Origin: Candidatus Zhuqueibacterota bacterium
GTDB lineage: Bacteria > Zhuqueibacterota > Zhuqueibacteria > Thermofontimicrobiales > Thermofontimicrobiaceae
Assembly: GCA_049322915.1 (NCBI GenBank)
Contig: JBMOPW010000034.1
Coordinates: forward strand, 128,001 to 192,000
DNA length: 64,000 nucleotides
Reading direction: 5' to 3'
Below, piece by piece: positions 1 through 64,000 of the stretch. Position 1 is the stretch's first letter, and the number at the start of each line of letters is the position of its first letter. Position numbers and translations under genes: made by a program. The notes under the pieces were generated by a model. That model was given only the letters and a program-made list of their open reading frames with translations, did no database searches and had not been told where the DNA came from.

Positions 1-1
1 A

Positions 2-925
2 GAATCCGAACTGAAGCGGCTGCATAACCGTGAAATCAAGCTGTCTGAAATGTACATCGTCTATTGGGAATACATCGAGAAGGTCCGACGTTTCGTCCGT
101 GAAAAGGGCGAATCCCATGTCTCCGAAGGCTCCGAACATAACGCGGCCATTGATCGTATGCGTCAGTACGGACTGGTTCGCGCCTCGGATTATAGCGGGC
201 TCGTTGCCGGAAAAGACAAGCACAACCACTCCCTTCTTATCAAAGAAATTGAACTCTATTTAAAATATATTCAGGCTAACGAAATTTGGGAAGAGGACCA
301 GGTCATCGAATACGTTAAATCCATTCTGAATAAGCATCTTGGAGCGCCCCCGGGAACGATTGTCGTGGATGAACAATCCATGTCCCCATTGGACTACCTG
401 AAGAATGTCCTCAAACTGAATCCTGATGATTATGTCGCATTCATGTCCTTGATGTACACGCCGTTTTACACACAGGATGAATTCCAGGTCCCGGATAACT
501 GGTGGCATAGCAAAGAATACTACAACGTACCACTTGACGAATTCTATAACGCAATTTACACCGCAGTGCAAAACGGCTACACCGTTGCCCTGGGCGGCGA
601 CGTATCCGAGGTGGGCAAGAACGGCGAACTGGATGTGGCCTTCATCCCTGATTTTGATATTCCATCCAAAAATATAAATCAATCGGCTCGGGAATTTCGC
701 TTCAGGAACAAAACGTCTCAGGACGACCATGCAATCCATCTCGTTGGCTATACAAAAAAGGATAATCATACCTGGTTCCTGATCAAAGACTCATCCCGCA
801 GCGGACATCAGGGCAAGCTAAAGGGATATTTCATGTACCGCGATGATTATGTCAAATTGAAAATGCTGAATTTCCTGACCCATCGGGATGCGGTTAAAGA
901 ACTACTGATGAAATTTGAAAAATAA
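2..925 (+). CDS. C1-family cysteine aminopeptidase (PepC/bleomycin hydrolase-like), 5' truncated by the window edge
   Basis: Frame is open from base 2 (ESELKRLHNREIKLSEMY); DDHAIHLVG and WFLIKDS match the catalytic His and Asn-region motifs of C1 peptidases. Confidence 0.75.
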   Translation, partial: ESELKRLHNREIKLSEMYIVYWEYIEKVRRFVREKGESHVSEGSEHNAAIDRMRQYGLVRASDYSGLVAGKDKHNHSLLIKEIELYLKYIQANEIWEEDQVIEYVKSILNKHLGAPPGTIVVDEQSMSPLDYLKNVLKLNPDDYVAFMSLMYTPFYTQDEFQVPDNWWHSKEYYNVPLDEFYNAIYTAVQNGYTVALGGDVSEVGKNGELDVAFIPDFDIPSKNINQSAREFRFRNKTSQDDHAIHLVGYTKKDNHTWFLIKDSSRSGHQGKLKGYFMYRDDYVKLKMLNFLTHRDAVKELLMKFEK

Positions 926-995
926 TCTGATCGAATAAATCGAGTGAACATTATTGCCGGGGAACATCTCTCCGGCTTTTTTCTTTGAGGATAGT

Positions 996-3900
996 ATGCA
1001 GATGCTCGGAAACATGTTGAAAAACCTGAAGAAATGGTGCGCTATTATTTCTCCATTGATCTTCATTCTGTTGATTGTTCTTCTTTCATGCAAGGATCGG
1101 ACTGCATTTGACGAGGACAAAGAAATGATCCCTGAACTCGACCATCTGGCCATCGACATGAACCCAGACTATGCCCGACCGTTTGTCTTCACCAATCGGG
1201 AGGCTGCATTCTTCTATGGTCAGGCCAATGATCAGCGCAGAGATGGGCACCAGGGATTTTATGTAAATGCCATCCGATACATTGATGATTATCTGCTAAA
1301 GGCCGATGGGGCATTGCTGGACAGAAAGCGCGCCCAAAAAGTGTCGGTGTATCCGGATCGGATCCATCGCGTATTTCCGGGTGACATTGCCGAGAGTCTG
1401 TATATGATCGATATGATGAACTGCTTTGTGTTGGAGTTAACCGCCCGGGATGTCCATCAGTTTGAACTGTTCCCACTGCTCTCGTCCGCGTTCGAACATG
1501 CTGAACACCAGGCCAAATGGCTCGCCGGTGAAAACATGCTGCTCCTTTTCCCTGAAAAATTGGGTTCAACGCCAACAGAGGCCGGCATTGTGGGAATAAA
1601 GTTCGATTGCGAGGCAACCTATCATCCGGAGAAGAAAGACACGCTGCTGAGCGCGATTCCCTCGCATGCCATTGGCTCGGTGACTTGTTCAACAAAAAGC
1701 TGCAAGATATTTTTCGTGGTGGGGCAAAATGAGGACGAGGTGAAGCAAACAGGTCAGCGGTTGAAGAACCACAGCCACGAATACATCCAGCAGAAAAAAC
1801 AGCGGCTCATTGATTTACTTTCCCGGAATTATGTCGAGACCAGCATTCCGGAATTCAATCACGCGTTTCGGTGGGCATTGATTTCCATGGATCAGCTCAT
1901 CATGCGCCAACCCGGGGCTGGAAAAGAAGTCACTGGCATTTTTGCCGGTCTCCCGTGGTTCAACAATTACTGGGGCCGGGATACATTCATTTCTCTGCCG
2001 GGGGCGGCGCTGGTCACTGGCCGACTGGAAGAGGCGCGCCAGATACTCCTGTCGTTCGCCCAGTTCCAGAGTCAGGATGAAACGAGCACCAATTTTGGGC
2101 GCATCCCCAATCAGGTCACCACGAACAATATCATTTACAATACCGCTGATGGCACGCCGTGGTTCGTCCGGGAACTCTGGGAATATTATCTTTATTCCGG
2201 CGATAAAGAGCTGCTGCGCTCGCTCTATGATGTGGTGAAATTTTCCATTCAGGGCACACTGAGGTATCACGTCGATGAAAATTTATTTCTGGTCCACGAA
2301 GATGCCGAGACATGGATGGATGCTGTTGGAACAGAGGGACCCTGGTCGCCGCGCGGGAATCGTGCAGTGGACGTTCAGGCGCTGTGGTATCAGCAGTTGG
2401 CTGCAGGCAGCAAAATCGCCCACTGCCTCGGCGATTCCATTCGCGCTGACGAGTGGGACAAGTTAGCTGCCGGGTTGAAGAGTCGATTCCTTTCTGCTTA
2501 TTGGAATAAAAAACGGATGTCGCTTTACGACCATCTGAACGCCGACAACACCCCTGACGCTCTTATTCGGCCCAATCAAATTTTTGCCATCACCATTCCC
2601 GACTCGCCGCTGATGAGTCCGCATCAGGAATTGGCCGTACTTCGCGAGGTCGTGACAAAATTGACCTATCGCTACGGCGTTGCTTCGCTGTGGCAGCACG
2701 ATCCGAATTTTCATCCGTACCACATCCTGCCCGAAGCCTATCCCAAAGACGAAGCTTATCACAACGGTACAGTCTGGGGCTGGTTGGCCGGTCCCGTCAT
2801 CACCAGTTTGATGAAGTATGGATATTCTGACCTCAGCTTCGAATTGCTTTTCTCGGAATCATTCCAGATTACGAATTGGGGAGCAGCGGGCGCGTTATCC
2901 GAATTGCTCAATGCCATTCCACCTGAAGGCTGGGATATCCCGGAGACGTCCGGCACTGTCACGCAGGCATGGAGTCTGGCCGAATACATACGCAATGTGT
3001 ATCAGGATGTGATTGGCATTCACCCCAATGTGCCGGAGCGGAAAATTCGAATTGCTCCGCACCTTCCGGGCGCCATGGAATATCTGAGTTGCAAAATTCC
3101 TGTACCGGATAGTGAACTGAAGTTGAGTATTGAACAGAACCAGACGGAATGCATTTATAAATTGAGCTATGCAAAGGGCAAATCCCCGTGGAAAATTGAG
3201 TTTGAACACCCGGTCTCTCCCACGACAAAGAGCGTTTTTTCTTACGACTTGCGTTCCGACGATACGCTCACAGCCCACATTTCATTCATTCACCCGGAAA
3301 CCGTTGCGCTCAATGGCCAGCGCGTTGAAACGCAGATCAATCGCGTTGAATTGGACGAATCGCTTTTCGGTTATCTGTCATTTGCTTTCCCGCAGTTGGA
3401 CAAAAATCTGAACTATCTGAAACCTCTGCCCTATCCTCTGTTGACTGGCGCGCAGATTAAATCGTGGAATCCGACTGCAAAGAAGCTATGTGACCTGGAA
3501 TGTCCAGAGCGCGATGATACAGGTCCAAATGGCAAATATACCTACCCGACTGGCTCATTTTTCAAAGAAGGCATTTTCGACCTGACCAAATTTCAATTTC
3601 TCGAAGACGAGAGAAATTATTATTTTAAATTGCGCTTCCGCGAGCTTGTCCAGCCTGGATGGCATCCGGAATATGGCTTTCAACTGACGTTCGCTGCCAT
3701 CGCGATAAACCAGGGACTGGCTGTTCCTGGCTCGGTGAAAATCGGCAGGAACGCCAATGAGCTTCTGCCCCCAAATTTTGCATATCACGCAATTATTTAC
3801 ATCGGCGGCGGCATTCAGATGGAAGATAATGCCGGCGCAATTATTTTGGCGCATCGACCGCACGACATTCAATTCAGACTGGGCGATATTCTGAACAAAG

Positions 3901-4151
3901 AAGTCTCGTTTTCGATTCCCAAAAATTATTTCAGGACTTCGCCTGAAACATGGAAAATTGCCATACTTGTCGGTGGGCAGGATGACCACGGCGGCAGCGG
4001 ACTTGGTGAATTCAGGTCGGTGGTGAAAGAAGCGAATGCCTGGCAAGGCGGCGGTGGAGCAGAGCAGACTGGCAATTCCAATGTCTACGATTCAGTTTTC
4101 ATTGACATGAAAAATAAAAAACCAGTCAGCGTTGCCCTGCACAGGCAATGA
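996..4151 (+). CDS. Amylo-alpha-1,6-glucosidase / glycogen debranching enzyme-like lipoprotein with a C-terminal glucodextranase DOMON-like domain
   Basis: AGLPWFNNYWGRDTFISLPG, YNTADGTPWF, YHNGTVWGW, QAWS motifs; C-terminal DDTGPNGKYTYPT..FDL; hydrophobic leader ending LLSC; GAGGA before ATG 996. Confidence 0.8.
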   Translation: MQMLGNMLKNLKKWCAIISPLIFILLIVLLSCKDRTAFDEDKEMIPELDHLAIDMNPDYARPFVFTNREAAFFYGQANDQRRDGHQGFYVNAIRYIDDYLLKADGALLDRKRAQKVSVYPDRIHRVFPGDIAESLYMIDMMNCFVLELTARDVHQFELFPLLSSAFEHAEHQAKWLAGENMLLLFPEKLGSTPTEAGIVGIKFDCEATYHPEKKDTLLSAIPSHAIGSVTCSTKSCKIFFVVGQNEDEVKQTGQRLKNHSHEYIQQKKQRLIDLLSRNYVETSIPEFNHAFRWALISMDQLIMRQPGAGKEVTGIFAGLPWFNNYWGRDTFISLPGAALVTGRLEEARQILLSFAQFQSQDETSTNFGRIPNQVTTNNIIYNTADGTPWFVRELWEYYLYSGDKELLRSLYDVVKFSIQGTLRYHVDENLFLVHEDAETWMDAVGTEGPWSPRGNRAVDVQALWYQQLAAGSKIAHCLGDSIRADEWDKLAAGLKSRFLSAYWNKKRMSLYDHLNADNTPDALIRPNQIFAITIPDSPLMSPHQELAVLREVVTKLTYRYGVASLWQHDPNFHPYHILPEAYPKDEAYHNGTVWGWLAGPVITSLMKYGYSDLSFELLFSESFQITNWGAAGALSELLNAIPPEGWDIPETSGTVTQAWSLAEYIRNVYQDVIGIHPNVPERKIRIAPHLPGAMEYLSCKIPVPDSELKLSIEQNQTECIYKLSYAKGKSPWKIEFEHPVSPTTKSVFSYDLRSDDTLTAHISFIHPETVALNGQRVETQINRVELDESLFGYLSFAFPQLDKNLNYLKPLPYPLLTGAQIKSWNPTAKKLCDLECPERDDTGPNGKYTYPTGSFFKEGIFDLTKFQFLEDERNYYFKLRFRELVQPGWHPEYGFQLTFAAIAINQGLAVPGSVKIGRNANELLPPNFAYHAIIYIGGGIQMEDNAGAIILAHRPHDIQFRLGDILNKEVSFSIPKNYFRTSPETWKIAILVGGQDDHGGSGLGEFRSVVKEANAWQGGGGAEQTGNSNVYDSVFIDMKNKKPVSVALHRQ

Positions 4152-4207
4152 TTGAAAATCACCTCAACTATTTGAATTAACTGATACTATTATCACCCTT
4201 ATTTAAC

Positions 4208-4236
4208 TTGACTTTTTCACGAAAAATTGTTAGAAT
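4208..4236 (+). promoter_or_regulatory. sigma70-like promoter TTGACT-17-TAGAAT
   Basis: Near-consensus hexamers with 17-bp spacing. Confidence 0.5.
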
Positions 4237-4267
4237 CTCCCTGTAATCAATTTTCCCCTTATCCAAT

Positions 4268-4312
4268 AAAAGCCAATCCTGAAACACCCTATTCAGAATT
4301 GGCTTTTTATTT
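4268..4312. terminator. Bidirectional intrinsic terminator between convergent genes
   Basis: aaaagccaat-cctgaa / ttcaga-attggctttt stem with A and T tracts. Confidence 0.65.
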
Positions 4313-4347
4313 TTAAACAGAATTTTTTCCTGTATAACTGACTTCTG

Positions 4348-7300
4348 CTACTTCAACATCAGCATTTTTCGAGTTAAAATATTTTGATCGTTTTTCAAGA
4401 CGATCAAATAGATACCGCTTGCGGCATAGTCGCCAGCGCCGTCCTTTCCATCCCATCGCGTTTTATAATATCCGGGTCGCTGATATGTATCGACCAGGGT
4501 TCTCACCTGCTGACCCAGCACATTGAAAATGCGAATCTCAACCTGTCCCGCGCGATGGATACCGTATTGGATTTCTGTGACCGGATTGAATGGATTGGGA
4601 TAATTCTGCTCCAGTTCAATGGTCACAGGAAGAATAGACGCCCTTTCTGGTATTCCGCTGGCCGGCGCCGTGATGCGCAGAGATACCGGAATGAAATGGG
4701 TGTTTGTTCTTTCCTGATTCGTCTGCACCACAATGTTCGTGAAAAATGTGGTGTCCGGAGCCGTCGCATAAAATTTGATCGGCAGTGTGAATTGATCGCC
4801 GGGGTAAAGCGTGTCCGGCGCGGTGGGACACGTCATCCAGAGGCCGCTGCCAGTGATGAGTTTCATGGCAATGGGAATGGAACTCATCATTTTAAATGTG
4901 ATGACGTCCGAAGGGGGCGCGCCGGTTAAATTGAACGAGCTGCTGAGGACTGTTCCGTAATCGAAAGATAACGGCACAGCCTCGCTCATTCGCGCGACCT
5001 GGGCAGTGCCAATCCAACTGGCCCCCATGTAGTAATATTTTTCAGCGCGCAGATCGCATTCCATTATGAACGGTGCGCGCCATCCGCTGCCAGTTTGCCG
5101 GATGAGCGCCTGGCTTTCTGCAATTCGCCGATAGTCTCCGTACAGTGAATCGCTCTCATAAATGGAAAAATAGAGCACTGCCCCGCTGTCCGCTTTGAAA
5201 TAGCACTGCATCCCCAGGATGTGGCAGTCCTCGACTTGATACACGATATTTCCAATGCCATTTTTCAGGGGCAGCCACCAGCTTTCGGCCATCGTTCCAA
5301 TGGCCAATTCTTCCTGAATGGGATTCCCGAATTTATAAATCAATCGACCGTAGCCGCTATTCCGGATTTCAACTGCCAGCGACAGGCTATCGTCCAGGGT
5401 TTCGATTGTCGCGTTAATGGAGTCCGGCGAAAAATCGAAAATTGGATTTCCCTGTTCCACTTCAGCGGAGTAATCGAACGCCGTGGTGTCGCCAGTTGCG
5501 CTCAGCTCAATCGTGTACGGTATCACCTGGCCATCTTCGCACCGGGGAGAGACTGCGAATGCAAATGCGGGCAGTGTGATGTCCTGATTGGATGCGATGT
5601 CTCCAATGATCGCCACGCTGTCCTGGAGGGCAATGTCCGGGTGGGCCAATTTCAATTCAGCCTGAACGTGAGAGGCGGTGCCGATTCCAATATTTTTCAC
5701 CGTCACGGGCAGAAGGATGTGTTCGCCCATGTTCAGCTTCCGGTCATTATTGCCCTGGCTATCATCCACACTCAGTACATGGCAGATCAATTTGACATTG
5801 GCAGAGCCGACCATGAAATAAACGGGCACCTGAATGCTGTCGTTATTGGCATCGTTGGACGAGATGATAAAATTGCAGAAATAGGTTGTATCGGCGTGGG
5901 TGGCTTTCAGAGTGACAGGAATGACTGTCGACTCCCCGGGCAGAAGCGTATTCTCTTCGGACGAATAGTTCAACCATGTTCCAGTGCCGGTCTCGATCTT
6001 CTGAACAAATGCGATCAATTTGGAAAAAGTCTGGTTGAAGTTATCTGCCGGCGGAGCGCCCCCGAAATTCAGCGTGCCGGTGGCGACATTGCCCAGAGAA
6101 AAATCGAATGGCGGCACCTGCAACGCGCGACAGACCTGCGCATCTCCCCCGGTCGAGCTGACGCCGAGACAGTAATACTTATCCTTACTCAGTTTTATAT
6201 TGAAAACGTCCGACCAGATAGTGGCTTCGCCGGCCTCCGAGACTGATTGAGCCAATTCGCCGATTTTATGAAATTGGCCGGTCATGTTCTCCCCTTCGTA
6301 AATGACAAAGAAAAGCTGAACCGGCGAAATGATATTCATGAAGCAACCGAAACGGAGCATATTGATATCATCGGCAAATGTGTAGACATTGCCGGCGCCT
6401 TCCGGTATCGTGGCCCACCATTTGGTGCCGCTGTCACCGACATCGACGTTCATTCGGCCTTCCTCGTTGGCAGTGAATGTGAGAGCGCCGAAGCCATTGT
6501 TTTTGATCTGCAAATCGATCTGAAGGGAATCGCTCGCGCTGGCCACCCGGTCGGCAATGAAAGTCGGCGACACGGCGATTTCAGGATTGCCCTGCACCAC
6601 AGTAAAATCCAGTGGAAATGAATAGTGAAATTCTTCGCCGGCAGAGACATCAATCCACATGGCCACCCGATGTTTTGACGGGCAAGAGTTGCTAACGCGG
6701 AAGGAAAGCGAGGTGAGCGTGAATTTTTCATTAGCGCCGAGATTCAATACGGCTGCGAAGTCTTCCAGCAGCGTGATGAGCGAATCGCTGCACATCAATT
6801 TGAACGAAATCGGCTCTGTAATTGCCGGGCCCATATTATTCAGATCCAGTGACCAATAAATCATTTCGCCGCTGTTGATCGCCGCGTCAGAATTCTGGTC
6901 GATGAAGTTCACCTTGTTGATGATGATGGAAAGGCCTTGTGGAGCGTACACTTTTATGTCAGCTATGTATGGCCTGAAATTCGGCTTTGTCACGCACAGC
7001 GTCACCGGTTCGCCGGAATGGATGGGCACAAATTCCAGTGCAGCGAATCCGGTTTCAGTTGAAATGGCGGTCGCCAGAATTTCCCCCTGTTGAACCAGGG
7101 TGACGACTGCGTTCGCTTCACCCAGTTGAAAGACGAGTTCAGTCTGGTTATAAAAAAGGCTATCAGGGCGATCAACACTCATCTGCTGCGGCAGTTTGGT
7201 CCAAATGGAACTGGCCGGATCGCCGTAATAGTGAAATTCCTCGAACTCCACAAGCCGCGTTTCGGTCCTGGAATACTGATTGGCCATGTACAGTTTTCCA

Positions 7301-9162
7301 TAATTCAATACCTGGCCCAGGTGAACTATGGGCTCAGCCGGCGTATCCGGCGGTTGAAAGGACAGAAATTGCGGCCAGATTGCATCGAAGAAGCCTTTGG
7401 CAAGCGCATCATTGTAGCCGCTGTAGCTGACTCGCGTCGAGCCGAAAACGCCAACTGCGCCGCCTTTGTAGTTACGCAGCCAGAATTCGACGAAGCATTC
7501 GGAAGTTTTCCCGGTGCCGGTGATGTCATCGTCCGTCTCGTTATCGAACCAGCCGGTATTGCAATTGGTGCTGAAAACCACCGGCAGCTTATCGCCATTG
7601 GACAAATTCTTCACGTCTCCGTTGATGTAACGGGGCTCCCCCCAGCCGTCGCGGCCGCCATGATCGCGATGCGTCACCAGAAAACAACCCCGATTGATTG
7701 CGCCGGAAATATCGTTGGCATTTCCGTCCCAGGCAAAACCGGAGCTGCGCAGCAGTTCCGAAGGAATCGGCTGGCCCGATGCGTAGTCGCCATCATTGTA
7801 ATGGGTTGGAGTGACTTCTGACTCGGCAAAATAAATACGGCTCACCGAATATTCCTGCAAAAGCAGAAAATTCCTGATCTCTTCGGTGGTCAGCACGAAC
7901 CGTCGGTCTTCGTAACCATCCCGTTCATTTAAATTGGGCGTATCCGGATCGTCGTCGTCCTGGAAATAGGCAGCAGCCTCCACGTGAGTGTAAAACTCCG
8001 CGTCAGAAATTGGATTCCGCTCATACCCGATAATTTTCCGAACGAACATTTTAGCATCCGTGCCGGTATCCACGGCGATCCGACCCGCGATGAGGTCCGG
8101 GAAATAATCCGATCCATCGAGGGTCGTGTAATACAGGTCGGTCCCGATTTTTCCGTTATCCTCGCTGGGGTGGTCAGTGACATAATTCGTCGGGATGAAT
8201 TCCGCGTCGCCCAGAAACAGAACGAACGAGGGAACCGGGCTCCACGTGTCATAGGCCGATTGGATATAGCGCCGAATGGCCTCAGCCGTATTGCCGAGAT
8301 CCTCGACGAGCGCGACTTTGGCGTCCCAGCCGCACATTTTTCGCCACAGCGCCAGCGAATCCGCCGCCGGCCTGAACTCATTTCGGGTGATGATGAGATA
8401 GTCGCATCCATAAATTTCTTTGGAGTGCGGTGCATTTTCAGTCGATCGGGACATCGCTTCTGTTACAACATCCCAGTTAACGACAAGGCGTTGCAGCATG
8501 GCATCAAAATGGCGGGAGCGAAGTCGCGGCTCAATTTCAGGGGCGGACGCGCTTTCAAAACTGACTTCCACTTCCAGCCGCGTCGCCACTCTGGCTTTTC
8601 GCGCGACCGGATTAAACTGAATCGGTGCGATTCGCAAAAGGGCAAGCCGGAGACCGCGCACCGTCCCGTCGGATTCTATCCATGCCGGGGTTTGCGGGAA
8701 ATAATCATTCGATTGATAAACAGCCTGATCGTAATTCAACTTCCGGACATTTGTCCTGGCTGATTCCGGTTGGGGCAGTTTCGCCGGCGGGATAAACATG
8801 CCCTCCAATTCCGTGAACTCCATTTTCAGGATTCGCACCGCCACCGTTGCGTTCGAAGGCACTGCGATGAATTTTCCCAAAACAGGCAGGGCTGGCTGCC
8901 CCGGCATATCGTTTTCGCTGAAGCCATCGATGGTCAATTTTGTGAAATTCGTGTCACCTGTTTGGCTTTCCATCGCATTCACAGACGGTATCTCGACAAT
9001 GAACGTGATGGAAGCGCTCGTCATTTCTGTGGCGTGTACGGAACTGACCCTGGTGAGACCGCCAGGTAGCAATGGAATAATCCGATCCTTTGCAGGCAGG
9101 ATGGAAAAAACCAGGATGAGTTGCCAGAAAATCAAGGTATGAATCAACCAAACTTTTTTCAT
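4348..9162 (-). CDS. Secreted C25 (gingipain-like) cysteine peptidase with propeptide, two internal repeats and a C-terminal sorting/FlgD-like domain
   Basis: Signal peptide MKKVWLIH...; LFLGDAEFIP, HRDHG and STNCNTG (His/Cys dyad), YYGDP; C-terminal LEQNYPNPFNP...TRKMLMLK. Confidence 0.85.
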   Translation of the reverse strand: MKKVWLIHTLIFWQLILVFSILPAKDRIIPLLPGGLTRVSSVHATEMTSASITFIVEIPSVNAMESQTGDTNFTKLTIDGFSENDMPGQPALPVLGKFIAVPSNATVAVRILKMEFTELEGMFIPPAKLPQPESARTNVRKLNYDQAVYQSNDYFPQTPAWIESDGTVRGLRLALLRIAPIQFNPVARKARVATRLEVEVSFESASAPEIEPRLRSRHFDAMLQRLVVNWDVVTEAMSRSTENAPHSKEIYGCDYLIITRNEFRPAADSLALWRKMCGWDAKVALVEDLGNTAEAIRRYIQSAYDTWSPVPSFVLFLGDAEFIPTNYVTDHPSEDNGKIGTDLYYTTLDGSDYFPDLIAGRIAVDTGTDAKMFVRKIIGYERNPISDAEFYTHVEAAAYFQDDDDPDTPNLNERDGYEDRRFVLTTEEIRNFLLLQEYSVSRIYFAESEVTPTHYNDGDYASGQPIPSELLRSSGFAWDGNANDISGAINRGCFLVTHRDHGGRDGWGEPRYINGDVKNLSNGDKLPVVFSTNCNTGWFDNETDDDITGTGKTSECFVEFWLRNYKGGAVGVFGSTRVSYSGYNDALAKGFFDAIWPQFLSFQPPDTPAEPIVHLGQVLNYGKLYMANQYSRTETRLVEFEEFHYYGDPASSIWTKLPQQMSVDRPDSLFYNQTELVFQLGEANAVVTLVQQGEILATAISTETGFAALEFVPIHSGEPVTLCVTKPNFRPYIADIKVYAPQGLSIIINKVNFIDQNSDAAINSGEMIYWSLDLNNMGPAITEPISFKLMCSDSLITLLEDFAAVLNLGANEKFTLTSLSFRVSNSCPSKHRVAMWIDVSAGEEFHYSFPLDFTVVQGNPEIAVSPTFIADRVASASDSLQIDLQIKNNGFGALTFTANEEGRMNVDVGDSGTKWWATIPEGAGNVYTFADDINMLRFGCFMNIISPVQLFFVIYEGENMTGQFHKIGELAQSVSEAGEATIWSDVFNIKLSKDKYYCLGVSSTGGDAQVCRALQVPPFDFSLGNVATGTLNFGGAPPADNFNQTFSKLIAFVQKIETGTGTWLNYSSEENTLLPGESTVIPVTLKATHADTTYFCNFIISSNDANNDSIQVPVYFMVGSANVKLICHVLSVDDSQGNNDRKLNMGEHILLPVTVKNIGIGTASHVQAELKLAHPDIALQDSVAIIGDIASNQDITLPAFAFAVSPRCEDGQVIPYTIELSATGDTTAFDYSAEVEQGNPIFDFSPDSINATIETLDDSLSLAVEIRNSGYGRLIYKFGNPIQEELAIGTMAESWWLPLKNGIGNIVYQVEDCHILGMQCYFKADSGAVLYFSIYESDSLYGDYRRIAESQALIRQTGSGWRAPFIMECDLRAEKYYYMGASWIGTAQVARMSEAVPLSFDYGTVLSSSFNLTGAPPSDVITFKMMSSIPIAMKLITGSGLWMTCPTAPDTLYPGDQFTLPIKFYATAPDTTFFTNIVVQTNQERTNTHFIPVSLRITAPASGIPERASILPVTIELEQNYPNPFNPVTEIQYGIHRAGQVEIRIFNVLGQQVRTLVDTYQRPGYYKTRWDGKDGAGDYAASGIYLIVLKNDQNILTRKMLMLK

Positions 9163-9172
9163 GAAACGGCTC

Positions 9173-10618
9173 CTATAAGTAAATGCTTTTTTCATTGAAA
9201 ATCGAATCGTCAGCGAAGTAGCGCGCCAATATTTCAAGACAGTGGTTGACGCTGCCGATTCGATCGACATCGATGTGATTCACCGAAACAGCATGCGCCG
9301 AAAACCAGCGCCAGATAATTTCGATTTGCTCAACTGTCAGTTCGCTTTCCGACGATTCAACGGGCTGCGATAGCCAGACAAGCCGGGATTCGATCATGCC
9401 CCAGTCCGGATGGAACCGATCAATTTCCAGCGACTGAGCCGCCTTTGATCCAGCGACAAAATAGAGGACAATGTGCGGCTCGATGGCGGCTGGAAGCAAT
9501 AGGACGAGCCGCCCGGATGCAACGGGCTGCGCGCCCGACGAATGAACTTCAAGCTGGGTGTTGATCTTCGGCCCGAATTGATGAATATACTTGTTCTCCA
9601 GCAGCAGCGCTTCCAGTTCCGAGCCGGTCGGTTCATAGACAAGATCGAAAATAGACGACTGAATGAGCGCTGTCTTCTCGTCGTTTCGCTGCCGCTGAAT
9701 AAAATAACTTCCCACTCGGGATTTGAGGCTCTTCGATTTCCCAACATAAATCACCGTATCCGATTTATCCTTCATCAGATAGACGCCGGGCGAATCAGGT
9801 AAACTGCGGAGATAGTCCCGGTCGAAATTATATCCCGAAAAATCGACCAGGATTTCTTTTTCTTGAATGAAGTCTTCCAACTGTTGCAGGGTTCGCAACC
9901 CATTCGTTTGCAGCGCATCGAACAGCGTGCTCATTATCTCATGCATGAGCGTCAAACGGCTGGGCAGCGTCAACGGCACTGGTATTGTGATCTGAAAATG
10001 CTCAGCGATCGTTTCAAGCGTGGTTGATTTGACATCGGGATTCCATTTTCGAATGGCATTTTTCAGATGAATGGACTCAAATTCATGCTCGATTCCCGAA
10101 TGATAATTCAGTCGAAATTTGAAATCATTTTCCACTCTTTGAGAGAGGCACACTGACGCCTTTGAGCTGTGAAGGTCATGAAGCACTGAAGGGACTTCCT
10201 GTTCAAATCGTCGGGAAACGCCTTCGAGCAGCGGGCTGGCGCTGATTGCGCGCAACAGATTTTCATTAAGATCGAGCGGCGGTTGGATGGCGCAGATTGA
10301 CTGCTGCGCAATTTTGGACTGGTCAATCCGTACGTATCCGAACAGCAGAGGGACAACGATTTTATTCAGGGTTACATATTCAAAGTCGTAAACGACGTAG
10401 CTCATTTCAGCGAGTGAAACATCCTGGCGCTGGCTTTTAACGCTCCACATGCCGGCTTCGTCGCGCACAAAGCGGCCATCCTGGTTCAGCATCGAATGGA
10501 CTATTTTTTCCATGTGCGCCGGATACTCACTTCCCGTGCGAAAAAAATGTGAAATGATTTCCTGAGAGGACACGCTCGCCCCTTTTTGCGCCAGATATTT
10601 ATAGATTTTTTCTTTCAT
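9173..10618 (-). CDS. GIY-YIG (UvrC-like) nuclease fused to a degenerate DnaQ-like N-terminal domain
   Basis: PDSPGVYLM...VIYVGKSKSLKSRVGSYF...ELEALLLE; YVVYDFE in the N-terminal part. Confidence 0.75.
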   Translation of the reverse strand: MKEKIYKYLAQKGASVSSQEIISHFFRTGSEYPAHMEKIVHSMLNQDGRFVRDEAGMWSVKSQRQDVSLAEMSYVVYDFEYVTLNKIVVPLLFGYVRIDQSKIAQQSICAIQPPLDLNENLLRAISASPLLEGVSRRFEQEVPSVLHDLHSSKASVCLSQRVENDFKFRLNYHSGIEHEFESIHLKNAIRKWNPDVKSTTLETIAEHFQITIPVPLTLPSRLTLMHEIMSTLFDALQTNGLRTLQQLEDFIQEKEILVDFSGYNFDRDYLRSLPDSPGVYLMKDKSDTVIYVGKSKSLKSRVGSYFIQRQRNDEKTALIQSSIFDLVYEPTGSELEALLLENKYIHQFGPKINTQLEVHSSGAQPVASGRLVLLLPAAIEPHIVLYFVAGSKAAQSLEIDRFHPDWGMIESRLVWLSQPVESSESELTVEQIEIIWRWFSAHAVSVNHIDVDRIGSVNHCLEILARYFADDSIFNEKSIYL

Positions 10619-11219
10619 CCGGCACCTTTTTTAACTTTTCGCGCCAGTAACCCCAGACGCCCCAGAGCAGCATGGCAATGAACGCAACGATTAACAGCCA
10701 GTTGGGAACATTGAAAGTATAGCCAAGCCAGATCAGGATGAAATAGCGAGGGCAACGGCCTGCAAATAGCGCTAATAAATATCTGGACAAAGGATAGCCA
10801 GTGGCGATGCTCAAAAATTTAAATGGATAAAAGGGGATCGGCGTAAAACCTGCAATCACAATCATGGCGAAGGGCGATTTATAAAAGAAATCGACGGATT
10901 TGGTGTAAAGCCTTTTATCATCATAAAGCTTTTTTACTTTACGATGTCGAAAGAGCGGCGTCAGCGTTTCGTAATCGATGAAGCCCGCAATCAACGTGCC
11001 CAGGGAAGCAGCGGCAACCGCAGCAAAGATATTGAATTCTTTGCCATAGTAAAGAAGCACTGGCTCGTGCGGTAAAAATGAAATGTAGACATGAGACGGG
11101 ATGGAATAGAGATAGAGCCATACAATACCCCGCATATCAGGTCTGTATTTCCAGATCAGCAGCGAGCCAATCGCAGATAAAACAAGGATGAGAATGAAAT
11201 AGACGTATTTTTTTTTCAT
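10599..11219 (-). CDS. DedA/VTT-domain membrane protein
   Basis: Hydrophobic; LPHEP, FTPIPFYPF, GRCPRY motifs. Confidence 0.7.
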   Translation of the reverse strand: MKKKYVYFILILVLSAIGSLLIWKYRPDMRGIVWLYLYSIPSHVYISFLPHEPVLLYYGKEFNIFAAVAAASLGTLIAGFIDYETLTPLFRHRKVKKLYDDKRLYTKSVDFFYKSPFAMIVIAGFTPIPFYPFKFLSIATGYPLSRYLLALFAGRCPRYFILIWLGYTFNVPNWLLIVAFIAMLLWGVWGYWREKLKKVPDERKNL

Positions 11220-11265
11220 GGAATTATCGGGTCGAAAAGTGAGTCGCCCTTCTTTTATTTTAGCA

Positions 11266-11296
11266 GAAAAGCCTCACTGGAATTGTGAGGCTTTTC
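11266..11296 (-). terminator. Intrinsic terminator closing the redox operon
   Basis: gaaaagcctcac / gtgaggcttttc perfect 12-bp inverted repeat just past the flavoprotein stop. Confidence 0.7.
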
Positions 11297-11330
11297 AATT
11301 ATAGTTTGGATCTGCTGTTGTATTCTTGTG

Positions 11331-13004
11331 TTATCGCATGGTTCCCAGGTAGGTGGTGGTCAATTGTCGTGTGCGGACATCGGGATTGCTGTAATCTGGC
11401 AGCAGCATCGGCGACACTGCGTCCATGATGCCGGCTTCTTCAACTTCCTTGTTGTAATTTCGGACATGGTCCAGATTCAGCTTTTTTGAAATGCTGGTTC
11501 CCTTGCAGTACTCCGCAGCATTTTTCCCGGCGATTCGCCCGAAGGCAGTCACATCCAGCAATGAATTTCCCATCAGCCGGTTTTCGCCATGAATGCCGCC
11601 CAGCACTTCGCCAGCGACATAGAGACCTTTGATGCTCGTCTCACAGCGGTTGTTTGCTTCCAACCCGCCGTTTTGATAATGCAACGTGGGGTAAATCAGC
11701 ATCGGCTCTTTGGAAATATCAATGCCGTAGCGTCGGAACAAAATGTGCTTGCCGGGGAATTCCCGACGAACCGTGCCTTCGCCATAGAGATCGTCAATCA
11801 TCGGCGAATCCAGCCACACTCCAAATTTTCCGGTCGGCGTTGGCACACCGTTTTTCCGTTCCGTCGAGCACTCTCTGATGATGGCCGCAGCTTCAACATC
11901 GCGGGGTTCACGCTCAAAGACGAACTGTTCGCCGTGAATATTGACCAGATTCGCTCCAGCGCCCCGCACCTTTTCGGTGATGAGAAGTCCCTCGGCCTGT
12001 TCCGGAAAAACAGCGCCGGTGGGATGATACTGAACCGTGTGCAGGAAACATACCGGCACACCCGCGCGATAGCCAATCACCAAACCATCCCCGGTTGCGC
12101 CATAATGGTTTGTCGTCATAAAATTCTGGATGTGCAACCGGCCGCTGCCACCTGTCGCGATGATGACAGACTTTGCTTTAATGATAAAATATTCCTCAGT
12201 TTCCATATTGTAAAGGACAGCGCCGCCGCATTTTCCAGTATCATCCATGAGGAGCTCCACCGCCGGGGAGAACTCGATCACGGTTATATCGCCGGGATGA
12301 TTTCTCACCTCGTCGCGAATGGTGCGCATAATTTCAGCGCCGGTGATATCGCCGGCGTAGTGCATTCGCTTGCGGGAAGTGCCGCCGCCGTGCATGGATT
12401 TCATCCTGCCATCCGGGAATTTGCTGAAAATCATCCCCAGTTTCTCCAACCAGGCTAGTACTTTCGGGGCTTCTGTGACCAACGTGTACGCTAATTCCGG
12501 ATCGTTGACAAAATGCCCGCCGCCCATGACGTCAAGATAATGATAGTACGGCGAATCCTTCCACGTTTTGCTCGCGCCCTGAATGCCGCCTTCTGCCATC
12601 ATGGTATTGGCATCGCCGTTTCGCAATTTTGTCGCAATGATGACTTTCGCGCCGTTCTCACGCGCCAGTAATGCGGCTGAATTACCAGCGCCTCCGCCGC
12701 CAATGACCAGAACGTCTGTCTCCATCCGCACATCATTCAGATTTATTTTATCCGGATTGACGCGGCTTTTAGCCTCGAGTATCGCAGCGTATTCGTTGCT
12801 GATAGCGTATCCTTTGCTCGGGCCAACCCTCAATTTTTTTCGAGTGCCCTGTATAAAATCAGGGTGAAAATTGCGCAGTATTTCCTGTCGTTTATCCACA
12901 GGGATAGCGGTAAATTCCTCTCCCCTCTTTTTTCGCTGAACGCGCTCAGGACGTGTCTTCTCAACCAGTTTTATTAGATTATTAAGTTCTGGTGTATATG
13001 CCAT
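11331..13004 (-). CDS. Fumarate reductase/succinate dehydrogenase flavoprotein-like (TfrA-type, probably non-covalent FAD)
   Basis: VIGGGGAG, NTMMAEGG, QYHPT, LHYQNGG, HGENRLMGNSL. Confidence 0.85.
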   Translation of the reverse strand: MAYTPELNNLIKLVEKTRPERVQRKKRGEEFTAIPVDKRQEILRNFHPDFIQGTRKKLRVGPSKGYAISNEYAAILEAKSRVNPDKINLNDVRMETDVLVIGGGGAGNSAALLARENGAKVIIATKLRNGDANTMMAEGGIQGASKTWKDSPYYHYLDVMGGGHFVNDPELAYTLVTEAPKVLAWLEKLGMIFSKFPDGRMKSMHGGGTSRKRMHYAGDITGAEIMRTIRDEVRNHPGDITVIEFSPAVELLMDDTGKCGGAVLYNMETEEYFIIKAKSVIIATGGSGRLHIQNFMTTNHYGATGDGLVIGYRAGVPVCFLHTVQYHPTGAVFPEQAEGLLITEKVRGAGANLVNIHGEQFVFEREPRDVEAAAIIRECSTERKNGVPTPTGKFGVWLDSPMIDDLYGEGTVRREFPGKHILFRRYGIDISKEPMLIYPTLHYQNGGLEANNRCETSIKGLYVAGEVLGGIHGENRLMGNSLLDVTAFGRIAGKNAAEYCKGTSISKKLNLDHVRNYNKEVEEAGIMDAVSPMLLPDYSNPDVRTRQLTTTYLGTMR

Positions 13005-13072
13005 GCCAACACCTCTCAAATTTTGAAAAGTCTATTTCAGAAATTTTGGTTACTTGTTCTTGGATTATAACA

Positions 13073-13831
13073 TTATAAATAACGCTTATCTTCCGGCTCC
13101 CACATCTCATCGGCATTGTCCGGTTCCATCTGTCTCTCTTTATACAAATTCATCAATTCGGTCTTTTCTTTCTTCATCAAATCCCTCAGCATGCTTTCGT
13201 AGCGACCGTCTTCAATCTGCTTCGTGCGCTCCTGCAAATGTTCCGCTTTGGGAAGGATATGCCGGCCATAAATTCGTCGCGACAAAATGCCAATGTTGTA
13301 TTGCACTTCCTCCGCCGGACAGCGGGCAGAGCAAAGTCCGCACATCACGCAGTCGAAGGACAACTCAGCCGCTTTCTCAATGTCGCCGGCCATCGCCATG
13401 GCCACATAATCCATCACTTTGATATCCATGGGACAGCTCAAGGTGCAGGTGTTGCATCCCATACATTTAAAAATTTCCGGGTACAATTTTGGTACATCTT
13501 CCCCGGTCGGGCTCAATTTTTCAATGTCATAGACCGCTTTGTTCCCCGGGAAAAATGGAATTTGCGTGATGTACATCTGCGGTTCGACGACCGTCTGGCA
13601 AGCCAGTCCATAATGGATTTTATAGTCATTCGGAAATCGGTAAATTGTCCCGCAGGCGCCGCAAATACCGCCGCGACAGCCGCATCCACGAATGAGTTGG
13701 TAACCGGCATATTCCATGGCTTTTTGAATGGTGAGAGAGTCAGGAACGTCGTACCGCTTGCCCATTATGAAAATGGGAATAAAATTTTTATTTTCAATCA
13801 GGCTGTCTTTTGGTTCTTTTGATTTACTCAT
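13073..13831 (-). CDS. FrdB/SdhB-like iron-sulfur subunit (2Fe-2S plus 2x4Fe-4S)
   Basis: GCRGGICGAC..LAC; CMGCNTCTLSCP; CVMCGLCSARCP. Confidence 0.85.
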   Translation of the reverse strand: MSKSKEPKDSLIENKNFIPIFIMGKRYDVPDSLTIQKAMEYAGYQLIRGCGCRGGICGACGTIYRFPNDYKIHYGLACQTVVEPQMYITQIPFFPGNKAVYDIEKLSPTGEDVPKLYPEIFKCMGCNTCTLSCPMDIKVMDYVAMAMAGDIEKAAELSFDCVMCGLCSARCPAEEVQYNIGILSRRIYGRHILPKAEHLQERTKQIEDGRYESMLRDLMKKEKTELMNLYKERQMEPDNADEMWEPEDKRYL

Positions 13832-13882
13832 TGAAACTCCTCCTGAACAGAGAATGTGCTGTATCTGAAAATTTATTGTAAT

Positions 13883-14380
13883 TTACCACGTGATAAAAAT
13901 TCCCAAAACAAAGCCAATAATGAGAGCGACTATCACCATGAAATAGTTGTCCAGCAATTTCATTTTCTTTGACTGGGGGATGACTTCGACCACTCGCTCC
14001 TCGACCACGAAATCCTTGATGGAAGTATCCACCTGTGGGCAGGACATAACGCAGGCATAACATTGTTCACAGTCCTCTGCAACCAGCGCTTCCAATGCAA
14101 ACGACGTACGCTGAACCGTGCGCGCTCTTCTGTCCGGCTCTCTTCGCAGCACCGGGCACGAATCGATGCAATTTCCGCAGGCAATGCAGGCGCGATCCCC
14201 TTCGATGGCGACATGCTGTGGCAAGTAGAGTCGATGATAGGGCTCTATTCCGCGTGAGAGCAGACGGCATCTGGCGACCGGTGGTTCTTTGATATCAAGA
14301 ACAGAATTCAAAACATTCTGGGTCTTGTCGGTTAAAAGCGTCTCTTTTGCAGTTATGTACGCCACAATTATCTCCTTCAC
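13883..14380 (-). CDS. 2x[4Fe-4S] ferredoxin-like protein with a C-terminal membrane anchor
   Basis: CIACGNCIDSCP, CEQCYACVMSCP; hydrophobic C-terminus. Confidence 0.8.
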   Translation of the reverse strand: MKEIIVAYITAKETLLTDKTQNVLNSVLDIKEPPVARCRLLSRGIEPYHRLYLPQHVAIEGDRACIACGNCIDSCPVLRREPDRRARTVQRTSFALEALVAEDCEQCYACVMSCPQVDTSIKDFVVEERVVEVIPQSKKMKLLDNYFMVIVALIIGFVLGIFITW

Positions 14381-14392
14381 AATATGTATTGG

Positions 14393-14500
14393 TTAACCCT
14401 ACAACGTCACTTGAATTTATTAGCACTATATATTGTATCTGCTAACAACCAAACATACAATATAGTGTGAGCAACTTGCTAAATGACGTTGTAGGGTTAA
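14393..14500. mobile_element. MITE-like 100-bp element with 13-bp terminal inverted repeats, flanked by TTAA
   Basis: TTAA-CCCTACAACGTCA ... TGACGTTGTAGGG-TTAA; a related left end occurs at 63777-63793. Confidence 0.6.
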
Positions 14501-14547
14501 TCTGTATCTTCAATTCGCCTCAATAATGAAGCCTGTTCATCGCCTGA

Positions 14548-15462
14548 CTACTCAGCCGATTCATCAATGTAGGGATGACATTTCACGCAATTTTCGTTTT
14601 GCGTCGTATCTTCACAGTCCGCTTTGAAAATTTGAAACTTCCCGTGTATTTGACCATGATGGCATTTCTGACAGGTTTCCACTTTCGGCGGCGCGACCGG
14701 CTCGCCGGGATGCGTCAGAGGAACGACATTTTCATGACAGCCAGCGCAGGTGATCGGGTTCCGAGCCACGAAGTTGACATTTTTATCAACGGTGGCGCTT
14801 TGATCATCGCCCATTTTATTTCTGAGGTGGCACTGCCCACAATTTCCGGTCTTAATTTTTTCGAGAAGTTGAATTTCAGCCTGTTTGTTTTCCATGATGA
14901 CTTTGTCGGAAATCAAATCCTGATACAATTTCTGATCGTCCGGGCTATACGTTTCAAATCGAAAATGCAGCCGCTTGTTGAAACGAAGTCCGATTTTTCT
15001 CAATGTGTCCGATGCCAGGAGGTATGGCTCGCGCTCGTCAACATCCAGCCTGTCCGGGTGACAGATGAGGCACTGCTCACTGGTATAGGTAGCGCGGGGC
15101 GCCACTTCTTTCGCGAATTTCAAATTCGCGGCATTCTCTGCAAACGTACCGCTTTTCTGAAAACTTCTTCCATAAATAGTCTGCACCGTCTTGTCCTTAT
15201 GGCACTGAACGCAGGTGAATTGGCTTTTATCGATCCCCTTATGGACGGGCAGGTCTTTGTCAAAATAAAAATAAGGTCCATTATTTTCATGGCAGTTATA
15301 ACAGAAATTCGACGTCTGGTTATAGGCGATCAGACTCGTTAAAAAAGTAATGGCGCCAATCGGAACTACAATGAGAATGACGAGCAAATAATGTTTGAAG
15401 ACAAAATCTTTGACTTTCCCGGGAAAGCGTATGACGTTTTGAATGAATGTCGTTATTTTCAT
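14548..15462 (-). CDS. Membrane-anchored multiheme cytochrome c (7 CXXCH)
   Basis: CYNCH, CVQCH, CLICH, CGQCH, CAGCH, CQKCH, CVKCH; N-terminal TM helix. Confidence 0.85.
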   Translation of the reverse strand: MKITTFIQNVIRFPGKVKDFVFKHYLLVILIVVPIGAITFLTSLIAYNQTSNFCYNCHENNGPYFYFDKDLPVHKGIDKSQFTCVQCHKDKTVQTIYGRSFQKSGTFAENAANLKFAKEVAPRATYTSEQCLICHPDRLDVDEREPYLLASDTLRKIGLRFNKRLHFRFETYSPDDQKLYQDLISDKVIMENKQAEIQLLEKIKTGNCGQCHLRNKMGDDQSATVDKNVNFVARNPITCAGCHENVVPLTHPGEPVAPPKVETCQKCHHGQIHGKFQIFKADCEDTTQNENCVKCHPYIDESAE

Positions 15463-15484
15463 TATCAGGACTCAGTTCATTTCG

Positions 15485-17719
15485 TTAGGCTTTTTCAATA
15501 GAAACGATGGTATCTTTTTCCGAAAGCCCAAGACCCAGTGTGTCTTTTTGGACTTCGATAAGAATATTGGTATTGACGCCGTTATGCTGTTTTTCCCACC
15601 ACAGGATGGCTGAGTCAGGATCAGCGGTTTCAACTTTTTTGCCCAGGGCAAAATTTCCCATGGCCCAATGTCCTAACCCGGAGCGAAGCGCAATCGCCCG
15701 GGGATGGACACCCTGGGATAGCCTCACTTCCGTTTCAATTTCCCCTGCTTTTGATTTCAATCGAATTTTCTGTCCATTGCGAATGCCCAATTTGTGAGCA
15801 GTTCTGGGATTAATCATGGCCTCGTTGACATGCGAAATCTCTGCCAACCATTTGGCATTGCCCGTGTTCGGCGTCATGACATTGCTCGTGAACGGAATTA
15901 AATAGAGCTGATTTCGGCTTAATTGAATCGGTTCCTGCAATGGAATATACCGGGGCAACTCGAACTCCCCTTTTCGCCGCAACTCGGATGAGGCTATTTC
16001 GAACTTCTTCGAAGGCGTCGCAAACCCTGATTTTTGATAAGTCACAAACGATCGGCCGGGATTGTCAGGCTCCCACATTCCCACTTTTTTCAAGTTATCG
16101 AAATCTTTGGCAGAATTCATCCCGGGAACCTGAGCGGCGATTTCTTTGAAATAATCTTCGACGTGTTTATAGTTCAAATTTTTCATGGCCGCGCCGCCAA
16201 TGGAAGAAGCCAGCAGTATCCAGATTTCAGCCAATGATTTGGACTCCCCGCGCGGAGCGATGGCCGGCTGTCCCAGCGTCACTTGCGGAACGAAATGGTA
16301 CGATGGGGCGACCGAAAGATCCCAGCTTTCCAGATGAGTGGCTGCTGGAAGCACAATATCGGCCAATGTGGCTGTTTCGCTCATTGCGGACTCGATGGCC
16401 ACAGCGAAAGGCACTTTCGATTCATCTGAAAATAGCTCTTTCATCATGTCGCTACTGGCGGAATCGTACACCGGGTTGCTGTGGAATGAAACGAGCGCAT
16501 CGATTTTTTCCCGGCCTTCGACCAATGCCTGGTAAAAATCAACGGGCGCATGGGACAGATCATCCTCGGCACCGAAGTCAGACAGATCGAATTTCTGCGG
16601 CAGGCAGTATCCACCTTTTTGATCGATATTGCCGACGACGGCATTCAAGAGCATGATCGATCGTTCGTTTTGAACGCCATTGCTCCGGCGGGTGACGCCG
16701 CTGCCAGACACAGCGACGGGATGTTGCCGTCGGGCGAACTCAATGGCCAGTTCCCTGATTTTTTGGGCAGGAATTGTGCAGATGGACTCGGCTTTTTCCG
16801 GCGTGAACTGACTCAGATAGGACTGCAATTCACTCGCGGAAATGTTAGTCCATCTGGCGATGAAATCGGCGTCGTGCAGTTGATTTTGCACGATGACATT
16901 GGCCAGGGTCAGAGCTAAAAGCGCATCGGTGCCCGGCATTATGGGCAGCCATTCTGCGCTTCTTCCGGCGGTATTGGACATGCGGGGATCGACAGTGACC
17001 AGGCGGGCGCCGTTGTTCATTTTTGCTTCAATGACCCGCTGGCTGATTGCCACGAACAACGGATGGGACTCAAAAAAGTTTGCGCCGAACGACAGGATGA
17101 AATCACTGTGCTCCACATCCGGAATTTCGTAACGCGCGCCCCAGGTAATTTTCTGGGCGTAATTTTTATTGAGATCGGAAAAGACCGGCGATGTGATGAC
17201 TCGGGCATCCCCCAACGATCTGATGAATCGACGACTCAATCCGGTGAGGTATCGCTCTTCCGAATTGAAGATGATTTCACCCGACCGTCCTGCCGAATCG
17301 CGGAGCCGCTCGGCAATTTCTCGCAACGCTTCCTGCCATGAGATTTTCTCCCAGGAACCGGCGCCGCGTTTTCCTTTTCGTTTCAGCGGCGTCAATGGGC
17401 GATTGGGATCATACACCAGATTCATCCCGGCAATGCCGCGCGCGCAAATCTTGCCACGATTGTTGGGATGGCGGGGATTGCCCTGAATTCCCATTAACCA
17501 GTCGTTTTCAAAAAAGCCAATGAGTCCGCACTGCGCCGGACAGAGATTGCAGAATGTGGGAGTGCCTTTGCGGAATTCTTCGGAGAGAAAGGAAACATTC
17601 TTGCCGGAGCTGCTGATCTCTGCGAACAGTGGGCTGAACTCATTCAGAAACAGTGTGGAAAAAAGTCCAGCCGATGTATATTTAATGAATTTTCGTCGAT
17701 TCAAATTTTGTTCAATCAT
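15485..17719 (-). CDS. Tat-exported molybdopterin oxidoreductase catalytic subunit (Psr/Phs/Arr/Ttr-like, DMSO reductase family)
   Basis: NRRKFIK Tat signal; CNLCPAQC...KICARG; VDPRMS, PGTDAL, ADIVLPA; C-terminal dinucleotide-binding domain. Confidence 0.85.
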   Translation of the reverse strand: MIEQNLNRRKFIKYTSAGLFSTLFLNEFSPLFAEISSSGKNVSFLSEEFRKGTPTFCNLCPAQCGLIGFFENDWLMGIQGNPRHPNNRGKICARGIAGMNLVYDPNRPLTPLKRKGKRGAGSWEKISWQEALREIAERLRDSAGRSGEIIFNSEERYLTGLSRRFIRSLGDARVITSPVFSDLNKNYAQKITWGARYEIPDVEHSDFILSFGANFFESHPLFVAISQRVIEAKMNNGARLVTVDPRMSNTAGRSAEWLPIMPGTDALLALTLANVIVQNQLHDADFIARWTNISASELQSYLSQFTPEKAESICTIPAQKIRELAIEFARRQHPVAVSGSGVTRRSNGVQNERSIMLLNAVVGNIDQKGGYCLPQKFDLSDFGAEDDLSHAPVDFYQALVEGREKIDALVSFHSNPVYDSASSDMMKELFSDESKVPFAVAIESAMSETATLADIVLPAATHLESWDLSVAPSYHFVPQVTLGQPAIAPRGESKSLAEIWILLASSIGGAAMKNLNYKHVEDYFKEIAAQVPGMNSAKDFDNLKKVGMWEPDNPGRSFVTYQKSGFATPSKKFEIASSELRRKGEFELPRYIPLQEPIQLSRNQLYLIPFTSNVMTPNTGNAKWLAEISHVNEAMINPRTAHKLGIRNGQKIRLKSKAGEIETEVRLSQGVHPRAIALRSGLGHWAMGNFALGKKVETADPDSAILWWEKQHNGVNTNILIEVQKDTLGLGLSEKDTIVSIEKA

Positions 17720-17743
17720 GCTTTTAAAATCCCAATCTCATGG

Positions 17744-18640
17744 TTAAATCAGCGGTAAATGTTCGCCACCCAGAACGACCACATATCGCATGAAGAAAAT
17801 GCCAATCATCACCAGGACAGAAGCGATAACCAAATTTCTTACAGATCTGAATCGCGGGGTCACGATGATTGTGAGTGGAATAATTTTGCCTAATATGTTT
17901 TCAATGAAAATGAAGTACGGGCTGAATTCATGGTACATCAATAAATCGGCCGCTTCTTTCGCTTCGGTGTGGGACGTGATCAAAACGATGACGTCGCTCA
18001 AAACGAGAAACAGGTCAAACACAATGACGCCGGCCAGAATTGTACCCAGTGAATAAATCAAGCTCGTGTTGACTATTTTCTCCTTTGTGAAAAAGCGGTC
18101 CCGAATATAACAGACCAAAATCATCATAGCAATACCAGACACCATGGCAGAGACAAGAAACAAAATCGGCATCAATGCTGTGTTCCAAAGCGCCCTGGCT
18201 TTTGCCAGCGCCAGAATGAATCCGGTGTAGCCGTGCACCATAATTGCCAGAGGTAGGCCAATTAACCCGAAGGTTTTCGTAAGTTTCATGTTTCCCTTGA
18301 ACATGAAATAACCGTAGATAATTGAGTTGATCGGGTAAAGCGTCAGCAGAAAGGATCCCCAACTGATGGGCGATGTGAAATTGATATAGGCGAACAAATG
18401 CCAGGGTTTGAGCGGTTGGCCAACATGGATCAGCAAAAACATCGGAGCGGCTACGAGAAGAATGGTTGCCAATACGACCCCGATTTTTCCCAGTGGTTTG
18501 AACTTGGTCAATCCAAAGCCATAGGCCAGTGTGGACATGATGAACGAGCCAGCGCTCAAACCGGTCAAATAAAAATAGAGGGCAATATAAATTCCAAATG
18601 TCTCTTGAATGTGAATGTTATACAGGAGCTCGACATTCAT
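17744..18640 (-). CDS. NrfD/PsrC-family membrane anchor
   Basis: YFYLTGLSAG, TSPISWG, HGYTGF..ARALWN, FFMRY. Confidence 0.9.
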   Translation of the reverse strand: MNVELLYNIHIQETFGIYIALYFYLTGLSAGSFIMSTLAYGFGLTKFKPLGKIGVVLATILLVAAPMFLLIHVGQPLKPWHLFAYINFTSPISWGSFLLTLYPINSIIYGYFMFKGNMKLTKTFGLIGLPLAIMVHGYTGFILALAKARALWNTALMPILFLVSAMVSGIAMMILVCYIRDRFFTKEKIVNTSLIYSLGTILAGVIVFDLFLVLSDVIVLITSHTEAKEAADLLMYHEFSPYFIFIENILGKIIPLTIIVTPRFRSVRNLVIASVLVMIGIFFMRYVVVLGGEHLPLI

Positions 18641-18643
18641 GGA

Positions 18644-19231
18644 TTACTCTTCCTTTTTCTCTTTTATGTCCGCTGTTTGCAGATCAATGTCGATATAAAA
18701 TACATGAGGATCGGTTCCCATCATCGGTTTCAGGACAGAGACGTTATTGGTGGCAATCAATTTTGCAATTTCGCTATTCTCGTCATTCAGATCGCCAAAG
18801 ATCCGCGCGCCAACCGGACACGCATCCACGCATGCTGGTGGAAGCCCTTTCTCCACGCGATGCACGCACCAATCGCATTTCTGACAGAAATTCATAATCG
18901 GATTGATGTACCTGACGCCGTAAGGACAGGCCGCCATGCAATAGCGACAGCCGATGCAGAGATGCGGATCGATCGTCACAATACCATCCTCTCGCTTTTT
19001 TGAGGCGTAGGTCGGACAGACAGTGACGCAAATTGGATCTTCACAATTATTGCACAGCAGCGGTAAAAACGAAATCGATGTGTTGGGATATTCGCCCTTT
19101 GCAGCCTGTTTCACCCACGACCGCCAGACGCCCAATGGCACGCTGTTTTCGCTTTTGCATGCGACAGAGCACGTGTTGCAGCCTATGCATCGCCGTAAAT
19201 CTATCAGAAAGCCGTATCGTTTCTTCGCCAA
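18644..19231 (-). CDS. NrfC/PsrB-family 4x[4Fe-4S] subunit
   Basis: CIGCNTCSVAC, CNNCEDPICVTVCP, CIGCRYCMAACP, KCDWC, PACVDACP; GGAGG before TTG. Confidence 0.9.
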   Translation of the reverse strand: MAKKRYGFLIDLRRCIGCNTCSVACKSENSVPLGVWRSWVKQAAKGEYPNTSISFLPLLCNNCEDPICVTVCPTYASKKREDGIVTIDPHLCIGCRYCMAACPYGVRYINPIMNFCQKCDWCVHRVEKGLPPACVDACPVGARIFGDLNDENSEIAKLIATNNVSVLKPMMGTDPHVFYIDIDLQTADIKEKKEE

Positions 19232-19470
19232 ACTTAACAACCTCCATTTATTTAAAGAGAAAGTGAGAATAATCAGAATGAAACCGGTTCCGTGTCAGTA
19301 GTCGGGATGACGTTACTTTCTTCACCTTCCTCATTCCTCCACGAAGGAAAGAATTCGAATCTGAGAGTGTCATCGTAAATCGGATAGTCGCATGTCGAAA
19401 TCACCTCCAGCTTAACCAGTTGATAGACTGATTTTCCAACTATCCTGATTATTCCACTTTCCGTTCTCTA

Positions 19471-20436
19471 TTATACCATTTTTTTTGCTCGTTCTCTTTG
19501 TCGCACAAAACTGATGGCTGCTGCCGCGATGCTGGGTCCCGAATCCCCCACCGGACATTTCCCAGCGCAGCGGGAGCACGCCACGCAATATTTCGCCAAC
19601 CTCTTGACTTTTTCATAATCGCCCAACCGCGTGGCCAGAACCATGGTCATGGGATAGGGTTCGCCATCGACGATTTTCACGGGACAGGCGCCCACGCAGG
19701 TCTGACAATTGTAACAATTCAATGCCTGCCCAGTGCCTTGAATCAACGCTGGCTGCAATGTATAGTCAAATACTAAGACGATGCAAAACAGAATGGCCAG
19801 CGCATTCAACGTCGTCATATCAAATTGAAATCTGGAAAAGTAATGCATCACGTTTGTCACGGCATTGAATTCCGGATGTTCCGGCATACCCGATAACACC
19901 GCCATGGAAACCGCTTCGCGGAACCCTTCCATGGTTTCGATGGAACCGTGAATTGTTGGCGGCACAAAATCGATGTCCAGCCGATTCGCCTTGATCACCT
20001 GGTCGGCAAGCCCGTCCAGCGCTGAAATCATTTCCTGATGCTGCAGAATATCGATGGCCTGAATTTTTCCATCTTCAACATTGACAGCAACATGAATGGG
20101 GCCGCGAAGCCCGGATCCTGCGCCGAGAAATTCGCCATTTTCAACCCAGGCAAGGTCAGGCGGGAAATGCTCTTTGATGTAGCTCGACACGCGCTGATAT
20201 TGCACAATGTAATAAAGTCCGAAAACAATTCCCAAAATCAAGACAGGGATGATGATGATAAAATAGGATTGCTTTCGAACGATGTACGTTTTAATTGCGC
20301 TGTACAGCAACAGAATTCCCAGAAGAGCAAAAAGCAAAAACCTTCCGGAAACGAAAGCGAACGCTGTGATGACAGTCAGCATGGCCAAACGCCATGGCCG
20401 CTCATATATGATTGAGAAATTTAGTTTAGCCAACAT
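19471..20436 (-). CDS. Membrane protein with an FMN-binding-like domain and a C-terminal HdrC-like 2x[4Fe-4S] domain
   Basis: GSGLRGPIHVAVNVEDGKIQAIDIL; CYNCQTCVGACP, CVACSRCAGKCP; several TM helices. Confidence 0.7.
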   Translation of the reverse strand: MLAKLNFSIIYERPWRLAMLTVITAFAFVSGRFLLFALLGILLLYSAIKTYIVRKQSYFIIIIPVLILGIVFGLYYIVQYQRVSSYIKEHFPPDLAWVENGEFLGAGSGLRGPIHVAVNVEDGKIQAIDILQHQEMISALDGLADQVIKANRLDIDFVPPTIHGSIETMEGFREAVSMAVLSGMPEHPEFNAVTNVMHYFSRFQFDMTTLNALAILFCIVLVFDYTLQPALIQGTGQALNCYNCQTCVGACPVKIVDGEPYPMTMVLATRLGDYEKVKRLAKYCVACSRCAGKCPVGDSGPSIAAAAISFVRQRERAKKMV

Positions 20437-21019
20437 TGCCTCCAGAGACGTCGGAGCGATTCAACCATTGCGCCACTTCATCGATAAAGCCTTTATTGAT
20501 CAGCCCTTTTTCGAAGGCATGCTGCACCATGCTTCGAGGAATTTTGTTCTCGCGCAATGCCTTCATGGTCAGCAACTGCATGCTGCCGAAAATCTGGGGA
20601 AGGTTCAAATATTGCACGCAAAAGCCCTGACAGTTGCCGCAGCGAATGCAGCGCAATCCTCCATTCCGCAAAAACCGATTGTAATCTGTCACGCGGGCAG
20701 CGACCACCAGTTCGGCCTGAAACGCAATGCCCACCGGACATTTATCCTGAGTTCCGTAACACGCGCGGCATTCGTAGCAATAGATGCTTTGCGGAATGCC
20801 ATTCAGCACAGCTTTGCCGACATCGATTGCCAGAATCGTGGCAATGCCCAGCATGGCCGCCCGATTGAGATTGATGGTGAGCGCGCGATCATTGACGTTC
20901 GCGAAAAACTGAAAGCGCCGAATCCCCGGCATCACCATGGGCTGGTCTTCCTGAAAGCGGACAGCGGTCGGTTTGGTTTCCTTCTCTTTGCTGCTTTGTG
21001 TATGTTCGTTTTCCATCAT
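20426..21019 (-). CDS. HdrC-like 4Fe-4S protein (start uncertain)
   Basis: CYECRAC..KCP, CIRCGNCQGFC. Confidence 0.7.
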   Translation of the reverse strand: MMENEHTQSSKEKETKPTAVRFQEDQPMVMPGIRRFQFFANVNDRALTINLNRAAMLGIATILAIDVGKAVLNGIPQSIYCYECRACYGTQDKCPVGIAFQAELVVAARVTDYNRFLRNGGLRCIRCGNCQGFCVQYLNLPQIFGSMQLLTMKALRENKIPRSMVQHAFEKGLINKGFIDEVAQWLNRSDVSGGNVG

Positions 21020-21211
21020 GATTTCAATTCTATGTAAATGGTTCATTAATTTGGCAGCATCAACGCCATTAGCAGTCCCGCGATTAAGCCACCCAACGCG
21101 CCTTGCATGAGCTCTTTCGGAGTTTTCATATCCAGAGAATACGCAATGATGACTCCGGAAACAGCGCCGGCAAAAAGGAATGATAGAATCGTCAACAAAT
21201 TTCAATCCTCT

Positions 21212-22900
21212 CTATTTGGTTCTTCTTACAATCGACAATGTTTTAGGAACCATGCCTCCGATGAGTAAGGCAGCGAAGGTTCCACCGATGAAGCCCTGAA
21301 TCAGTTGCATCAGTTTGAAATCATAAACCGAAAGCGCCAGTACTGCCCCGGCAATTCCACCGGAGACCAGAAAATAAACGAGCTGCATTTTCCAGTTGCG
21401 ATTTGTATCTTTGCTCAGGGTTCGACTCACGAACGACATGATTCCGATAGAAATGAGGACGACGACTAATGTGTATACGGCCAGCATTAGCAGGTCCTGG
21501 GAGAAGTCCGGATTATTGGGAGAAAACACAGTGAAATTCATGAACTTCATGTAGATTGCAGCAATCGGCGCCATTATGGCCATTGAAGCGAATGTGTAGG
21601 CGCCTTTGATATAGCCGGTTTCAGCGCGCATCTGGCCTTCGCCCATTGTACCTCCGCCGCCGAGCGGCGATGGTCCGCAGGATGTGGTGGCGTTGATCAT
21701 GTAAGCGGACATGACGATGGCCAATTGGGGCCATGTGATTAAATTGAATTTGGCCGGGCCGAAAAGATACAGCACAGGAACAAGCGCTGCCGTGAGAATT
21801 CGGGAGCATGAAAGAGGCAGAATTGTCTGCATCTGAACGAAAATTGCCAGCATCCCGGCAACGCCCAATATCTGAACGGATGACAGACTTTTCAGGATCA
21901 CGCCAAGCGCATCGAATCCGCCAGTGGCGGCCAACGAACCGGCTGCCATGAATCCGGCTGCCATGGCAGTGACTGGCAGAAGAATAATACCGTTCATCAA
22001 ACTCTGGATGGAAGCGCCGCACAGAAGCACAATCAAGATACCGCCAGCAACGAGCACTGTTTGCACCGGCATTTTACCGAACGGCTGGAAAATGGCGATG
22101 AGCAATGATGCGATGAAAATGAAAAGCGACAAATACCCTTTGAAGGGCGCTTTTACTTTCGGTTGGCTGACTCTCTCTTCGGCGGGCCGATTCGTCGGTT
22201 TATCGCGAAGCGAGACATCCTCGGGATAGAGTTTTTGGGAGATAATTTTCAAAAAAAGCGCGGTCAGGGCAGTGCCAATCATCAGCGCAAAGGCCTGCGG
22301 CGAGCGCAGAATGCCGTCGCTGGCGGTCGGAAAAAAAGCACCGAGGAAACCTTCGCCGATTTGCCCAACGCCGCCAATGGGCGACGGGCCGCACGATCCC
22401 ATGGCATTTCGTGTGAAAGCGCCAATTAGTACAATCAACTGAGTCCGTGTGAGGATGCCCATTCCACCTTCATAGCCGAACGAAAAAAGGAGCGGCAGCA
22501 ATGCAGCAGCGATAATTCGTCCGCACGGCAGTGAAGCGATGACCGGCAAATTGATGATGATGACGAGGGTTCCGGCGATGCCGATCGGGGTTTTTCTCAG
22601 CTTGTCGATGATGACTTTTAACGCATCGAACCCTTTGGTTGCGTCCAGTGCGCCTGCCAAAAACAATCCCCCCAGCAGTGCGGTGATAGGATGTAAAATG
22701 ATACCGCCGATCATCTCATTTGGAAGCAGCAGCGCGCTTTTCAATCCATCGGTAGAAATTCGAAAGATGGCCCCAATGATCAAACACACCAGGCTTACTA
22801 AAACGAGGACCGTCTGAACAGGTAAATTAATTTTTCTGAATAGCGTTAAAACCATGGTGACGATGAAGATCGTCAACGTAATATAACCTAAAAACTCCAC
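21212..22900 (-). CDS. Polytopic membrane transporter, possibly ion-transporter superfamily (carboxylate carrier-like)
   Basis: Very hydrophobic 562 aa; internal duplication PVQTVLV..ILxP.TA...L.AT.GFDAL...SCGPSP.GG. Confidence 0.55.
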   Translation of the reverse strand: MEFLGYITLTIFIVTMVLTLFRKINLPVQTVLVLVSLVCLIIGAIFRISTDGLKSALLLPNEMIGGIILHPITALLGGLFLAGALDATKGFDALKVIIDKLRKTPIGIAGTLVIIINLPVIASLPCGRIIAAALLPLLFSFGYEGGMGILTRTQLIVLIGAFTRNAMGSCGPSPIGGVGQIGEGFLGAFFPTASDGILRSPQAFALMIGTALTALFLKIISQKLYPEDVSLRDKPTNRPAEERVSQPKVKAPFKGYLSLFIFIASLLIAIFQPFGKMPVQTVLVAGGILIVLLCGASIQSLMNGIILLPVTAMAAGFMAAGSLAATGGFDALGVILKSLSSVQILGVAGMLAIFVQMQTILPLSCSRILTAALVPVLYLFGPAKFNLITWPQLAIVMSAYMINATTSCGPSPLGGGGTMGEGQMRAETGYIKGAYTFASMAIMAPIAAIYMKFMNFTVFSPNNPDFSQDLLMLAVYTLVVVLISIGIMSFVSRTLSKDTNRNWKMQLVYFLVSGGIAGAVLALSVYDFKLMQLIQGFIGGTFAALLIGGMVPKTLSIVRRTK

Positions 22901-22927
22901 CTTTTCCTCATCAATTTTTGGGATGGT

Positions 22928-23260
22928 CTATCGAGCGCACGTGTTCTGAAATCCTGATTTCTTTTTAAGTGAAAATGGCAGATTCACTAAATACTTATCG
23001 TCTGTCTGAGAGATGTGAACAGTGTCACCAATCTGAATATTCCCCATGCACATCGTGCATTTCGAGGCTTCGGCTTCGATGATTGTCCCATTGGACAACT
23101 TCACCTTCATGCGGCTCAAAATGAACTCCTCGATGCCAAGTCGCGCCGGGCAAAACTCGAGCACGGTTCCTTTCCGGTGATTTTTGATGCGGTAAATTTC
23201 TGTGGCCACATAAAAAAGAATGAGCCCGAGAAATGTGTAAAATGATACAGTATCGTACAT
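22928..23260 (-). CDS. Hypothetical membrane-anchored protein with CxxC
   Basis: Tightly packed in the operon; N-terminal TM; CTMC. Confidence 0.6.
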   Translation of the reverse strand: MYDTVSFYTFLGLILFYVATEIYRIKNHRKGTVLEFCPARLGIEEFILSRMKVKLSNGTIIEAEASKCTMCMGNIQIGDTVHISQTDDKYLVNLPFSLKKKSGFQNTCAR

Positions 23261-23263
23261 CGG

Positions 23264-24223
23264 CTACATACTCCAGGAGAACACATTCACTTGTTTCAGC
23301 TCTGAATCCGTGACATACAGGCGGGACGCGGCGTCGATGGAAATCGAGACAGGCCGTTTCAATCCTTCCGTCCAAACACCAATGAAACCGCCTTCAGGGG
23401 TAAACTTTTGAATACGGCCGTTGACGGTATCGCAGACGTATACATTCTGCTGACCATCGAGGCTGATGGCTTCTGGCAAATTGAGCTGACCTTTGCCGCT
23501 TCCGTTTTCAGAAAATTTGAATTGAAACATGCCGTCACTGGAAAGCACTTTCACCTGGCCATGTTTGCTATCGACGACGTAGATCGTGCCATTTTCCGCA
23601 ACCGCAACATCGGTGACAATGCGGAACCGATAGTCACTGCTACCCCGAGCCAGATTCTTGGGATCATCGCCCAGATCGCCAAAATTGGCAACGAGCGACA
23701 GGGTCGATTTATCGTACACAGCCAGCATGTGATTGCGAGTGTTGCAGACGTAAATTTTATCCCGGACAAAAATTCCTTTGGGGGTATAAAATGCTTCAGG
23801 GTATCCACCGACGGCGCCGAATTGCTGTTTGTAATTGCCCAGGGCATCCAGAATGACAACTCGCCCGTTATTTGAATCGACGACATAAACGTCACTGGTG
23901 TCCGCATCAATAGCAATTCCCTGAGGATAATTGAATTGACCAGCGCCGGAACCAGGCTGTCCGACCCGGCGAATTGGCGTCCCTTTTTCATCGAAAATAT
24001 GCACGCAATACCCACCTGCGTCGGTGACATAGATGGTGCCGTTGGGGCTAACAGCCACGCCGTAAGGATCGATGAAGCCGCGAATCGTTAGTGTAGCCGG
24101 GGTGCTTCGGACAATTTTTGGAAAGGAGAAGCTGATAGCGGAAGCCGCGCTCAAAGCAAGACTGGTTTTGAGGAATTTGCGACGAGTAATTTTGTGAGAC
24201 TGATTTCGATTTTCGTTCATCAT
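23264..24223 (-). CDS. Tat-exported NHL-repeat beta-propeller protein
   Basis: TRRKFLK; repeated FNYPQGIA..VYVVDS.NGRV motifs. Confidence 0.85.
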   Translation of the reverse strand: MMNENRNQSHKITRRKFLKTSLALSAASAISFSFPKIVRSTPATLTIRGFIDPYGVAVSPNGTIYVTDAGGYCVHIFDEKGTPIRRVGQPGSGAGQFNYPQGIAIDADTSDVYVVDSNNGRVVILDALGNYKQQFGAVGGYPEAFYTPKGIFVRDKIYVCNTRNHMLAVYDKSTLSLVANFGDLGDDPKNLARGSSDYRFRIVTDVAVAENGTIYVVDSKHGQVKVLSSDGMFQFKFSENGSGKGQLNLPEAISLDGQQNVYVCDTVNGRIQKFTPEGGFIGVWTEGLKRPVSISIDAASRLYVTDSELKQVNVFSWSM

Positions 24224-24257
24224 ATTATTCTATCCAAATGATGGTCACTGGCAGGAC

Positions 24258-24305
24258 AAAAAAAAGACTATAAAGGGAAATCGTGGCTTCCTCCTTTTAT
24301 AGTCT
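24258..24305 (-). terminator. Intrinsic terminator in the operon leader (attenuator)
   Basis: agactataaa / tttatagtct stem followed by a T run on the minus strand, about 35 nt before the first start codon. Confidence 0.65.
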
Positions 24306-24391
24306 AAGAGAATCTCGCAAATAAAGCTAATGTCATATCTGCTACTGAACCTTATGGTTAGAGTACTTTATTTTTTGAGAAATAAGGTACT

Positions 24392-24420
24392 AATATAAAT
24401 GATGATTGTTTAAAAGTCAA
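24392..24420 (-). promoter_or_regulatory. sigma70-like promoter TTGACT-17-TATATT
   Basis: Same TTGnnn-17-TATATT pattern as upstream of rimP, tRNA-Arg and the permease. Confidence 0.65.
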
Positions 24421-24501
24421 GGGAAAAAAATGGATTTTAAAATTTATTTACACACAAAATTACATAAATATTTGATTTTACATTAATCTATTCCATAATC
24501 A

Positions 24502-26502
24502 TCATGGTCTTCTCTGTAGGTAAGAATCCCACCAATCCAGCGACATGCGCAAAGCAGCTTCGATGTGATTAGGCTGTTCAAAGACATGGGGTTCATTCGG
24601 GAATCGTGCCAGAACCGCCGGGACGCCCATCTTTTTCAAAGCGGTGAATAGCTGCTCACCCTCGCTGATGGGACAGCGCCAGTCAGCTTCGCCGTGGAGA
24701 ATGAGTGTTGGTGTTCTGAAATTTATCACCGAATTCAAGGGGCTGTTTTTTTCATACACTATCCGAGTGGACTCATCATAGGGATGGCCGCCGAAGTCCC
24801 ATTCCGGAAAAAATTGCTCATCCGTTGTCCCATAAAATGAGAGCATATTCACAAAAGGGGCCAGGGCAATGGCTGCGCTGAAACGCTGGGTGTGTCCGAT
24901 AATCCACGCCGTCATCCAACCGCCGAATGACAAGCCAGTCACTCCCATTTTTGTCGAATCGACGAATCCCAGATCCATCATATAATCCACACCCGCCATA
25001 ATATCGGTATAACAACTGCCCCCGTAATTCTTGTTAACGTCATCGGTGAATTGCTGTCCATAACCGAAGCTACCGCGCGGATTGGAATAAAAAACGATAT
25101 AGCCCCGGGATGCCAACAGTTGAAATTCAAACGTGAACTGGTTGGAATACATCAGTTGCGGACCGCCATGAATAAATAACACCAGAGGATATTTCTGTCG
25201 ACCCGGATTGAAATCCGGCGGCGTGAGGTACCATCCCTGAACCGGCGTCTGATGTGCTCCATCAAAAGTGACAGGTATCGCATCCTGAAGATAAACTGTC
25301 TCAACGAGGGAGTCGCTCACCGCTGTTATCCGTCGCATGGTTCGTTTTTTGTACGGCATGAGATAAATTTCATCAGGCCGGGTGACATTGCTCCGCGCGA
25401 AAACAAGCTGCTCCCCGTTTTCGGACATATCCCAATGACGTATTCGATGGCGTCCTTCAATCAGCGGTTCCACATCACTCTCTTTTCGGGATACTGAGTA
25501 CAGGTTGAAATTCCCTTTTTCCGCTGCCAGAAAAACTATCTCCTTGCTATTGGGATGCCATTTCAAGTCGTACACCACATAGTCGAATGGCTGGGTGACA
25601 TTAACAATTTCGTTGCTTTTCAAATCCTTGACCATAATGTCGTAATTATCAGATTCATAATTGTAGCGAAATGTTGAACGCCAGGCAAGATACCGGCCAT
25701 CCGGCGACCAGACAGGCGAGCAATCGGGCCCGGTATTTTCAAAAATTTTCTCTTCCGGCCCCTGATTGACCGGCACAATCCACACATCGGTATCGATGTT
25801 ATTTTCCCTATCCTCGGTTCTGTTCGAAGTGAAGGCGATGAAATCACCATCCGGGGAGAAAGAAATTTCGTCATCAAAAAAGTCACCGTCAGTGAGCTGT
25901 TGAATTTCATTGGTAGCCAGGTCGACGATGAAGATATGCGAACGCCACCCCTCGTCATACCGATTGGCATCGTACCACCAGCGATAGCGCAGATGGGAGT
26001 AAACTTTGATGTCGTACAATCCTTTAGGATTTCGGCCATCAAATTGAGTCTCGGAGAGGAAAGCAATTTTTTGTCCATCCGGCGACCAGATCGGAGACCA
26101 TGCGCCATTGGGCAAATCGGTGACCTGATAGGACTCTCCGCTGGGTATATCCATGATCCAGATCTGAGACGTCCCGGACGCATTGGAAACATAGGCGAAA
26201 GAATTATTATCAAAGGACCAGGCAGGGGAATGGTTGGATGTCCCGGCGTGCGTCAACAGCGCAGTATCCCCGCCCTCGGAAGGCACAATCCAGATCTGAT
26301 TGAAATAACCATTCGTGAGCGAGTCCATTTGATTGACAACGTAAAGCACATAACGTCCATTGGGTGAGATGCGCGGTGTCTTGCAGGTTTTAATCTTGTA
26401 AAAGTCCGCCATGGTAACAGCCCGTTTCGAAGCAGCGTGAGTTATCCATGAATTGCAAAGTAGCGCTGCAACGATTATCGAAAATTGAATTGCTTTTTTC
26501 AT
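24502..26502 (-). CDS. S9-family dipeptidyl aminopeptidase/acylaminoacyl peptidase
   Basis: Signal peptide; WSPDG propeller repeats; IHGGP, GLSFGG, HGEADWRCP, EPH catalytic triad. Confidence 0.9.
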   Translation of the reverse strand: MKKAIQFSIIVAALLCNSWITHAASKRAVTMADFYKIKTCKTPRISPNGRYVLYVVNQMDSLTNGYFNQIWIVPSEGGDTALLTHAGTSNHSPAWSFDNNSFAYVSNASGTSQIWIMDIPSGESYQVTDLPNGAWSPIWSPDGQKIAFLSETQFDGRNPKGLYDIKVYSHLRYRWWYDANRYDEGWRSHIFIVDLATNEIQQLTDGDFFDDEISFSPDGDFIAFTSNRTEDRENNIDTDVWIVPVNQGPEEKIFENTGPDCSPVWSPDGRYLAWRSTFRYNYESDNYDIMVKDLKSNEIVNVTQPFDYVVYDLKWHPNSKEIVFLAAEKGNFNLYSVSRKESDVEPLIEGRHRIRHWDMSENGEQLVFARSNVTRPDEIYLMPYKKRTMRRITAVSDSLVETVYLQDAIPVTFDGAHQTPVQGWYLTPPDFNPGRQKYPLVLFIHGGPQLMYSNQFTFEFQLLASRGYIVFYSNPRGSFGYGQQFTDDVNKNYGGSCYTDIMAGVDYMMDLGFVDSTKMGVTGLSFGGWMTAWIIGHTQRFSAAIALAPFVNMLSFYGTTDEQFFPEWDFGGHPYDESTRIVYEKNSPLNSVINFRTPTLILHGEADWRCPISEGEQLFTALKKMGVPAVLARFPNEPHVFEQPNHIEAALRMSLDWWDSYLQRRP

Positions 26503-26572
26503 AAGCCCCTCAACAAGTATGACTACCAAAAAGTTTCGGCCACCGTACATTCCGTGGTGCGGGTTGGTTTTA

Positions 26573-27262
26573 TCACAACAAATTATTTTCAGCGAAACTG
26601 TAGTAGGAATTCTTCCCCATGATGATATGGTCGAATGGACGAATTCCGACAATATTGCATGCCTGAACCAGCCGTTTTGTAATTTCTTTATCCTCGATGC
26701 TGGGCGAAGGATCGCCGCTGGGATGGTTATGCACAAAGATAATGGCCGCGGCTGAGTTGTTCAAAGCCTCTTTGATAATCTCCCTCGCGTTCACCATGCT
26801 CTCCGTCAGGCTGCCTTCGAAAAGCGTTCTTTCCAAAATCAGATGATTGCGCGAGGTGAGTAGCAGAATTTTGAACTCTTCCCGAGTCAAATCCGCCATG
26901 TAGGGATGCACCAGCTTGAAGACATCATCACACGATTCAATCTTCTGCCGTGTAAGATGACGCTCCGATGTCATCCTCTTCCCTATTTCCAGCGCCGCTT
27001 TGATCTGCGCTGCTTTTGCCGGGCCGATACCGTTGATCTGGCACAGCTCACTCACCGAACGGGAATTCAACCCGCGAAAGCCATCGAAACGATTGAGCAG
27101 ATTTCTGGCCATGTCCACAGCAGACTCTTGTGCCCGGCCGACTCGCAATAAAATTGCCAGCAATTCGGCGTCCTGTAATTTTTCAGCGCCATAGTTCAGC
27201 AGTCTTTCCCGCGGACGCTCGTGGTCCGGCAGGTCTTTAATAGTCAAAAAGTAATTAGCCAT
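26573..27262 (-). CDS. radC: RadC/JAB-domain protein
   Basis: ERPRERL, ELLAILL, GIGPAKA, HNHPSGDPSPS.ED, DHII. Confidence 0.9.
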   Translation of the reverse strand: MANYFLTIKDLPDHERPRERLLNYGAEKLQDAELLAILLRVGRAQESAVDMARNLLNRFDGFRGLNSRSVSELCQINGIGPAKAAQIKAALEIGKRMTSERHLTRQKIESCDDVFKLVHPYMADLTREEFKILLLTSRNHLILERTLFEGSLTESMVNAREIIKEALNNSAAAIIFVHNHPSGDPSPSIEDKEITKRLVQACNIVGIRPFDHIIMGKNSYYSFAENNLL

Positions 27263-27290
27263 TCTAATATCGGTGAAATAATTAAAAAGA

Positions 27291-27788
27291 TTAGAGTTGT
27301 TCAACATACGGAGGCATAGTCTTTGGTTTATTTTTTTTAAAAAGCGAAACAGCGATGATTCCACCCAGTATCCCGAATAGCGAATAAATGAACAGTGCAA
27401 TGAACAGTTCAATGACGATAAAAATCAGATCGCCCTGAATGGATTGGATCTTGAGCAGTAATTCTTCAAGCTCGGGCGGAATATCGGGGTAACTCTCTAT
27501 TAACTGATCGATCACCTCGTTTGTGTTGGGGCCAATGGCCGCCTGAATTATTGTACTGATGAGCGCGCCGGAGGCGCCGGCCATCAACCCGGTAATGATG
27601 CCATCAGAGTAGTTAAGTTCATGCGAGCCCAGCGACTTTTTGTACCAATTGACTGCGAGGATTCCCCCGGCAATGACGCCGGCGCAGCAAAAGCAGTTAA
27701 TAAGGCTGATGACCGGGGTCGCAGAAATAATTCCGATGATAAGGCCTCCCAGGAGCGCCGGCCGCAGCTTATCAGGTTTTGGTTCCAT
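27291..27788 (-). CDS. Hypothetical membrane protein
   Basis: Several TM segments; NCFCC motif. Confidence 0.6.
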   Translation of the reverse strand: MEPKPDKLRPALLGGLIIGIISATPVISLINCFCCAGVIAGGILAVNWYKKSLGSHELNYSDGIITGLMAGASGALISTIIQAAIGPNTNEVIDQLIESYPDIPPELEELLLKIQSIQGDLIFIVIELFIALFIYSLFGILGGIIAVSLFKKNKPKTMPPYVEQL

Positions 27789-28311
27789 GGTTTTCCTCTA
27801 TTAACAATGACCGTGACGGGTTCGAAGAATGTATTTGAGTCTGGAGAGACAAAACGCCGGGAATTACAAAAAACACGGTGACAGCGCCCAGAATGAAACC
27901 AGTGCTGAACCGCGACGTGAAGGAGTTGTCTAAAATATGAAATGTTCTCAATGCAATATCGATGGTAATAGGTATCAGAGCCAAATAAAAAGTTTGTTTC
28001 CTGGGAGTGGCCTTTGTCTTCAATTTATAAAAAAACGGATACATGATAGCGCCAAAGAGAAATCCGAGATACAAGCCCGTGCATCGGGAACATACCGCCA
28101 GTTGTTTTCCCAGGATAAAAAAAGACCGCTCGGGAATTTGGTGGCAGATGTTGGAAAAAAATAAGTACAGCACACCGGAAAATAGCGAATGCTCCTGCGC
28201 CGCAGTGAACGGCGCGAGGAAAATTAAAGAGCACCAGCCGGTCACCGAAAAGAGAAAAATGCCGTAGAGCATGTAAGGGTGTGATAGTGTACTGTTCAAT
28301 TTACGTCGCAA
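27772..28311 (-). CDS. DUF2085-family membrane protein
   Basis: CHQIPERSF...VCSRCTGLYLG. Confidence 0.8.
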   Translation of the reverse strand: MRRKLNSTLSHPYMLYGIFLFSVTGWCSLIFLAPFTAAQEHSLFSGVLYLFFSNICHQIPERSFFILGKQLAVCSRCTGLYLGFLFGAIMYPFFYKLKTKATPRKQTFYLALIPITIDIALRTFHILDNSFTSRFSTGFILGAVTVFFVIPGVLSLQTQIHSSNPSRSLLIEENHGTKT

Positions 28312-28355
28312 TTCGAAATCTCGCCCAATGAATAATAAATTTATTTTCCATTTAA

Positions 28356-29753
28356 CTACGAGAATAAAGCTGTCTTAATCCTGGCGCGATAATAATAGAG
28401 CAAGCCAGTGGATGTCAACAAAATGCCGCACAGCGATGGTACAAATGCAGTAATGAGAGTGACAATCATGAACCAAACCTGAATGAGCAGAACAATGATC
28501 AGCGACCACGGATAACCCCACACCCGGTAGGATCGGGGGGCGTCGGGATATTTCTTCCGAAGAATCCAGACTGCTACAAATGTGGAAACATTAAAGATAG
28601 ATGATGTGAAGGAAAAAAAATCAATGATGGTCTCATAGGCATGGCCGGCAAACCCGGCTGCCATCAGCAATACTGAGGCCCAAGCTGCCTGAATGATCAT
28701 GGCTGTGTTCGGCGTTTTGTACTTTGGGTGAATCTTGGATAATGGCCCGATGAACAGACCATCTCGAGACATGGCGTACCAGGTTCGGGCTTTGCACAAA
28801 ATCTGGGTATTGACATTGCCGAAAGTGTTGATCATAACTGCCAGTGCGATAAAGACACCGCCGGCTGTGCCAATTGCCGCCTTCATGGCATCGGTTGCGA
28901 CCCAAGCCGATTCTTTGATATGCGCGACAGGCAACTGATAAAGGTAAGCCGTGTTCGCCGCAAGATAGAGCAGCATTACACCGAATATGCCCAGGATGAT
29001 GGAAAGCGGCAGGTTACGCCGGGGATTTTTCACCTCTTCGGCCACATAGGTCGCTCCTTCCCATCCGCTATATGCGAAAAATCCATAGCGCATAGCGGTT
29101 CCCACTGCAAGGACCGTTGACCAATTGAACTGTTCCGGCAGAAATGGTGTGCTGAAGTGGTGCCAATCCCCTGCCCTGGAAAATCCGAAAGAGATGACCA
29201 TTCCTACCGCGATTAATTTGATAAAGCTGAACACATTTTGCAGAATACCGCTCAACGTAATTCCGAAGCAATTCACGATCGTCAAAATCCAGATAACGGC
29301 CAGCGCGATGAGCACGATAAAGATATGCGGGAACGTATTGCCAGTCATTATCTTCAAAAAGGAACTGCTGTATTCCGCAAACACGAGCGCGACGGCAGCG
29401 ATGGAACCAGTCTCCGAGACAAAAAACATCGCCCAACCGCGCAGGAACGTCCATACTTCCGGATAGGCGGCTTTTAAATAGGCGTAGGGTCCGCCTGATT
29501 TCGGCATCAGGGAGACCAACTCCGCATAGCAAAATGCGCCCAACAAAGTAGCGATACCGCCGATGATCCACACGCCATAAAACAGGCTCACCGAAGCGAC
29601 AGCAAGCATTATGGGCTGCGGCGTTCGGAAAATGCCTGATCCGATGATCCTTCCAATGACAATCGAAAACGATTCTAATAGTCCCAGATTTCGGTTGAGG
29701 TCTGTTCTTTCAGAGAAAAGATCGGTTTCACTCACCTGCTTTTTTTCTTCCAA
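28356..29753 (-). CDS. APC-family amino acid permease
   Basis: IIGSGIF, YAEL..P.SGG.Y, YSGWE...EEVKNPRRNLP. Confidence 0.9.
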   Translation of the reverse strand: MEEKKQVSETDLFSERTDLNRNLGLLESFSIVIGRIIGSGIFRTPQPIMLAVASVSLFYGVWIIGGIATLLGAFCYAELVSLMPKSGGPYAYLKAAYPEVWTFLRGWAMFFVSETGSIAAVALVFAEYSSSFLKIMTGNTFPHIFIVLIALAVIWILTIVNCFGITLSGILQNVFSFIKLIAVGMVISFGFSRAGDWHHFSTPFLPEQFNWSTVLAVGTAMRYGFFAYSGWEGATYVAEEVKNPRRNLPLSIILGIFGVMLLYLAANTAYLYQLPVAHIKESAWVATDAMKAAIGTAGGVFIALAVMINTFGNVNTQILCKARTWYAMSRDGLFIGPLSKIHPKYKTPNTAMIIQAAWASVLLMAAGFAGHAYETIIDFFSFTSSIFNVSTFVAVWILRKKYPDAPRSYRVWGYPWSLIIVLLIQVWFMIVTLITAFVPSLCGILLTSTGLLYYYRARIKTALFS

Positions 29754-29818
29754 GTTATCTTTTCCTTAGTATCTGAAATGAAAAACGAAGATCGAGTGCG
29801 GCCGTCGAATAAGGTAAA

Positions 29819-29847
29819 AATATAATGATATTGAAGAAAGATAGCAA
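29819..29847 (-). promoter_or_regulatory. sigma70-like promoter TTGCTA-17-TATATT
   Basis: Spacing and -10 match the other promoters in the window. Confidence 0.5.
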
Positions 29848-29953
29848 GAACTTTTTTATTTTAAAATTTACAGAAATGTCTTTTCGATGTAATCAAATTG
29901 TAATTGAAAAAAAGTAAAATGATGAAAACGAATATGAGCCACTTGAGGGGTCA

Positions 29954-30421
29954 ATGGATACCTATTCCATTAAATATTACCGCAAATATTTGAAGCGATC
30001 CAGGGAGCTACTTCAACTGGAGCCTGAGTTTCACTTCATTGCCGTGCTATACCTTTTCATTTACTACACGGGCATGATCAAATATTTAGCCGCCAGGCAA
30101 CGGGTGAACGACATTGAGATTAAACTATCTGTTTCATCCTTATCGGACTGGCTCAACAGTTTTGATTTGAAACTATCGTCGAAATTGATAAATCTGCTCG
30201 TCTACCAATTCGTATCCAGCCTGAAAATTTACTCTCATTTTTTGAAAAAGAAGGTGCCACAGGGAAAAATGAAACATCATAAAGAGATGCTGGACCTTCT
30301 ATTCGACCCGGAAGAAATCGTGCTCAACCTATCGATTTTCGGAAACATCGCCGTCGACTATAACGATCTTATCGATTTTCACACCACTCTCGATGTGATT
30401 GAGTTTCCCACCATCAATTGA
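29954..30421 (+). CDS. Hypothetical protein
   Basis: 155-aa ORF with a GAGGGG RBS, filling the intergenic gap. Confidence 0.55.
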   Translation: MDTYSIKYYRKYLKRSRELLQLEPEFHFIAVLYLFIYYTGMIKYLAARQRVNDIEIKLSVSSLSDWLNSFDLKLSSKLINLLVYQFVSSLKIYSHFLKKKVPQGKMKHHKEMLDLLFDPEEIVLNLSIFGNIAVDYNDLIDFHTTLDVIEFPTIN

Positions 30422-30543
30422 CCTTGTTGAAAGCAGCGCTTGTGGAGAGATAGCGGATTAGGTATCACATCGTTCGCTTTTATTGAGCAAAAAAAAACCG
30501 CAATACTCATTCTATCAAGTGTACTGCGGCTTGTAATAAATAG

Positions 30544-30618
30544 TCGGGGCGAGAAGATTTGAACTTCCGACCCCTTGACCCCCAGTCAAGTGCGCTAACC
30601 GGACTGCGCTACGCCCCG
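30544..30618 (-). tRNA. tRNA-Pro(GGG)
   Basis: CGGGGCGTAGCGCAG...CTTGA CT GGG GG TCAAG...GTTCAAATC...CGCCCCGA cloverleaf. Confidence 0.95.
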
Positions 30619-30981
30619 TGTGTCTTTATTATCTAAAATCGCTAAAATTTCCAGCATGTCGTTTTTTAATTCATTCGCCAAATCCTGTTTCTTCTCATGA
30701 GTTGATGCAGTGTCCACTTGCTGCGCTTTCCTCTGATATAACAGTGCCAGCTTTTGTCGGGCGCCTTCAATAGTATACTTGTCATCATACAGCAGCTTTT
30801 TAATCAGGAAAATCAGCTTAATATCGCTGCGTTTATAAATCCTGTTCCCTGCCCTGTTTTTGGATGGTTTCAGTTCGGGAAATTCAGACTCCCAGAAACG
30901 AAGCACATATTGTTTCAAACCCGTAATCTCTCCGACTTCGCTTATGGAGTAATATAATTTTGTAATGGATTTACTTTTCAT
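30595..30981 (-). CDS. MerR-family transcriptional regulator
   Basis: KLYYSISEV..YVLRFWESEF..L.P.KNRAGNRIY..YTIEGA. Confidence 0.9.
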   Translation of the reverse strand: MKSKSITKLYYSISEVGEITGLKQYVLRFWESEFPELKPSKNRAGNRIYKRSDIKLIFLIKKLLYDDKYTIEGARQKLALLYQRKAQQVDTASTHEKKQDLANELKNDMLEILAILDNKDTRGVAQSG

Positions 30982-31054
30982 GTTGCTGAAACCCAGCAAT
31001 TTTTCGATGACAGTAGTATATAATGAATTTTAAGAAAAGATGCAATATTTTTTT

Positions 31055-31825
31055 TCAGTTTCTTAGCTGGTTATACCATATCGTTCCGCGTGAGCAGTAA
31101 CTAATGATCGCTTGTTTGAGGTGTTCGAGCGAAGAGTCGTTTAACTTTTGCTTTAAGCTTCTGATGCCATCAATGGCATAAACCCCATGGCGTCTGAGTG
31201 TGTAATTGTGATGCATACTTTCGATATTATTGCGCCTGGTTAAAACGCAGCCACCGGAATATCCGGCTCGTTTCACGCAATCCACCACCCGAGCATTATA
31301 ACGATTGAATGGATAAGAGATAAAATGAACTGGCTTTGAAATTTTCGTTGCAATCATCTCCTTTGAGGATATCACTTCATGCAGCACTTCATGCTTCGTA
31401 AGCCGCGTCAGATCGCGATGCGTGGCAGTATGAGAAGCTACCTCCCAACCTTTCCGGGATAACTCTTGCAGATGTTCCCATGTCATGTGTCGCGATTTCT
31501 TCTGACCCAAACTGTAATCCCAGGTGTTCAACCTGCCGACAAAATCCGAAATGACAAAAATGGTTGCTGTGAAACCAACTTCGGATAGAATCGGGAATGC
31601 ATTGGTGTACACCGACTCATCCGCATCGTCAAATGTAATAACAATGGGGCGTCGTTTGTTGTCAGTATTGACACCTTGAAAAAGATGATCATAAAGCGAA
31701 ATTGAATAATAATGGTGTTCTAAAAGATAACTCATCTGTTTCTTGAACGCGTTCACAGGAACACTGTTGATTCCCAATTCGAATCGATTATCGACTTTAT
31801 GATAAGCTAAAATAGGTACCGACAA
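31055..31825 (-). CDS. Polysaccharide deacetylase
   Basis: PILAYH, ITFDDA, SHTATH, SYPF. Confidence 0.85.
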   Translation of the reverse strand: MSVPILAYHKVDNRFELGINSVPVNAFKKQMSYLLEHHYYSISLYDHLFQGVNTDNKRRPIVITFDDADESVYTNAFPILSEVGFTATIFVISDFVGRLNTWDYSLGQKKSRHMTWEHLQELSRKGWEVASHTATHRDLTRLTKHEVLHEVISSKEMIATKISKPVHFISYPFNRYNARVVDCVKRAGYSGGCVLTRRNNIESMHHNYTLRRHGVYAIDGIRSLKQKLNDSSLEHLKQAIISYCSRGTIWYNQLRN

Positions 31826-31864
31826 ACCAACGACACCCCAAATTCGTTTTTGAGTAATCCGAAA

Positions 31865-32980
31865 TTACTTAATCACTTTTTCTAACGGCATATATTCCAG
31901 ATCAAACGCTTCGGCCACGTGGTCATAAACGACTTTTCCGTCGATCACATTCACGCCGAGTGCGATTTCCTTGTTTGTTTTAATAGCTTCGACATATCCT
32001 TTCGACGCTATTTCAACAGCATAGGGCAGCGTGACATTTGTCAGCGCAATTGTCGATGTTTTGGGAACTGCGCCTGGCATGTTGGCAACGCCGTAATGAA
32101 TAATGCCATCGACTTCGTATGTCGGTTCCGCATGGGTTGTCGCATGAATCGTTTCCACGCAGCCACCTTGATCGACAGCCACATCGACGATCACCGAGCC
32201 TTTTTTCATCATCTTCAGCATATCCCGCGTGATGAGGTGCGGAGCTTTGGCACCCGGAATCAGCACGGCGCCAACCACCAGATCGGCGTCGCGAATTTGA
32301 TCGCGAACGTTGGCCGGCGTGGACATGATGGTTGTGACGTTCAACGGCAGCACGTGATTCAAATATCTCAAGCGATCGATATTGATATCCAGAATGACCA
32401 CATTGGCGCCCAGTCCGGCTGCCATTTGGGCTGCGTTTGTACCGACAATACCGCCGCCAATGATGACAACTTTCGCTGGGGCAACGCCAGTGACGCCGCC
32501 CAATAAAATGCCATGACCACCAAACGTTTTCTCCAGGCAACGCGCGCCGGCCTGAATAGCAAGACGTCCGGCAACTTCACTCATCGGATTCAACAACGGC
32601 AAGCTTCTATCAGCCTTTTCAATGGTTTCGTACGCGATGGCAATACATTTGGACTTAATGATGCCTTCAGTCAATTCTTTCGAAGCGGCAAAATGGAAAT
32701 AGGTGAAAATGATCTGGCCTTTTTTGATCATGGCTATTTCTTGCGGCTGCGGCTCTTTTACTTTCATAATCATATCTGATTTTTCAAACACTTCTTTTGC
32801 AGTTGCGACGATCTCCGCCCCGGCTTTGATATAAGCTTCGTTTTCAAAACCGCTACCAAGACCAGCATTCTTTTCGACTAGAACTTTGTGTCCGTGGTGT
32901 TTCAGAATTTCAGCACCGGAAGGTTGTAGTGCTACACGATTCTCATTCGCCTTAATTTCCTTAGGAACTCCAATGATCAT
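31865..32980 (-). CDS. ald: Alanine dehydrogenase
   Basis: IGVPKEIKANENRV, PMSEVAGR, DVAVDQGGC, VANMPGAVP. Confidence 0.95.
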   Translation of the reverse strand: MIIGVPKEIKANENRVALQPSGAEILKHHGHKVLVEKNAGLGSGFENEAYIKAGAEIVATAKEVFEKSDMIMKVKEPQPQEIAMIKKGQIIFTYFHFAASKELTEGIIKSKCIAIAYETIEKADRSLPLLNPMSEVAGRLAIQAGARCLEKTFGGHGILLGGVTGVAPAKVVIIGGGIVGTNAAQMAAGLGANVVILDINIDRLRYLNHVLPLNVTTIMSTPANVRDQIRDADLVVGAVLIPGAKAPHLITRDMLKMMKKGSVIVDVAVDQGGCVETIHATTHAEPTYEVDGIIHYGVANMPGAVPKTSTIALTNVTLPYAVEIASKGYVEAIKTNKEIALGVNVIDGKVVYDHVAEAFDLEYMPLEKVIK

Positions 32981-33034
32981 TTAAGATCCCTCCTATTTTA
33001 GGTTTATTTTAGAATTAAAGTGGTGAATCAAGAG

Positions 33035-34270
33035 TTATGATTCTGGATTTAGATATGTAAGGTAGAACTTGTCATCTTTAAAAAGATTTTCTGATATCTG
33101 CCGAACCTGTTCAGCGGTGATGGCGTTGATATTGCGAATGACATCTTCATACGAATTGAAATGGTCCAGATACATTTGCATCTCAGCCAACCGATTCATG
33201 CGGGTGAAGGTGTTCTCCAGACTGAGAATGAAACTCCCCTTCAACTGTTGCTTGATTTTTATCAGTTCATCTTCGGTTATTTTATCATTAAAAAGGGTAA
33301 TAAATTCCCGCTTGATCAAATCGATCGCCTTGTTAAAGCTTTCTTTATCGGTCTCAAGATAAACGCCAAACACCCCGGTATCAAAAAACAAATCATTAAA
33401 ACTGAAAACTGTATAGGCTAATCCGTGCTCCTCGCGTATTTTCTGAAAAAGCCGGGAACTCATTCCTCCGCCCAGGAGCATATGAACCACCATAAGCGGA
33501 TAACGTTGTGGGCTGTTATATTGAATGCCCCGAGTTCCCATGCAGATATGGGCTTGCGAGCAGGCATAATCGATTTTATGATGATGTGCAGAACCCAACT
33601 TCGCCGGCAGGAACCGACGCGCCGAATTTTTCCCGATATTTCGAAATGCACGGGATACAAGATCGACCAATTCCTGGTGATTCACATTTCCAGATGCGGT
33701 GATGAGCATACGGTCGGATGTGTAATTATTATCGACAAAGTCAATCAGTTCATCACGCGAAAAATTCTTTACATTTTCCAGCGTGCCATATATATTGTAA
33801 CCCAGCGGGTGCTTTTCAAAAATATCATTGTAGAAAAACTCAAATATCACCTCTTCGGGAGTATCCTGATAATGATAAATTTCCTGCTGAATGACATCTT
33901 TTTCTTTGGCTATTTCCGCTTCTTCGAACAGTGAATTCTGAATGATATCGGATAGAACATCAACGGCCAAAGGAAGATGCTCATCTAAAAAATGAGCGGA
34001 ATAACACGTCACCTCTTTGGCCGTGAATGCATCCAGACTACCTCCGACATATTCCATGCTCTCAGCGATTTGTTTCGTGGTACGGTTAACTGTGCCCTTA
34101 AAAAGTATGTGTTCAACGAAATGAGAAATTCCATTGTTCGACTCACTTTCGTCGCGCGCACCCACCTGCACCCAGACGCCAAGAGCAATTGATTTTATCC
34201 CCGATATCTTCTCGGTGATGATTTTCAAACCATTCGGAAGTTCGGTCTTCTGGAAATTAAATTCTAACAT
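33035..34270 (-). CDS. M16-family zinc peptidase
   Basis: HFVEHILFKGT; GGGMSSRLFQ.IRE; usual position after pnp. Confidence 0.9.
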   Translation of the reverse strand: MLEFNFQKTELPNGLKIITEKISGIKSIALGVWVQVGARDESESNNGISHFVEHILFKGTVNRTTKQIAESMEYVGGSLDAFTAKEVTCYSAHFLDEHLPLAVDVLSDIIQNSLFEEAEIAKEKDVIQQEIYHYQDTPEEVIFEFFYNDIFEKHPLGYNIYGTLENVKNFSRDELIDFVDNNYTSDRMLITASGNVNHQELVDLVSRAFRNIGKNSARRFLPAKLGSAHHHKIDYACSQAHICMGTRGIQYNSPQRYPLMVVHMLLGGGMSSRLFQKIREEHGLAYTVFSFNDLFFDTGVFGVYLETDKESFNKAIDLIKREFITLFNDKITEDELIKIKQQLKGSFILSLENTFTRMNRLAEMQMYLDHFNSYEDVIRNINAITAEQVRQISENLFKDDKFYLTYLNPES

Positions 34271-34330
34271 AATTTTTCAATATATTAGTCAACGCAAGTA
34301 ACAATTCAGGGATGGCCATCATTTCCTGGA

Positions 34331-36418
34331 CTACTTTGTTTTGCCTTCAAGCAGGACTTTTCGGCTCAGGTCAAGTTTACCCTGTTCATCGACTTTCAGC
34401 AACTTCACTTCAACCTCATCTCCAACTTTAAGTACATCTTCGACTCGATTGACGCGCGTCAGTTCGATCTGAGAGATATGAAGTAATCCTTCTTTTCCCG
34501 GCAGGATTTCGACAAAGGCGCCAAAGTTCATAATCTTTTTTACTTTACCTTTGTAAATTTTCCCAACTTCGGGCTGCTCGACAATGGCCTCGATCATTCG
34601 TTTTGCGCGCTCGCCATTCTCAGGATTGACAGATGCAATCGTCACGATGCCTTCATCGCTGATGTCAATAGCAGTCTCGGTTTTCTCGATGATGTCGCGG
34701 ATGTTTTTGCCACCCGGACCGATGATCATTCCGATGAACTCCACATCTACCCTCAGGGACAGAATTCGCGGTGCATAGCTCGAAAGCTCGGCGCGAGGTT
34801 TGCCCAGAGTTTCATTCATGAGGCCGAGAATATGGAGTCTGCCTGTTTTTGCCTGCTCCAGCGCTTCGCGAAGGATGTCAAGAGAAATTCCCTTGATTTT
34901 AATATCCATCTGAAACGACGTAATTCCATTGGCGGTACCGGCAACCTTGAAATCCATATCACCCAGGTGATCTTCATCGCCAAGAATATCGCTCAAAATG
35001 ACGTACCGATCGTCTTCTTTCACAAGTCCCATGGCAATTCCGGACACTGCATCTTTCGTGGGAACGCCGGCATCCATGAGCGACAATGAACTGGCGCAGA
35101 CAGTGGCCATGGACGAAGAACCGTTCGATTCCAGCACATCGGAGACGACGCGGATGGTGTAAGGGAAAACTGTATCAATGGGAATCACATTTTTGATCGC
35201 ACGCTCGGCCAGATTGCCGTGACCGATTTCGCGACGACTCGTTCCGCGCATGGGTTTCACTTCGCCCACGCTGAACGGCGGGAAGTTATAATGCAGCATA
35301 TAGCTCTTGAAAAATTCACCTTCCAATTCATCCATTCGCTGCTCGTCCATTTTTGTGCCGAGCGTTGTAACGGCCAGCGCCTGAGTTTGTCCCCGCGTGA
35401 ACAGGGCTGAACCATGGGTTCGCGGCAATAAGCCCACTTCGCAGGTGATGGGCCGAATTTCTTGCGGCGTTCGTCCATCCAGCCGTTTGTTTTTCTCAAG
35501 AATCATGGCGCGGACCAGTTTTTTCTCGGTCTCCTCAATTTCCTGGCGAATAACAGAGCCAGCATCAGGATACGTTTCCTCGTTTGCAGCTAACAGTTCA
35601 TCATAGAGCTCGGCTATCGCATTACCCCGTTCGGCTTTGTCGGTGATTTTGATGATTTCATGGATTCGCGATTGAATGACCGGTCGAATCTCGTCGTACA
35701 GGGCTTCGTCGATTTCTTTAACGATCACTTCTTTCTTGGCGCGGCCGCATTCTTTTACAAGCTCGTTCACCATTGCGATGATTTGCTTGATGTGGGTATG
35801 GCCGAATTCAAGCGCTTCGATCATGGTGTTCTCGGAAATTTCGCGAGCCTCGCCTTCGACCATCAGAATCGACTCTTCATTTCCGGCGATGACCAACTCG
35901 ACGCTACTTTCGTCGACTTCCGCAAATGTGGGGTTCACAATGAACTCGCCATCGATTAATCCAACGCGCACAGCCGCCACAGCGCCCAGAAATGGGATAT
36001 CCGAAATAGCTAGTGCTGTCGAAGCGCCGATTAGGCCGAGCACATCCGGGTCATTCTCTTTATCCGCCGATAGAACAGATACAATGATCTGCACTTCATT
36101 TCTATACCCATCGGGAAACAGGGGGCGAATTGGCCGATCGATAATTCGCGCGCTGAGAATTTCGTTGTCACTGGGTCGGCCTTCTCGTTTAATATAACCG
36201 CCAGGAATTTTTCCAGCAGCGTAGGCCTTTTCACGATATTCCACACTCAGCGGAAAAAAATCGGAATGCTGTGCCGGTTTCCTCGTAGCCACAGCTGTGG
36301 CCAGAACAACTGTATCGCCATATTGAACGACCGTTGCGCCGTTCGCCTGTTTTGCAACCTTCCCCGTTTCAATTGAAAGGGTCTTTCCGTTTAATGTCAA
36401 TTCTTTTTTATAAATCAT
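34331..36418 (-). CDS. pnp: Polyribonucleotide nucleotidyltransferase
   Basis: RTHGSALFTRGQTQ, RREIGHG, ESNGSSSMA, GDMDFKVAG; KH and S1 domains. Confidence 0.97.
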   Translation of the reverse strand: MIYKKELTLNGKTLSIETGKVAKQANGATVVQYGDTVVLATAVATRKPAQHSDFFPLSVEYREKAYAAGKIPGGYIKREGRPSDNEILSARIIDRPIRPLFPDGYRNEVQIIVSVLSADKENDPDVLGLIGASTALAISDIPFLGAVAAVRVGLIDGEFIVNPTFAEVDESSVELVIAGNEESILMVEGEAREISENTMIEALEFGHTHIKQIIAMVNELVKECGRAKKEVIVKEIDEALYDEIRPVIQSRIHEIIKITDKAERGNAIAELYDELLAANEETYPDAGSVIRQEIEETEKKLVRAMILEKNKRLDGRTPQEIRPITCEVGLLPRTHGSALFTRGQTQALAVTTLGTKMDEQRMDELEGEFFKSYMLHYNFPPFSVGEVKPMRGTSRREIGHGNLAERAIKNVIPIDTVFPYTIRVVSDVLESNGSSSMATVCASSLSLMDAGVPTKDAVSGIAMGLVKEDDRYVILSDILGDEDHLGDMDFKVAGTANGITSFQMDIKIKGISLDILREALEQAKTGRLHILGLMNETLGKPRAELSSYAPRILSLRVDVEFIGMIIGPGGKNIRDIIEKTETAIDISDEGIVTIASVNPENGERAKRMIEAIVEQPEVGKIYKGKVKKIMNFGAFVEILPGKEGLLHISQIELTRVNRVEDVLKVGDEVEVKLLKVDEQGKLDLSRKVLLEGKTK

Positions 36419-36538
36419 GAATTCACGTCCTTAAGTTTGCTGATTCATTACATGTTTCAAACTGAATAAACTCATCTGAATCGATAACAAGTTTATTTTC
36501 AATAGTTAGTTTTTATGTGTATATATTATTTGTTGTCT

Positions 36539-37401
36539 GGTCATGCATCAGAATATCACCCGATGATTGAACCGCACACAACCCTGTGAATACGGTTTTC
36601 GTTATGATCAAAGTGTCTTTGGGGGCATTGAGGCCATAAACGCTGAACAGTGGCTCTGGTGGTTGTTTCGAATAATTGCATGAAGTAGTCCTATCCTTTG
36701 CACCGGATAAATACTTACCCGGCGCTGAAATTCCTTCCTCAAAGTGACGCCAGAGAATGTGAGAAAAATTACGACCAGTACTGCCTGGTTGAGAGGGAAG
36801 GACTGCATTAAAAAAGTCTCAGGGCACATCCCTTTCGGGGGAGTGTCGCTGTAATTTCATCCATAAATCTCATGTCCGATGCTGAATCTCATCGGGAACC
36901 CCAGCACACCTCGCATTGTGGGGTAGTTTCTTTTTCTGACAATGCCGAAAGTCCGTGTTTACTCGCCTGAACATTTTGCGGCGAACGGAAATCCTTTCAT
37001 GGCGCAGCTACATTGAGGTGACTCCCTCTTCCAGCCTGGTTCAGTAATCCTGAACTTCATCTCTCAGGGGTCAATGCTTTGATCGACGTAAGAAGCGCTA
37101 CTGGAGAAAAGAGTCATCTCAATTTTCTATGATGGATTTTCAGTAAGTGACCAGATTATTCCGATCAATCGGTAAATTCAAGATGATCATTAATTAGCCA
37201 GCCTGACTGTTCCATTTGAGGCGGATAAAAAGGCCAAATTCACACACTATTTCTTTACCGGGCCTTGAGCTAATTCACCCGGCATCGTCATAGTTTAACC
37301 GCCTGACGCATTCCGAAGTCGCACGAAATTCGTTCGACCTGGAAAAATTATCTTATCATTCCTGAATCTTCATGAATAACAAATTTTTCGGTCATGCATC
37401 A
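36539..37401 (+). ncRNA. Candidate large structured non-coding RNA or RNA-based element, unassigned family, bounded by a 12-bp direct repeat
   Basis: No credible ORF; many hairpins and long-range helices, with G-U pairs mostly on the plus strand; GGTCATGCATCA at 36539 and 37390. Confidence 0.55.
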
Positions 37402-37418
37402 ACCCGCTGTATTTCTGG

Positions 37419-37688
37419 CTACCGACGAATTCCAAGTTGCTCGATGAGATTGCGGTACCCATTTAAATCCGTATTTTGCAGGTATCGCAACAGTCGTCGT
37501 CGCTGACCAACGAGTTGCAGCAAGCCCCGCCGGGAATGATGATCTTTGGGATTCACTTTGCAATGCTCGGATAGCTCGGTGATTCGTTTCGTCAAAAGAG
37601 CAACCTGACTTTTGGTGTTGCCAGAATCCATTTCATTGTTACCAAATTTTTTGAAGATTTCAATCTTGTTTTCTTTTGTGAGTGGCAT
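37419..37688 (-). CDS. rpsO: 30S ribosomal protein S15
   Basis: QVALLT.RI..L.EH...KDHHSRRGLL.LVGQRRRLL.YL. Confidence 0.97.
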   Translation of the reverse strand: MPLTKENKIEIFKKFGNNEMDSGNTKSQVALLTKRITELSEHCKVNPKDHHSRRGLLQLVGQRRRLLRYLQNTDLNGYRNLIEQLGIRR

Positions 37689-37707
37689 TTGCATCTCCTC
37701 ATTAGCA

Positions 37708-38640
37708 TTAATTATTCAGTAATTCTAAAGTCTGTTTTTTATCAAGTTCTATTTGTGCAATCAATTTTTCGGCGCCTTCGAATTTCAAATCATCCCGAAT
37801 TCGATTCTTCAATTCGATCGTAATGGATTCACCATAGATATCTTCGTCAAAATCAAAAATGTACATTTCGATCGATACCTGATGATTTGAAAACGTGGGC
37901 CTGGTTCCGATGTATAAAACTCCGCGTAGTTTCCGCTGCCCCAGATAGGCCCATGCAGCATAGATACCGCTTTTCGGGATGAGCTTTTCTTCTGACCACG
38001 GTAAAATATTCGCTGTCGGGACGCGCATGGTTCGGCCTCTTCCCTCTCCGTGTATCACTTTCCCTGAGATCTGGTAATTCCGCCCCATGTACTGGGCCGC
38101 GGTTTCAATATCGCCGTTCAAAATCAATTTTCTGATCTGCGTGCTGCTGATGACGACATCCCCAGATCGAAACGGCAGAACCGCAGAAATCTGGTAATTG
38201 AACCGATGGCGCAACTGCTCCAGCACCTGTTGGTTTCCGTCACGATTTTTTCCAAACGCGTGATCGTATCCAATGATGATGTATTTGAAACCGATTTTGG
38301 CGATCAGAATTTTTTCGATGAATTCCAAAGAACTTAGTTGTGAAAATTCCGGAGTGAATGGGATCACAATCAAGCGATCGATACCAAGTTTCTCAAGAAT
38401 TGCAATTTTTTCATCGATCAATGTCAGCAGTTTGAGCCCATTTGTTCGCTTCGGCTGAATGACAAACTGAGGATGCGGTTCGAAAGTCACAATGGTTGTG
38501 CAACACCCATACTCTTCCGCTTTCTCTTTCAGCGTTCGAATGATAGATTGATGACCTAAATGCACTCCGTCGAATGTGCCAATAGTAATGACACAATTAC
38601 TATTCTGTTGCAGCGAACCTAAATCGTTGAATATTTCCAT
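37708..38640 (-). CDS. ribF: Riboflavin kinase/FAD synthetase
   Basis: GTFDGVHLGHQ, ISST.IR, PTAN, GTRPT. Confidence 0.95.
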   Translation of the reverse strand: MEIFNDLGSLQQNSNCVITIGTFDGVHLGHQSIIRTLKEKAEEYGCCTTIVTFEPHPQFVIQPKRTNGLKLLTLIDEKIAILEKLGIDRLIVIPFTPEFSQLSSLEFIEKILIAKIGFKYIIIGYDHAFGKNRDGNQQVLEQLRHRFNYQISAVLPFRSGDVVISSTQIRKLILNGDIETAAQYMGRNYQISGKVIHGEGRGRTMRVPTANILPWSEEKLIPKSGIYAAWAYLGQRKLRGVLYIGTRPTFSNHQVSIEMYIFDFDEDIYGESITIELKNRIRDDLKFEGAEKLIAQIELDKKQTLELLNN

Positions 38641-38663
38641 GCCAGATTAACAAACCGCCAATA

Positions 38664-39353
38664 TCATTCTTGATGATTTTCTAATAATTGTTTGAATCGC
38701 TCCAGATCAATTGAATCTTCGATGCAATAATCCCCAATCCTGGTTCGCACCAGCGACTGAAGATGAGCGCCACAGCCCAAATCATTCCCGATGTCCCGCG
38801 CCAGAGCGCGAATGTACGTTCCCTTGGAGCACTTCACGCAGATCGTGATTAGATTTTCATGAAACGAGATCAGGTCGATCGATTCGATGTGCACCTGTTT
38901 GGGAACACGGTCGATGATGCGCCCTTTCCGCGCCAGATGATACAACCTCTCCCCTGCCACTTTTTTGGCGGAAAACATGGGAGGTATCTGTAGCACATCC
39001 CCGACGAATTTTTCCAGCGATTGGACAATGTCATTGCCGGACAGTTGAGGCACTGCGGCATTTCTGACGATTGCCCCGGTGGCATCATCCGTTTCAGTCT
39101 GAATTCCCAGCCGGAGAATCCCAATATATTCTTTGGGCAACGACATCAATTCAGATACCTGTTTGGTCGCCTTACCGGTGCAGAGAAGCAACACCCCTTC
39201 TGCAAAAGGATCCAACGTGCCGGCATGCCCGACCTTGGTCTGAATTAAATAATGAATTTTTCTTACATACCAGAACGAACTTTTCCCCACCGGTTTATGG
39301 AAATTGACAATGGCGCCGGCAGCAAAATCGTATTCAGTGTGAAGCCATTTCAT
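38664..39353 (-). CDS. truB: tRNA pseudouridine(55) synthase
   Basis: KVGHAGTLDPFAEGVL, CSKGTYIRALARD. Confidence 0.95.
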   Translation of the reverse strand: MKWLHTEYDFAAGAIVNFHKPVGKSSFWYVRKIHYLIQTKVGHAGTLDPFAEGVLLLCTGKATKQVSELMSLPKEYIGILRLGIQTETDDATGAIVRNAAVPQLSGNDIVQSLEKFVGDVLQIPPMFSAKKVAGERLYHLARKGRIIDRVPKQVHIESIDLISFHENLITICVKCSKGTYIRALARDIGNDLGCGAHLQSLVRTRIGDYCIEDSIDLERFKQLLENHQE

Positions 39354-39703
39354 TCAGTGGGACTTTTTTTAATTTGTTCTAATAGTGAATCGATATGTGC
39401 GGCATAATCCAGCCCTGAATCGTAATAAAACAACAGGTCAGGGACGTAGCGCAATTCCATCAGGCTCCCAATTTCAGCTCGTAAAAACTTCTTCGCGTTT
39501 TCCAATCCTTCTTTCGCGTGAACTTTATCTTCCTCGGTTCCAAGTGCGCGATAGTAAATTTTGGCAATCTTCAAATCGTCCGACACTATGACCGAGGTAA
39601 TCGAGACATTTTTGATACGCGGATCCCGCATCTTCAACGAAATAATTTCGCTGAGTATTCTTTTCAACTGCTCAGAAACGCGTAATGATCGTTTTACTTT
39701 CAT
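39350..39703 (-). CDS. rbfA: Ribosome-binding factor A
   Basis: DPR..V.DDLK.AK; LRYVP.L.F..D; synteny. Confidence 0.95.
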   Translation of the reverse strand: MKVKRSLRVSEQLKRILSEIISLKMRDPRIKNVSITSVIVSDDLKIAKIYYRALGTEEDKVHAKEGLENAKKFLRAEIGSLMELRYVPDLLFYYDSGLDYAAHIDSLLEQIKKSPTE

Positions 39704-39714
39704 GATTCCAGTTC

Positions 39715-39996
39715 TTACAATATTTCAATCGAAACGTCAACCACCTCAACTCTAAAATCATTCTCGATAAAGCTGATGATTTTGTTCAGGGTGCTGTCGA
39801 CGATCTTTTTATCGTTGGAAACAGTCGCCACGCCGAGCGTCGATCGCTGCCATTTATCATTATTCTCTACTTCAGCGATGGAGACATTGAACTTATTCTG
39901 TATCTTTGTCTTCAGACTTTTCAGCACAAATCGCTTGGCTTTCAGCGATTCGCTTTCAGGGATGAATAATTCAATCTGGCAGATACCGACGAACAT
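39715..39996 (-). CDS. DUF503 (YlxP) protein
   Basis: SLKAKR..KFNVSIAEV..D.WQR; synteny. Confidence 0.9.
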   Translation of the reverse strand: MFVGICQIELFIPESESLKAKRFVLKSLKTKIQNKFNVSIAEVENNDKWQRSTLGVATVSNDKKIVDSTLNKIISFIENDFRVEVVDVSIEIL

Positions 39997-40017
39997 ACCG
40001 CATCCGGCGTTTGATGA

Positions 40018-42873
40018 TTATTTTTCCAGTTTCCGTTTGACCTGAATGATCTCGTAGGTTTCAAGCACGTCGCCCACTTTTATGTCATCGAAGTTTTCAA
40101 GACCAATACCGCATTCAAATCCAGCCGCTACTTCTCTGGCATCGTCCTTGAACCGTCTCAGGGAATTGAGTTTTCCTTCGTAAGTCAATTTATCTTCGCG
40201 ATACAGACGAATCATATCATTGCGAGTCACTTTTCCGGTCAGAACGTAACAGCCGGCAATGGTGCCAATTTTCGGGACCTTAAATGTTTCTCGCACTTCC
40301 ACAGTACCCAGGTTAATTTCTTCCAGCGTCGGTTCGAGAAGTCCCTCAAGCGCATCCTTGACATCGGAAAGGACATCGTAAATCACTTTGTACATTCGAA
40401 TGTCAATATTTTCCCGGCTCGCAATCTCGCGCGCTTTAATGGTCGGACGCACCTGGAACCCGATAATAATTGCATCTGATGTACTTGCCAGAAGTACGTC
40501 CGATTCAGAAATTGCTCCAACACCTTTGCGGATAATATTAAGCGTCACTTCAGCCGTCGACAGCTTCAGGAGCGAGTCGCTGAGCGCTTCCACCGAACCA
40601 TCCACATCGCCTTTAATGACCAGCGACAGTTCTTTCACTTTCCCCGATTTAATTTGTCGGGAGATTTCATCCAGAGTTAGATGCCGAATATGTCGGTATT
40701 CCTGCTCTCGCTTGACTTGCTGCCGTTCAAGGCTAATTTCGCGCGTGTCGCGTTCTGACTCCAGTACAGTAAATTTATCGCCAGCCTGGGGCAGTCCCGT
40801 GAAACCGATCACCTGAACCGGGACTGATGGACCAGCGTCCTTTCGTTTCTTGCCCTTTTCATCGAACAGGCCTCTGACTTTCCCGTAATACTGTCCCACA
40901 ATAAACGGATCGCCAACCTTCAACGTCCCTTTTTGCACCAGCACGGTGACAACCACGCCCTTGCCGCGGTCCAGTTTCGATTCAATGACCACGCCTTTGG
41001 CGAGTCGATTTGGATTCGCCTTAAGCTCCAGCATTTCCGATTCGATGATAATGCTCTCCAGCAGCTTTTCGATGCCGATACCGGTCTTGGCGGATATCTC
41101 CACACACTGATATTTCCCGCCCCATTCCTCAATGAGTACGCTTCGTTCGGAAAGCTGTTTCTTGATGAGCTCCGGATTGGCGTTTGATTTATCAATTTTA
41201 TTAATAGCAACGATGATGGGCACGCCAGCGGCTTTTGCATGGTCTATTGCCTCAATCGTCTGAGGCATCACGCTATCGTCCGCAGCCACGACAAGAATGA
41301 CAATGTCGGTTGCCTGGGCGCCGCGAGCGCGCATGGCGGTGAACGCCTCGTGGCCCGGGGTATCCAGGAACGTGATCATCTTGCTGTTGATATTCACCTG
41401 ATAGGCGCCGATGTGCTGGGTGATTCCACCAGCCTCGCCCTGTATGATGTTACTTTCGCGAATGAAATCCAGCAGTGACGTTTTGCCGTGATCGACATGG
41501 CCCATAATTGTCACTACAGGGGAGCGCCATTGTAAATCGCTGTCATCTTCTTCTTCTTCAAGTTCATCGATGATATCGCTGCCATATTCTGGAATGATCT
41601 CAACTTTAAATCCGAATTCATCCGCCAAAATTTCAATCGCCTCTTTATCCATCCGCTGATTAATGGTGACTAACATCCCCATTGCGAGACATTTTTTAAT
41701 GAGTTCGCTGGGCTCTTCATCCATTTCGTTGGCCAGGTCAGCAATCGTGATGAACTCGTTCACGCGCAGCAGGTTTTCTTCTTCCTCCTCGAACTCACCC
41801 GTCTCTTTCACCCTTTTACGCCTTTTCTTGTGGCGCGCTGCATCTTCCATCGCAGCAAATGTCTGCCGAATCGAAGCCTCGACCTCCTCATCGCTGATGA
41901 CGAACTTCTTCTTTTTCTTGGATCGTTTCTTCTTATCGGCAGTTTCCGCCCCGGCGAGTCGTTCGGACTTCTTTTTCTTTTTCTTCTTTCGTATGCTTGA
42001 AATGTCTCGATCTTCTGACTTCTTTGCCTCAACTTTGGGCTTAGTCAGCCGATCTTTCTTCTTCAGTATTTTCTTCTTTTTATGCAGTGTGGCAGCATCT
42101 TCTTCTTCCGTGACGATGCCTTTTTTCCTGGTTTCGATTTTGTGGAAGAGATCGACATCTTTCTTTGCAGACTCAACCGTTCCTTCCTCTGCCGCATCAG
42201 GCTCTTTCTCGATATCTAATTTGGGAACTGATTTCAAATCCTTTTTGAATGGCGTTTCTTTTTGGCTGATCACAGGCGCGCGTTCTTCGGTACGTTCTTT
42301 CGTCGCCTTAACTTTTTTCACAGTCCTGAAATGTTCTTTGTGAGTGATTTTCTCTTCTTCAGATTCATCCGGTTGCTCGACAGCCTTCGTTTCTAATTTT
42401 TCGGGAGTGACAGAAATTTCTACCGGTTGATCTGGCAACGGGCTTGCCTCGATCTCGGTTGAAATTTTCTCTTTCCCTGTTTTCGCTTCAGGTAAAGCAC
42501 TCTCTTCCTCGTCGGCTTCCTTTTTTTGAAAGATGTCTTCTTCTTTCGGTGCAGATTTTTTGCGACGACGAGGCATCTCTGTCATGACGATGGATGATAT
42601 TTTTATCATTTCATCATAATCATGTCGCTCTTTTTTCTTGCGTTCTTCATCGATCAGCTTTCTCTGTTTAAGCTGCTCTTTTATATCAACATCCTCGACC
42701 ACGACCTGAATTTTGCTGCCAAATTTCTTACTTGCAGCTTCATACATTTCGTCGGAAAGAGGACTCATATGATTCCTCACATCGAAGTCTGCCTCCGCTA
42801 AAAAGGCGATCAATGCTTCGTTTGAGATGTCGAAATCCCGAGCGACTTGAAATACTCTACGTTTTGTACTCAA
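40018..42873 (-). CDS. infB: Translation initiation factor IF-2
   Basis: [20 protein letters not shown]. Confidence 0.97.
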
Positions 42874-42983
42874 AATCCTATCACTCCAATGTTATTAACG
42901 TCCTGTCTTCTTTTCAAGGAAGTCAGGGATATTTGCTTTCGCAATTTAAAAAATGCCACACCCGATGGCTTAAAAAATCAGTG

Positions 42984-44222
42984 TTATTCTATCGCGTTTA
43001 AAACTTCAAAAATCTTGTCAACGGTCTTTGGCCCGATACCGCTTATTTTTAATAATTCTTCCCGATCCGCTCCTAAAACATCGCTCACCGTTTCAAATCC
43101 ATTGGCAATCAGCTTTTTGATAATGGACGGCTGTAACTCAGTCACTTCCAAAATGTCGATTTCCTGTTCACTCTCTTCCGTCATGATTTCTGAATAATCC
43201 GATTCTTTTATCGTGTCAATTTCATAGCCGGTCAATTTCGATGCCAGACGTTTATTCTGCCCACCTTTGCCAATGGCCAGGGATATTTGGCTGTCGAGGA
43301 TTACGGTCATTGCTTGCTTTTTATCCTCCGATACAATCACTTTCAATGGTTTGGCCGGATTCATGGCGCGAGAAATGAATATCTCTGGCTCCGACGCCCA
43401 GTTGATAATATCGATTTTCTCGTCATTGAGTTCTTTCACGATGGATTGGATGCGAATGCCCTTCATTCCCACACAGGCACCTACGGCGTCAATGCGTCTG
43501 TCATTGGAATACACTGCAATCTTGGTGCGATCTCCTGCTTCGCGAGCAATGCCTTTCACTTCAATGATGCCATCGTAAATTTCTGGGACTTCCAATTCAA
43601 ACATACGCACCAGAAATTTCGGATCAGCGCGCGATACAATGATTTCAGGACCGCGATTCGTTTTTGTCACTTCTTTTATAAGTACCCGCAAATGATCGCC
43701 GCGGCGATATTTCTCATTATAAATTTGCTCTTTCTTCGGCAACACCACTTCGATCCTGTCCACGTTCAAGAAAATTTCATTGCGGTTGAGCTGACGGATG
43801 TCACCAATAATGATTTCACCCACCCGATTTTTAAATTCTTCAAAAATAACGTCCTTCTCAGCCTCTTTAATTTTTTGGTTCAAATTCTGTTTTGCAGAAA
43901 TTATCAACCGTCGGCCAAAACTGGACGGATCGATAATATCGAGAAATTCATCCCCGATTTCCAGATCCGGTTCGACCTTTTGAGCAGTTTCCAGATCGAT
44001 CTCCAAATTCTCATCCTGAATTTTTTCAACGATCGTCTTGCTCTGGCAAATTTCAATTTCTCCCTTTTCCATGCTGACATAAATATTAAAGTTGTCGGTG
44101 GTGCCGTACTTTTTCTTTATCATTGAATACATGATATTTTCGAGAATGGATGACAATAATTCTTTGTCAATATTTTTTTCCTTTACGATCTGGGTAAAGG
44201 CTTCTACAATATCACTTTTCAT
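42984..44222 (-). CDS. nusA: Transcription elongation factor NusA
   Basis: ELEVPEI, GACVGMKG.RI, AIGKGGQN.RLA. Confidence 0.97.
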   Translation of the reverse strand: MKSDIVEAFTQIVKEKNIDKELLSSILENIMYSMIKKKYGTTDNFNIYVSMEKGEIEICQSKTIVEKIQDENLEIDLETAQKVEPDLEIGDEFLDIIDPSSFGRRLIISAKQNLNQKIKEAEKDVIFEEFKNRVGEIIIGDIRQLNRNEIFLNVDRIEVVLPKKEQIYNEKYRRGDHLRVLIKEVTKTNRGPEIIVSRADPKFLVRMFELEVPEIYDGIIEVKGIAREAGDRTKIAVYSNDRRIDAVGACVGMKGIRIQSIVKELNDEKIDIINWASEPEIFISRAMNPAKPLKVIVSEDKKQAMTVILDSQISLAIGKGGQNKRLASKLTGYEIDTIKESDYSEIMTEESEQEIDILEVTELQPSIIKKLIANGFETVSDVLGADREELLKISGIGPKTVDKIFEVLNAIE

Positions 44223-44256
44223 ACCTTCCTATCTCCTGATTCGAAATAAGTTTTTG

Positions 44257-44718
44257 CTACCAAACAGGTACGATTTTGGCCAAAGAAATCGTGGCCAAAT
44301 CAATTCTAATTTGTTCTTTTTCCGTCGCGACGATGACCGATGCTTCATCCACCTGTTCGATAATGCCTGAGACCGATTTCATTTCTCCCTGCGCCGGAGA
44401 ATAGCTGACTGCAATCTTCCTGCCTAACTGGCGCCTGAAATCTTTCATGGTTTTGAGAGGTCGGTCCAAGCCCGGGGATGAAACTTCCAGCCGATAACGA
44501 TTGGGGATGATATTTTTTTGATCCAGCATATCAGCAATATCGCGACTGATTCGCTCGCACTGCTCCAGCCGGATGCCCGTATCCGTATTCACGAAGATCC
44601 GTACCACTTGACTTCTGGTGTTCCCGGCGTATTCAATGTCGACTAAATCCGCGCCATGTGATTCAACGATGGGTTCTATTATTTCTATCAGGCGCTTTGT
44701 ATTTGGATTCTCTACCAT
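44257..44718 (-). CDS. rimP: Ribosome maturation factor RimP
   Basis: YRLEVSSPGLDRPL. Confidence 0.95.
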   Translation of the reverse strand: MVENPNTKRLIEIIEPIVESHGADLVDIEYAGNTRSQVVRIFVNTDTGIRLEQCERISRDIADMLDQKNIIPNRYRLEVSSPGLDRPLKTMKDFRRQLGRKIAVSYSPAQGEMKSVSGIIEQVDEASVIVATEKEQIRIDLATISLAKIVPVW

Positions 44719-44738
44719 CTGTTTTTCATTTTATAGCA

Positions 44739-44803
44739 ATAAAAAAGTGGGATTTTTTCCCACTTCAGGCCATGAATATAATAAATTAATTTTTAATTTG
44801 CAA
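44739..44803 (-). promoter_or_regulatory. rimP promoter (TTGCAA-17-TATATT) and leader hairpin AAGTGGGA/TCCCACTT with T tract
   Basis: Promoter at 44775-44803; hairpin at 44745-44765 of the type commonly seen before rimP-nusA. Confidence 0.65.
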
Positions 44804-44827
44804 GCAATTTTTAAGAAAGCTTTTATT

Positions 44828-45502
44828 TTATCCCTTTAATTTTGCTAAATAAAGCTCAGCATCACTTTTAAAACCGGAGTCCGCATATTTATCAAGGATG
44901 ATTTCATAACAGGATCGCGCATTGGCCACATTATTGGACATGGCATAGCATCGGCCGGCTTCCATTAATAACTGGGGCGCCATGTGCGAATCATCATACT
45001 TTTTTGCACCCTTTTCATAAGTCTGCCCGGCTTCGATGAGTTTTCCAAGTTGCTCAAGACATGCGCCTTTGCCTGCGAACGCTGCCGGCGCAAGAATCTG
45101 ATCATCGCCATGCTTTTTCAGATATTTATCGAAGTATTCAATTCCCTGATTATATTCTTTGCTTTGAAAATGATACTGGCCTAATATATAAATGCCTCGA
45201 GCGGCGCTCTTTGTACCGCTATAATTATCAACAAGGTTGAGCAAAATATCCTTGGCCTGGAGCATATTTCCAGCGCCCATTTCTGCTGTCGCTTTCGCTA
45301 ATTGCTCCGAGGCATCGATATCCGCAGTCCGCTTGCTTCTCGTCATGAACACAGTGACAACGATAACAACAATGACAATTCCAGCGCCGATCATAATATT
45401 TTTAGAATATTTCTCAATGTAATCCACAGCTTTGAAATAAGCAGTAACAAACTTATCTTGTTTAATTTGTCGTCGGGTAATTTTTTTTCGTGCCTTTAAC
45501 AT
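44828..45502 (-). CDS. Membrane-anchored TPR protein
   Basis: Single TM followed by TPR-like helical repeats. Confidence 0.8.
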   Translation of the reverse strand: MLKARKKITRRQIKQDKFVTAYFKAVDYIEKYSKNIMIGAGIVIVVIVVTVFMTRSKRTADIDASEQLAKATAEMGAGNMLQAKDILLNLVDNYSGTKSAARGIYILGQYHFQSKEYNQGIEYFDKYLKKHGDDQILAPAAFAGKGACLEQLGKLIEAGQTYEKGAKKYDDSHMAPQLLMEAGRCYAMSNNVANARSCYEIILDKYADSGFKSDAELYLAKLKG

Positions 45503-45547
45503 TCGTTTAGTCCTTCAAAGTAAGTGAGCTAAATTCAGTTGATTTCG

Positions 45548-45621
45548 TACCCCTGGCAGGATTTGAACCTGCGGCACGCGGTTTAGGAAACCGCTGCTCT
45601 ATCCGCCTGAGCTACAGGGGC
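45548..45621 (-). tRNA. tRNA-Arg(CCT)
   Basis: GCCCCTGTAGCTCAG...GCGGT TT CCT AA ACCGC...GGTTCAAATCC...CAGGGGTA. Confidence 0.95.
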
Positions 45622-45643
45622 GGTTGATTTTAAAAAACCGTCT

Positions 45644-45672
45644 AATATATATATTTCCTTTGACATTGTCAA
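45644..45672 (-). promoter_or_regulatory. tRNA promoter TTGACA-17-TATATT
   Basis: Consensus -35 and 17-bp spacer. Confidence 0.7.
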
Positions 45673-45902
45673 GATTTATTTCCAACGGGAAAAAGTTGGG
45701 CAGCCGCTAAAGGAGCAGCGTACCACGTATTAATTTAAGTCATCTTCGACGCTTCGAAAAGTCATCCGAATCGCGAATGGATGTTTCAATATATCTTAAG
45801 CAGGCGGTTATTCTTTATAATCGATCCTGTTATTCATTTTCAGTAACTTTTTTTATAGCATGTTAAAGACGCCTCGTCAACAACCGACAACCCATCCCTG
45901 GT

Positions 45903-46121
45903 TCACCGCCACCAATAAACCACACTATCGTCGATGTGCTTATAATCCACCCTAATCGCCTTGAAATGTTTCTCAGCACATTTTATTTTTCGCGGCTCAT
46001 GCTGGTATTGTAATAAATTATAATCCTTCTGTCCCTTCGTTTCCCTCACTAATTCAAGTACGAAACGATGCTCATCATCCCAACGGAAGATGCCCCAGTC
46101 TGGATTATAATTCCCGATGAC
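45903..46121 (-). pseudogene. C-terminal remnant of a type III restriction enzyme Res subunit
   Basis: Manual translation: IGNYNPDWGIFRW...ELVRETKG...EPRKIKCAEKHFKAIRVDY; in-frame stop immediately upstream. Confidence 0.75.
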
Positions 46122-46266
46122 TCATCAGCGAAGAAATTCCGCTCATCATTCGTCGTCGAGAATTTGGTATATAATTTAGCATGAGAATGACACCTCTAAA
46201 ATGATCTAATAATTTGAAATAGAAATTCTGACCTTTGCTTTTTTTGTTAGCACATCATATTTTTTT

Positions 46267-47028
46267 CTAGTCATCCTTGAATGCAATTAAAAGCGGTTGA
46301 AAGAAACGATCTCGCAAAGTTCTGACTTCTCGGAATCCTGATGCTTTAAATAAGTCTTCCAGGGTGGGAATTTCAATACAATAGTATTTGCCGCCGCGAA
46401 TGACTTGAGTTTGCGCAACAGGCTCTCCTCGATCCTCCACCACGTATGTCGTGATTTCATAACAATCCTCATTAAAATCCCAAACGTCAAACATCACAAT
46501 TTGCACATCTTCAGTTTGTTGAACCGACCGGGGATGAATCTGCTTCTGTCTTTCTTTTCTTTCCAACTGAGCATAATCTCTAACGGTGATAATGCAACAT
46601 CCATCTGATTTGGTGCATCGATAAAACTGCTGAAACGCTGTGAGAATTTCCTGATCATTCAGTAGGTGTGGCACGGAGTTATCGCAGGCAATAACCACAT
46701 CAAATTGGCTTTGATAGACGTCCCAAACCTGTCGCATATCGGCTACTCGGAACTCGATTTGAACACCCTGTCTTGTTGCTTCCTGGCGTGCATATTCGAT
46801 TTCGGCAAAGGACAAATCAGAAGATTTGACTTTATATCCAAGTTTAGCTAAGCCTATACTTTGAGTTCCTATACCACAGGCAACATCTAATACCGAAGTA
46901 GCAGTTTTGTCAATAAATTCCTGAATGACGCTGTCCAATGCTTGTGCTTGACGCTGGACACTTGCGCCCCAGTCACGATAAAAATATTTATAGTAAGGAG
47001 CAAGGCGATTGTAAAAAACTTCGGTCAT
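46267..47028 (-). CDS. Class I SAM-dependent methyltransferase
   Basis: VLDVACGIG, ADMR, FDVVIACDNS. Confidence 0.9.
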   Translation of the reverse strand: MTEVFYNRLAPYYKYFYRDWGASVQRQAQALDSVIQEFIDKTATSVLDVACGIGTQSIGLAKLGYKVKSSDLSFAEIEYARQEATRQGVQIEFRVADMRQVWDVYQSQFDVVIACDNSVPHLLNDQEILTAFQQFYRCTKSDGCCIITVRDYAQLERKERQKQIHPRSVQQTEDVQIVMFDVWDFNEDCYEITTYVVEDRGEPVAQTQVIRGGKYYCIEIPTLEDLFKASGFREVRTLRDRFFQPLLIAFKDD

Positions 47029-47160
47029 TGAATTTCACCTTCTCATTTTATCGAAGCGGGAATTACGGTCTGCTTCAGCCACGGCGCGACGAGGTCGCCC
47101 GCCAACAGAGTTGGACTGGTGGTTGAATCTGGCTATTGTGCTTTAATGTCATAGCACGAC

Positions 47161-48390
47161 TTATCGGATTGGCGCTGAGATGAGAGCAGCCTGAATTTTT
47201 CGTGATCTCACCGCCAGAATGTAAATACCTAACAGGCTTGTGTACACTAATAGCAAGCTGACAGGGATTATCTCTAATGAGACATGGCGCGCCAGCACAC
47301 CCATCAGGCCAGGAATGAGGGCCGTCCCAAAACCAGCCGCCGCCATTTGCATGCCAATCGTATTAGCCGCATAATGATCGCCCACCCGGCTACTGGTGCC
47401 CGACATCATCGCCGGGAATATGGGCGCAATGGACAGGCCGACAACAGCCACCGCGAACACATTGGTCATTTCGGAAGGATTCCAGATCAGTAATCCCGTG
47501 CCCAAAAATGCTCCTGTCAAACCACATAGAACGAGCTTGTCCCTCCCCACCCGACTGGCGACCATGCCTGCCACGATCCGGCCAATGGTGAATGTGAACC
47601 AATAGCTACCTGCGAAGAATCCCACCAGCGTCCTATCTAACCCACGGGACTCGGTTAGTAGACTGTAGGTCCATGTGCCAAGGCCGCTTTCTGCACCCAC
47701 GTAAAGGAAAAACAAGGTTACACTTAGCCAAACCTGTGATTGTCGCAGTGTTTCTCCTATGGGAGTTTTGAAATCAGTCAGTTTTTTTTCGGTCTCGTTG
47801 TCCGCTGGTACATTGTTCCGGTTCCACATAGCCAGAGTCAGCAGAAAACAGGCTACCAGCGCGAGTTGAAAACCACCCACCACCTGGTAACCAAACCGCC
47901 ATGTGTTCATGGACGTCAATCCAAGGGTCATGATAATTGGTCCCAGCGTAATTCCAACACCCCAACTGGCATGTAGCCACTGCATCAGCCCCTCACCAAA
48001 ATGTGTCGCCACATAGGTATTCAGACCGGCATCAATCGCACCGGCTCCCAACCCGGCGAACACACCCAGCACGACCATCATCCACCAGAGCGGTACAAAA
48101 GTATAGCCGATTAACGCCACCCCTGTGAGACAGCAACTGACAGCAAGGATGCGGCCTACACCGACTCGTGAGAGCAAGAATCCGCTGAAAAAACTTGAGA
48201 TCATGTAACCGGCTACAACAGCCGTTAGAAACATACCAATCGCATCCAACGGAATGGAAAAATCATATCGGATCGATGGCCAACCAACGCCAAGCAGGCC
48301 ATCCGGTAACCCAAGCGCCACAAAGGCAATGAAGGCCAGTCCGATGAGGTTTAGCTTGGGGCGTTGTTTTACGGTGGCAAGGATTGTCAT
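47161..48390 (-). CDS. MFS transporter
   Basis: LGLPDGLLG, GLGAGAIDAGLN; about 12 TM segments. Confidence 0.9.
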   Translation of the reverse strand: MTILATVKQRPKLNLIGLAFIAFVALGLPDGLLGVGWPSIRYDFSIPLDAIGMFLTAVVAGYMISSFFSGFLLSRVGVGRILAVSCCLTGVALIGYTFVPLWWMMVVLGVFAGLGAGAIDAGLNTYVATHFGEGLMQWLHASWGVGITLGPIIMTLGLTSMNTWRFGYQVVGGFQLALVACFLLTLAMWNRNNVPADNETEKKLTDFKTPIGETLRQSQVWLSVTLFFLYVGAESGLGTWTYSLLTESRGLDRTLVGFFAGSYWFTFTIGRIVAGMVASRVGRDKLVLCGLTGAFLGTGLLIWNPSEMTNVFAVAVVGLSIAPIFPAMMSGTSSRVGDHYAANTIGMQMAAAGFGTALIPGLMGVLARHVSLEIIPVSLLLVYTSLLGIYILAVRSRKIQAALISAPIR

Positions 48391-48450
48391 TGCGGATTAT
48401 TCTTAGTTTGGAAAGCTTCGGTTTTCGGTCTCGCTCTCATAAAAATAGTC

Positions 48451-49272
48451 TCAATTTTCGGTTGACAATTCTTGTGGTGAAAGAGATTTTGCATTTTGCC
48501 AAATCTTTTCTATTATTTCAGAGAAAAATTTATAAAAATATGGATCTGGGTCAGAGGATATCACTTCAATGTTGGGTCGCATAAGTTCTTCACATTGATA
48601 TGGCATAAATTCGACAAGAATTTTTTTAATTCCATCTTTCATTTCAACAGCCATATAGCTTATGTTTGAAACGTAATTCGTCACTTTGACCTTAATCTTT
48701 CCCTCTGTATTGCTCGTAATCTTGTTTAAAGTCCGTATGTTGCCCATGGAAAACAACAGTTCAGTCTTGAATAACTCTTTTGCTTCTTTTGTGTTCGGTT
48801 CAGGAATAACGATTTCAAGATCATTTTTTTCACAGGCCCGTGTATCCATCAAAACCAGATTAATATTGCATCCATCTTCTAATAAGCGATTGAGAGCATT
48901 GACTTGAGCGGTAAATTTACTTAAGGTGCGACCAATAATACAAACTTTTTTTGCATCCTTAATATATGCGTCTAGGAATACCAAATCCTTTCTTTGATGT
49001 AACATCCCCAATGGGAATTTTTTTAGCACCGTCTCAATATCATTTTGAGTTTTTTTAATCGATTCCATTTGTGGACGTACTTTTTTAATTGAGTTATAGT
49101 TGTTAGCTAACTGTGCTACAGCTAATCCACCGAGCACAAGCAGAATTGCCGAATCAATGGAGATGATGCGCTCTCCGAATACTTCAGGAATAAGGGCAGC
49201 AATGCACAGAACCACGGATAAGAATAAAAAAATGTTTTCAATGCTTAAGAATTCTTTCCAAATCTTTTTCAT
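48451..49272 (-). CDS. Hypothetical protein: 2 TM plus a DUF5919/PLD-like cytoplasmic domain
   Basis: Two N-terminal hydrophobic helices; AKKVCIIG..LVLMD..ILVEF.PY..RP..IWQNA pattern; AT-rich. Confidence 0.5.
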   Translation of the reverse strand: MKKIWKEFLSIENIFLFLSVVLCIAALIPEVFGERIISIDSAILLVLGGLAVAQLANNYNSIKKVRPQMESIKKTQNDIETVLKKFPLGMLHQRKDLVFLDAYIKDAKKVCIIGRTLSKFTAQVNALNRLLEDGCNINLVLMDTRACEKNDLEIVIPEPNTKEAKELFKTELLFSMGNIRTLNKITSNTEGKIKVKVTNYVSNISYMAVEMKDGIKKILVEFMPYQCEELMRPNIEVISSDPDPYFYKFFSEIIEKIWQNAKSLSPQELSTEN

Positions 49273-49812
49273 TATTTCCTCCCAATGAAAAAATTTGTAA
49301 TGTCAAAAGTTCTAATTGATTTTGAGAATGAAATTTGAGGAAATACTTGCTCGCAAGGCATCATATTCATTCTCCCTTTCACACAAATTATCTCCTCCCC
49401 AATTTTGATAATTGAGAACGAACGAGAAAGGCTGTAATCGCCATCCCCTTTTTGTTCGCCGTTTTTCTTTTTTGGGATTTTTTTTCATTTTTTCATATAA
49501 CTTTTGACTCTGCCTTTTGTTTGCAATGATAAAATATGAATAGGATACAGAGCCGTTACTTTCATCACTCCATTGGGTTCAGCGAAATGCAGGAACTCAG
49601 TTTTATTCCAGAGTAAGTAATAACTGACTATCACGAATGAAGGCAATATGGCTAATAGATATACAATGGCTTTTATATTCTTCCACAACGCCATTGCATG
49701 CGGTATAATATAAAGCATGGACAATTGGACATTTCTTCCTGTGATGGAATCAGTCAGCGTCATGCCTTTTCTGTCCAACGTTGGAGCGAAATCTAAGCCA
49801 GCGTCAACTGCG

Positions 49813-50706
49813 TCAGTTCGTACCTTTAGTCATGAGAAAATCGTCCACCACAATCTGCGCGGCTGCCTTGATGATATCGTCGCGCCACTGTACGTCTTTC
49901 ACTTCCTGGGTGTGATAAATAGCCAGAACAATAGGCTTTCGCTCAGGCGGATATATCACGGCAATATCGTTAGCCGTGCCATAGTCTCCAGAACCTGTTT
50001 TGTCACCAATGTGCCATTCAGCAGGCATGGCCGCCCGAATGCGTTTAGCCCCGGTGGTGTTCCCGCGCAGCCAATCCGTCAACTGTTTCGCTTGACCAGG
50101 AGGCAACGCATCGCCGAGAGTCAATGAGCGCAAGCTGAGCGCCATTGACGCTGGCGTCGCAGTGTCGCGGAGATCACCGGGAATGCAGGTGTTCAATTCT
50201 GTCTCCCATCGGTCCAGGCGAAACTCACTATTTCCGATCGATCGCGTGTACGCCGTCACTGCGACAGGCCCGCCCAGCACTTTCATCAGGAGATTGGCCG
50301 CTGTGTTATCACTGTATTGAATCGCGGCGGCGCAGAGTTCGGAAATCGTCATGCCGTCACCGATGTGTTTCTCGGTAATGGGAGAATAGGTAACAAGATC
50401 GCCCTGCTCATAACGAATTCGGCGCTGCAGCAGGCCTTCGATTTCTACGCTTCGCGCCAAAATCGCCGCTGCCAAAATCGCCTTGAAAGTGCTGCACATG
50501 GGAAAACGTTCATCAGCGCGATGGCTGATCCGCGCCCCATTTTCTGTATTCACGCCAAATACGCCAAGTCGGCCAGTCGAGGTTTTCTCGATTTGCGCCA
50601 GCCTGGCTTGCGGAGAAACCACCTGCGCGCCATCGAAGGCCTTCGCAATTGCTGTGAATGCCAAAGGAATCGTTGCAGCGGTCTGCAGGAATGTTCTGCG
50701 ATTCAT
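49813..50706 (-). CDS. bla: Class A serine beta-lactamase with a Tat signal
   Basis: NRRTFL; FPMCSTFK, SDN, RLDRWETELN, DKTG. Confidence 0.93.
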   Translation of the reverse strand: MNRRTFLQTAATIPLAFTAIAKAFDGAQVVSPQARLAQIEKTSTGRLGVFGVNTENGARISHRADERFPMCSTFKAILAAAILARSVEIEGLLQRRIRYEQGDLVTYSPITEKHIGDGMTISELCAAAIQYSDNTAANLLMKVLGGPVAVTAYTRSIGNSEFRLDRWETELNTCIPGDLRDTATPASMALSLRSLTLGDALPPGQAKQLTDWLRGNTTGAKRIRAAMPAEWHIGDKTGSGDYGTANDIAVIYPPERKPIVLAIYHTQEVKDVQWRDDIIKAAAQIVVDDFLMTKGTN

Positions 50707-50933
50707 CGCCTTCAGTTTATCGTCACATGTTTTCAAGAGGACGTCCTTTTTTTACGGGTGGTGATGTTTCAATTGGGATTGTCGTGAGTCTCATTGGTAG
50801 CGAGTGTGGTTTGAAAAAAACTACTTGATTTTTTCAAATTATTGGAGTAAATTTCAGCACATTAAAATGACTCAACTGCGCCCAACGGCTCAATTGCTCT
50901 ATCGAGCAACTTACCTGCGGGCGCATTTCTTTT

Positions 50934-51728
50934 TTAGACCGGTTCATTGCCGGATAAGTAGCGCCCGGGGTTTTTTACAAAAGGCAGATACAATCGAAAC
51001 GTTCGGAATTGCAGGTCTCTCCTGCTCTTTTGCGTGAGCTTATTCGGCCAGCCCGGCTTCTCACCGGTGACGATGTGCTTTTCGTCCAGCGTGTCGATGA
51101 GAGCATGAACAATCGCACAGTAGACGAGCAGGCGCTGCCGGGTGGCAGAATCTTTCACATTGAATAAAACCGTCAGCAGCGGGACGAACCAGCGATTGAA
51201 TTCTTCATTGGATAAAAACTCTTTTGTGAAATCAGCGAACGAGATGGCATAATAATCCGCGCCGACCTGCTTTATCAGCGAATCGCCCATGCCCCGTTGC
51301 CAGGCTCGCCCGACCAGGCCAATTTTCGCGCTCTCCAGCGCGCGGAAGAATGCCAGCAATTTATTTCCCCGCTTGTCAGTTCCCAAATTTGCGAACAGAC
51401 CTTCCAACCGGAGAATCTGAATTCGCGCCCAGAAATGGGCGAACAGATACATCAAATCCAGATAAGGAAACCACTTTTCAAAATCTTTGCGAACCGGCCG
51501 GGGCGCTCTGATCAACTCCTGGAAATCAGCCTGGGCCAGCGACCTGATTTTGCCGACCAATTCATCAGAAGCTTTCAGAATTGGGTCAAGATTTTTGTCG
51601 ATCAATTTCCTGGCAGATTTTTTTTCCTGCGATTTCAGACTGTACTCGCGATAGAAATAGTCGAGCAGTTTCACAATCAAACCGCTGATAAAACCTGCAC
51701 CCAGCAAATCAAGTAGACTTGTACTCAT
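50934..51728 (-). CDS. Hypothetical protein with an N-terminal TM helix
   Basis: 264-aa ORF; no recognisable motif. Confidence 0.6.
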   Translation of the reverse strand: MSTSLLDLLGAGFISGLIVKLLDYFYREYSLKSQEKKSARKLIDKNLDPILKASDELVGKIRSLAQADFQELIRAPRPVRKDFEKWFPYLDLMYLFAHFWARIQILRLEGLFANLGTDKRGNKLLAFFRALESAKIGLVGRAWQRGMGDSLIKQVGADYYAISFADFTKEFLSNEEFNRWFVPLLTVLFNVKDSATRQRLLVYCAIVHALIDTLDEKHIVTGEKPGWPNKLTQKSRRDLQFRTFRLYLPFVKNPGRYLSGNEPV

Positions 51729-51817
51729 TCTGCCCTGTCGAGGAATGGTGAGTTCAAAAGCCCGGTTTTATGAATTAAAAATTTCGGATTGGCAACGTGA
51801 AGTGCTGCGCCAATCGT

Positions 51818-53923
51818 TTAAGCGCCAATTTTCATTATAACGGTATAAAGCCATATTATCACGCCAACCAGAACCCAGCAGATCACAAAGCCCCAGATAT
51901 CCTGTTTGGTAGGTCTCCAGAATTCCCAATTGCTATTGGGAAATAGTTTATTTCGTCTCACAATTTCAGGATCATCCACAGCAGCCTGCACGCGCCGCGC
52001 ATCTTCCTTCTGATCGGCGACAGCGGGCGTGTGCACGCAGGCATAAAATTCCCGCAGTACCTTTTCCGAATTCGGTTTTGTAATGAAACTCACAAAAAAT
52101 AAAACGAGAAATGGAAAGACAATATCAAAGGCAAAAGATAGTGTGCCCAATTGCGGTTTGGATAATTGGGTCAGATCCACGCCCATCATTGATATGATAT
52201 ACAATTGCACCCGGAACATCCCCTGTCCGACGAACGGCGAATTGGGATCTTCAGGATTTTTTCGCACCACTGTTTCATAAAAGATGCCGGTCGGTGGATG
52301 CACCCGATGCTTTTGAATGAGTTGGCCAATGTGGTCGGCGGCGCCGCTTTGCACATCCTTCTCCACAGCTTTCGCCTGAACAACGATATCCCGCTCTTTT
52401 GTTTGAATCGTCAGTTTGGGATTTTCTCGGTTGTTGTTGATGCTGGGGACGATATTCGGCACGACAAACGTCAGAAAGATCGAAAGCAACATTTGAGCGA
52501 CCACTGCTTTGGTCGAAAGCCGGCGCCAGAAATAGACCAGCCACAATGCCGGACCGATAATAGTACCGACGGAAAGCACATATTTGAACACGACAAAGAT
52601 ATCGTTCACCATGCGGGCGAAGTAAATTGTCGCACCCATAATTGCAAAAATCACAATGCGTCCGACGATCACCTGTAGTCTTTCCGTCGCTCTAGAATAC
52701 ATGGGTAAAAAGATATTTTTGGTGAAAGCGGCCGACCATTCCAGGCTCGTCGTGCTGATTGTGGACATATTTGCTCCCATGATCGACGCAATCATGAGAC
52801 CTACAAAAGCAGGCCCCATCAGGTTTTTAGTCATGTGGCCCCAGATATTGGTGGGGTCGGACAATTGTCCCTGATATAAACCCACAGCAATGAGACCGGT
52901 TAACGCCCAACCGATCATGGCAAATCGTTTGATGAAGGCGCCGGTGACCATGCCGATCCGAGCGGAAAAATCATCTTTCGACGATCCGCCGTAGGTGAAA
53001 TTTCTTGGCGGTAACACCACCAGATTAATTGTGACCATAGCCAGCACAAAGTACCAGGTGTAATCGCTGGTTGCGGCGCTGCCGAACATTTCGAACATGT
53101 AATCCGGCACTTTTTCATGCAGGCCGGAAAAGCCGCCCAATGCTTTCAAGCCAATTGGCAAAAGCATGAACGACAGGATTAAAATCAATAAGCTTTGAAT
53201 AACATCATTCAGCACTGCCGCAAACAACCCTCCCAAAATAGTGTACGCGCTCACAATTGTCGCATATAATATATAAAAGACATTCATATTCAAATGGGAT
53301 ATATACGCGTGCAGTTCACCGCGTTTTTGCTTTTCCAATAAAATATTCAATCGCGCAATATCTGTCTCGTTCAATTGTTCGTTGCTCTGTTTCTGCTGCA
53401 ATGTCTGGAGTTCATTAAACTCCAACACGCTTTGCCGTTCCGCTGGCGTATACTCCTGTTCCTGTTTCACCATCATCGCTTGCATTGTTTTACCGGTCAA
53501 CAGGTAGCCAATGGATCCTCCATAAATCGCATTGAGCAAAATATAAATAGCGAACAGTCCGGCTAAAAATTTGCTCTCGAAACGATGGAGATAAATATCA
53601 CCGGGGCCCATGTAGCGGGCGCGTCGCTGAAGCACGGAAACAAACCAATAAAATGGCGTGAACAGCAACGGCAGGTTTTGAAACCACATCCCGGACAATC
53701 CCTGCCGATAAATTTCACGGGCAACCCCGGCGGCCTGGTCAGCGCTGGTGATGGTGCCGAAATGCATGGCAGTTGTCAAAAATTTCCCAAAACTGCGTCC
53801 TCCCTGGTAAAAATCCTGAGTGTTTTTAATTCGTCGTCGCGTCCACAACCCAATCATGACCATAATAGCAAAGTAGATAATAATAACAATCCAGTCTAAC
53901 AAATGAAGTCCAAGTAAATACAT
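51818..53923 (-). CDS. Sodium:solute symporter family protein
   Basis: LDW..Y, DFYQGGRSFG, YTILGG..A...D.IQ, ANMST. Confidence 0.85.
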   Translation of the reverse strand: MYLLGLHLLDWIVIIIYFAIMVMIGLWTRRRIKNTQDFYQGGRSFGKFLTTAMHFGTITSADQAAGVAREIYRQGLSGMWFQNLPLLFTPFYWFVSVLQRRARYMGPGDIYLHRFESKFLAGLFAIYILLNAIYGGSIGYLLTGKTMQAMMVKQEQEYTPAERQSVLEFNELQTLQQKQSNEQLNETDIARLNILLEKQKRGELHAYISHLNMNVFYILYATIVSAYTILGGLFAAVLNDVIQSLLILILSFMLLPIGLKALGGFSGLHEKVPDYMFEMFGSAATSDYTWYFVLAMVTINLVVLPPRNFTYGGSSKDDFSARIGMVTGAFIKRFAMIGWALTGLIAVGLYQGQLSDPTNIWGHMTKNLMGPAFVGLMIASIMGANMSTISTTSLEWSAAFTKNIFLPMYSRATERLQVIVGRIVIFAIMGATIYFARMVNDIFVVFKYVLSVGTIIGPALWLVYFWRRLSTKAVVAQMLLSIFLTFVVPNIVPSINNNRENPKLTIQTKERDIVVQAKAVEKDVQSGAADHIGQLIQKHRVHPPTGIFYETVVRKNPEDPNSPFVGQGMFRVQLYIISMMGVDLTQLSKPQLGTLSFAFDIVFPFLVLFFVSFITKPNSEKVLREFYACVHTPAVADQKEDARRVQAAVDDPEIVRRNKLFPNSNWEFWRPTKQDIWGFVICWVLVGVIIWLYTVIMKIGA

Positions 53924-54196
53924 GATTCTCTCCGCGTTTTTTTAAGACATTTTCTTATTAAATGGACGATTGAGTTTTTAATTTCTGAAGATAATGTATT
54001 CTTAAATTGAGCGATTAGCCAGCAGAAATCAGCCATCAGCTCATTCAAAAACAAGAAATAGAAACTCCAGCAAGGTTTCACTCATTCGGTGACAGGATAA
54101 TTCCAACTGAACATGCTGTTTTTCTTTTTGTTGAACGCTGAAAGCGAATCGCTTCTTTTAGAGTATTATAATTCCATATCTTCAAACTCTTTTGAT

Positions 54197-54850
54197 TTAT
54201 GAACGCTCTGTTGCTCCAGTCTCTTTCGTTCCGTGCCGGGGAACGATCTGTTCGATCACTCCCGGCGCGACAATTCCTCCGGACATCACCATTTTAATGG
54301 CTTTTTCGATGGAGAGTTTAATGGTCACGACTTCGTTCTCCGGGAAAAGAATTAAAAAACCGGTCGTGACGACTGGCACCGTTGGAATGAACACATTGGC
54401 CAGCCGTTCTCGTCCCTGCGGTGTTATGCGTTCCGTGCGGCTTGTTAAAAAACCAATCGCGTAACGCCCCTCCGCTGGATATTCAACCAATACCACTTCT
54501 TTGAAAGACATGTGGCTGGGAACTGTCACTGCCTGCATGAATTCCTTCGCCGCCGAATAGACAATGTTGACAAAAGGAATTCTGGCAAAGAATTTATCGG
54601 TGATTTCGATAATTTTTTTTCCAAAAAAGTTACTCGCCAGAAAGCCGGTGATCAGCACCACAAGCGTCGTGACAAGGACGCCCAAACCCGGCACGTGATA
54701 GCCAAACAATTTTTGCGGCAGCGAGCCTACCAGCCCATCGATTGTTGTGAACAGAAATTTCAACGCCAGGACGGTAGCGATAATGGGAACGGTCACTAGC
54801 AAGCCAGCTAAAAAGATGGTCCGCAGGTATTTAAAAATCGATTTGAACAT
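54197..54850 (-). CDS. DUF502 membrane protein
   Basis: FLAGLL, RIP.V..VYS, VFIPT.P..TGF, MVMSGG. Confidence 0.85.
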   Translation of the reverse strand: MFKSIFKYLRTIFLAGLLVTVPIIATVLALKFLFTTIDGLVGSLPQKLFGYHVPGLGVLVTTLVVLITGFLASNFFGKKIIEITDKFFARIPFVNIVYSAAKEFMQAVTVPSHMSFKEVVLVEYPAEGRYAIGFLTSRTERITPQGRERLANVFIPTVPVVTTGFLILFPENEVVTIKLSIEKAIKMVMSGGIVAPGVIEQIVPRHGTKETGATERS

Positions 54851-54879
54851 GAGCGACTCCATAAAATGCAATCATTGAA

Positions 54880-56880
54880 TTAACCTGCCTTGATTGGCAG
54901 CAGGATAACAGGAACCCCCTGATAATAAAATTTTCTTTGTATCGCGAAAACTGTGTAGTTGTGCAACCAGCGCGAAAACATGGGCTCTTTTGGAAAGACC
55001 AATTGCCCGCCGAAAAAAATAGAATTGGGAAATCGCTTCTGGATTTCAGGAGCAAGCTTCGTCACTTCTTCGATTACATCAATGCCAATGGCTGAGATTC
55101 CCTCGGCATACAACCCTTGCTTTTTAATGAACTCAACGTACCTGCCGAGGTCAGCATCAACTTTTTGCCGGAGTAATTTCATTTCCTCCGATCCCTTGAA
55201 CACCCCGGCATCGATGACCCCCACCTGGACAAATACAAAATTTTTCAATTCATCGCCGAACAAGCGAACGGCGCCAAACACCGTATGCAGTCCCAAACCG
55301 CCATATCCATTGACGAGCAAAATTGCTGTTCTGCCGTTCGGATCGATTTTATTCGTTTCTTTTTTTTCAGCTTGAGCAACTGAAATCGATTGATCCGCTG
55401 CCTCCACCAGGGAGTCCAGTCTCTCCATGAGGAGATGAATGCGGTTATAATGGCGTTTGACAAGCAAGGCCAATCCCACCAGTGCGCTTGTGACCAGCAC
55501 GGTTATCCAGCCGCCTTCATTAAATTTTATGACCGAAACTGAAAACAGAATAAAACCGGTCAAAAACATACCGATGCCATTGATCAAAAGTTTTCTTCGC
55601 CATTTTTTTTCATTGCCGCGTGAACGCCACCAATGACGCACCATTCCTAACTGGGACAGGAAGAACGTGATAAAAACATTGATACTGTAAAGAACAACCA
55701 GCAAGCGAACCGATCCTTTGGTGGCCAGCATCAGCACAAGAGAAAATCCACCCATGAGCAGGATGCCATTCTGCGTGACCAATCGGTCGCTGATCATCGC
55801 GAAGCGGCTGGGGAACCAGCGGTCCAATGCCATGTTGGACAACACGCGGGGACCATCCAGGAAGCCGGTTTGTGATGCGACAAAAAGCAAGACCGCTTCT
55901 GAAAATAACGTGACAAGAATAAATCCATAGGCCAGATTGCTGTTCCAATTCTCACTGATGGCATGAAGAAACACGGCGTTCAAGGTTTTTCCCGGGACGT
56001 GTTCCAGATGAAATAGCGCGTACCCTATCATTAAACCCAATACCATAAATGCCAGCGAAATAGACATATACCGCATGGTTCGCTTCGCTGTTTCAACTTT
56101 TGGCTCACGGAGAATCGGCATTCCATTGCTGACCGCCTCGATTCCGGTATAGGTTCCGGCGCCCATGCTGTACGCGCGCAGGATGAGCAAAATCGTTCCC
56201 AGAAGCCCAAGCTCGGTTTGTGTCTTTTGAAATTCAGCAGTCGTGGTAGAAATCACCGACGAGAAGTTCGATAAATGCGTTGCCAGCGTGTACACAATGG
56301 CGAAGGTATGCATGATCACAAAAATTATAAAAATCGGCACCAGCGGTACAACCGATTCCTTCACGCCTCTCAGATTGATTATGATAAGAATCAATAGTCC
56401 GAACACGGCGAAGTTAAGCCGATACGGATAATACGAATCAGGAAGAAAACTGAATATAGCATCCGCTCCGCTGGATATGGAGAGCGTAATGGTGAGCACA
56501 TAGTCGATTAAAAGAGCACTGCCGGAAATCATTCCAAAAGTTGGATTCAGCAATTTGGTAGCGACAAGGTACCCACCGCCTCCGGATGGAAACAACTCAA
56601 TAATCTGAGAATAACTGGTGCTGATGATAAAAATAGTAAGGGCCGACCCGAGGGCGATAAATAGTCCTAAATTAGAATGGCCATTTAGCGCCAAAAAGGC
56701 CTCCTCTGGACCATAACAGGAGGAAGAGAGGCCATCGGCTCCTAACCCGACCCAGGCAAAAAATGCGACCAGCGAAAGTTTATGAAAGATGTTTGGATCT
56801 TTATGGTCGCGCGCCGATCCAAGGATCAGTTCTTTCGCCTGATGCGGAAGAGATTGCTTGTCTTTTTTATTGAATATCAT
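54880..56880 (-). CDS. KimA-like (APC superfamily) K+ transporter
   Basis: DGLSSSCYGPEE, SY.Q....PSGGGGY, DYVLT, TGIEAVSNG; next to kdp. Confidence 0.75.
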   Translation of the reverse strand: MIFNKKDKQSLPHQAKELILGSARDHKDPNIFHKLSLVAFFAWVGLGADGLSSSCYGPEEAFLALNGHSNLGLFIALGSALTIFIISTSYSQIIELFPSGGGGYLVATKLLNPTFGMISGSALLIDYVLTITLSISSGADAIFSFLPDSYYPYRLNFAVFGLLILIIINLRGVKESVVPLVPIFIIFVIMHTFAIVYTLATHLSNFSSVISTTTAEFQKTQTELGLLGTILLILRAYSMGAGTYTGIEAVSNGMPILREPKVETAKRTMRYMSISLAFMVLGLMIGYALFHLEHVPGKTLNAVFLHAISENWNSNLAYGFILVTLFSEAVLLFVASQTGFLDGPRVLSNMALDRWFPSRFAMISDRLVTQNGILLMGGFSLVLMLATKGSVRLLVVLYSINVFITFFLSQLGMVRHWWRSRGNEKKWRRKLLINGIGMFLTGFILFSVSVIKFNEGGWITVLVTSALVGLALLVKRHYNRIHLLMERLDSLVEAADQSISVAQAEKKETNKIDPNGRTAILLVNGYGGLGLHTVFGAVRLFGDELKNFVFVQVGVIDAGVFKGSEEMKLLRQKVDADLGRYVEFIKKQGLYAEGISAIGIDVIEEVTKLAPEIQKRFPNSIFFGGQLVFPKEPMFSRWLHNYTVFAIQRKFYYQGVPVILLPIKAG

Positions 56881-57038
56881 TTTATGTCAATTGTACATTT
56901 TTTCTGAGTTAATTTCTGTTCAAAGGGTCCTTTTCAAAACCATCCTTTAAGTTACAGATGACAGCCTGGCTATTCAAACGGGTCTGATGAATCATATTTC
57001 CGATTTGAAAACACTTCGGATTAAAGCAGACTTTTTTT

Positions 57039-59057
57039 TCATGTGGCATCGATATCACCTTTGATCAGATCATAGAACAATTTCACATACTCCGGACTCT
57101 TTCTCGATTTGATAATGGATAGCGCGACGATATTGGCGAATGACTCCAATAAATGATCCTGTTCCGAGTTCAGTAGTTCATCTTTAAGCAAGCATAATAC
57201 GCCGATGGTCTGGTTATTGGCGGTAATTGGCCGGTAATACCATCGATCCGATGACAGCGTCTGAGTGTTCTTCCCTGCCGACTGGCCATTTTTAAACACC
57301 CATTCTGCGACCGCTATCTCGTCCTCCCCAAACGATGGCTGATGATGAATGACCTGCGTTTTAACTTCCAATTCCCCCTGGTCTTCCGGCAGCAAAATGG
57401 CAACGCTGCACTGAAATGCCTCGGCGATGTAGTTTGCAGCGCGATCCAGAATGTTTTCCAGGTCTTCCGCCAGCATCATTTCTTTGCTGAAAGAATACAG
57501 CGCAGAGGTAAATCGTTCTCGGCTGCGTGAACTTTCAATCTGCCAGTGGATGATTTTTGCCAGGACGCTGATAATAATAGTAATTGCAATGAACATAAAA
57601 AAGCTTGGAATGTACTTTAAATCAGCGACCCTGAATGTCATGAAGGGCGGCACAAAGAAGAAATCAAATGCGCAGACGGCAACCAGCGAGGCAAATAGGC
57701 CAACCCACATACCCCAGAGTATGCCGCTGGCGATTGCCGGGACGAGCAACATCATCGCGATATTAATGGGCTCAACCCAGCGCCTTAAAAACCACCCAAT
57801 CAGAACCGTGACAACAATTCCCAAAAAACTTAAAAGATAGGATCGATAGTTTTTAAATGATTTTTTACCTCTGGCATTGTACAAAGGCGCCGAAGATGTA
57901 TTTTCATCAGCTCCAACAATGAGCACATTGATTGATCCGCTTTTTCTCACCAAGTCCCTTAAAACTGAACCCTTGAAAACTTCTTCTATTCTCGATCGAT
58001 AAGATAATCCCGCAATGATGAGGTTAATATTCTTTTCTCTGGCAAAACGGAGCATTTCATCCGCGATATTATTGCCACTTAAAAATACGGTTCGGGCGCC
58101 CAATTCCTCTGCCAGTGTGATATTTTTCTCTAATTGCAGTTTGGCTCTTTCGTTCATTTTGACCTGTTGCGGCGAATCCACTGAAATCGCATACCATTCA
58201 GCATTCAAATCTTCAGCCATCCGATGCGCCATCCGAATGACTTTTTCTGATTTCGGGCTGGGGCTTATTCCCACCAATAGCCGCGTTCCGACCGGCCAGA
58301 CTTCCTGAATGAGATTATTTTCTTTGTACGACAATAAATCAACGTCGACCCGTTTTGCAGTATATTTGAGCGACAATTCCCTGAGAGCAAGAAGATTGCC
58401 CATTCGAAAGAAACGTTGCATCGCCTGCTTGGCTTTGTCAGGGACGTAAACCTTTCCTTCTTTCAGGCGCTCGATTAATTTTTCAGGAGGCAGGTCGACC
58501 AGTTCAATTTCATCCGCCATTTGCAGCAATCGATCAGGGACAGTCTCATCCACTTTAACATGAGAAATTTGATGGATGATATCGATCAGACTTTCGATGT
58601 GCTGAATATTGACGGTCGTATACACGTCGATGCCGGCGCTCAGCAGTTCTTCTATGTCCTGATAGCGTTTTTTGTGCCTGCTGCCGGGCACATTGCTATG
58701 GGCCAGTTCATCCACCAAAGCAATCTGCGGTTTTCGAGAGAGAATAGCATCCAGATCCATCTCTTCCAGGTGCAGGTTTTGATAAACGACATTTTTCCGG
58801 GGAACGATGCTGAGCCGGGTCAATAGTTCTTCTGTCTCTTTACGTCCATGCGTCTCAACAAGCCCGGCGAGCACGTCGGTCCCATTTTCCCGCATTGCAT
58901 TCGCCTCTGAAAGCATGCGGTATGTCTTCCCCACTCCTGCGCAGAAGCCTAAAAAGATTTTCAATTTTCCCTGGTTCCGCGAGGCAAGATTCACCTCGGC
59001 TTCTGCTTGTTGAAGCTTTCTTAATAGCTCATCAGGATTCGCGCGGTTATCTGACAT
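57039..59057 (-). CDS. kdpD: KdpD-like sensor (KdpD, USP, TM and GAF domains) lacking the histidine kinase core
   Basis: GKLKIF.G..AGVGKTY, ETHGR, LVDELAH, NL.ALREL; ends just after the GAF-like region. Confidence 0.85.
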   Translation of the reverse strand: MSDNRANPDELLRKLQQAEAEVNLASRNQGKLKIFLGFCAGVGKTYRMLSEANAMRENGTDVLAGLVETHGRKETEELLTRLSIVPRKNVVYQNLHLEEMDLDAILSRKPQIALVDELAHSNVPGSRHKKRYQDIEELLSAGIDVYTTVNIQHIESLIDIIHQISHVKVDETVPDRLLQMADEIELVDLPPEKLIERLKEGKVYVPDKAKQAMQRFFRMGNLLALRELSLKYTAKRVDVDLLSYKENNLIQEVWPVGTRLLVGISPSPKSEKVIRMAHRMAEDLNAEWYAISVDSPQQVKMNERAKLQLEKNITLAEELGARTVFLSGNNIADEMLRFAREKNINLIIAGLSYRSRIEEVFKGSVLRDLVRKSGSINVLIVGADENTSSAPLYNARGKKSFKNYRSYLLSFLGIVVTVLIGWFLRRWVEPINIAMMLLVPAIASGILWGMWVGLFASLVAVCAFDFFFVPPFMTFRVADLKYIPSFFMFIAITIIISVLAKIIHWQIESSRSRERFTSALYSFSKEMMLAEDLENILDRAANYIAEAFQCSVAILLPEDQGELEVKTQVIHHQPSFGEDEIAVAEWVFKNGQSAGKNTQTLSSDRWYYRPITANNQTIGVLCLLKDELLNSEQDHLLESFANIVALSIIKSRKSPEYVKLFYDLIKGDIDAT

Positions 59058-59068
59058 GGCTCATCCCA

Positions 59069-59668
59069 TTATAATTTTGAAAGCTGATCGAGAGCGAGAT
59101 TTAAACTAAGGACGTTGACTCCCTTTTGCCCCCAAACTCCGATGAAGTCAGGATCGGTATGCTGCTCAATCAATTGTCGAATTCGCTCCCCTGAAAGAGA
59201 TCGTGTTCTGGCGATTCGCGGCGCCTGGAGTAAGGCGTTTTGGACAGAGATGTGAGGATCCAACCCACTGGCGGAAGCTAATACCATGTCCGCCGGTATT
59301 TTCACGTCAGACGCCAGCGAATTCGTCCGTCGCGTCTCGGCGACTTGTTCTTTCACGATGTCCATAAGTTTCTGGCTCGATGGACCAAGATTGCTACCCC
59401 CGGATCCAGCAGCATTGTTATCCACCGCTGAAGGCCGGCTATGAAAATACGTGGAATCTGAAAATTGCTGGCCGATCAGTTTTGAGCCAACAATTCTCCC
59501 GTCACTCGTTATCAGACTGCCGTTAGCTTTTTCGGGCATAGTCATTCTGGCGATCCAGGTGATGGTCAACGGATACATGACGCCCAGGATAATCGATAAA
59601 ACGAAAAATATTTTCAGTGCAATGACTGCTTCGGATTTCAAATTGCTTTTCAAGGAAATTTCCTTCAC
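59069..59668 (-). CDS. kdpC: K+-transporting ATPase subunit C
   Basis: GS.LIGQ, YFHSRPS, SASGLDPHIS, VNVL.LNLALD. Confidence 0.95.
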   Translation of the reverse strand: MKEISLKSNLKSEAVIALKIFFVLSIILGVMYPLTITWIARMTMPEKANGSLITSDGRIVGSKLIGQQFSDSTYFHSRPSAVDNNAAGSGGSNLGPSSQKLMDIVKEQVAETRRTNSLASDVKIPADMVLASASGLDPHISVQNALLQAPRIARTRSLSGERIRQLIEQHTDPDFIGVWGQKGVNVLSLNLALDQLSKL

Positions 59669-59682
59669 AAATTAAATAACTG

Positions 59683-61722
59683 CTAAACCAAATGCAACCA
59701 TGTCGCCAAGAGATCAATCAGTTTAATCCCTATGAACGGCAACAGCAGACCGCCCAATCCATAGAGCAGCAGATTTCGCATCAATAAAATGCGCGGCGCT
59801 GTTTCGTGACTGGTCACTCCCTTCAACGCCAACGGAATCAAACAGGGAATAATGATCGCATTGAAAATGACAGCCGATAGAATCGCGCTCTGCGGATTGG
59901 CCAGTTGCATGATGTTCAGCAAGTTGAGCGCCGGATACTGAATGACAAACATGGCCGGGATGATGGCAAAATACTTGGCGACATCATTGGCAATGCTGAA
60001 CGTGGTCAATGACCCACGCGTGATCAGAATTTGTTTTCCAATTTCGACGATATCCAGGAGCTTGATCGGCGATGAATCGAGATCGATCATATTAGCCGCT
60101 TCCCTGGCGGCCTGCGTTCCGGCATTCATGGCCACAGCGACATCGGCTTGAGCCAGCGCCGGAGCGTCGTTCGTGCCATCGCCGATCATGGCAACCATGT
60201 AACCTTCGTTCTGAAATTCCCTGATCTTGCTCAACTTGGTCTCAGGTCTTGCCTGAGCGATAAACTTGCTGACACCTGCTTCAGCCGCAATCGCCGCGGC
60301 TGTATGAGGATTGTCCCCGGTGATCATGACCGATTGGATACCCATCTGATGAATCTGGCTTAACCGTTCTTTGATGCCAAGTTTCAAAACATCTTTCAGA
60401 CGAATCACGCCCAGCACCGTGCCGTTTGACGTCACAACCAGAGGCGTCCCACCCTCCTTTGCTACTTTTTCGACGGTGCTTTCTACTTCTTCCGGAAAAA
60501 AGGCGCCCAGATTTTTCACCAATTCTTTAATAGCGTCGACAGCCCCTTTTCGAATCTGAACTGCATCGAAATCAATACCGCTCATCCGGCTTTCAGCGCT
60601 GAAGTTGATGAACTTCGCACTGGTCGGGGCTTTCATGTCTCTTCCCCTCATTCGAAGGATCTCTTTGGCGAGAACGACAATACTTCGTCCTTCGGGCGTA
60701 TCGTCCGCGAGCGAGGAAAGCATTGCGGCTTTTGCCAGCTCTTCTTCGTGAATGCCATTGGCGGGAATGAACTCGGTAGCGCAACGGTTACCCAGAGTAA
60801 TCGTTCCTGTTTTATCCATGAGCACGATATTGACATCGCCGGCAGCCTCGATGGCTCTGCCACTGAGTGCAATGACATTGTGAGCTAACAAGCGATCCAT
60901 GCCGGCAATCCCTATTGCCGGGAGCAATCCGCCGATGGTCGTTGGCATTAAACAGACCAGAAGCGCCGCCAGTACCGGCACCGAAATCATCACCCCGGAA
61001 TAGCCTGCAAGATATTTCAGTGTAATCACCACCACTAAAAACAACACGGTAAGACCAACCAATAGTATCTCCAGCGCCTTCTCATTCGGAGTTTTCTGGC
61101 GTTTGGCATTCTCAACCATTTTAATCATCTGGTCGAGAAAAGTTTCGCCAGGATTGGCTGTGATCCTAATCTTAATCTTGCCGGAGACAATCCGTGTTCC
61201 TCCGGTGACCCCTGTTTTATCGCCGCCGGCTTCCCGGACGACCGGCGCGGATTCGCCTGTAATCGCTGATTCGTCGATCAAAGCGACCCCTTCGACGATA
61301 TCGCCATCACAGGGAATGATTTCACCATCTTCGGCAGCGACCAGATCGCCCTTGACCAGCATCATCGCATTGATCGGTTCAATCTTTCCATCGGCGTATA
61401 TTTTTTTTGCAATCACATCTGTTCTGGACTGCTTGAGGGATTGCACCTGGGCCTTGCTTTTTCCTTCTGCCAGCGCTTCGGCGAAATTGGCAAACAACAC
61501 GGTAAACCACAGCCAGAGACTGATCTGGAGGTCGAAGCCATAGCTCTTACCTGCCATGATATTTTGAGCCATGATACAGGTTGTAATAATTGAGCCAAGC
61601 TCCACCACAAACATGACCGGATTGCTGAGCATATTCAGCGGGTTCAGCTTAAAAATTGCATCGCGCATCGCCGCCAAAATTATTTTCGACTGCCAGATAC
61701 TCTTTTGCCCACCTGTTGACAT
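59683..61722 (-). CDS. kdpB: K+-transporting ATPase subunit B
   Basis: [31 protein letters not shown]. Confidence 0.97.
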
Positions 61723-61737
61723 AAATTTGGTCCCAAT

Positions 61738-63423
61738 TTAAAATACTTTTCCAGCGAATAGCGCTAAATGCTCAAGGATCGGCCCCAGAACCAGTACCGG
61801 GAAGAAAGTCAAAGCCCCGACAATAAGCACAGTGCTGATCAGGATAATCACGAATAAAGGGCTGTCGGTCGGAAATCGTGAGCTTTCATGCGTCATCTTT
61901 TTCTTTGCCAGCGAACCAGCGATCGCCAGCGCGGGAATGATGGTGCTGAAACGCCCAACCAGCATGGCAAAAGCGAGAGTCAAATTATAAAAAATCGTAT
62001 TCGCATTTAGTCCGGCAAATGCTGAACCGTTATTGCCAGCGCCCGATGCAAACGCATAGAGGATTTCGGACAACCCATGAGGTCCGGCGTTATTCAGACT
62101 GGATAAGCCAAAGCTGCTCGAAGCCGCGATTGCCCCTGACAGAAGCTGTATGACGGAGGGCAAAACAATCGCTATCACCGCCATGATCATTTCGTAAGGC
62201 TCCAGTTTCTTCCCAAAAATTTCCGGAGTGCGGCCGATCATCAACCCGACGAGAAACATGGTGAGGATCGCGTACATCAACATGCTGATGAGGCCAACAC
62301 CAACGCCGCCAAAGATCGCTTCGCCCACCATGATATTAAACAGCAGCACAAGTCCGGTGAGTGGCATGAAACTGTCGTGCATGGAATTCACTGCGCCGCA
62401 GGAAGTTGTCGTTGTTGATTGGGCAAACACAACGGAAGCGAGTCGGCCGAACCGCACTTCTTTACCTTCCATATTGGCGCCGCGTTCTATCCCAAATTCT
62501 GCAAGTATTGGGTTGCTCTGAAATTCTGCCATAATGACGCCGGTGAGACCAACCAAATAAAGAATGAGCATTGCTGCAAAAATCGCCCAACCCTGTTTTC
62601 GATTTTTGAGCATGGCTCCAAAGGTCAGTGGGAGCGCCGCCGCGATCAGCAACAGCCCGATGATCTCCAGATAATCGGTAAGGGGCGTCGGATTTTCATA
62701 GGGGTGCGATGCATTGGCATTGAAGAATCCCCCTCCATTGGTTCCCAGTTGTTTGATTGCCTCCTGCGAAGCGACCGGACCCTGAGCGATAACCTGTTCG
62801 TGCCCTTCCAGCGTCTTTACAGTCAGATAGGGTTTAAAATTTTGAATCATTCCCTGTGAGACAAAAATGAGAGACAATAGAATCGACAGCGGCAGGAGCA
62901 CATACAGAATCGAGCGAGTCAGGTCCACCCAAAAACTACCAACGGCCTCGCTTGTTTTTCTGATGAATCCTCTGATGAAAGCGATAGACGCTGCCATTCC
63001 AACCGCCGCGGATAAAAAATTCTGGACGGTCATGCCCAGCATCTGGGTGAAATAGCTCATGGTCGCCTCGCCGCTATAGGCCTGCCAATTGGTATTGGTC
63101 ACGAACGAAATGGCCGTATTGAGCGCCGTGTCCCATCTCACTGCGCCAAACTTTTGAGGATTTAGCGGTAAAAGGGACTGCGCTAATTGGAGGACAAACA
63201 TGGCGACAATGCCGATGACGTTGAAAACCAGCAGACTGAATGCATAGGTTTTCCAACTCATTTCACGGGTTTCATCGATGCCCAACAGCCTGTAAAACCA
63301 CTTTTCCAGGGAGCATTTCAAACTACCTGTGAAAACCTTTGTGAGATAGTGTCCAACCGGAACGGCCAGGACAACGAGTGTACCAATCAGCAGCATCACC
63401 TGCAATACCGTGGTGATAACCAT
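61738..63423 (-). CDS. kdpA: K+-transporting ATPase subunit A
   Basis: TNTNWQAY, LGTNGGG, GRTPE, NNGSAF. Confidence 0.97.
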   Translation of the reverse strand: MVITTVLQVMLLIGTLVVLAVPVGHYLTKVFTGSLKCSLEKWFYRLLGIDETREMSWKTYAFSLLVFNVIGIVAMFVLQLAQSLLPLNPQKFGAVRWDTALNTAISFVTNTNWQAYSGEATMSYFTQMLGMTVQNFLSAAVGMAASIAFIRGFIRKTSEAVGSFWVDLTRSILYVLLPLSILLSLIFVSQGMIQNFKPYLTVKTLEGHEQVIAQGPVASQEAIKQLGTNGGGFFNANASHPYENPTPLTDYLEIIGLLLIAAALPLTFGAMLKNRKQGWAIFAAMLILYLVGLTGVIMAEFQSNPILAEFGIERGANMEGKEVRFGRLASVVFAQSTTTTSCGAVNSMHDSFMPLTGLVLLFNIMVGEAIFGGVGVGLISMLMYAILTMFLVGLMIGRTPEIFGKKLEPYEMIMAVIAIVLPSVIQLLSGAIAASSSFGLSSLNNAGPHGLSEILYAFASGAGNNGSAFAGLNANTIFYNLTLAFAMLVGRFSTIIPALAIAGSLAKKKMTHESSRFPTDSPLFVIILISTVLIVGALTFFPVLVLGPILEHLALFAGKVF

Positions 63424-63426
63424 GAT

Positions 63427-63498
63427 CTATCTTTCTGTTTTGATAATGAAAATGCTGTAACCGATATTAAATAAAGTCTGTCCGAAAACTGCTATCAT
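63427..63498 (-). CDS. Possible degenerate KdpF-like small peptide
   Basis: MIAVFGQTLFNIGYSIFIIKTER stops 3 nt before kdpA; only loosely like the KdpF C-terminus. Confidence 0.3.
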   Translation of the reverse strand: MIAVFGQTLFNIGYSIFIIKTER

Positions 63499-63551
63499 TG
63501 ACCTAACCACAACCCTCTCCGAAAAGGCTTACCCTGACCCATATCTTTTCT

Positions 63552-63764
63552 AACGCAGAGGTCGCAGAGACCGCAGAGGTACGCAGCGTTTTGGTACTGA
63601 AAAAAAACTGTTTGCAATCTTATGAAGCCAGGTATTTTCCTGGTTATTCTGGTCTTCTGTGACTATGGGTGAACATGACTTTCATTGATTGATTGAAAAT
63701 TTTAAAATCACTCAGGCCAATTCAAAGCGGGTCATGTCTCTGCGCCCTTCGCGACCTCTGCGTT
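63552..63764. repeat. Inverted pair of CGCAGAG-based REP-like repeats
   Basis: aacgcagaggtcgc at 63552-63565 and gcgacctctgcgtt at 63751-63764; tandem cgcagag units. Confidence 0.65.
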
Positions 63765-63776
63765 TCATTTGATTTG

Positions 63777-63855
63777 TTAACCCTACTACGTCACATAGAT
63801 TTTTTATCGTTGTATATTGTATTTTTGATAGATGAAATACTCAACATATTGTGAT
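63777..63855. repeat. Degenerate second copy of the 14393-14500 MITE-like element
   Basis: gttaaccctactacgtcac vs gttaaccctacaacgtcac (18/19); shared internal tatattgtat; no right end found. Confidence 0.55.
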
Positions 63856-64000
63856 AAATTTACTAACCTGAATTATTCATGAACTTGCTCAGAATTTGAG
63901 TCAACATTCAGATTTTCAATTAGCTAAAGGCTAAGCTATTTTGAAACTCAGTTTTTATACGTTTATTCCAAAAAGAGCACCATTCAGGTTAGCCAGCCTC

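Follow-up and report, generated by a model that had tools for sequence, protein, structure and literature searches.

The 64,000-nucleotide stretch of DNA that we analysed (the window) contains a cluster of 12 genes that combines a periplasmic molybdoenzyme-cytochrome unit with a fumarate-reductase-like enzyme. This combination matches no described respiratory complex. The cluster is a composite of two units with separate histories. The first is a four-gene cassette (g06-g09) that encodes an Fe-S protein, an NrfD protein, a MopB protein and a multihaem cytochrome. The second, the frame, consists of g01-g05 and g10-g12. We tentatively propose that they form a composite respiratory system in the membrane of KSB1-type bacteria, in which fumarate respiration is coupled to a periplasmic redox module, and give this reading a probability of roughly 45%. 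No description of the 12-gene composition was found in the literature searched, and no catalytic subunit reached a curated family cut-off in NCBIfam. Both results agree with the original prediction that no described complex has such a composition.

Gene order and transcription signals

Twelve co-directional open reading frames on the minus strand fill positions 11331-24223. ORF and domain checks bore out the domains named for them in the original prediction. It had also stated that an FrdC/SdhCD anchor and an HdrB/CCG subunit are missing, and indeed Pfam and NCBIfam profile matches revealed no CCG domain, FrdC/D or SdhC/D anchor or haem-b anchor among the 12 proteins. Tat motifs are confined to g01 and g08. 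Neighbourhood comparison indicated that the modules co-occur elsewhere in a fixed order. The 12-gene order is identical in all five related loci with full flanks (L002, L006, L007, L032 and L045), and the four contig-limited loci (L001, L003, L004 and L005) agree with it. The hosts of the conserved block are several uncultured sediment-type bacteria. By synteny, the arrangement of the 12 genes is more than chance.

The cluster had also been read as one operon, running from a single promoter to a single terminator, and this stands only in part. A sigma-70-like promoter match (TTGACT-17-TATATT, 10/12 matches, a consensus match only) is found at 24392-24420 on the minus strand, in the 278-nt gap upstream of g01. 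A terminator-like palindromic hairpin with a 12-bp stem is located at 11266-11296, 34 nt past the g12 stop codon. However, the scans as a whole are not above chance; they gave 26 promoter-like sites (18.6 ± 4.4 expected) and 19 terminator-like sites (16.4 ± 4.0 expected). In addition, there are internal gaps of about 190 nt between g03 and g04, 230 nt between g05 and g06 and 167 nt between g09 and g10, all of them at module boundaries. L002 and L045 have toxin-antitoxin-like insertions at these boundaries. Together, the gaps of 167-230 nt and the insertions allow separate transcription.

Two units with separate histories

The Psr-like part of the cluster is a widespread free-standing four-gene cassette, which nearly always includes the cytochrome and is not special to the 12-gene operon. 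Frame genes are absent around 71 of 80 MopB loci, the cassette being found alone in many phyla, and a multihaem gene follows MopB in 50 of 61 testable loci. The families of the flavoprotein, g03 and g05 have a much broader distribution than the linked MopB clade and reach other phyla. In a tree of 79 rows, the MopBs linked to the cluster group in a single clade with support 100. The frame is much more conserved than the cassette, with identities of 81-89% for g03 and 79-88% for g12 compared to 43-54% for MopB and 40-56% for the cytochrome. AU tests rejected each module's grouping on the data of the other module (p 4e-78 and 4e-36), the groups having been picked after the identity table was seen. 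The strong conflict between the cassette and frame trees indicates that the cassette was exchanged between lineages and always kept in its slot, which g05 and g10 flank in all complete loci.

Given that the cassette is found on its own in many phyla, and members of the frame families in other phyla too, the data do not require the two units to be coupled physically or electronically. The cluster may instead encode two co-located and co-regulated quinol-oxidising reductases, a periplasmic Psr/Phs-like enzyme for sulfur or another oxyanion acceptor with its own cytochrome, and a fumarate reductase with its own carrier. The self-sufficiency of the cassette, the gaps and insertions tolerated at module boundaries and the conflicting trees are all consistent with this arrangement. 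So is the interpretation of KSB1 phsA genes as thiosulfate/polysulfide reductase in an excerpt of PMC9012183. Nevertheless, we consider two independent reductases unlikely. After exchange, the cassette was replaced in its slot inside the frame, neither lost nor moved. The ligand Cys of PsrA is absent from g08, and no quinol-oxidising anchor can be recognised in the frame itself.

The four-gene cassette

g06 (18644-19240) encodes a PsrB/NrfC/DsrO-type four-cluster Fe-S subunit (Fer4_11, 88.9 bits), and its NCBIfam scores are 213.8 for TtrB (cut-off 416) and 195.6 for DsrO (cut-off 200). g07 (17744-18640) is an NrfD/PsrC-type integral membrane subunit (PF03916, 153.6 bits) that is 60-85% identical across cluster loci and as much as 68% identical in other phyla. 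g08 (15485-17719) is a Tat-signal MopB protein with FS0 cysteines (PF00384, PF01568 and PF04879). g09 (14548-15462; Cytochrom_NNT, E 1.1e-7) is a heptahaem cytochrome c anchored in the membrane, whose N-terminal region has a hydrophobic segment and is NapC/NirT-like. Seven CxxCH motifs are present in it and in six of seven orthologue ORFs, and the remaining one has four.

The best solved relative of g08 is PsrA from the Thermus thermophilus PsrABC complex (PDB 2VPW; E 2.7e-47). Like PsrABC/PhsABC, the cassette combines a Tat MopB that has an FS0 cluster with a four-cluster Fe-S subunit and an anchor of the NrfD type. It differs from them in its additional NapC/NirT-like multihaem subunit and in a PhsA score of 309 for g08, compared to an NCBIfam cut-off of 694. 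Furthermore, the canonical Mo ligand Cys173 of PsrA aligns to Ser181 in g08, a position that is variable across the family. MopB is also the fastest-evolving subunit, outpacing both NrfD and the Fe-S subunit. The variable ligand position and the fast evolution make catalysis by MopB uncertain. The Mo-dependent reaction that had been predicted is not secure, as the PsrA ligand Cys is not conserved.

MopB could be a non-catalytic scaffold as in Qrc and alternative complex III, and the cassette a cytochrome c:menaquinone oxidoreductase, through which periplasmic or extracellular electron carriers feed the quinone pool and then fumarate. The subunit composition of the cassette equals that of QrcABCD, and it resembles QrcABCD and alternative complex III in having a multihaem cytochrome c, a MopB-like protein, an Fe-S protein and NrfD, NrfD being best conserved. 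g08 aligns to the QrcB model over its full length with 230 bits, and the nearly constant attachment of the cytochrome gene also fits, as do the variable ligand and the evolutionary rate of MopB. However, the FS0 cysteines, the Tat motif and the FGxNP, DPR, PGTD, NP and D..LP motifs, which we take to be pterin-binding, are invariant across 50 MopB sequences. The Qrc cut-offs are not reached (230 vs 440 for QrcB, 123 vs 400 for QrcC and 62 vs 570 for QrcD), and the gene order presumably differs from qrcABCD. A scaffold role is thus quite improbable.

The locus as a whole resembles DsrMKJOP and HmcABCDEF in combining a periplasmic cytochrome c, a DsrO-like Fe-S protein and NrfD with cytoplasmic HdrC/D-like Fe-S proteins. 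It differs from them in lacking a haem-b subunit of the DsrM/HmcE type and a CCG catalytic domain, and its cytoplasmic end is a fumarate-reductase pair.

The frame and its possible coupling to the cassette

g12 (11331-13019; FAD_binding_2, 252.8 bits) encodes an FrdA/TfrA-like flavoprotein, whose likely start is at 13004, giving 557 aa. Its HPT, TExxR, PRD, HY and NRL motifs align to H232, T244/E245/R248, R287, H355 and R390 in E. coli FrdA. In this alignment, g12 has a complete fumarate-reductase active site, in line with the fumarate-reductase-like flavoprotein of the original prediction. Asn138 replaces the covalent-FAD His44 in 121/121 rows. When the covalent FAD bond is lost, fumarate can still be reduced, but succinate is no longer oxidised. 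g11 (13073-13831; Fer2 and Fer4_9, weak TfrB match) is an SdhB/FrdB-like Fe-S subunit with an SdhB-like 2Fe-2S motif and two CxxCxxCxxxCP motifs, and no CCG domain was found in it.

The conserved active site and the SdhB-like 2Fe-2S motif are shared with FrdABCD/SdhABCD, type E SdhABEF and MFR. Unlike these enzymes, the locus has no FrdC/D or SdhC/D anchor, haem b or SdhE/CCG subunit. At the position of the Frd/Sdh 3Fe-4S motif, g11 has its second full CxxCxxCxxxCP motif instead. Besides the substitution of the FAD-linking His, g12 differs from Frd/Sdh flavoproteins in an N-terminal extension of about 93 aa and in the absence of the long C-terminal domain, and Frd/Sdh cut-offs in NCBIfam are unreached by the locus. 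The best NCBIfam match of g12 is TfrA of the methanogen thiol:fumarate reductase TfrAB. The Fe-S partner is also alike, with an SdhB-like part and HdrC-like ferredoxin modules. However, the TfrA score is 348.7 bits compared to a cut-off of 718, and the CCG (HdrB/D-type) domain is absent; a thiol donor is therefore not indicated.

g04, g05 and g10 contribute additional ferredoxin domains, each placed before or after a hydrophobic anchor. g04 (20426-21205) is a membrane-associated HdrC-like protein with one hydrophobic segment, two Cys clusters (CxxCxxCx7CP and CxxCxxCxxxC) and weak NCBIfam matches (RnfC E 4e-5; HdrC E 0.008). Its true start is probably near 21019 (~197 aa), because orthologue conservation begins at the MMENE start. 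g10 (13883-14380; Fer4 family matches, HdrC E 9e-7) is a tail-anchored HdrC-like 2x[4Fe-4S] ferredoxin, with a C-terminal hydrophobic segment at 147 to 165 and 72-87% identity among cluster loci.

In g05 (19471-20436), hydrophobic N-terminal segments are followed by an FMN-binding-like domain, a further hydrophobic segment and an HdrC-type 2x[4Fe-4S] domain (Fer4_8/17); three hydrophobic segments were scored. The FMN-binding-like domain would be outside and the 2x[4Fe-4S] domain inside. The Pfam FMN_bind match is weak (E 0.0019, below cut-off), and the Atlas cluster of g05 is 'FMN-binding protein'. In a low-confidence model (pLDDT 55.8), the domain resembles FMN-binding domains (TMt 0.73-0.80), with NqrC and RnfG among its structural matches. 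g05 differs from NosR/NapH-like flavinylated membrane Fe-S proteins in its HdrC-type rather than PF12801 Fe-S domain, in the FMN_bind score and presumably in lacking the canonical flavinylation motif, and a scan of the 33 other ORFs in the window revealed no ApbE gene. The layout of g05 matches the one given for these proteins in part of PMC8238504, with an FMN-binding-type domain on the outside, membrane segments and an Fe-S domain on the inside. The outward-facing domain of g05 has no role in the fumarate-respiration model.

g03 (21212-22900) is a 562-aa polytopic, permease-like protein with two homologous halves. It has no Pfam match or sequence-family membership, and its family is rare (75 representatives among 1.84 billion proteins). 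Atlas features point to SLC13/CitMHS (0.94). The AF2 model (pLDDT 77.9, pTM 0.82) has the IT/DASS transporter fold, and its Foldseek matches include MleN, VcINDY, NaDC1/3, Pho90 and ArsB. Among the IT carriers that it resembles are NaDC3 and VcINDY with bound fumarate or succinate. The predicted fold, two inverted halves with helical hairpins, is thus that of di/tricarboxylate carriers of the DASS/SLC13 and IT superfamily, as expected for the transporter originally assigned here, although g03 belongs to none of their sequence families. Four Cys (C126, C170, C365 and C408) are invariant in 128/128 rows and in the model are located in coil breaks and hairpin tips of the two pseudo-symmetric halves. 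At these tips, where DASS carriers presumably have SNT motifs, g03 has SCGPSP and PCGR. The Cys thus lie at the presumed binding site, where a carboxylate carrier would not be expected to have four invariant ones.

For the proposed fumarate respiration, we infer the following topologies, electron-flow direction, substrate, quinone link, physical assembly and coupling route between the two sides. g12 with non-covalent FAD would pair with g11 as a fumarate reductase that faces the cytoplasm. Without a haem-b/CCG anchor, this reductase would be held at the membrane and fed by three dicluster ferredoxins of the HdrC type (g10, anchored by its tail, and the membrane-anchored g04 and g05), and g03 would most likely exchange fumarate for succinate. 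The cassette would be a periplasm-facing, quinone-interacting redox module, which may transfer electrons from a periplasmic donor, with a reduced sulfur compound as candidate, to menaquinone. Membrane segments of the frame, in which no quinone site was identified, may oxidise menaquinol and pass the electrons through the Fe-S chain and FAD to fumarate.

A direct transmembrane wire independent of quinone, in which g05 and g03 connect the periplasmic cassette to the cytoplasmic ferredoxins, following the logic of NqrD/E-NqrC or RnfA/E-RnfG, with the four mid-membrane Cys of g03 holding an Fe-S centre or acting as a dithiol relay, would fit the absence of both a haem-b protein and a classical anchor, the invariance and modelled positions of these Cys, the conservation of g03 (equal to that of the catalytic flavoprotein), the NqrC and RnfG likeness of the g05 model and the weak RnfC-type matches of the g04, g05, g10 and g11 ferredoxin domains, but it is very doubtful, as g03 has the predicted fold of secondary carriers and not of NqrD/E, none of the 12 proteins matches an Rnf/Nqr Pfam family, and g05 has a poor model and presumably no canonical flavinylation motif, with no ApbE among the other ORFs scanned.

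The frame also includes g01 (23264-24223), a Tat-signal NHL-repeat six-bladed beta-propeller (PF01436, 103 bits; TRRKFLK motif), which would be periplasmic and whose orthologues have 46-68% identity in five loci. g02 (22928-23260) is 110 aa long, is hydrophobic at its N-terminus and carries a CxxC motif (CTMC). It belongs to no known family in Pfam or NCBIfam, and its CT[MV]C motif is invariant in 6/6 sequences.

Layout and occurrence of the cluster

The twelve genes of the cluster, g01 to g12, occupy 11331-24223 on the minus strand, and their content was read from Pfam and NCBIfam scans and from the translations. The g01 protein (23264-24223) carries a TRRKFLK Tat motif and an NHL beta-propeller. 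g02 (22928-23260) encodes 110 residues with a hydrophobic N-terminus and a CTMC motif, and g03 (21212-22900) encodes a polytopic membrane protein of 562 residues; neither falls into a family. g04 (20426-21205) has two Cys clusters and one hydrophobic segment, and orthologue alignments place its true start near 21019. g05 (19471-20436) contains hydrophobic segments, a weak FMN_bind match and an HdrC-type dicluster domain. The next four genes are referred to as the cassette. They encode a four-cluster protein of the PsrB/NrfC/DsrO type (g06, 18644-19240), NrfD (g07, 17744-18640), a MopB protein with a Tat signal and FS0 cysteines (g08, 15485-17719) and a cytochrome with seven CxxCH motifs and an anchored, NapC/NirT-like N-terminus (g09, 14548-15462). 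g10 (13883-14380) is a 2x[4Fe-4S] ferredoxin with a hydrophobic C-terminal tail, g11 (13073-13831) combines an SdhB-like 2Fe-2S motif with two CxxCxxCxxxCP motifs, and g12 (11331-13019) is a FAD_binding_2 flavoprotein, which starts at 13004 in the database gene call and then has 557 residues. g01-g05 and g10-g12 are referred to as the frame. In the twelve proteins and the flanking ORFs, Pfam and NCBIfam gave no match to a CCG domain, to an anchor of the FrdC/D or SdhC/D type or to a haem-b anchor, which bears out the absence of an FrdC/SdhCD anchor and an HdrB/CCG subunit in the original prediction.

Most of the genes overlap or are spaced by 3-53 nt. Three larger gaps are found, of about 190 nt between g03 and g04, about 230 nt between g05 and g06 and 167 nt between g09 and g10. 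No Moco riboswitch or other Rfam element was found in the cluster gaps, where the sole match was to a miRNA family at chance level (E 0.99). The genes had been proposed to run from one promoter to one terminator. Both sites are present, a promoter-like site upstream of g01 (24420-24392, minus strand) and a terminator-like hairpin with a 12-bp stem beyond g12 (11266-11296), but the scans that contain them are at chance level overall (26 promoter-like sites versus 18.6 +/- 4.4 expected, and 19 terminator-like sites versus 16.4 +/- 4.0). A single operon of g01-g12 is plausible.

The region has an unremarkable base composition and is flanked by ordinary chromosomal genes. Upstream is a gene for an S9 peptidase. 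Downstream are genes for a DedA/VTT protein and a GIY-YIG protein, with nusA-infB-truB-pnp and kdp genes beyond. The GIY-YIG nuclease-domain protein has 481 residues (9173-10618, minus strand), and its gene overlaps the end of the DedA/VTT gene (10599-11219, minus strand) by 20 nt. Homologues of both are located just downstream of the cluster in the related locus L007, and the GIY-YIG gene is likewise located in L032 and L045.

A genome scan with the MopB alignment as query found 455 relatives. The best 80 loci were kept and compared by tblastn with the 12 cluster proteins and three flank proteins. Co-occurrence of the modules elsewhere, the check proposed with the original prediction, was found: all 12 genes are present in the same order and orientation in five other loci (L002, L006, L007, L032 and L045), and short contigs hold the part that fits (g05-g12 in L001, g08-g11 in L004, g07-g09 in L005 and g07-g08 in L003). 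L007 and L002 also share the flanking genes of the window. Records of the cluster loci carry either ‘candidate division KSB1’ or ‘uncultured Cytophagia’ as their label. The remaining 71 of the best 80 loci contain MopB with PsrB and/or PsrC alone. None of these 71 gave a tblastn match to g01-g04 or g09-g12, and one (L037) holds a single weak g05 fragment. In a FastTree phylogeny of 79 MopB sequences, with three short rows omitted, the nine cluster-linked MopBs form one clade with support 100 inside Thermodesulfobacteriota sequences.

Flavoprotein, ferredoxins and carrier-fold protein of the frame

Aligned to E. coli FrdA, g12 keeps the HPT, TExxR, PRD, HY and NRL residues. H332, T348, E349, R373, H447 and R481, matched to FrdA H232, T244, E245, R287, H355 and R390, are invariant in all 121 rows of the g12 alignment. 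The position of FrdA His44, which binds FAD covalently, is Asn138 in every row, and the eight positions checked are all invariant. The catalytic residues are common to g12 and the quinol:fumarate reductase/succinate dehydrogenase family, whereas the covalent-FAD His is not. An FrdA or SdhA that has lost its covalent bond to the flavin is suited to fumarate reduction and not to succinate oxidation. Because this His is replaced, g12 fits a fumarate-reducing enzyme. Its partner g11 has the SdhB 2Fe-2S motif, and both of its four-Cys motifs are complete. g12 misses the NCBIfam sdhA/frdA subfamily cut-off (best score 284 versus 567), and for the Fe-S subunit dhsB scores 25 versus 88. An assignment of g12 as L-aspartate oxidase was rejected, since the nadB score (275) stays below its cut-off of 453 and a dedicated SdhB-like partner is present.

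An N-terminal extension of about 93 residues is found throughout the g12 family, with a mean identity of 65% compared to 82% in the core. g12 has at least 120 relatives, all of those listed being at least 73% identical, and the names among the matches listed include KSB1, Calditrichota, Zixibacteria and Thermodesulfobacteriota. MopB has 36 matches at 43% identity or above, so the g12 family is much wider than the linked MopB clade.

Hydrophobic anchors are found on three HdrC-like dicluster ferredoxins, namely g04, g10 and the C-terminal domain of g05. An Fe-S domain without a Tat signal has to remain in the cytoplasm. On this basis, g04, the g05 C-terminal domain, g10, g11 and g12 were placed inside, and we infer that the middle domain of g05 is located outside the membrane. 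This domain scores 19.3 bits against FMN_bind in Pfam (cut-off 22). The g05 model is of low confidence (pLDDT 55.8); in it the middle domain resembles FMN-binding domains (TMt 0.73-0.80, best E 3.5e-3, Foldseek) and also NqrC and RnfG. The region of the would-be flavinylation site reads HG[S/A]IE in 7 of 7 sequences, in place of the motif [S/T]GA[T/S]. An ApbE gene was found neither in the cluster nor among the 33 other ORFs scanned in the window. The Pfam matches of g05 are of the Fer4_8/9/17 type and do not include the NapH-type domain PF12801. The Atlas cluster nearest to g05 comprises 192 sequences named ‘FMN-binding protein’, with Thermodesulfobacteriota as the most frequent source.

No transporter family in Pfam, including CitMHS and Na_sulph_symp, matched g03 or 18 of its relatives. 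The family is rare, with 75 related clusters found by HMMER among 1.84 billion representatives. A word-indexed search gave 371 relatives; among the best 120 of these, about 42 are at least 79% identical and the other 78 are 66-71% identical, with Syntrophales, Syntrophaceae, Desulfomonilaceae and Desulfomonile among the names listed for the latter. The Atlas features of g03 point to SLC13/CitMHS/NhaC-type carriers (0.94; 179 shared features). In its AF2 model (pLDDT 77.9, pTM 0.82), two inverted repeats with helical hairpins are arranged as in DASS/IT-superfamily carriers. Foldseek matched the model at probability 1.00 to MleN, VcINDY with fumarate or succinate, NaDC1/3, INDY, Pho90, ArsB, TRAP-M and AbgT, with TM-scores of 0.33-0.63 for the transporters. 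Based on these features and model matches, the transporter that had been proposed for the cluster appears reasonable, as does the guess of a C4-dicarboxylate substrate. g03 resembles DASS/IT carriers in its modeled fold, without membership of their sequence families.

We consider a fumarate-respiration frame, supplied with electrons through menaquinone by a periplasm-facing cassette, to be the best reading, with a probability of about 45%. g03 would bring fumarate in and take succinate out, and g12 with g11 would reduce the fumarate. g10, g04 and g05 would tether the reductase at the membrane and feed it electrons. The cassette would be a quinone-interacting module facing the periplasm, whose electrons reach the frame via menaquinone. 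A precedent for such a pairing is found in Wolinella succinogenes, which couples the oxidation of sulfide to the reduction of fumarate.

Exchange of the cassette and the Mo-ligand position of g08

Between loci, the proteins of the frame are much better conserved than those of the cassette. Identities are 81-89% for g03, 72-87% for g10, 70-83% for g11 and 79-88% for g12, compared to 43-54% for MopB and 40-56% for the cytochrome. In a concatenation of the cassette (g06-g09), the window groups with L001 and L006. In a concatenation of the frame proteins g05 and g10-g12, it groups with L002 and L007, the loci that also share its flanks. AU tests, for which the groups were named only after the identities had been seen, rejected each grouping on the other data set (p 4e-78 and 4e-36). 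The break points are the g05/g06 and g09/g10 gaps.

L002 and L045 carry low-GC insertions (0.33-0.34) at the g03/g04, g05/g06 and g09/g10 boundaries. Toxin-antitoxin-like gene pairs are found at L045:3730-4780 and 6960-8500 and at L002:5650-6670, 7630-8400 and 13300-14030. Judged by eye, the pairs include PIN-like and RelE/ParE-like proteins. In L045, part of the C-terminal Fe-S domain of g05 is also present a second time (7588-8034).

The sequences indicate that, across the loci seen, the cassette has been replaced in place and in none of them lost or relocated. Because it was replaced in its slot, this argues for selection that holds cassette and frame together, which is not proof of a physical link. 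Two independent reductases that are merely co-located would need no such link. This we regard as a possible but doubtful explanation, given the retention of the cassette in its slot.

In 61 of the non-cluster loci, the sequence extends 900 nt or more past MopB. An ORF with 5-21 CxxCH motifs begins no more than 1 kb away on the same strand in 50 of them, and its N-terminus is hydrophobic in 48 of the 50; the other 11 loci have no such ORF. The cassette is therefore a recurrent four-gene module of Fe-S protein, NrfD, MopB and multihaem cytochrome. The module is found in Thermodesulfobacteriota, Scalindua-type Planctomycetota, Chloroflexota, Nitrospirota, Armatimonadota and others. None of the NCBIfam cut-offs for Qrc, Psr/Phs, Ttr, Arr and Dms is reached by the cassette proteins.

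Like the catalytic subunits of PsrABC and PhsABC, g08 is a Tat-exported MopB with an N-terminal four-Cys FS0 motif, accompanied by an Fe-S subunit (Fer4_11, 88.9 bits) and an NrfD-type anchor (153.6 bits). Its RRKF motif and C57, C60, C64 and C92 of FS0 are invariant in a 50-sequence alignment. Unlike PsrA, which has a Cys ligand to Mo, g08 has Ser181 at the position of T. thermophilus PsrA Cys173, and it scores 309.1 against the curated PhsA cut-off of 694 bits. Ser181 is variable in the alignment (S, T, D, N, Y, E and others), so that none of Cys, Sec, Ser or Asp is conserved at this position in the 50 MopBs from several phyla. Asn184, three residues further on, is invariant. In the MopB family alignment (A1), an acidic residue is often, not always, found at -2 or -3. 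The MopB clade may have an unusual Mo ligand, or no protein ligand. A widespread MopB clade without the usual Mo ligand is a puzzle in its own right. MopB is also the least conserved subunit in the cluster loci (43-54% identity versus 60-85% for NrfD).

g08 may thus be catalytic, as a molybdoenzyme with an atypical ligand, or it may serve as a scaffold. In the latter case it would be a non-catalytic MopB as in Qrc, with the cytochrome pool as electron donor and a fumarate side that overlaps with the best reading. The variable Mo-ligand position and a cassette composition equal to that of Qrc are consistent with this. However, motifs that presumably bind pterin are likewise invariant in the 50-sequence alignment, and the Qrc cut-offs are missed (QrcB 230.4 versus 440, QrcC 122.8 versus 400, QrcD 61.8 versus 570). 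We therefore consider a Qrc-like scaffold unlikely, more so than two co-located reductases.

Cysteines of g03 and comparison with known systems

The two halves of g03 are homologous, and each has a PCGR-type and an SCGPSP motif. C126, C170, C365 and C408 are conserved in every one of the 128 alignment rows, including those with as little as 26% identity. The AF2 model places the four Cys at the tips of helical hairpins and in the coil segments that interrupt broken helices; in DASS carriers, these positions form the substrate and coupling-ion site. A plain carboxylate carrier leaves the four invariant Cys unexplained. This is the basis for a further reading, a haem-free, quinone-independent transmembrane electron path through g05 and g03, which we regard as the least probable of those considered here, the fold of g03 being that of secondary carriers. 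The Cys would form a mid-membrane redox center, an Fe-S cluster or a dithiol/disulfide pair on an elevator-type DASS/IT fold. g05 (FMN-binding-like outside, 2x[4Fe-4S] inside) and the ferredoxins g04 and g10 would be its partners, and the path would connect the swappable periplasmic MopB/cytochrome cassette directly to the cytoplasmic fumarate reductase. Its logic would be like that of Rnf/Nqr on an unrelated scaffold. No family match to RnfA/E-NqrD/E, RnfD/NqrB or RnfG/NqrC was found, and the ferredoxin domains weakly match RnfC. In some g03 relatives (P0255, P0259, P0269), a unit of half length is fused to an N-terminal domain of the beta-helix/NosD-like or CARDB-like kind; these and similar fusion partners gave no functional lead.

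Other known systems also differ from the cluster. g12 scores 348.7 against the TfrA cut-off of 718, TfrB scores 26.6 versus 385, and the CCG domain of TfrAB is absent from the 12 proteins. The haem-b membrane subunit and CCG cytoplasmic subunit of DsrMKJOP and Hmc are likewise absent from them, with DsrO at 195.6 versus 200 and DsrP at 78 versus 350. Compared to NosR/NapH-like flavinylated proteins, g05 lacks both PF12801 and the flavinylation motif [S/T]GA[T/S]. The parts seen of a survey of flavinylated transmembrane systems cover NapH-like, MsrQ-like, PepSY, DsbD and Rnf/Nqr-like systems, and g05 shares only its layout with the NapH-like ones (PMC8238504). The sections consulted of a review of NrfD complexes treat Psr, Nrf, ACIII, Dms, Ttr, Sre, Soe, Qrc, Nhc, Hyd-2, Dsr, Arr, Mcc and a tentative Fqo, and a flavoprotein occurs in none of these (PMC8076601). 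phsA is the sole annotation of relevance in the portions seen of a KSB1 phylum survey (PMC9012183), and the available text of an estuary-MAG paper (PMC4411801) and a Caldithrix paper (PMC5317091) does not describe the cluster. A full-text search of openly accessible papers found no description of the cluster. The claim that no complex of such composition has been described thus holds within the scope searched, and no curated catalytic-subunit cut-off is reached.

If the parts work together, they would represent an undescribed design of respiratory complex. A fumarate reductase would be anchored and fed by membrane-tethered HdrC-type ferredoxins only, with no haem-b, CCG or classical anchor subunit, and its partner would be a periplasmic cassette of molybdoenzyme and cytochrome that can be exchanged. 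This would provide a function for the ‘hypothetical’ families of g02, g03, g04 and g05; the named g03 relatives and the Atlas cluster of g05 are mainly from Thermodesulfobacteriota. It would further extend what is known of energy metabolism in the little-studied KSB1-type lineages by one trait.

Several other genes are found in the window. A complete kdpABC potassium pump and a KdpD-like sensor gene are located at 57039-63423 (minus strand); no response-regulator domain was seen in the ORFs scanned. Apart from tRNA-Pro(GGG) (30543-30618) and tRNA-Arg(CCT) (45547-45621, minus strand), nothing in the window matches Rfam at gathering level. An amylo-alpha-1,6-glucosidase (GDE_C) of 1065 residues with a C-terminal glucodextranase-type SLH-like binding module is encoded at 954-4151 (plus strand). 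Besides its propeptide, a very large C25 gingipain-family peptidase of 1640 residues (4348-9270, minus strand) contains an Ig-like domain and, at the C-terminus, a FlgD_ig-like domain. A C1-like and an S9 peptidase are located near it, and the three peptidases fit a protein-degrading lifestyle.
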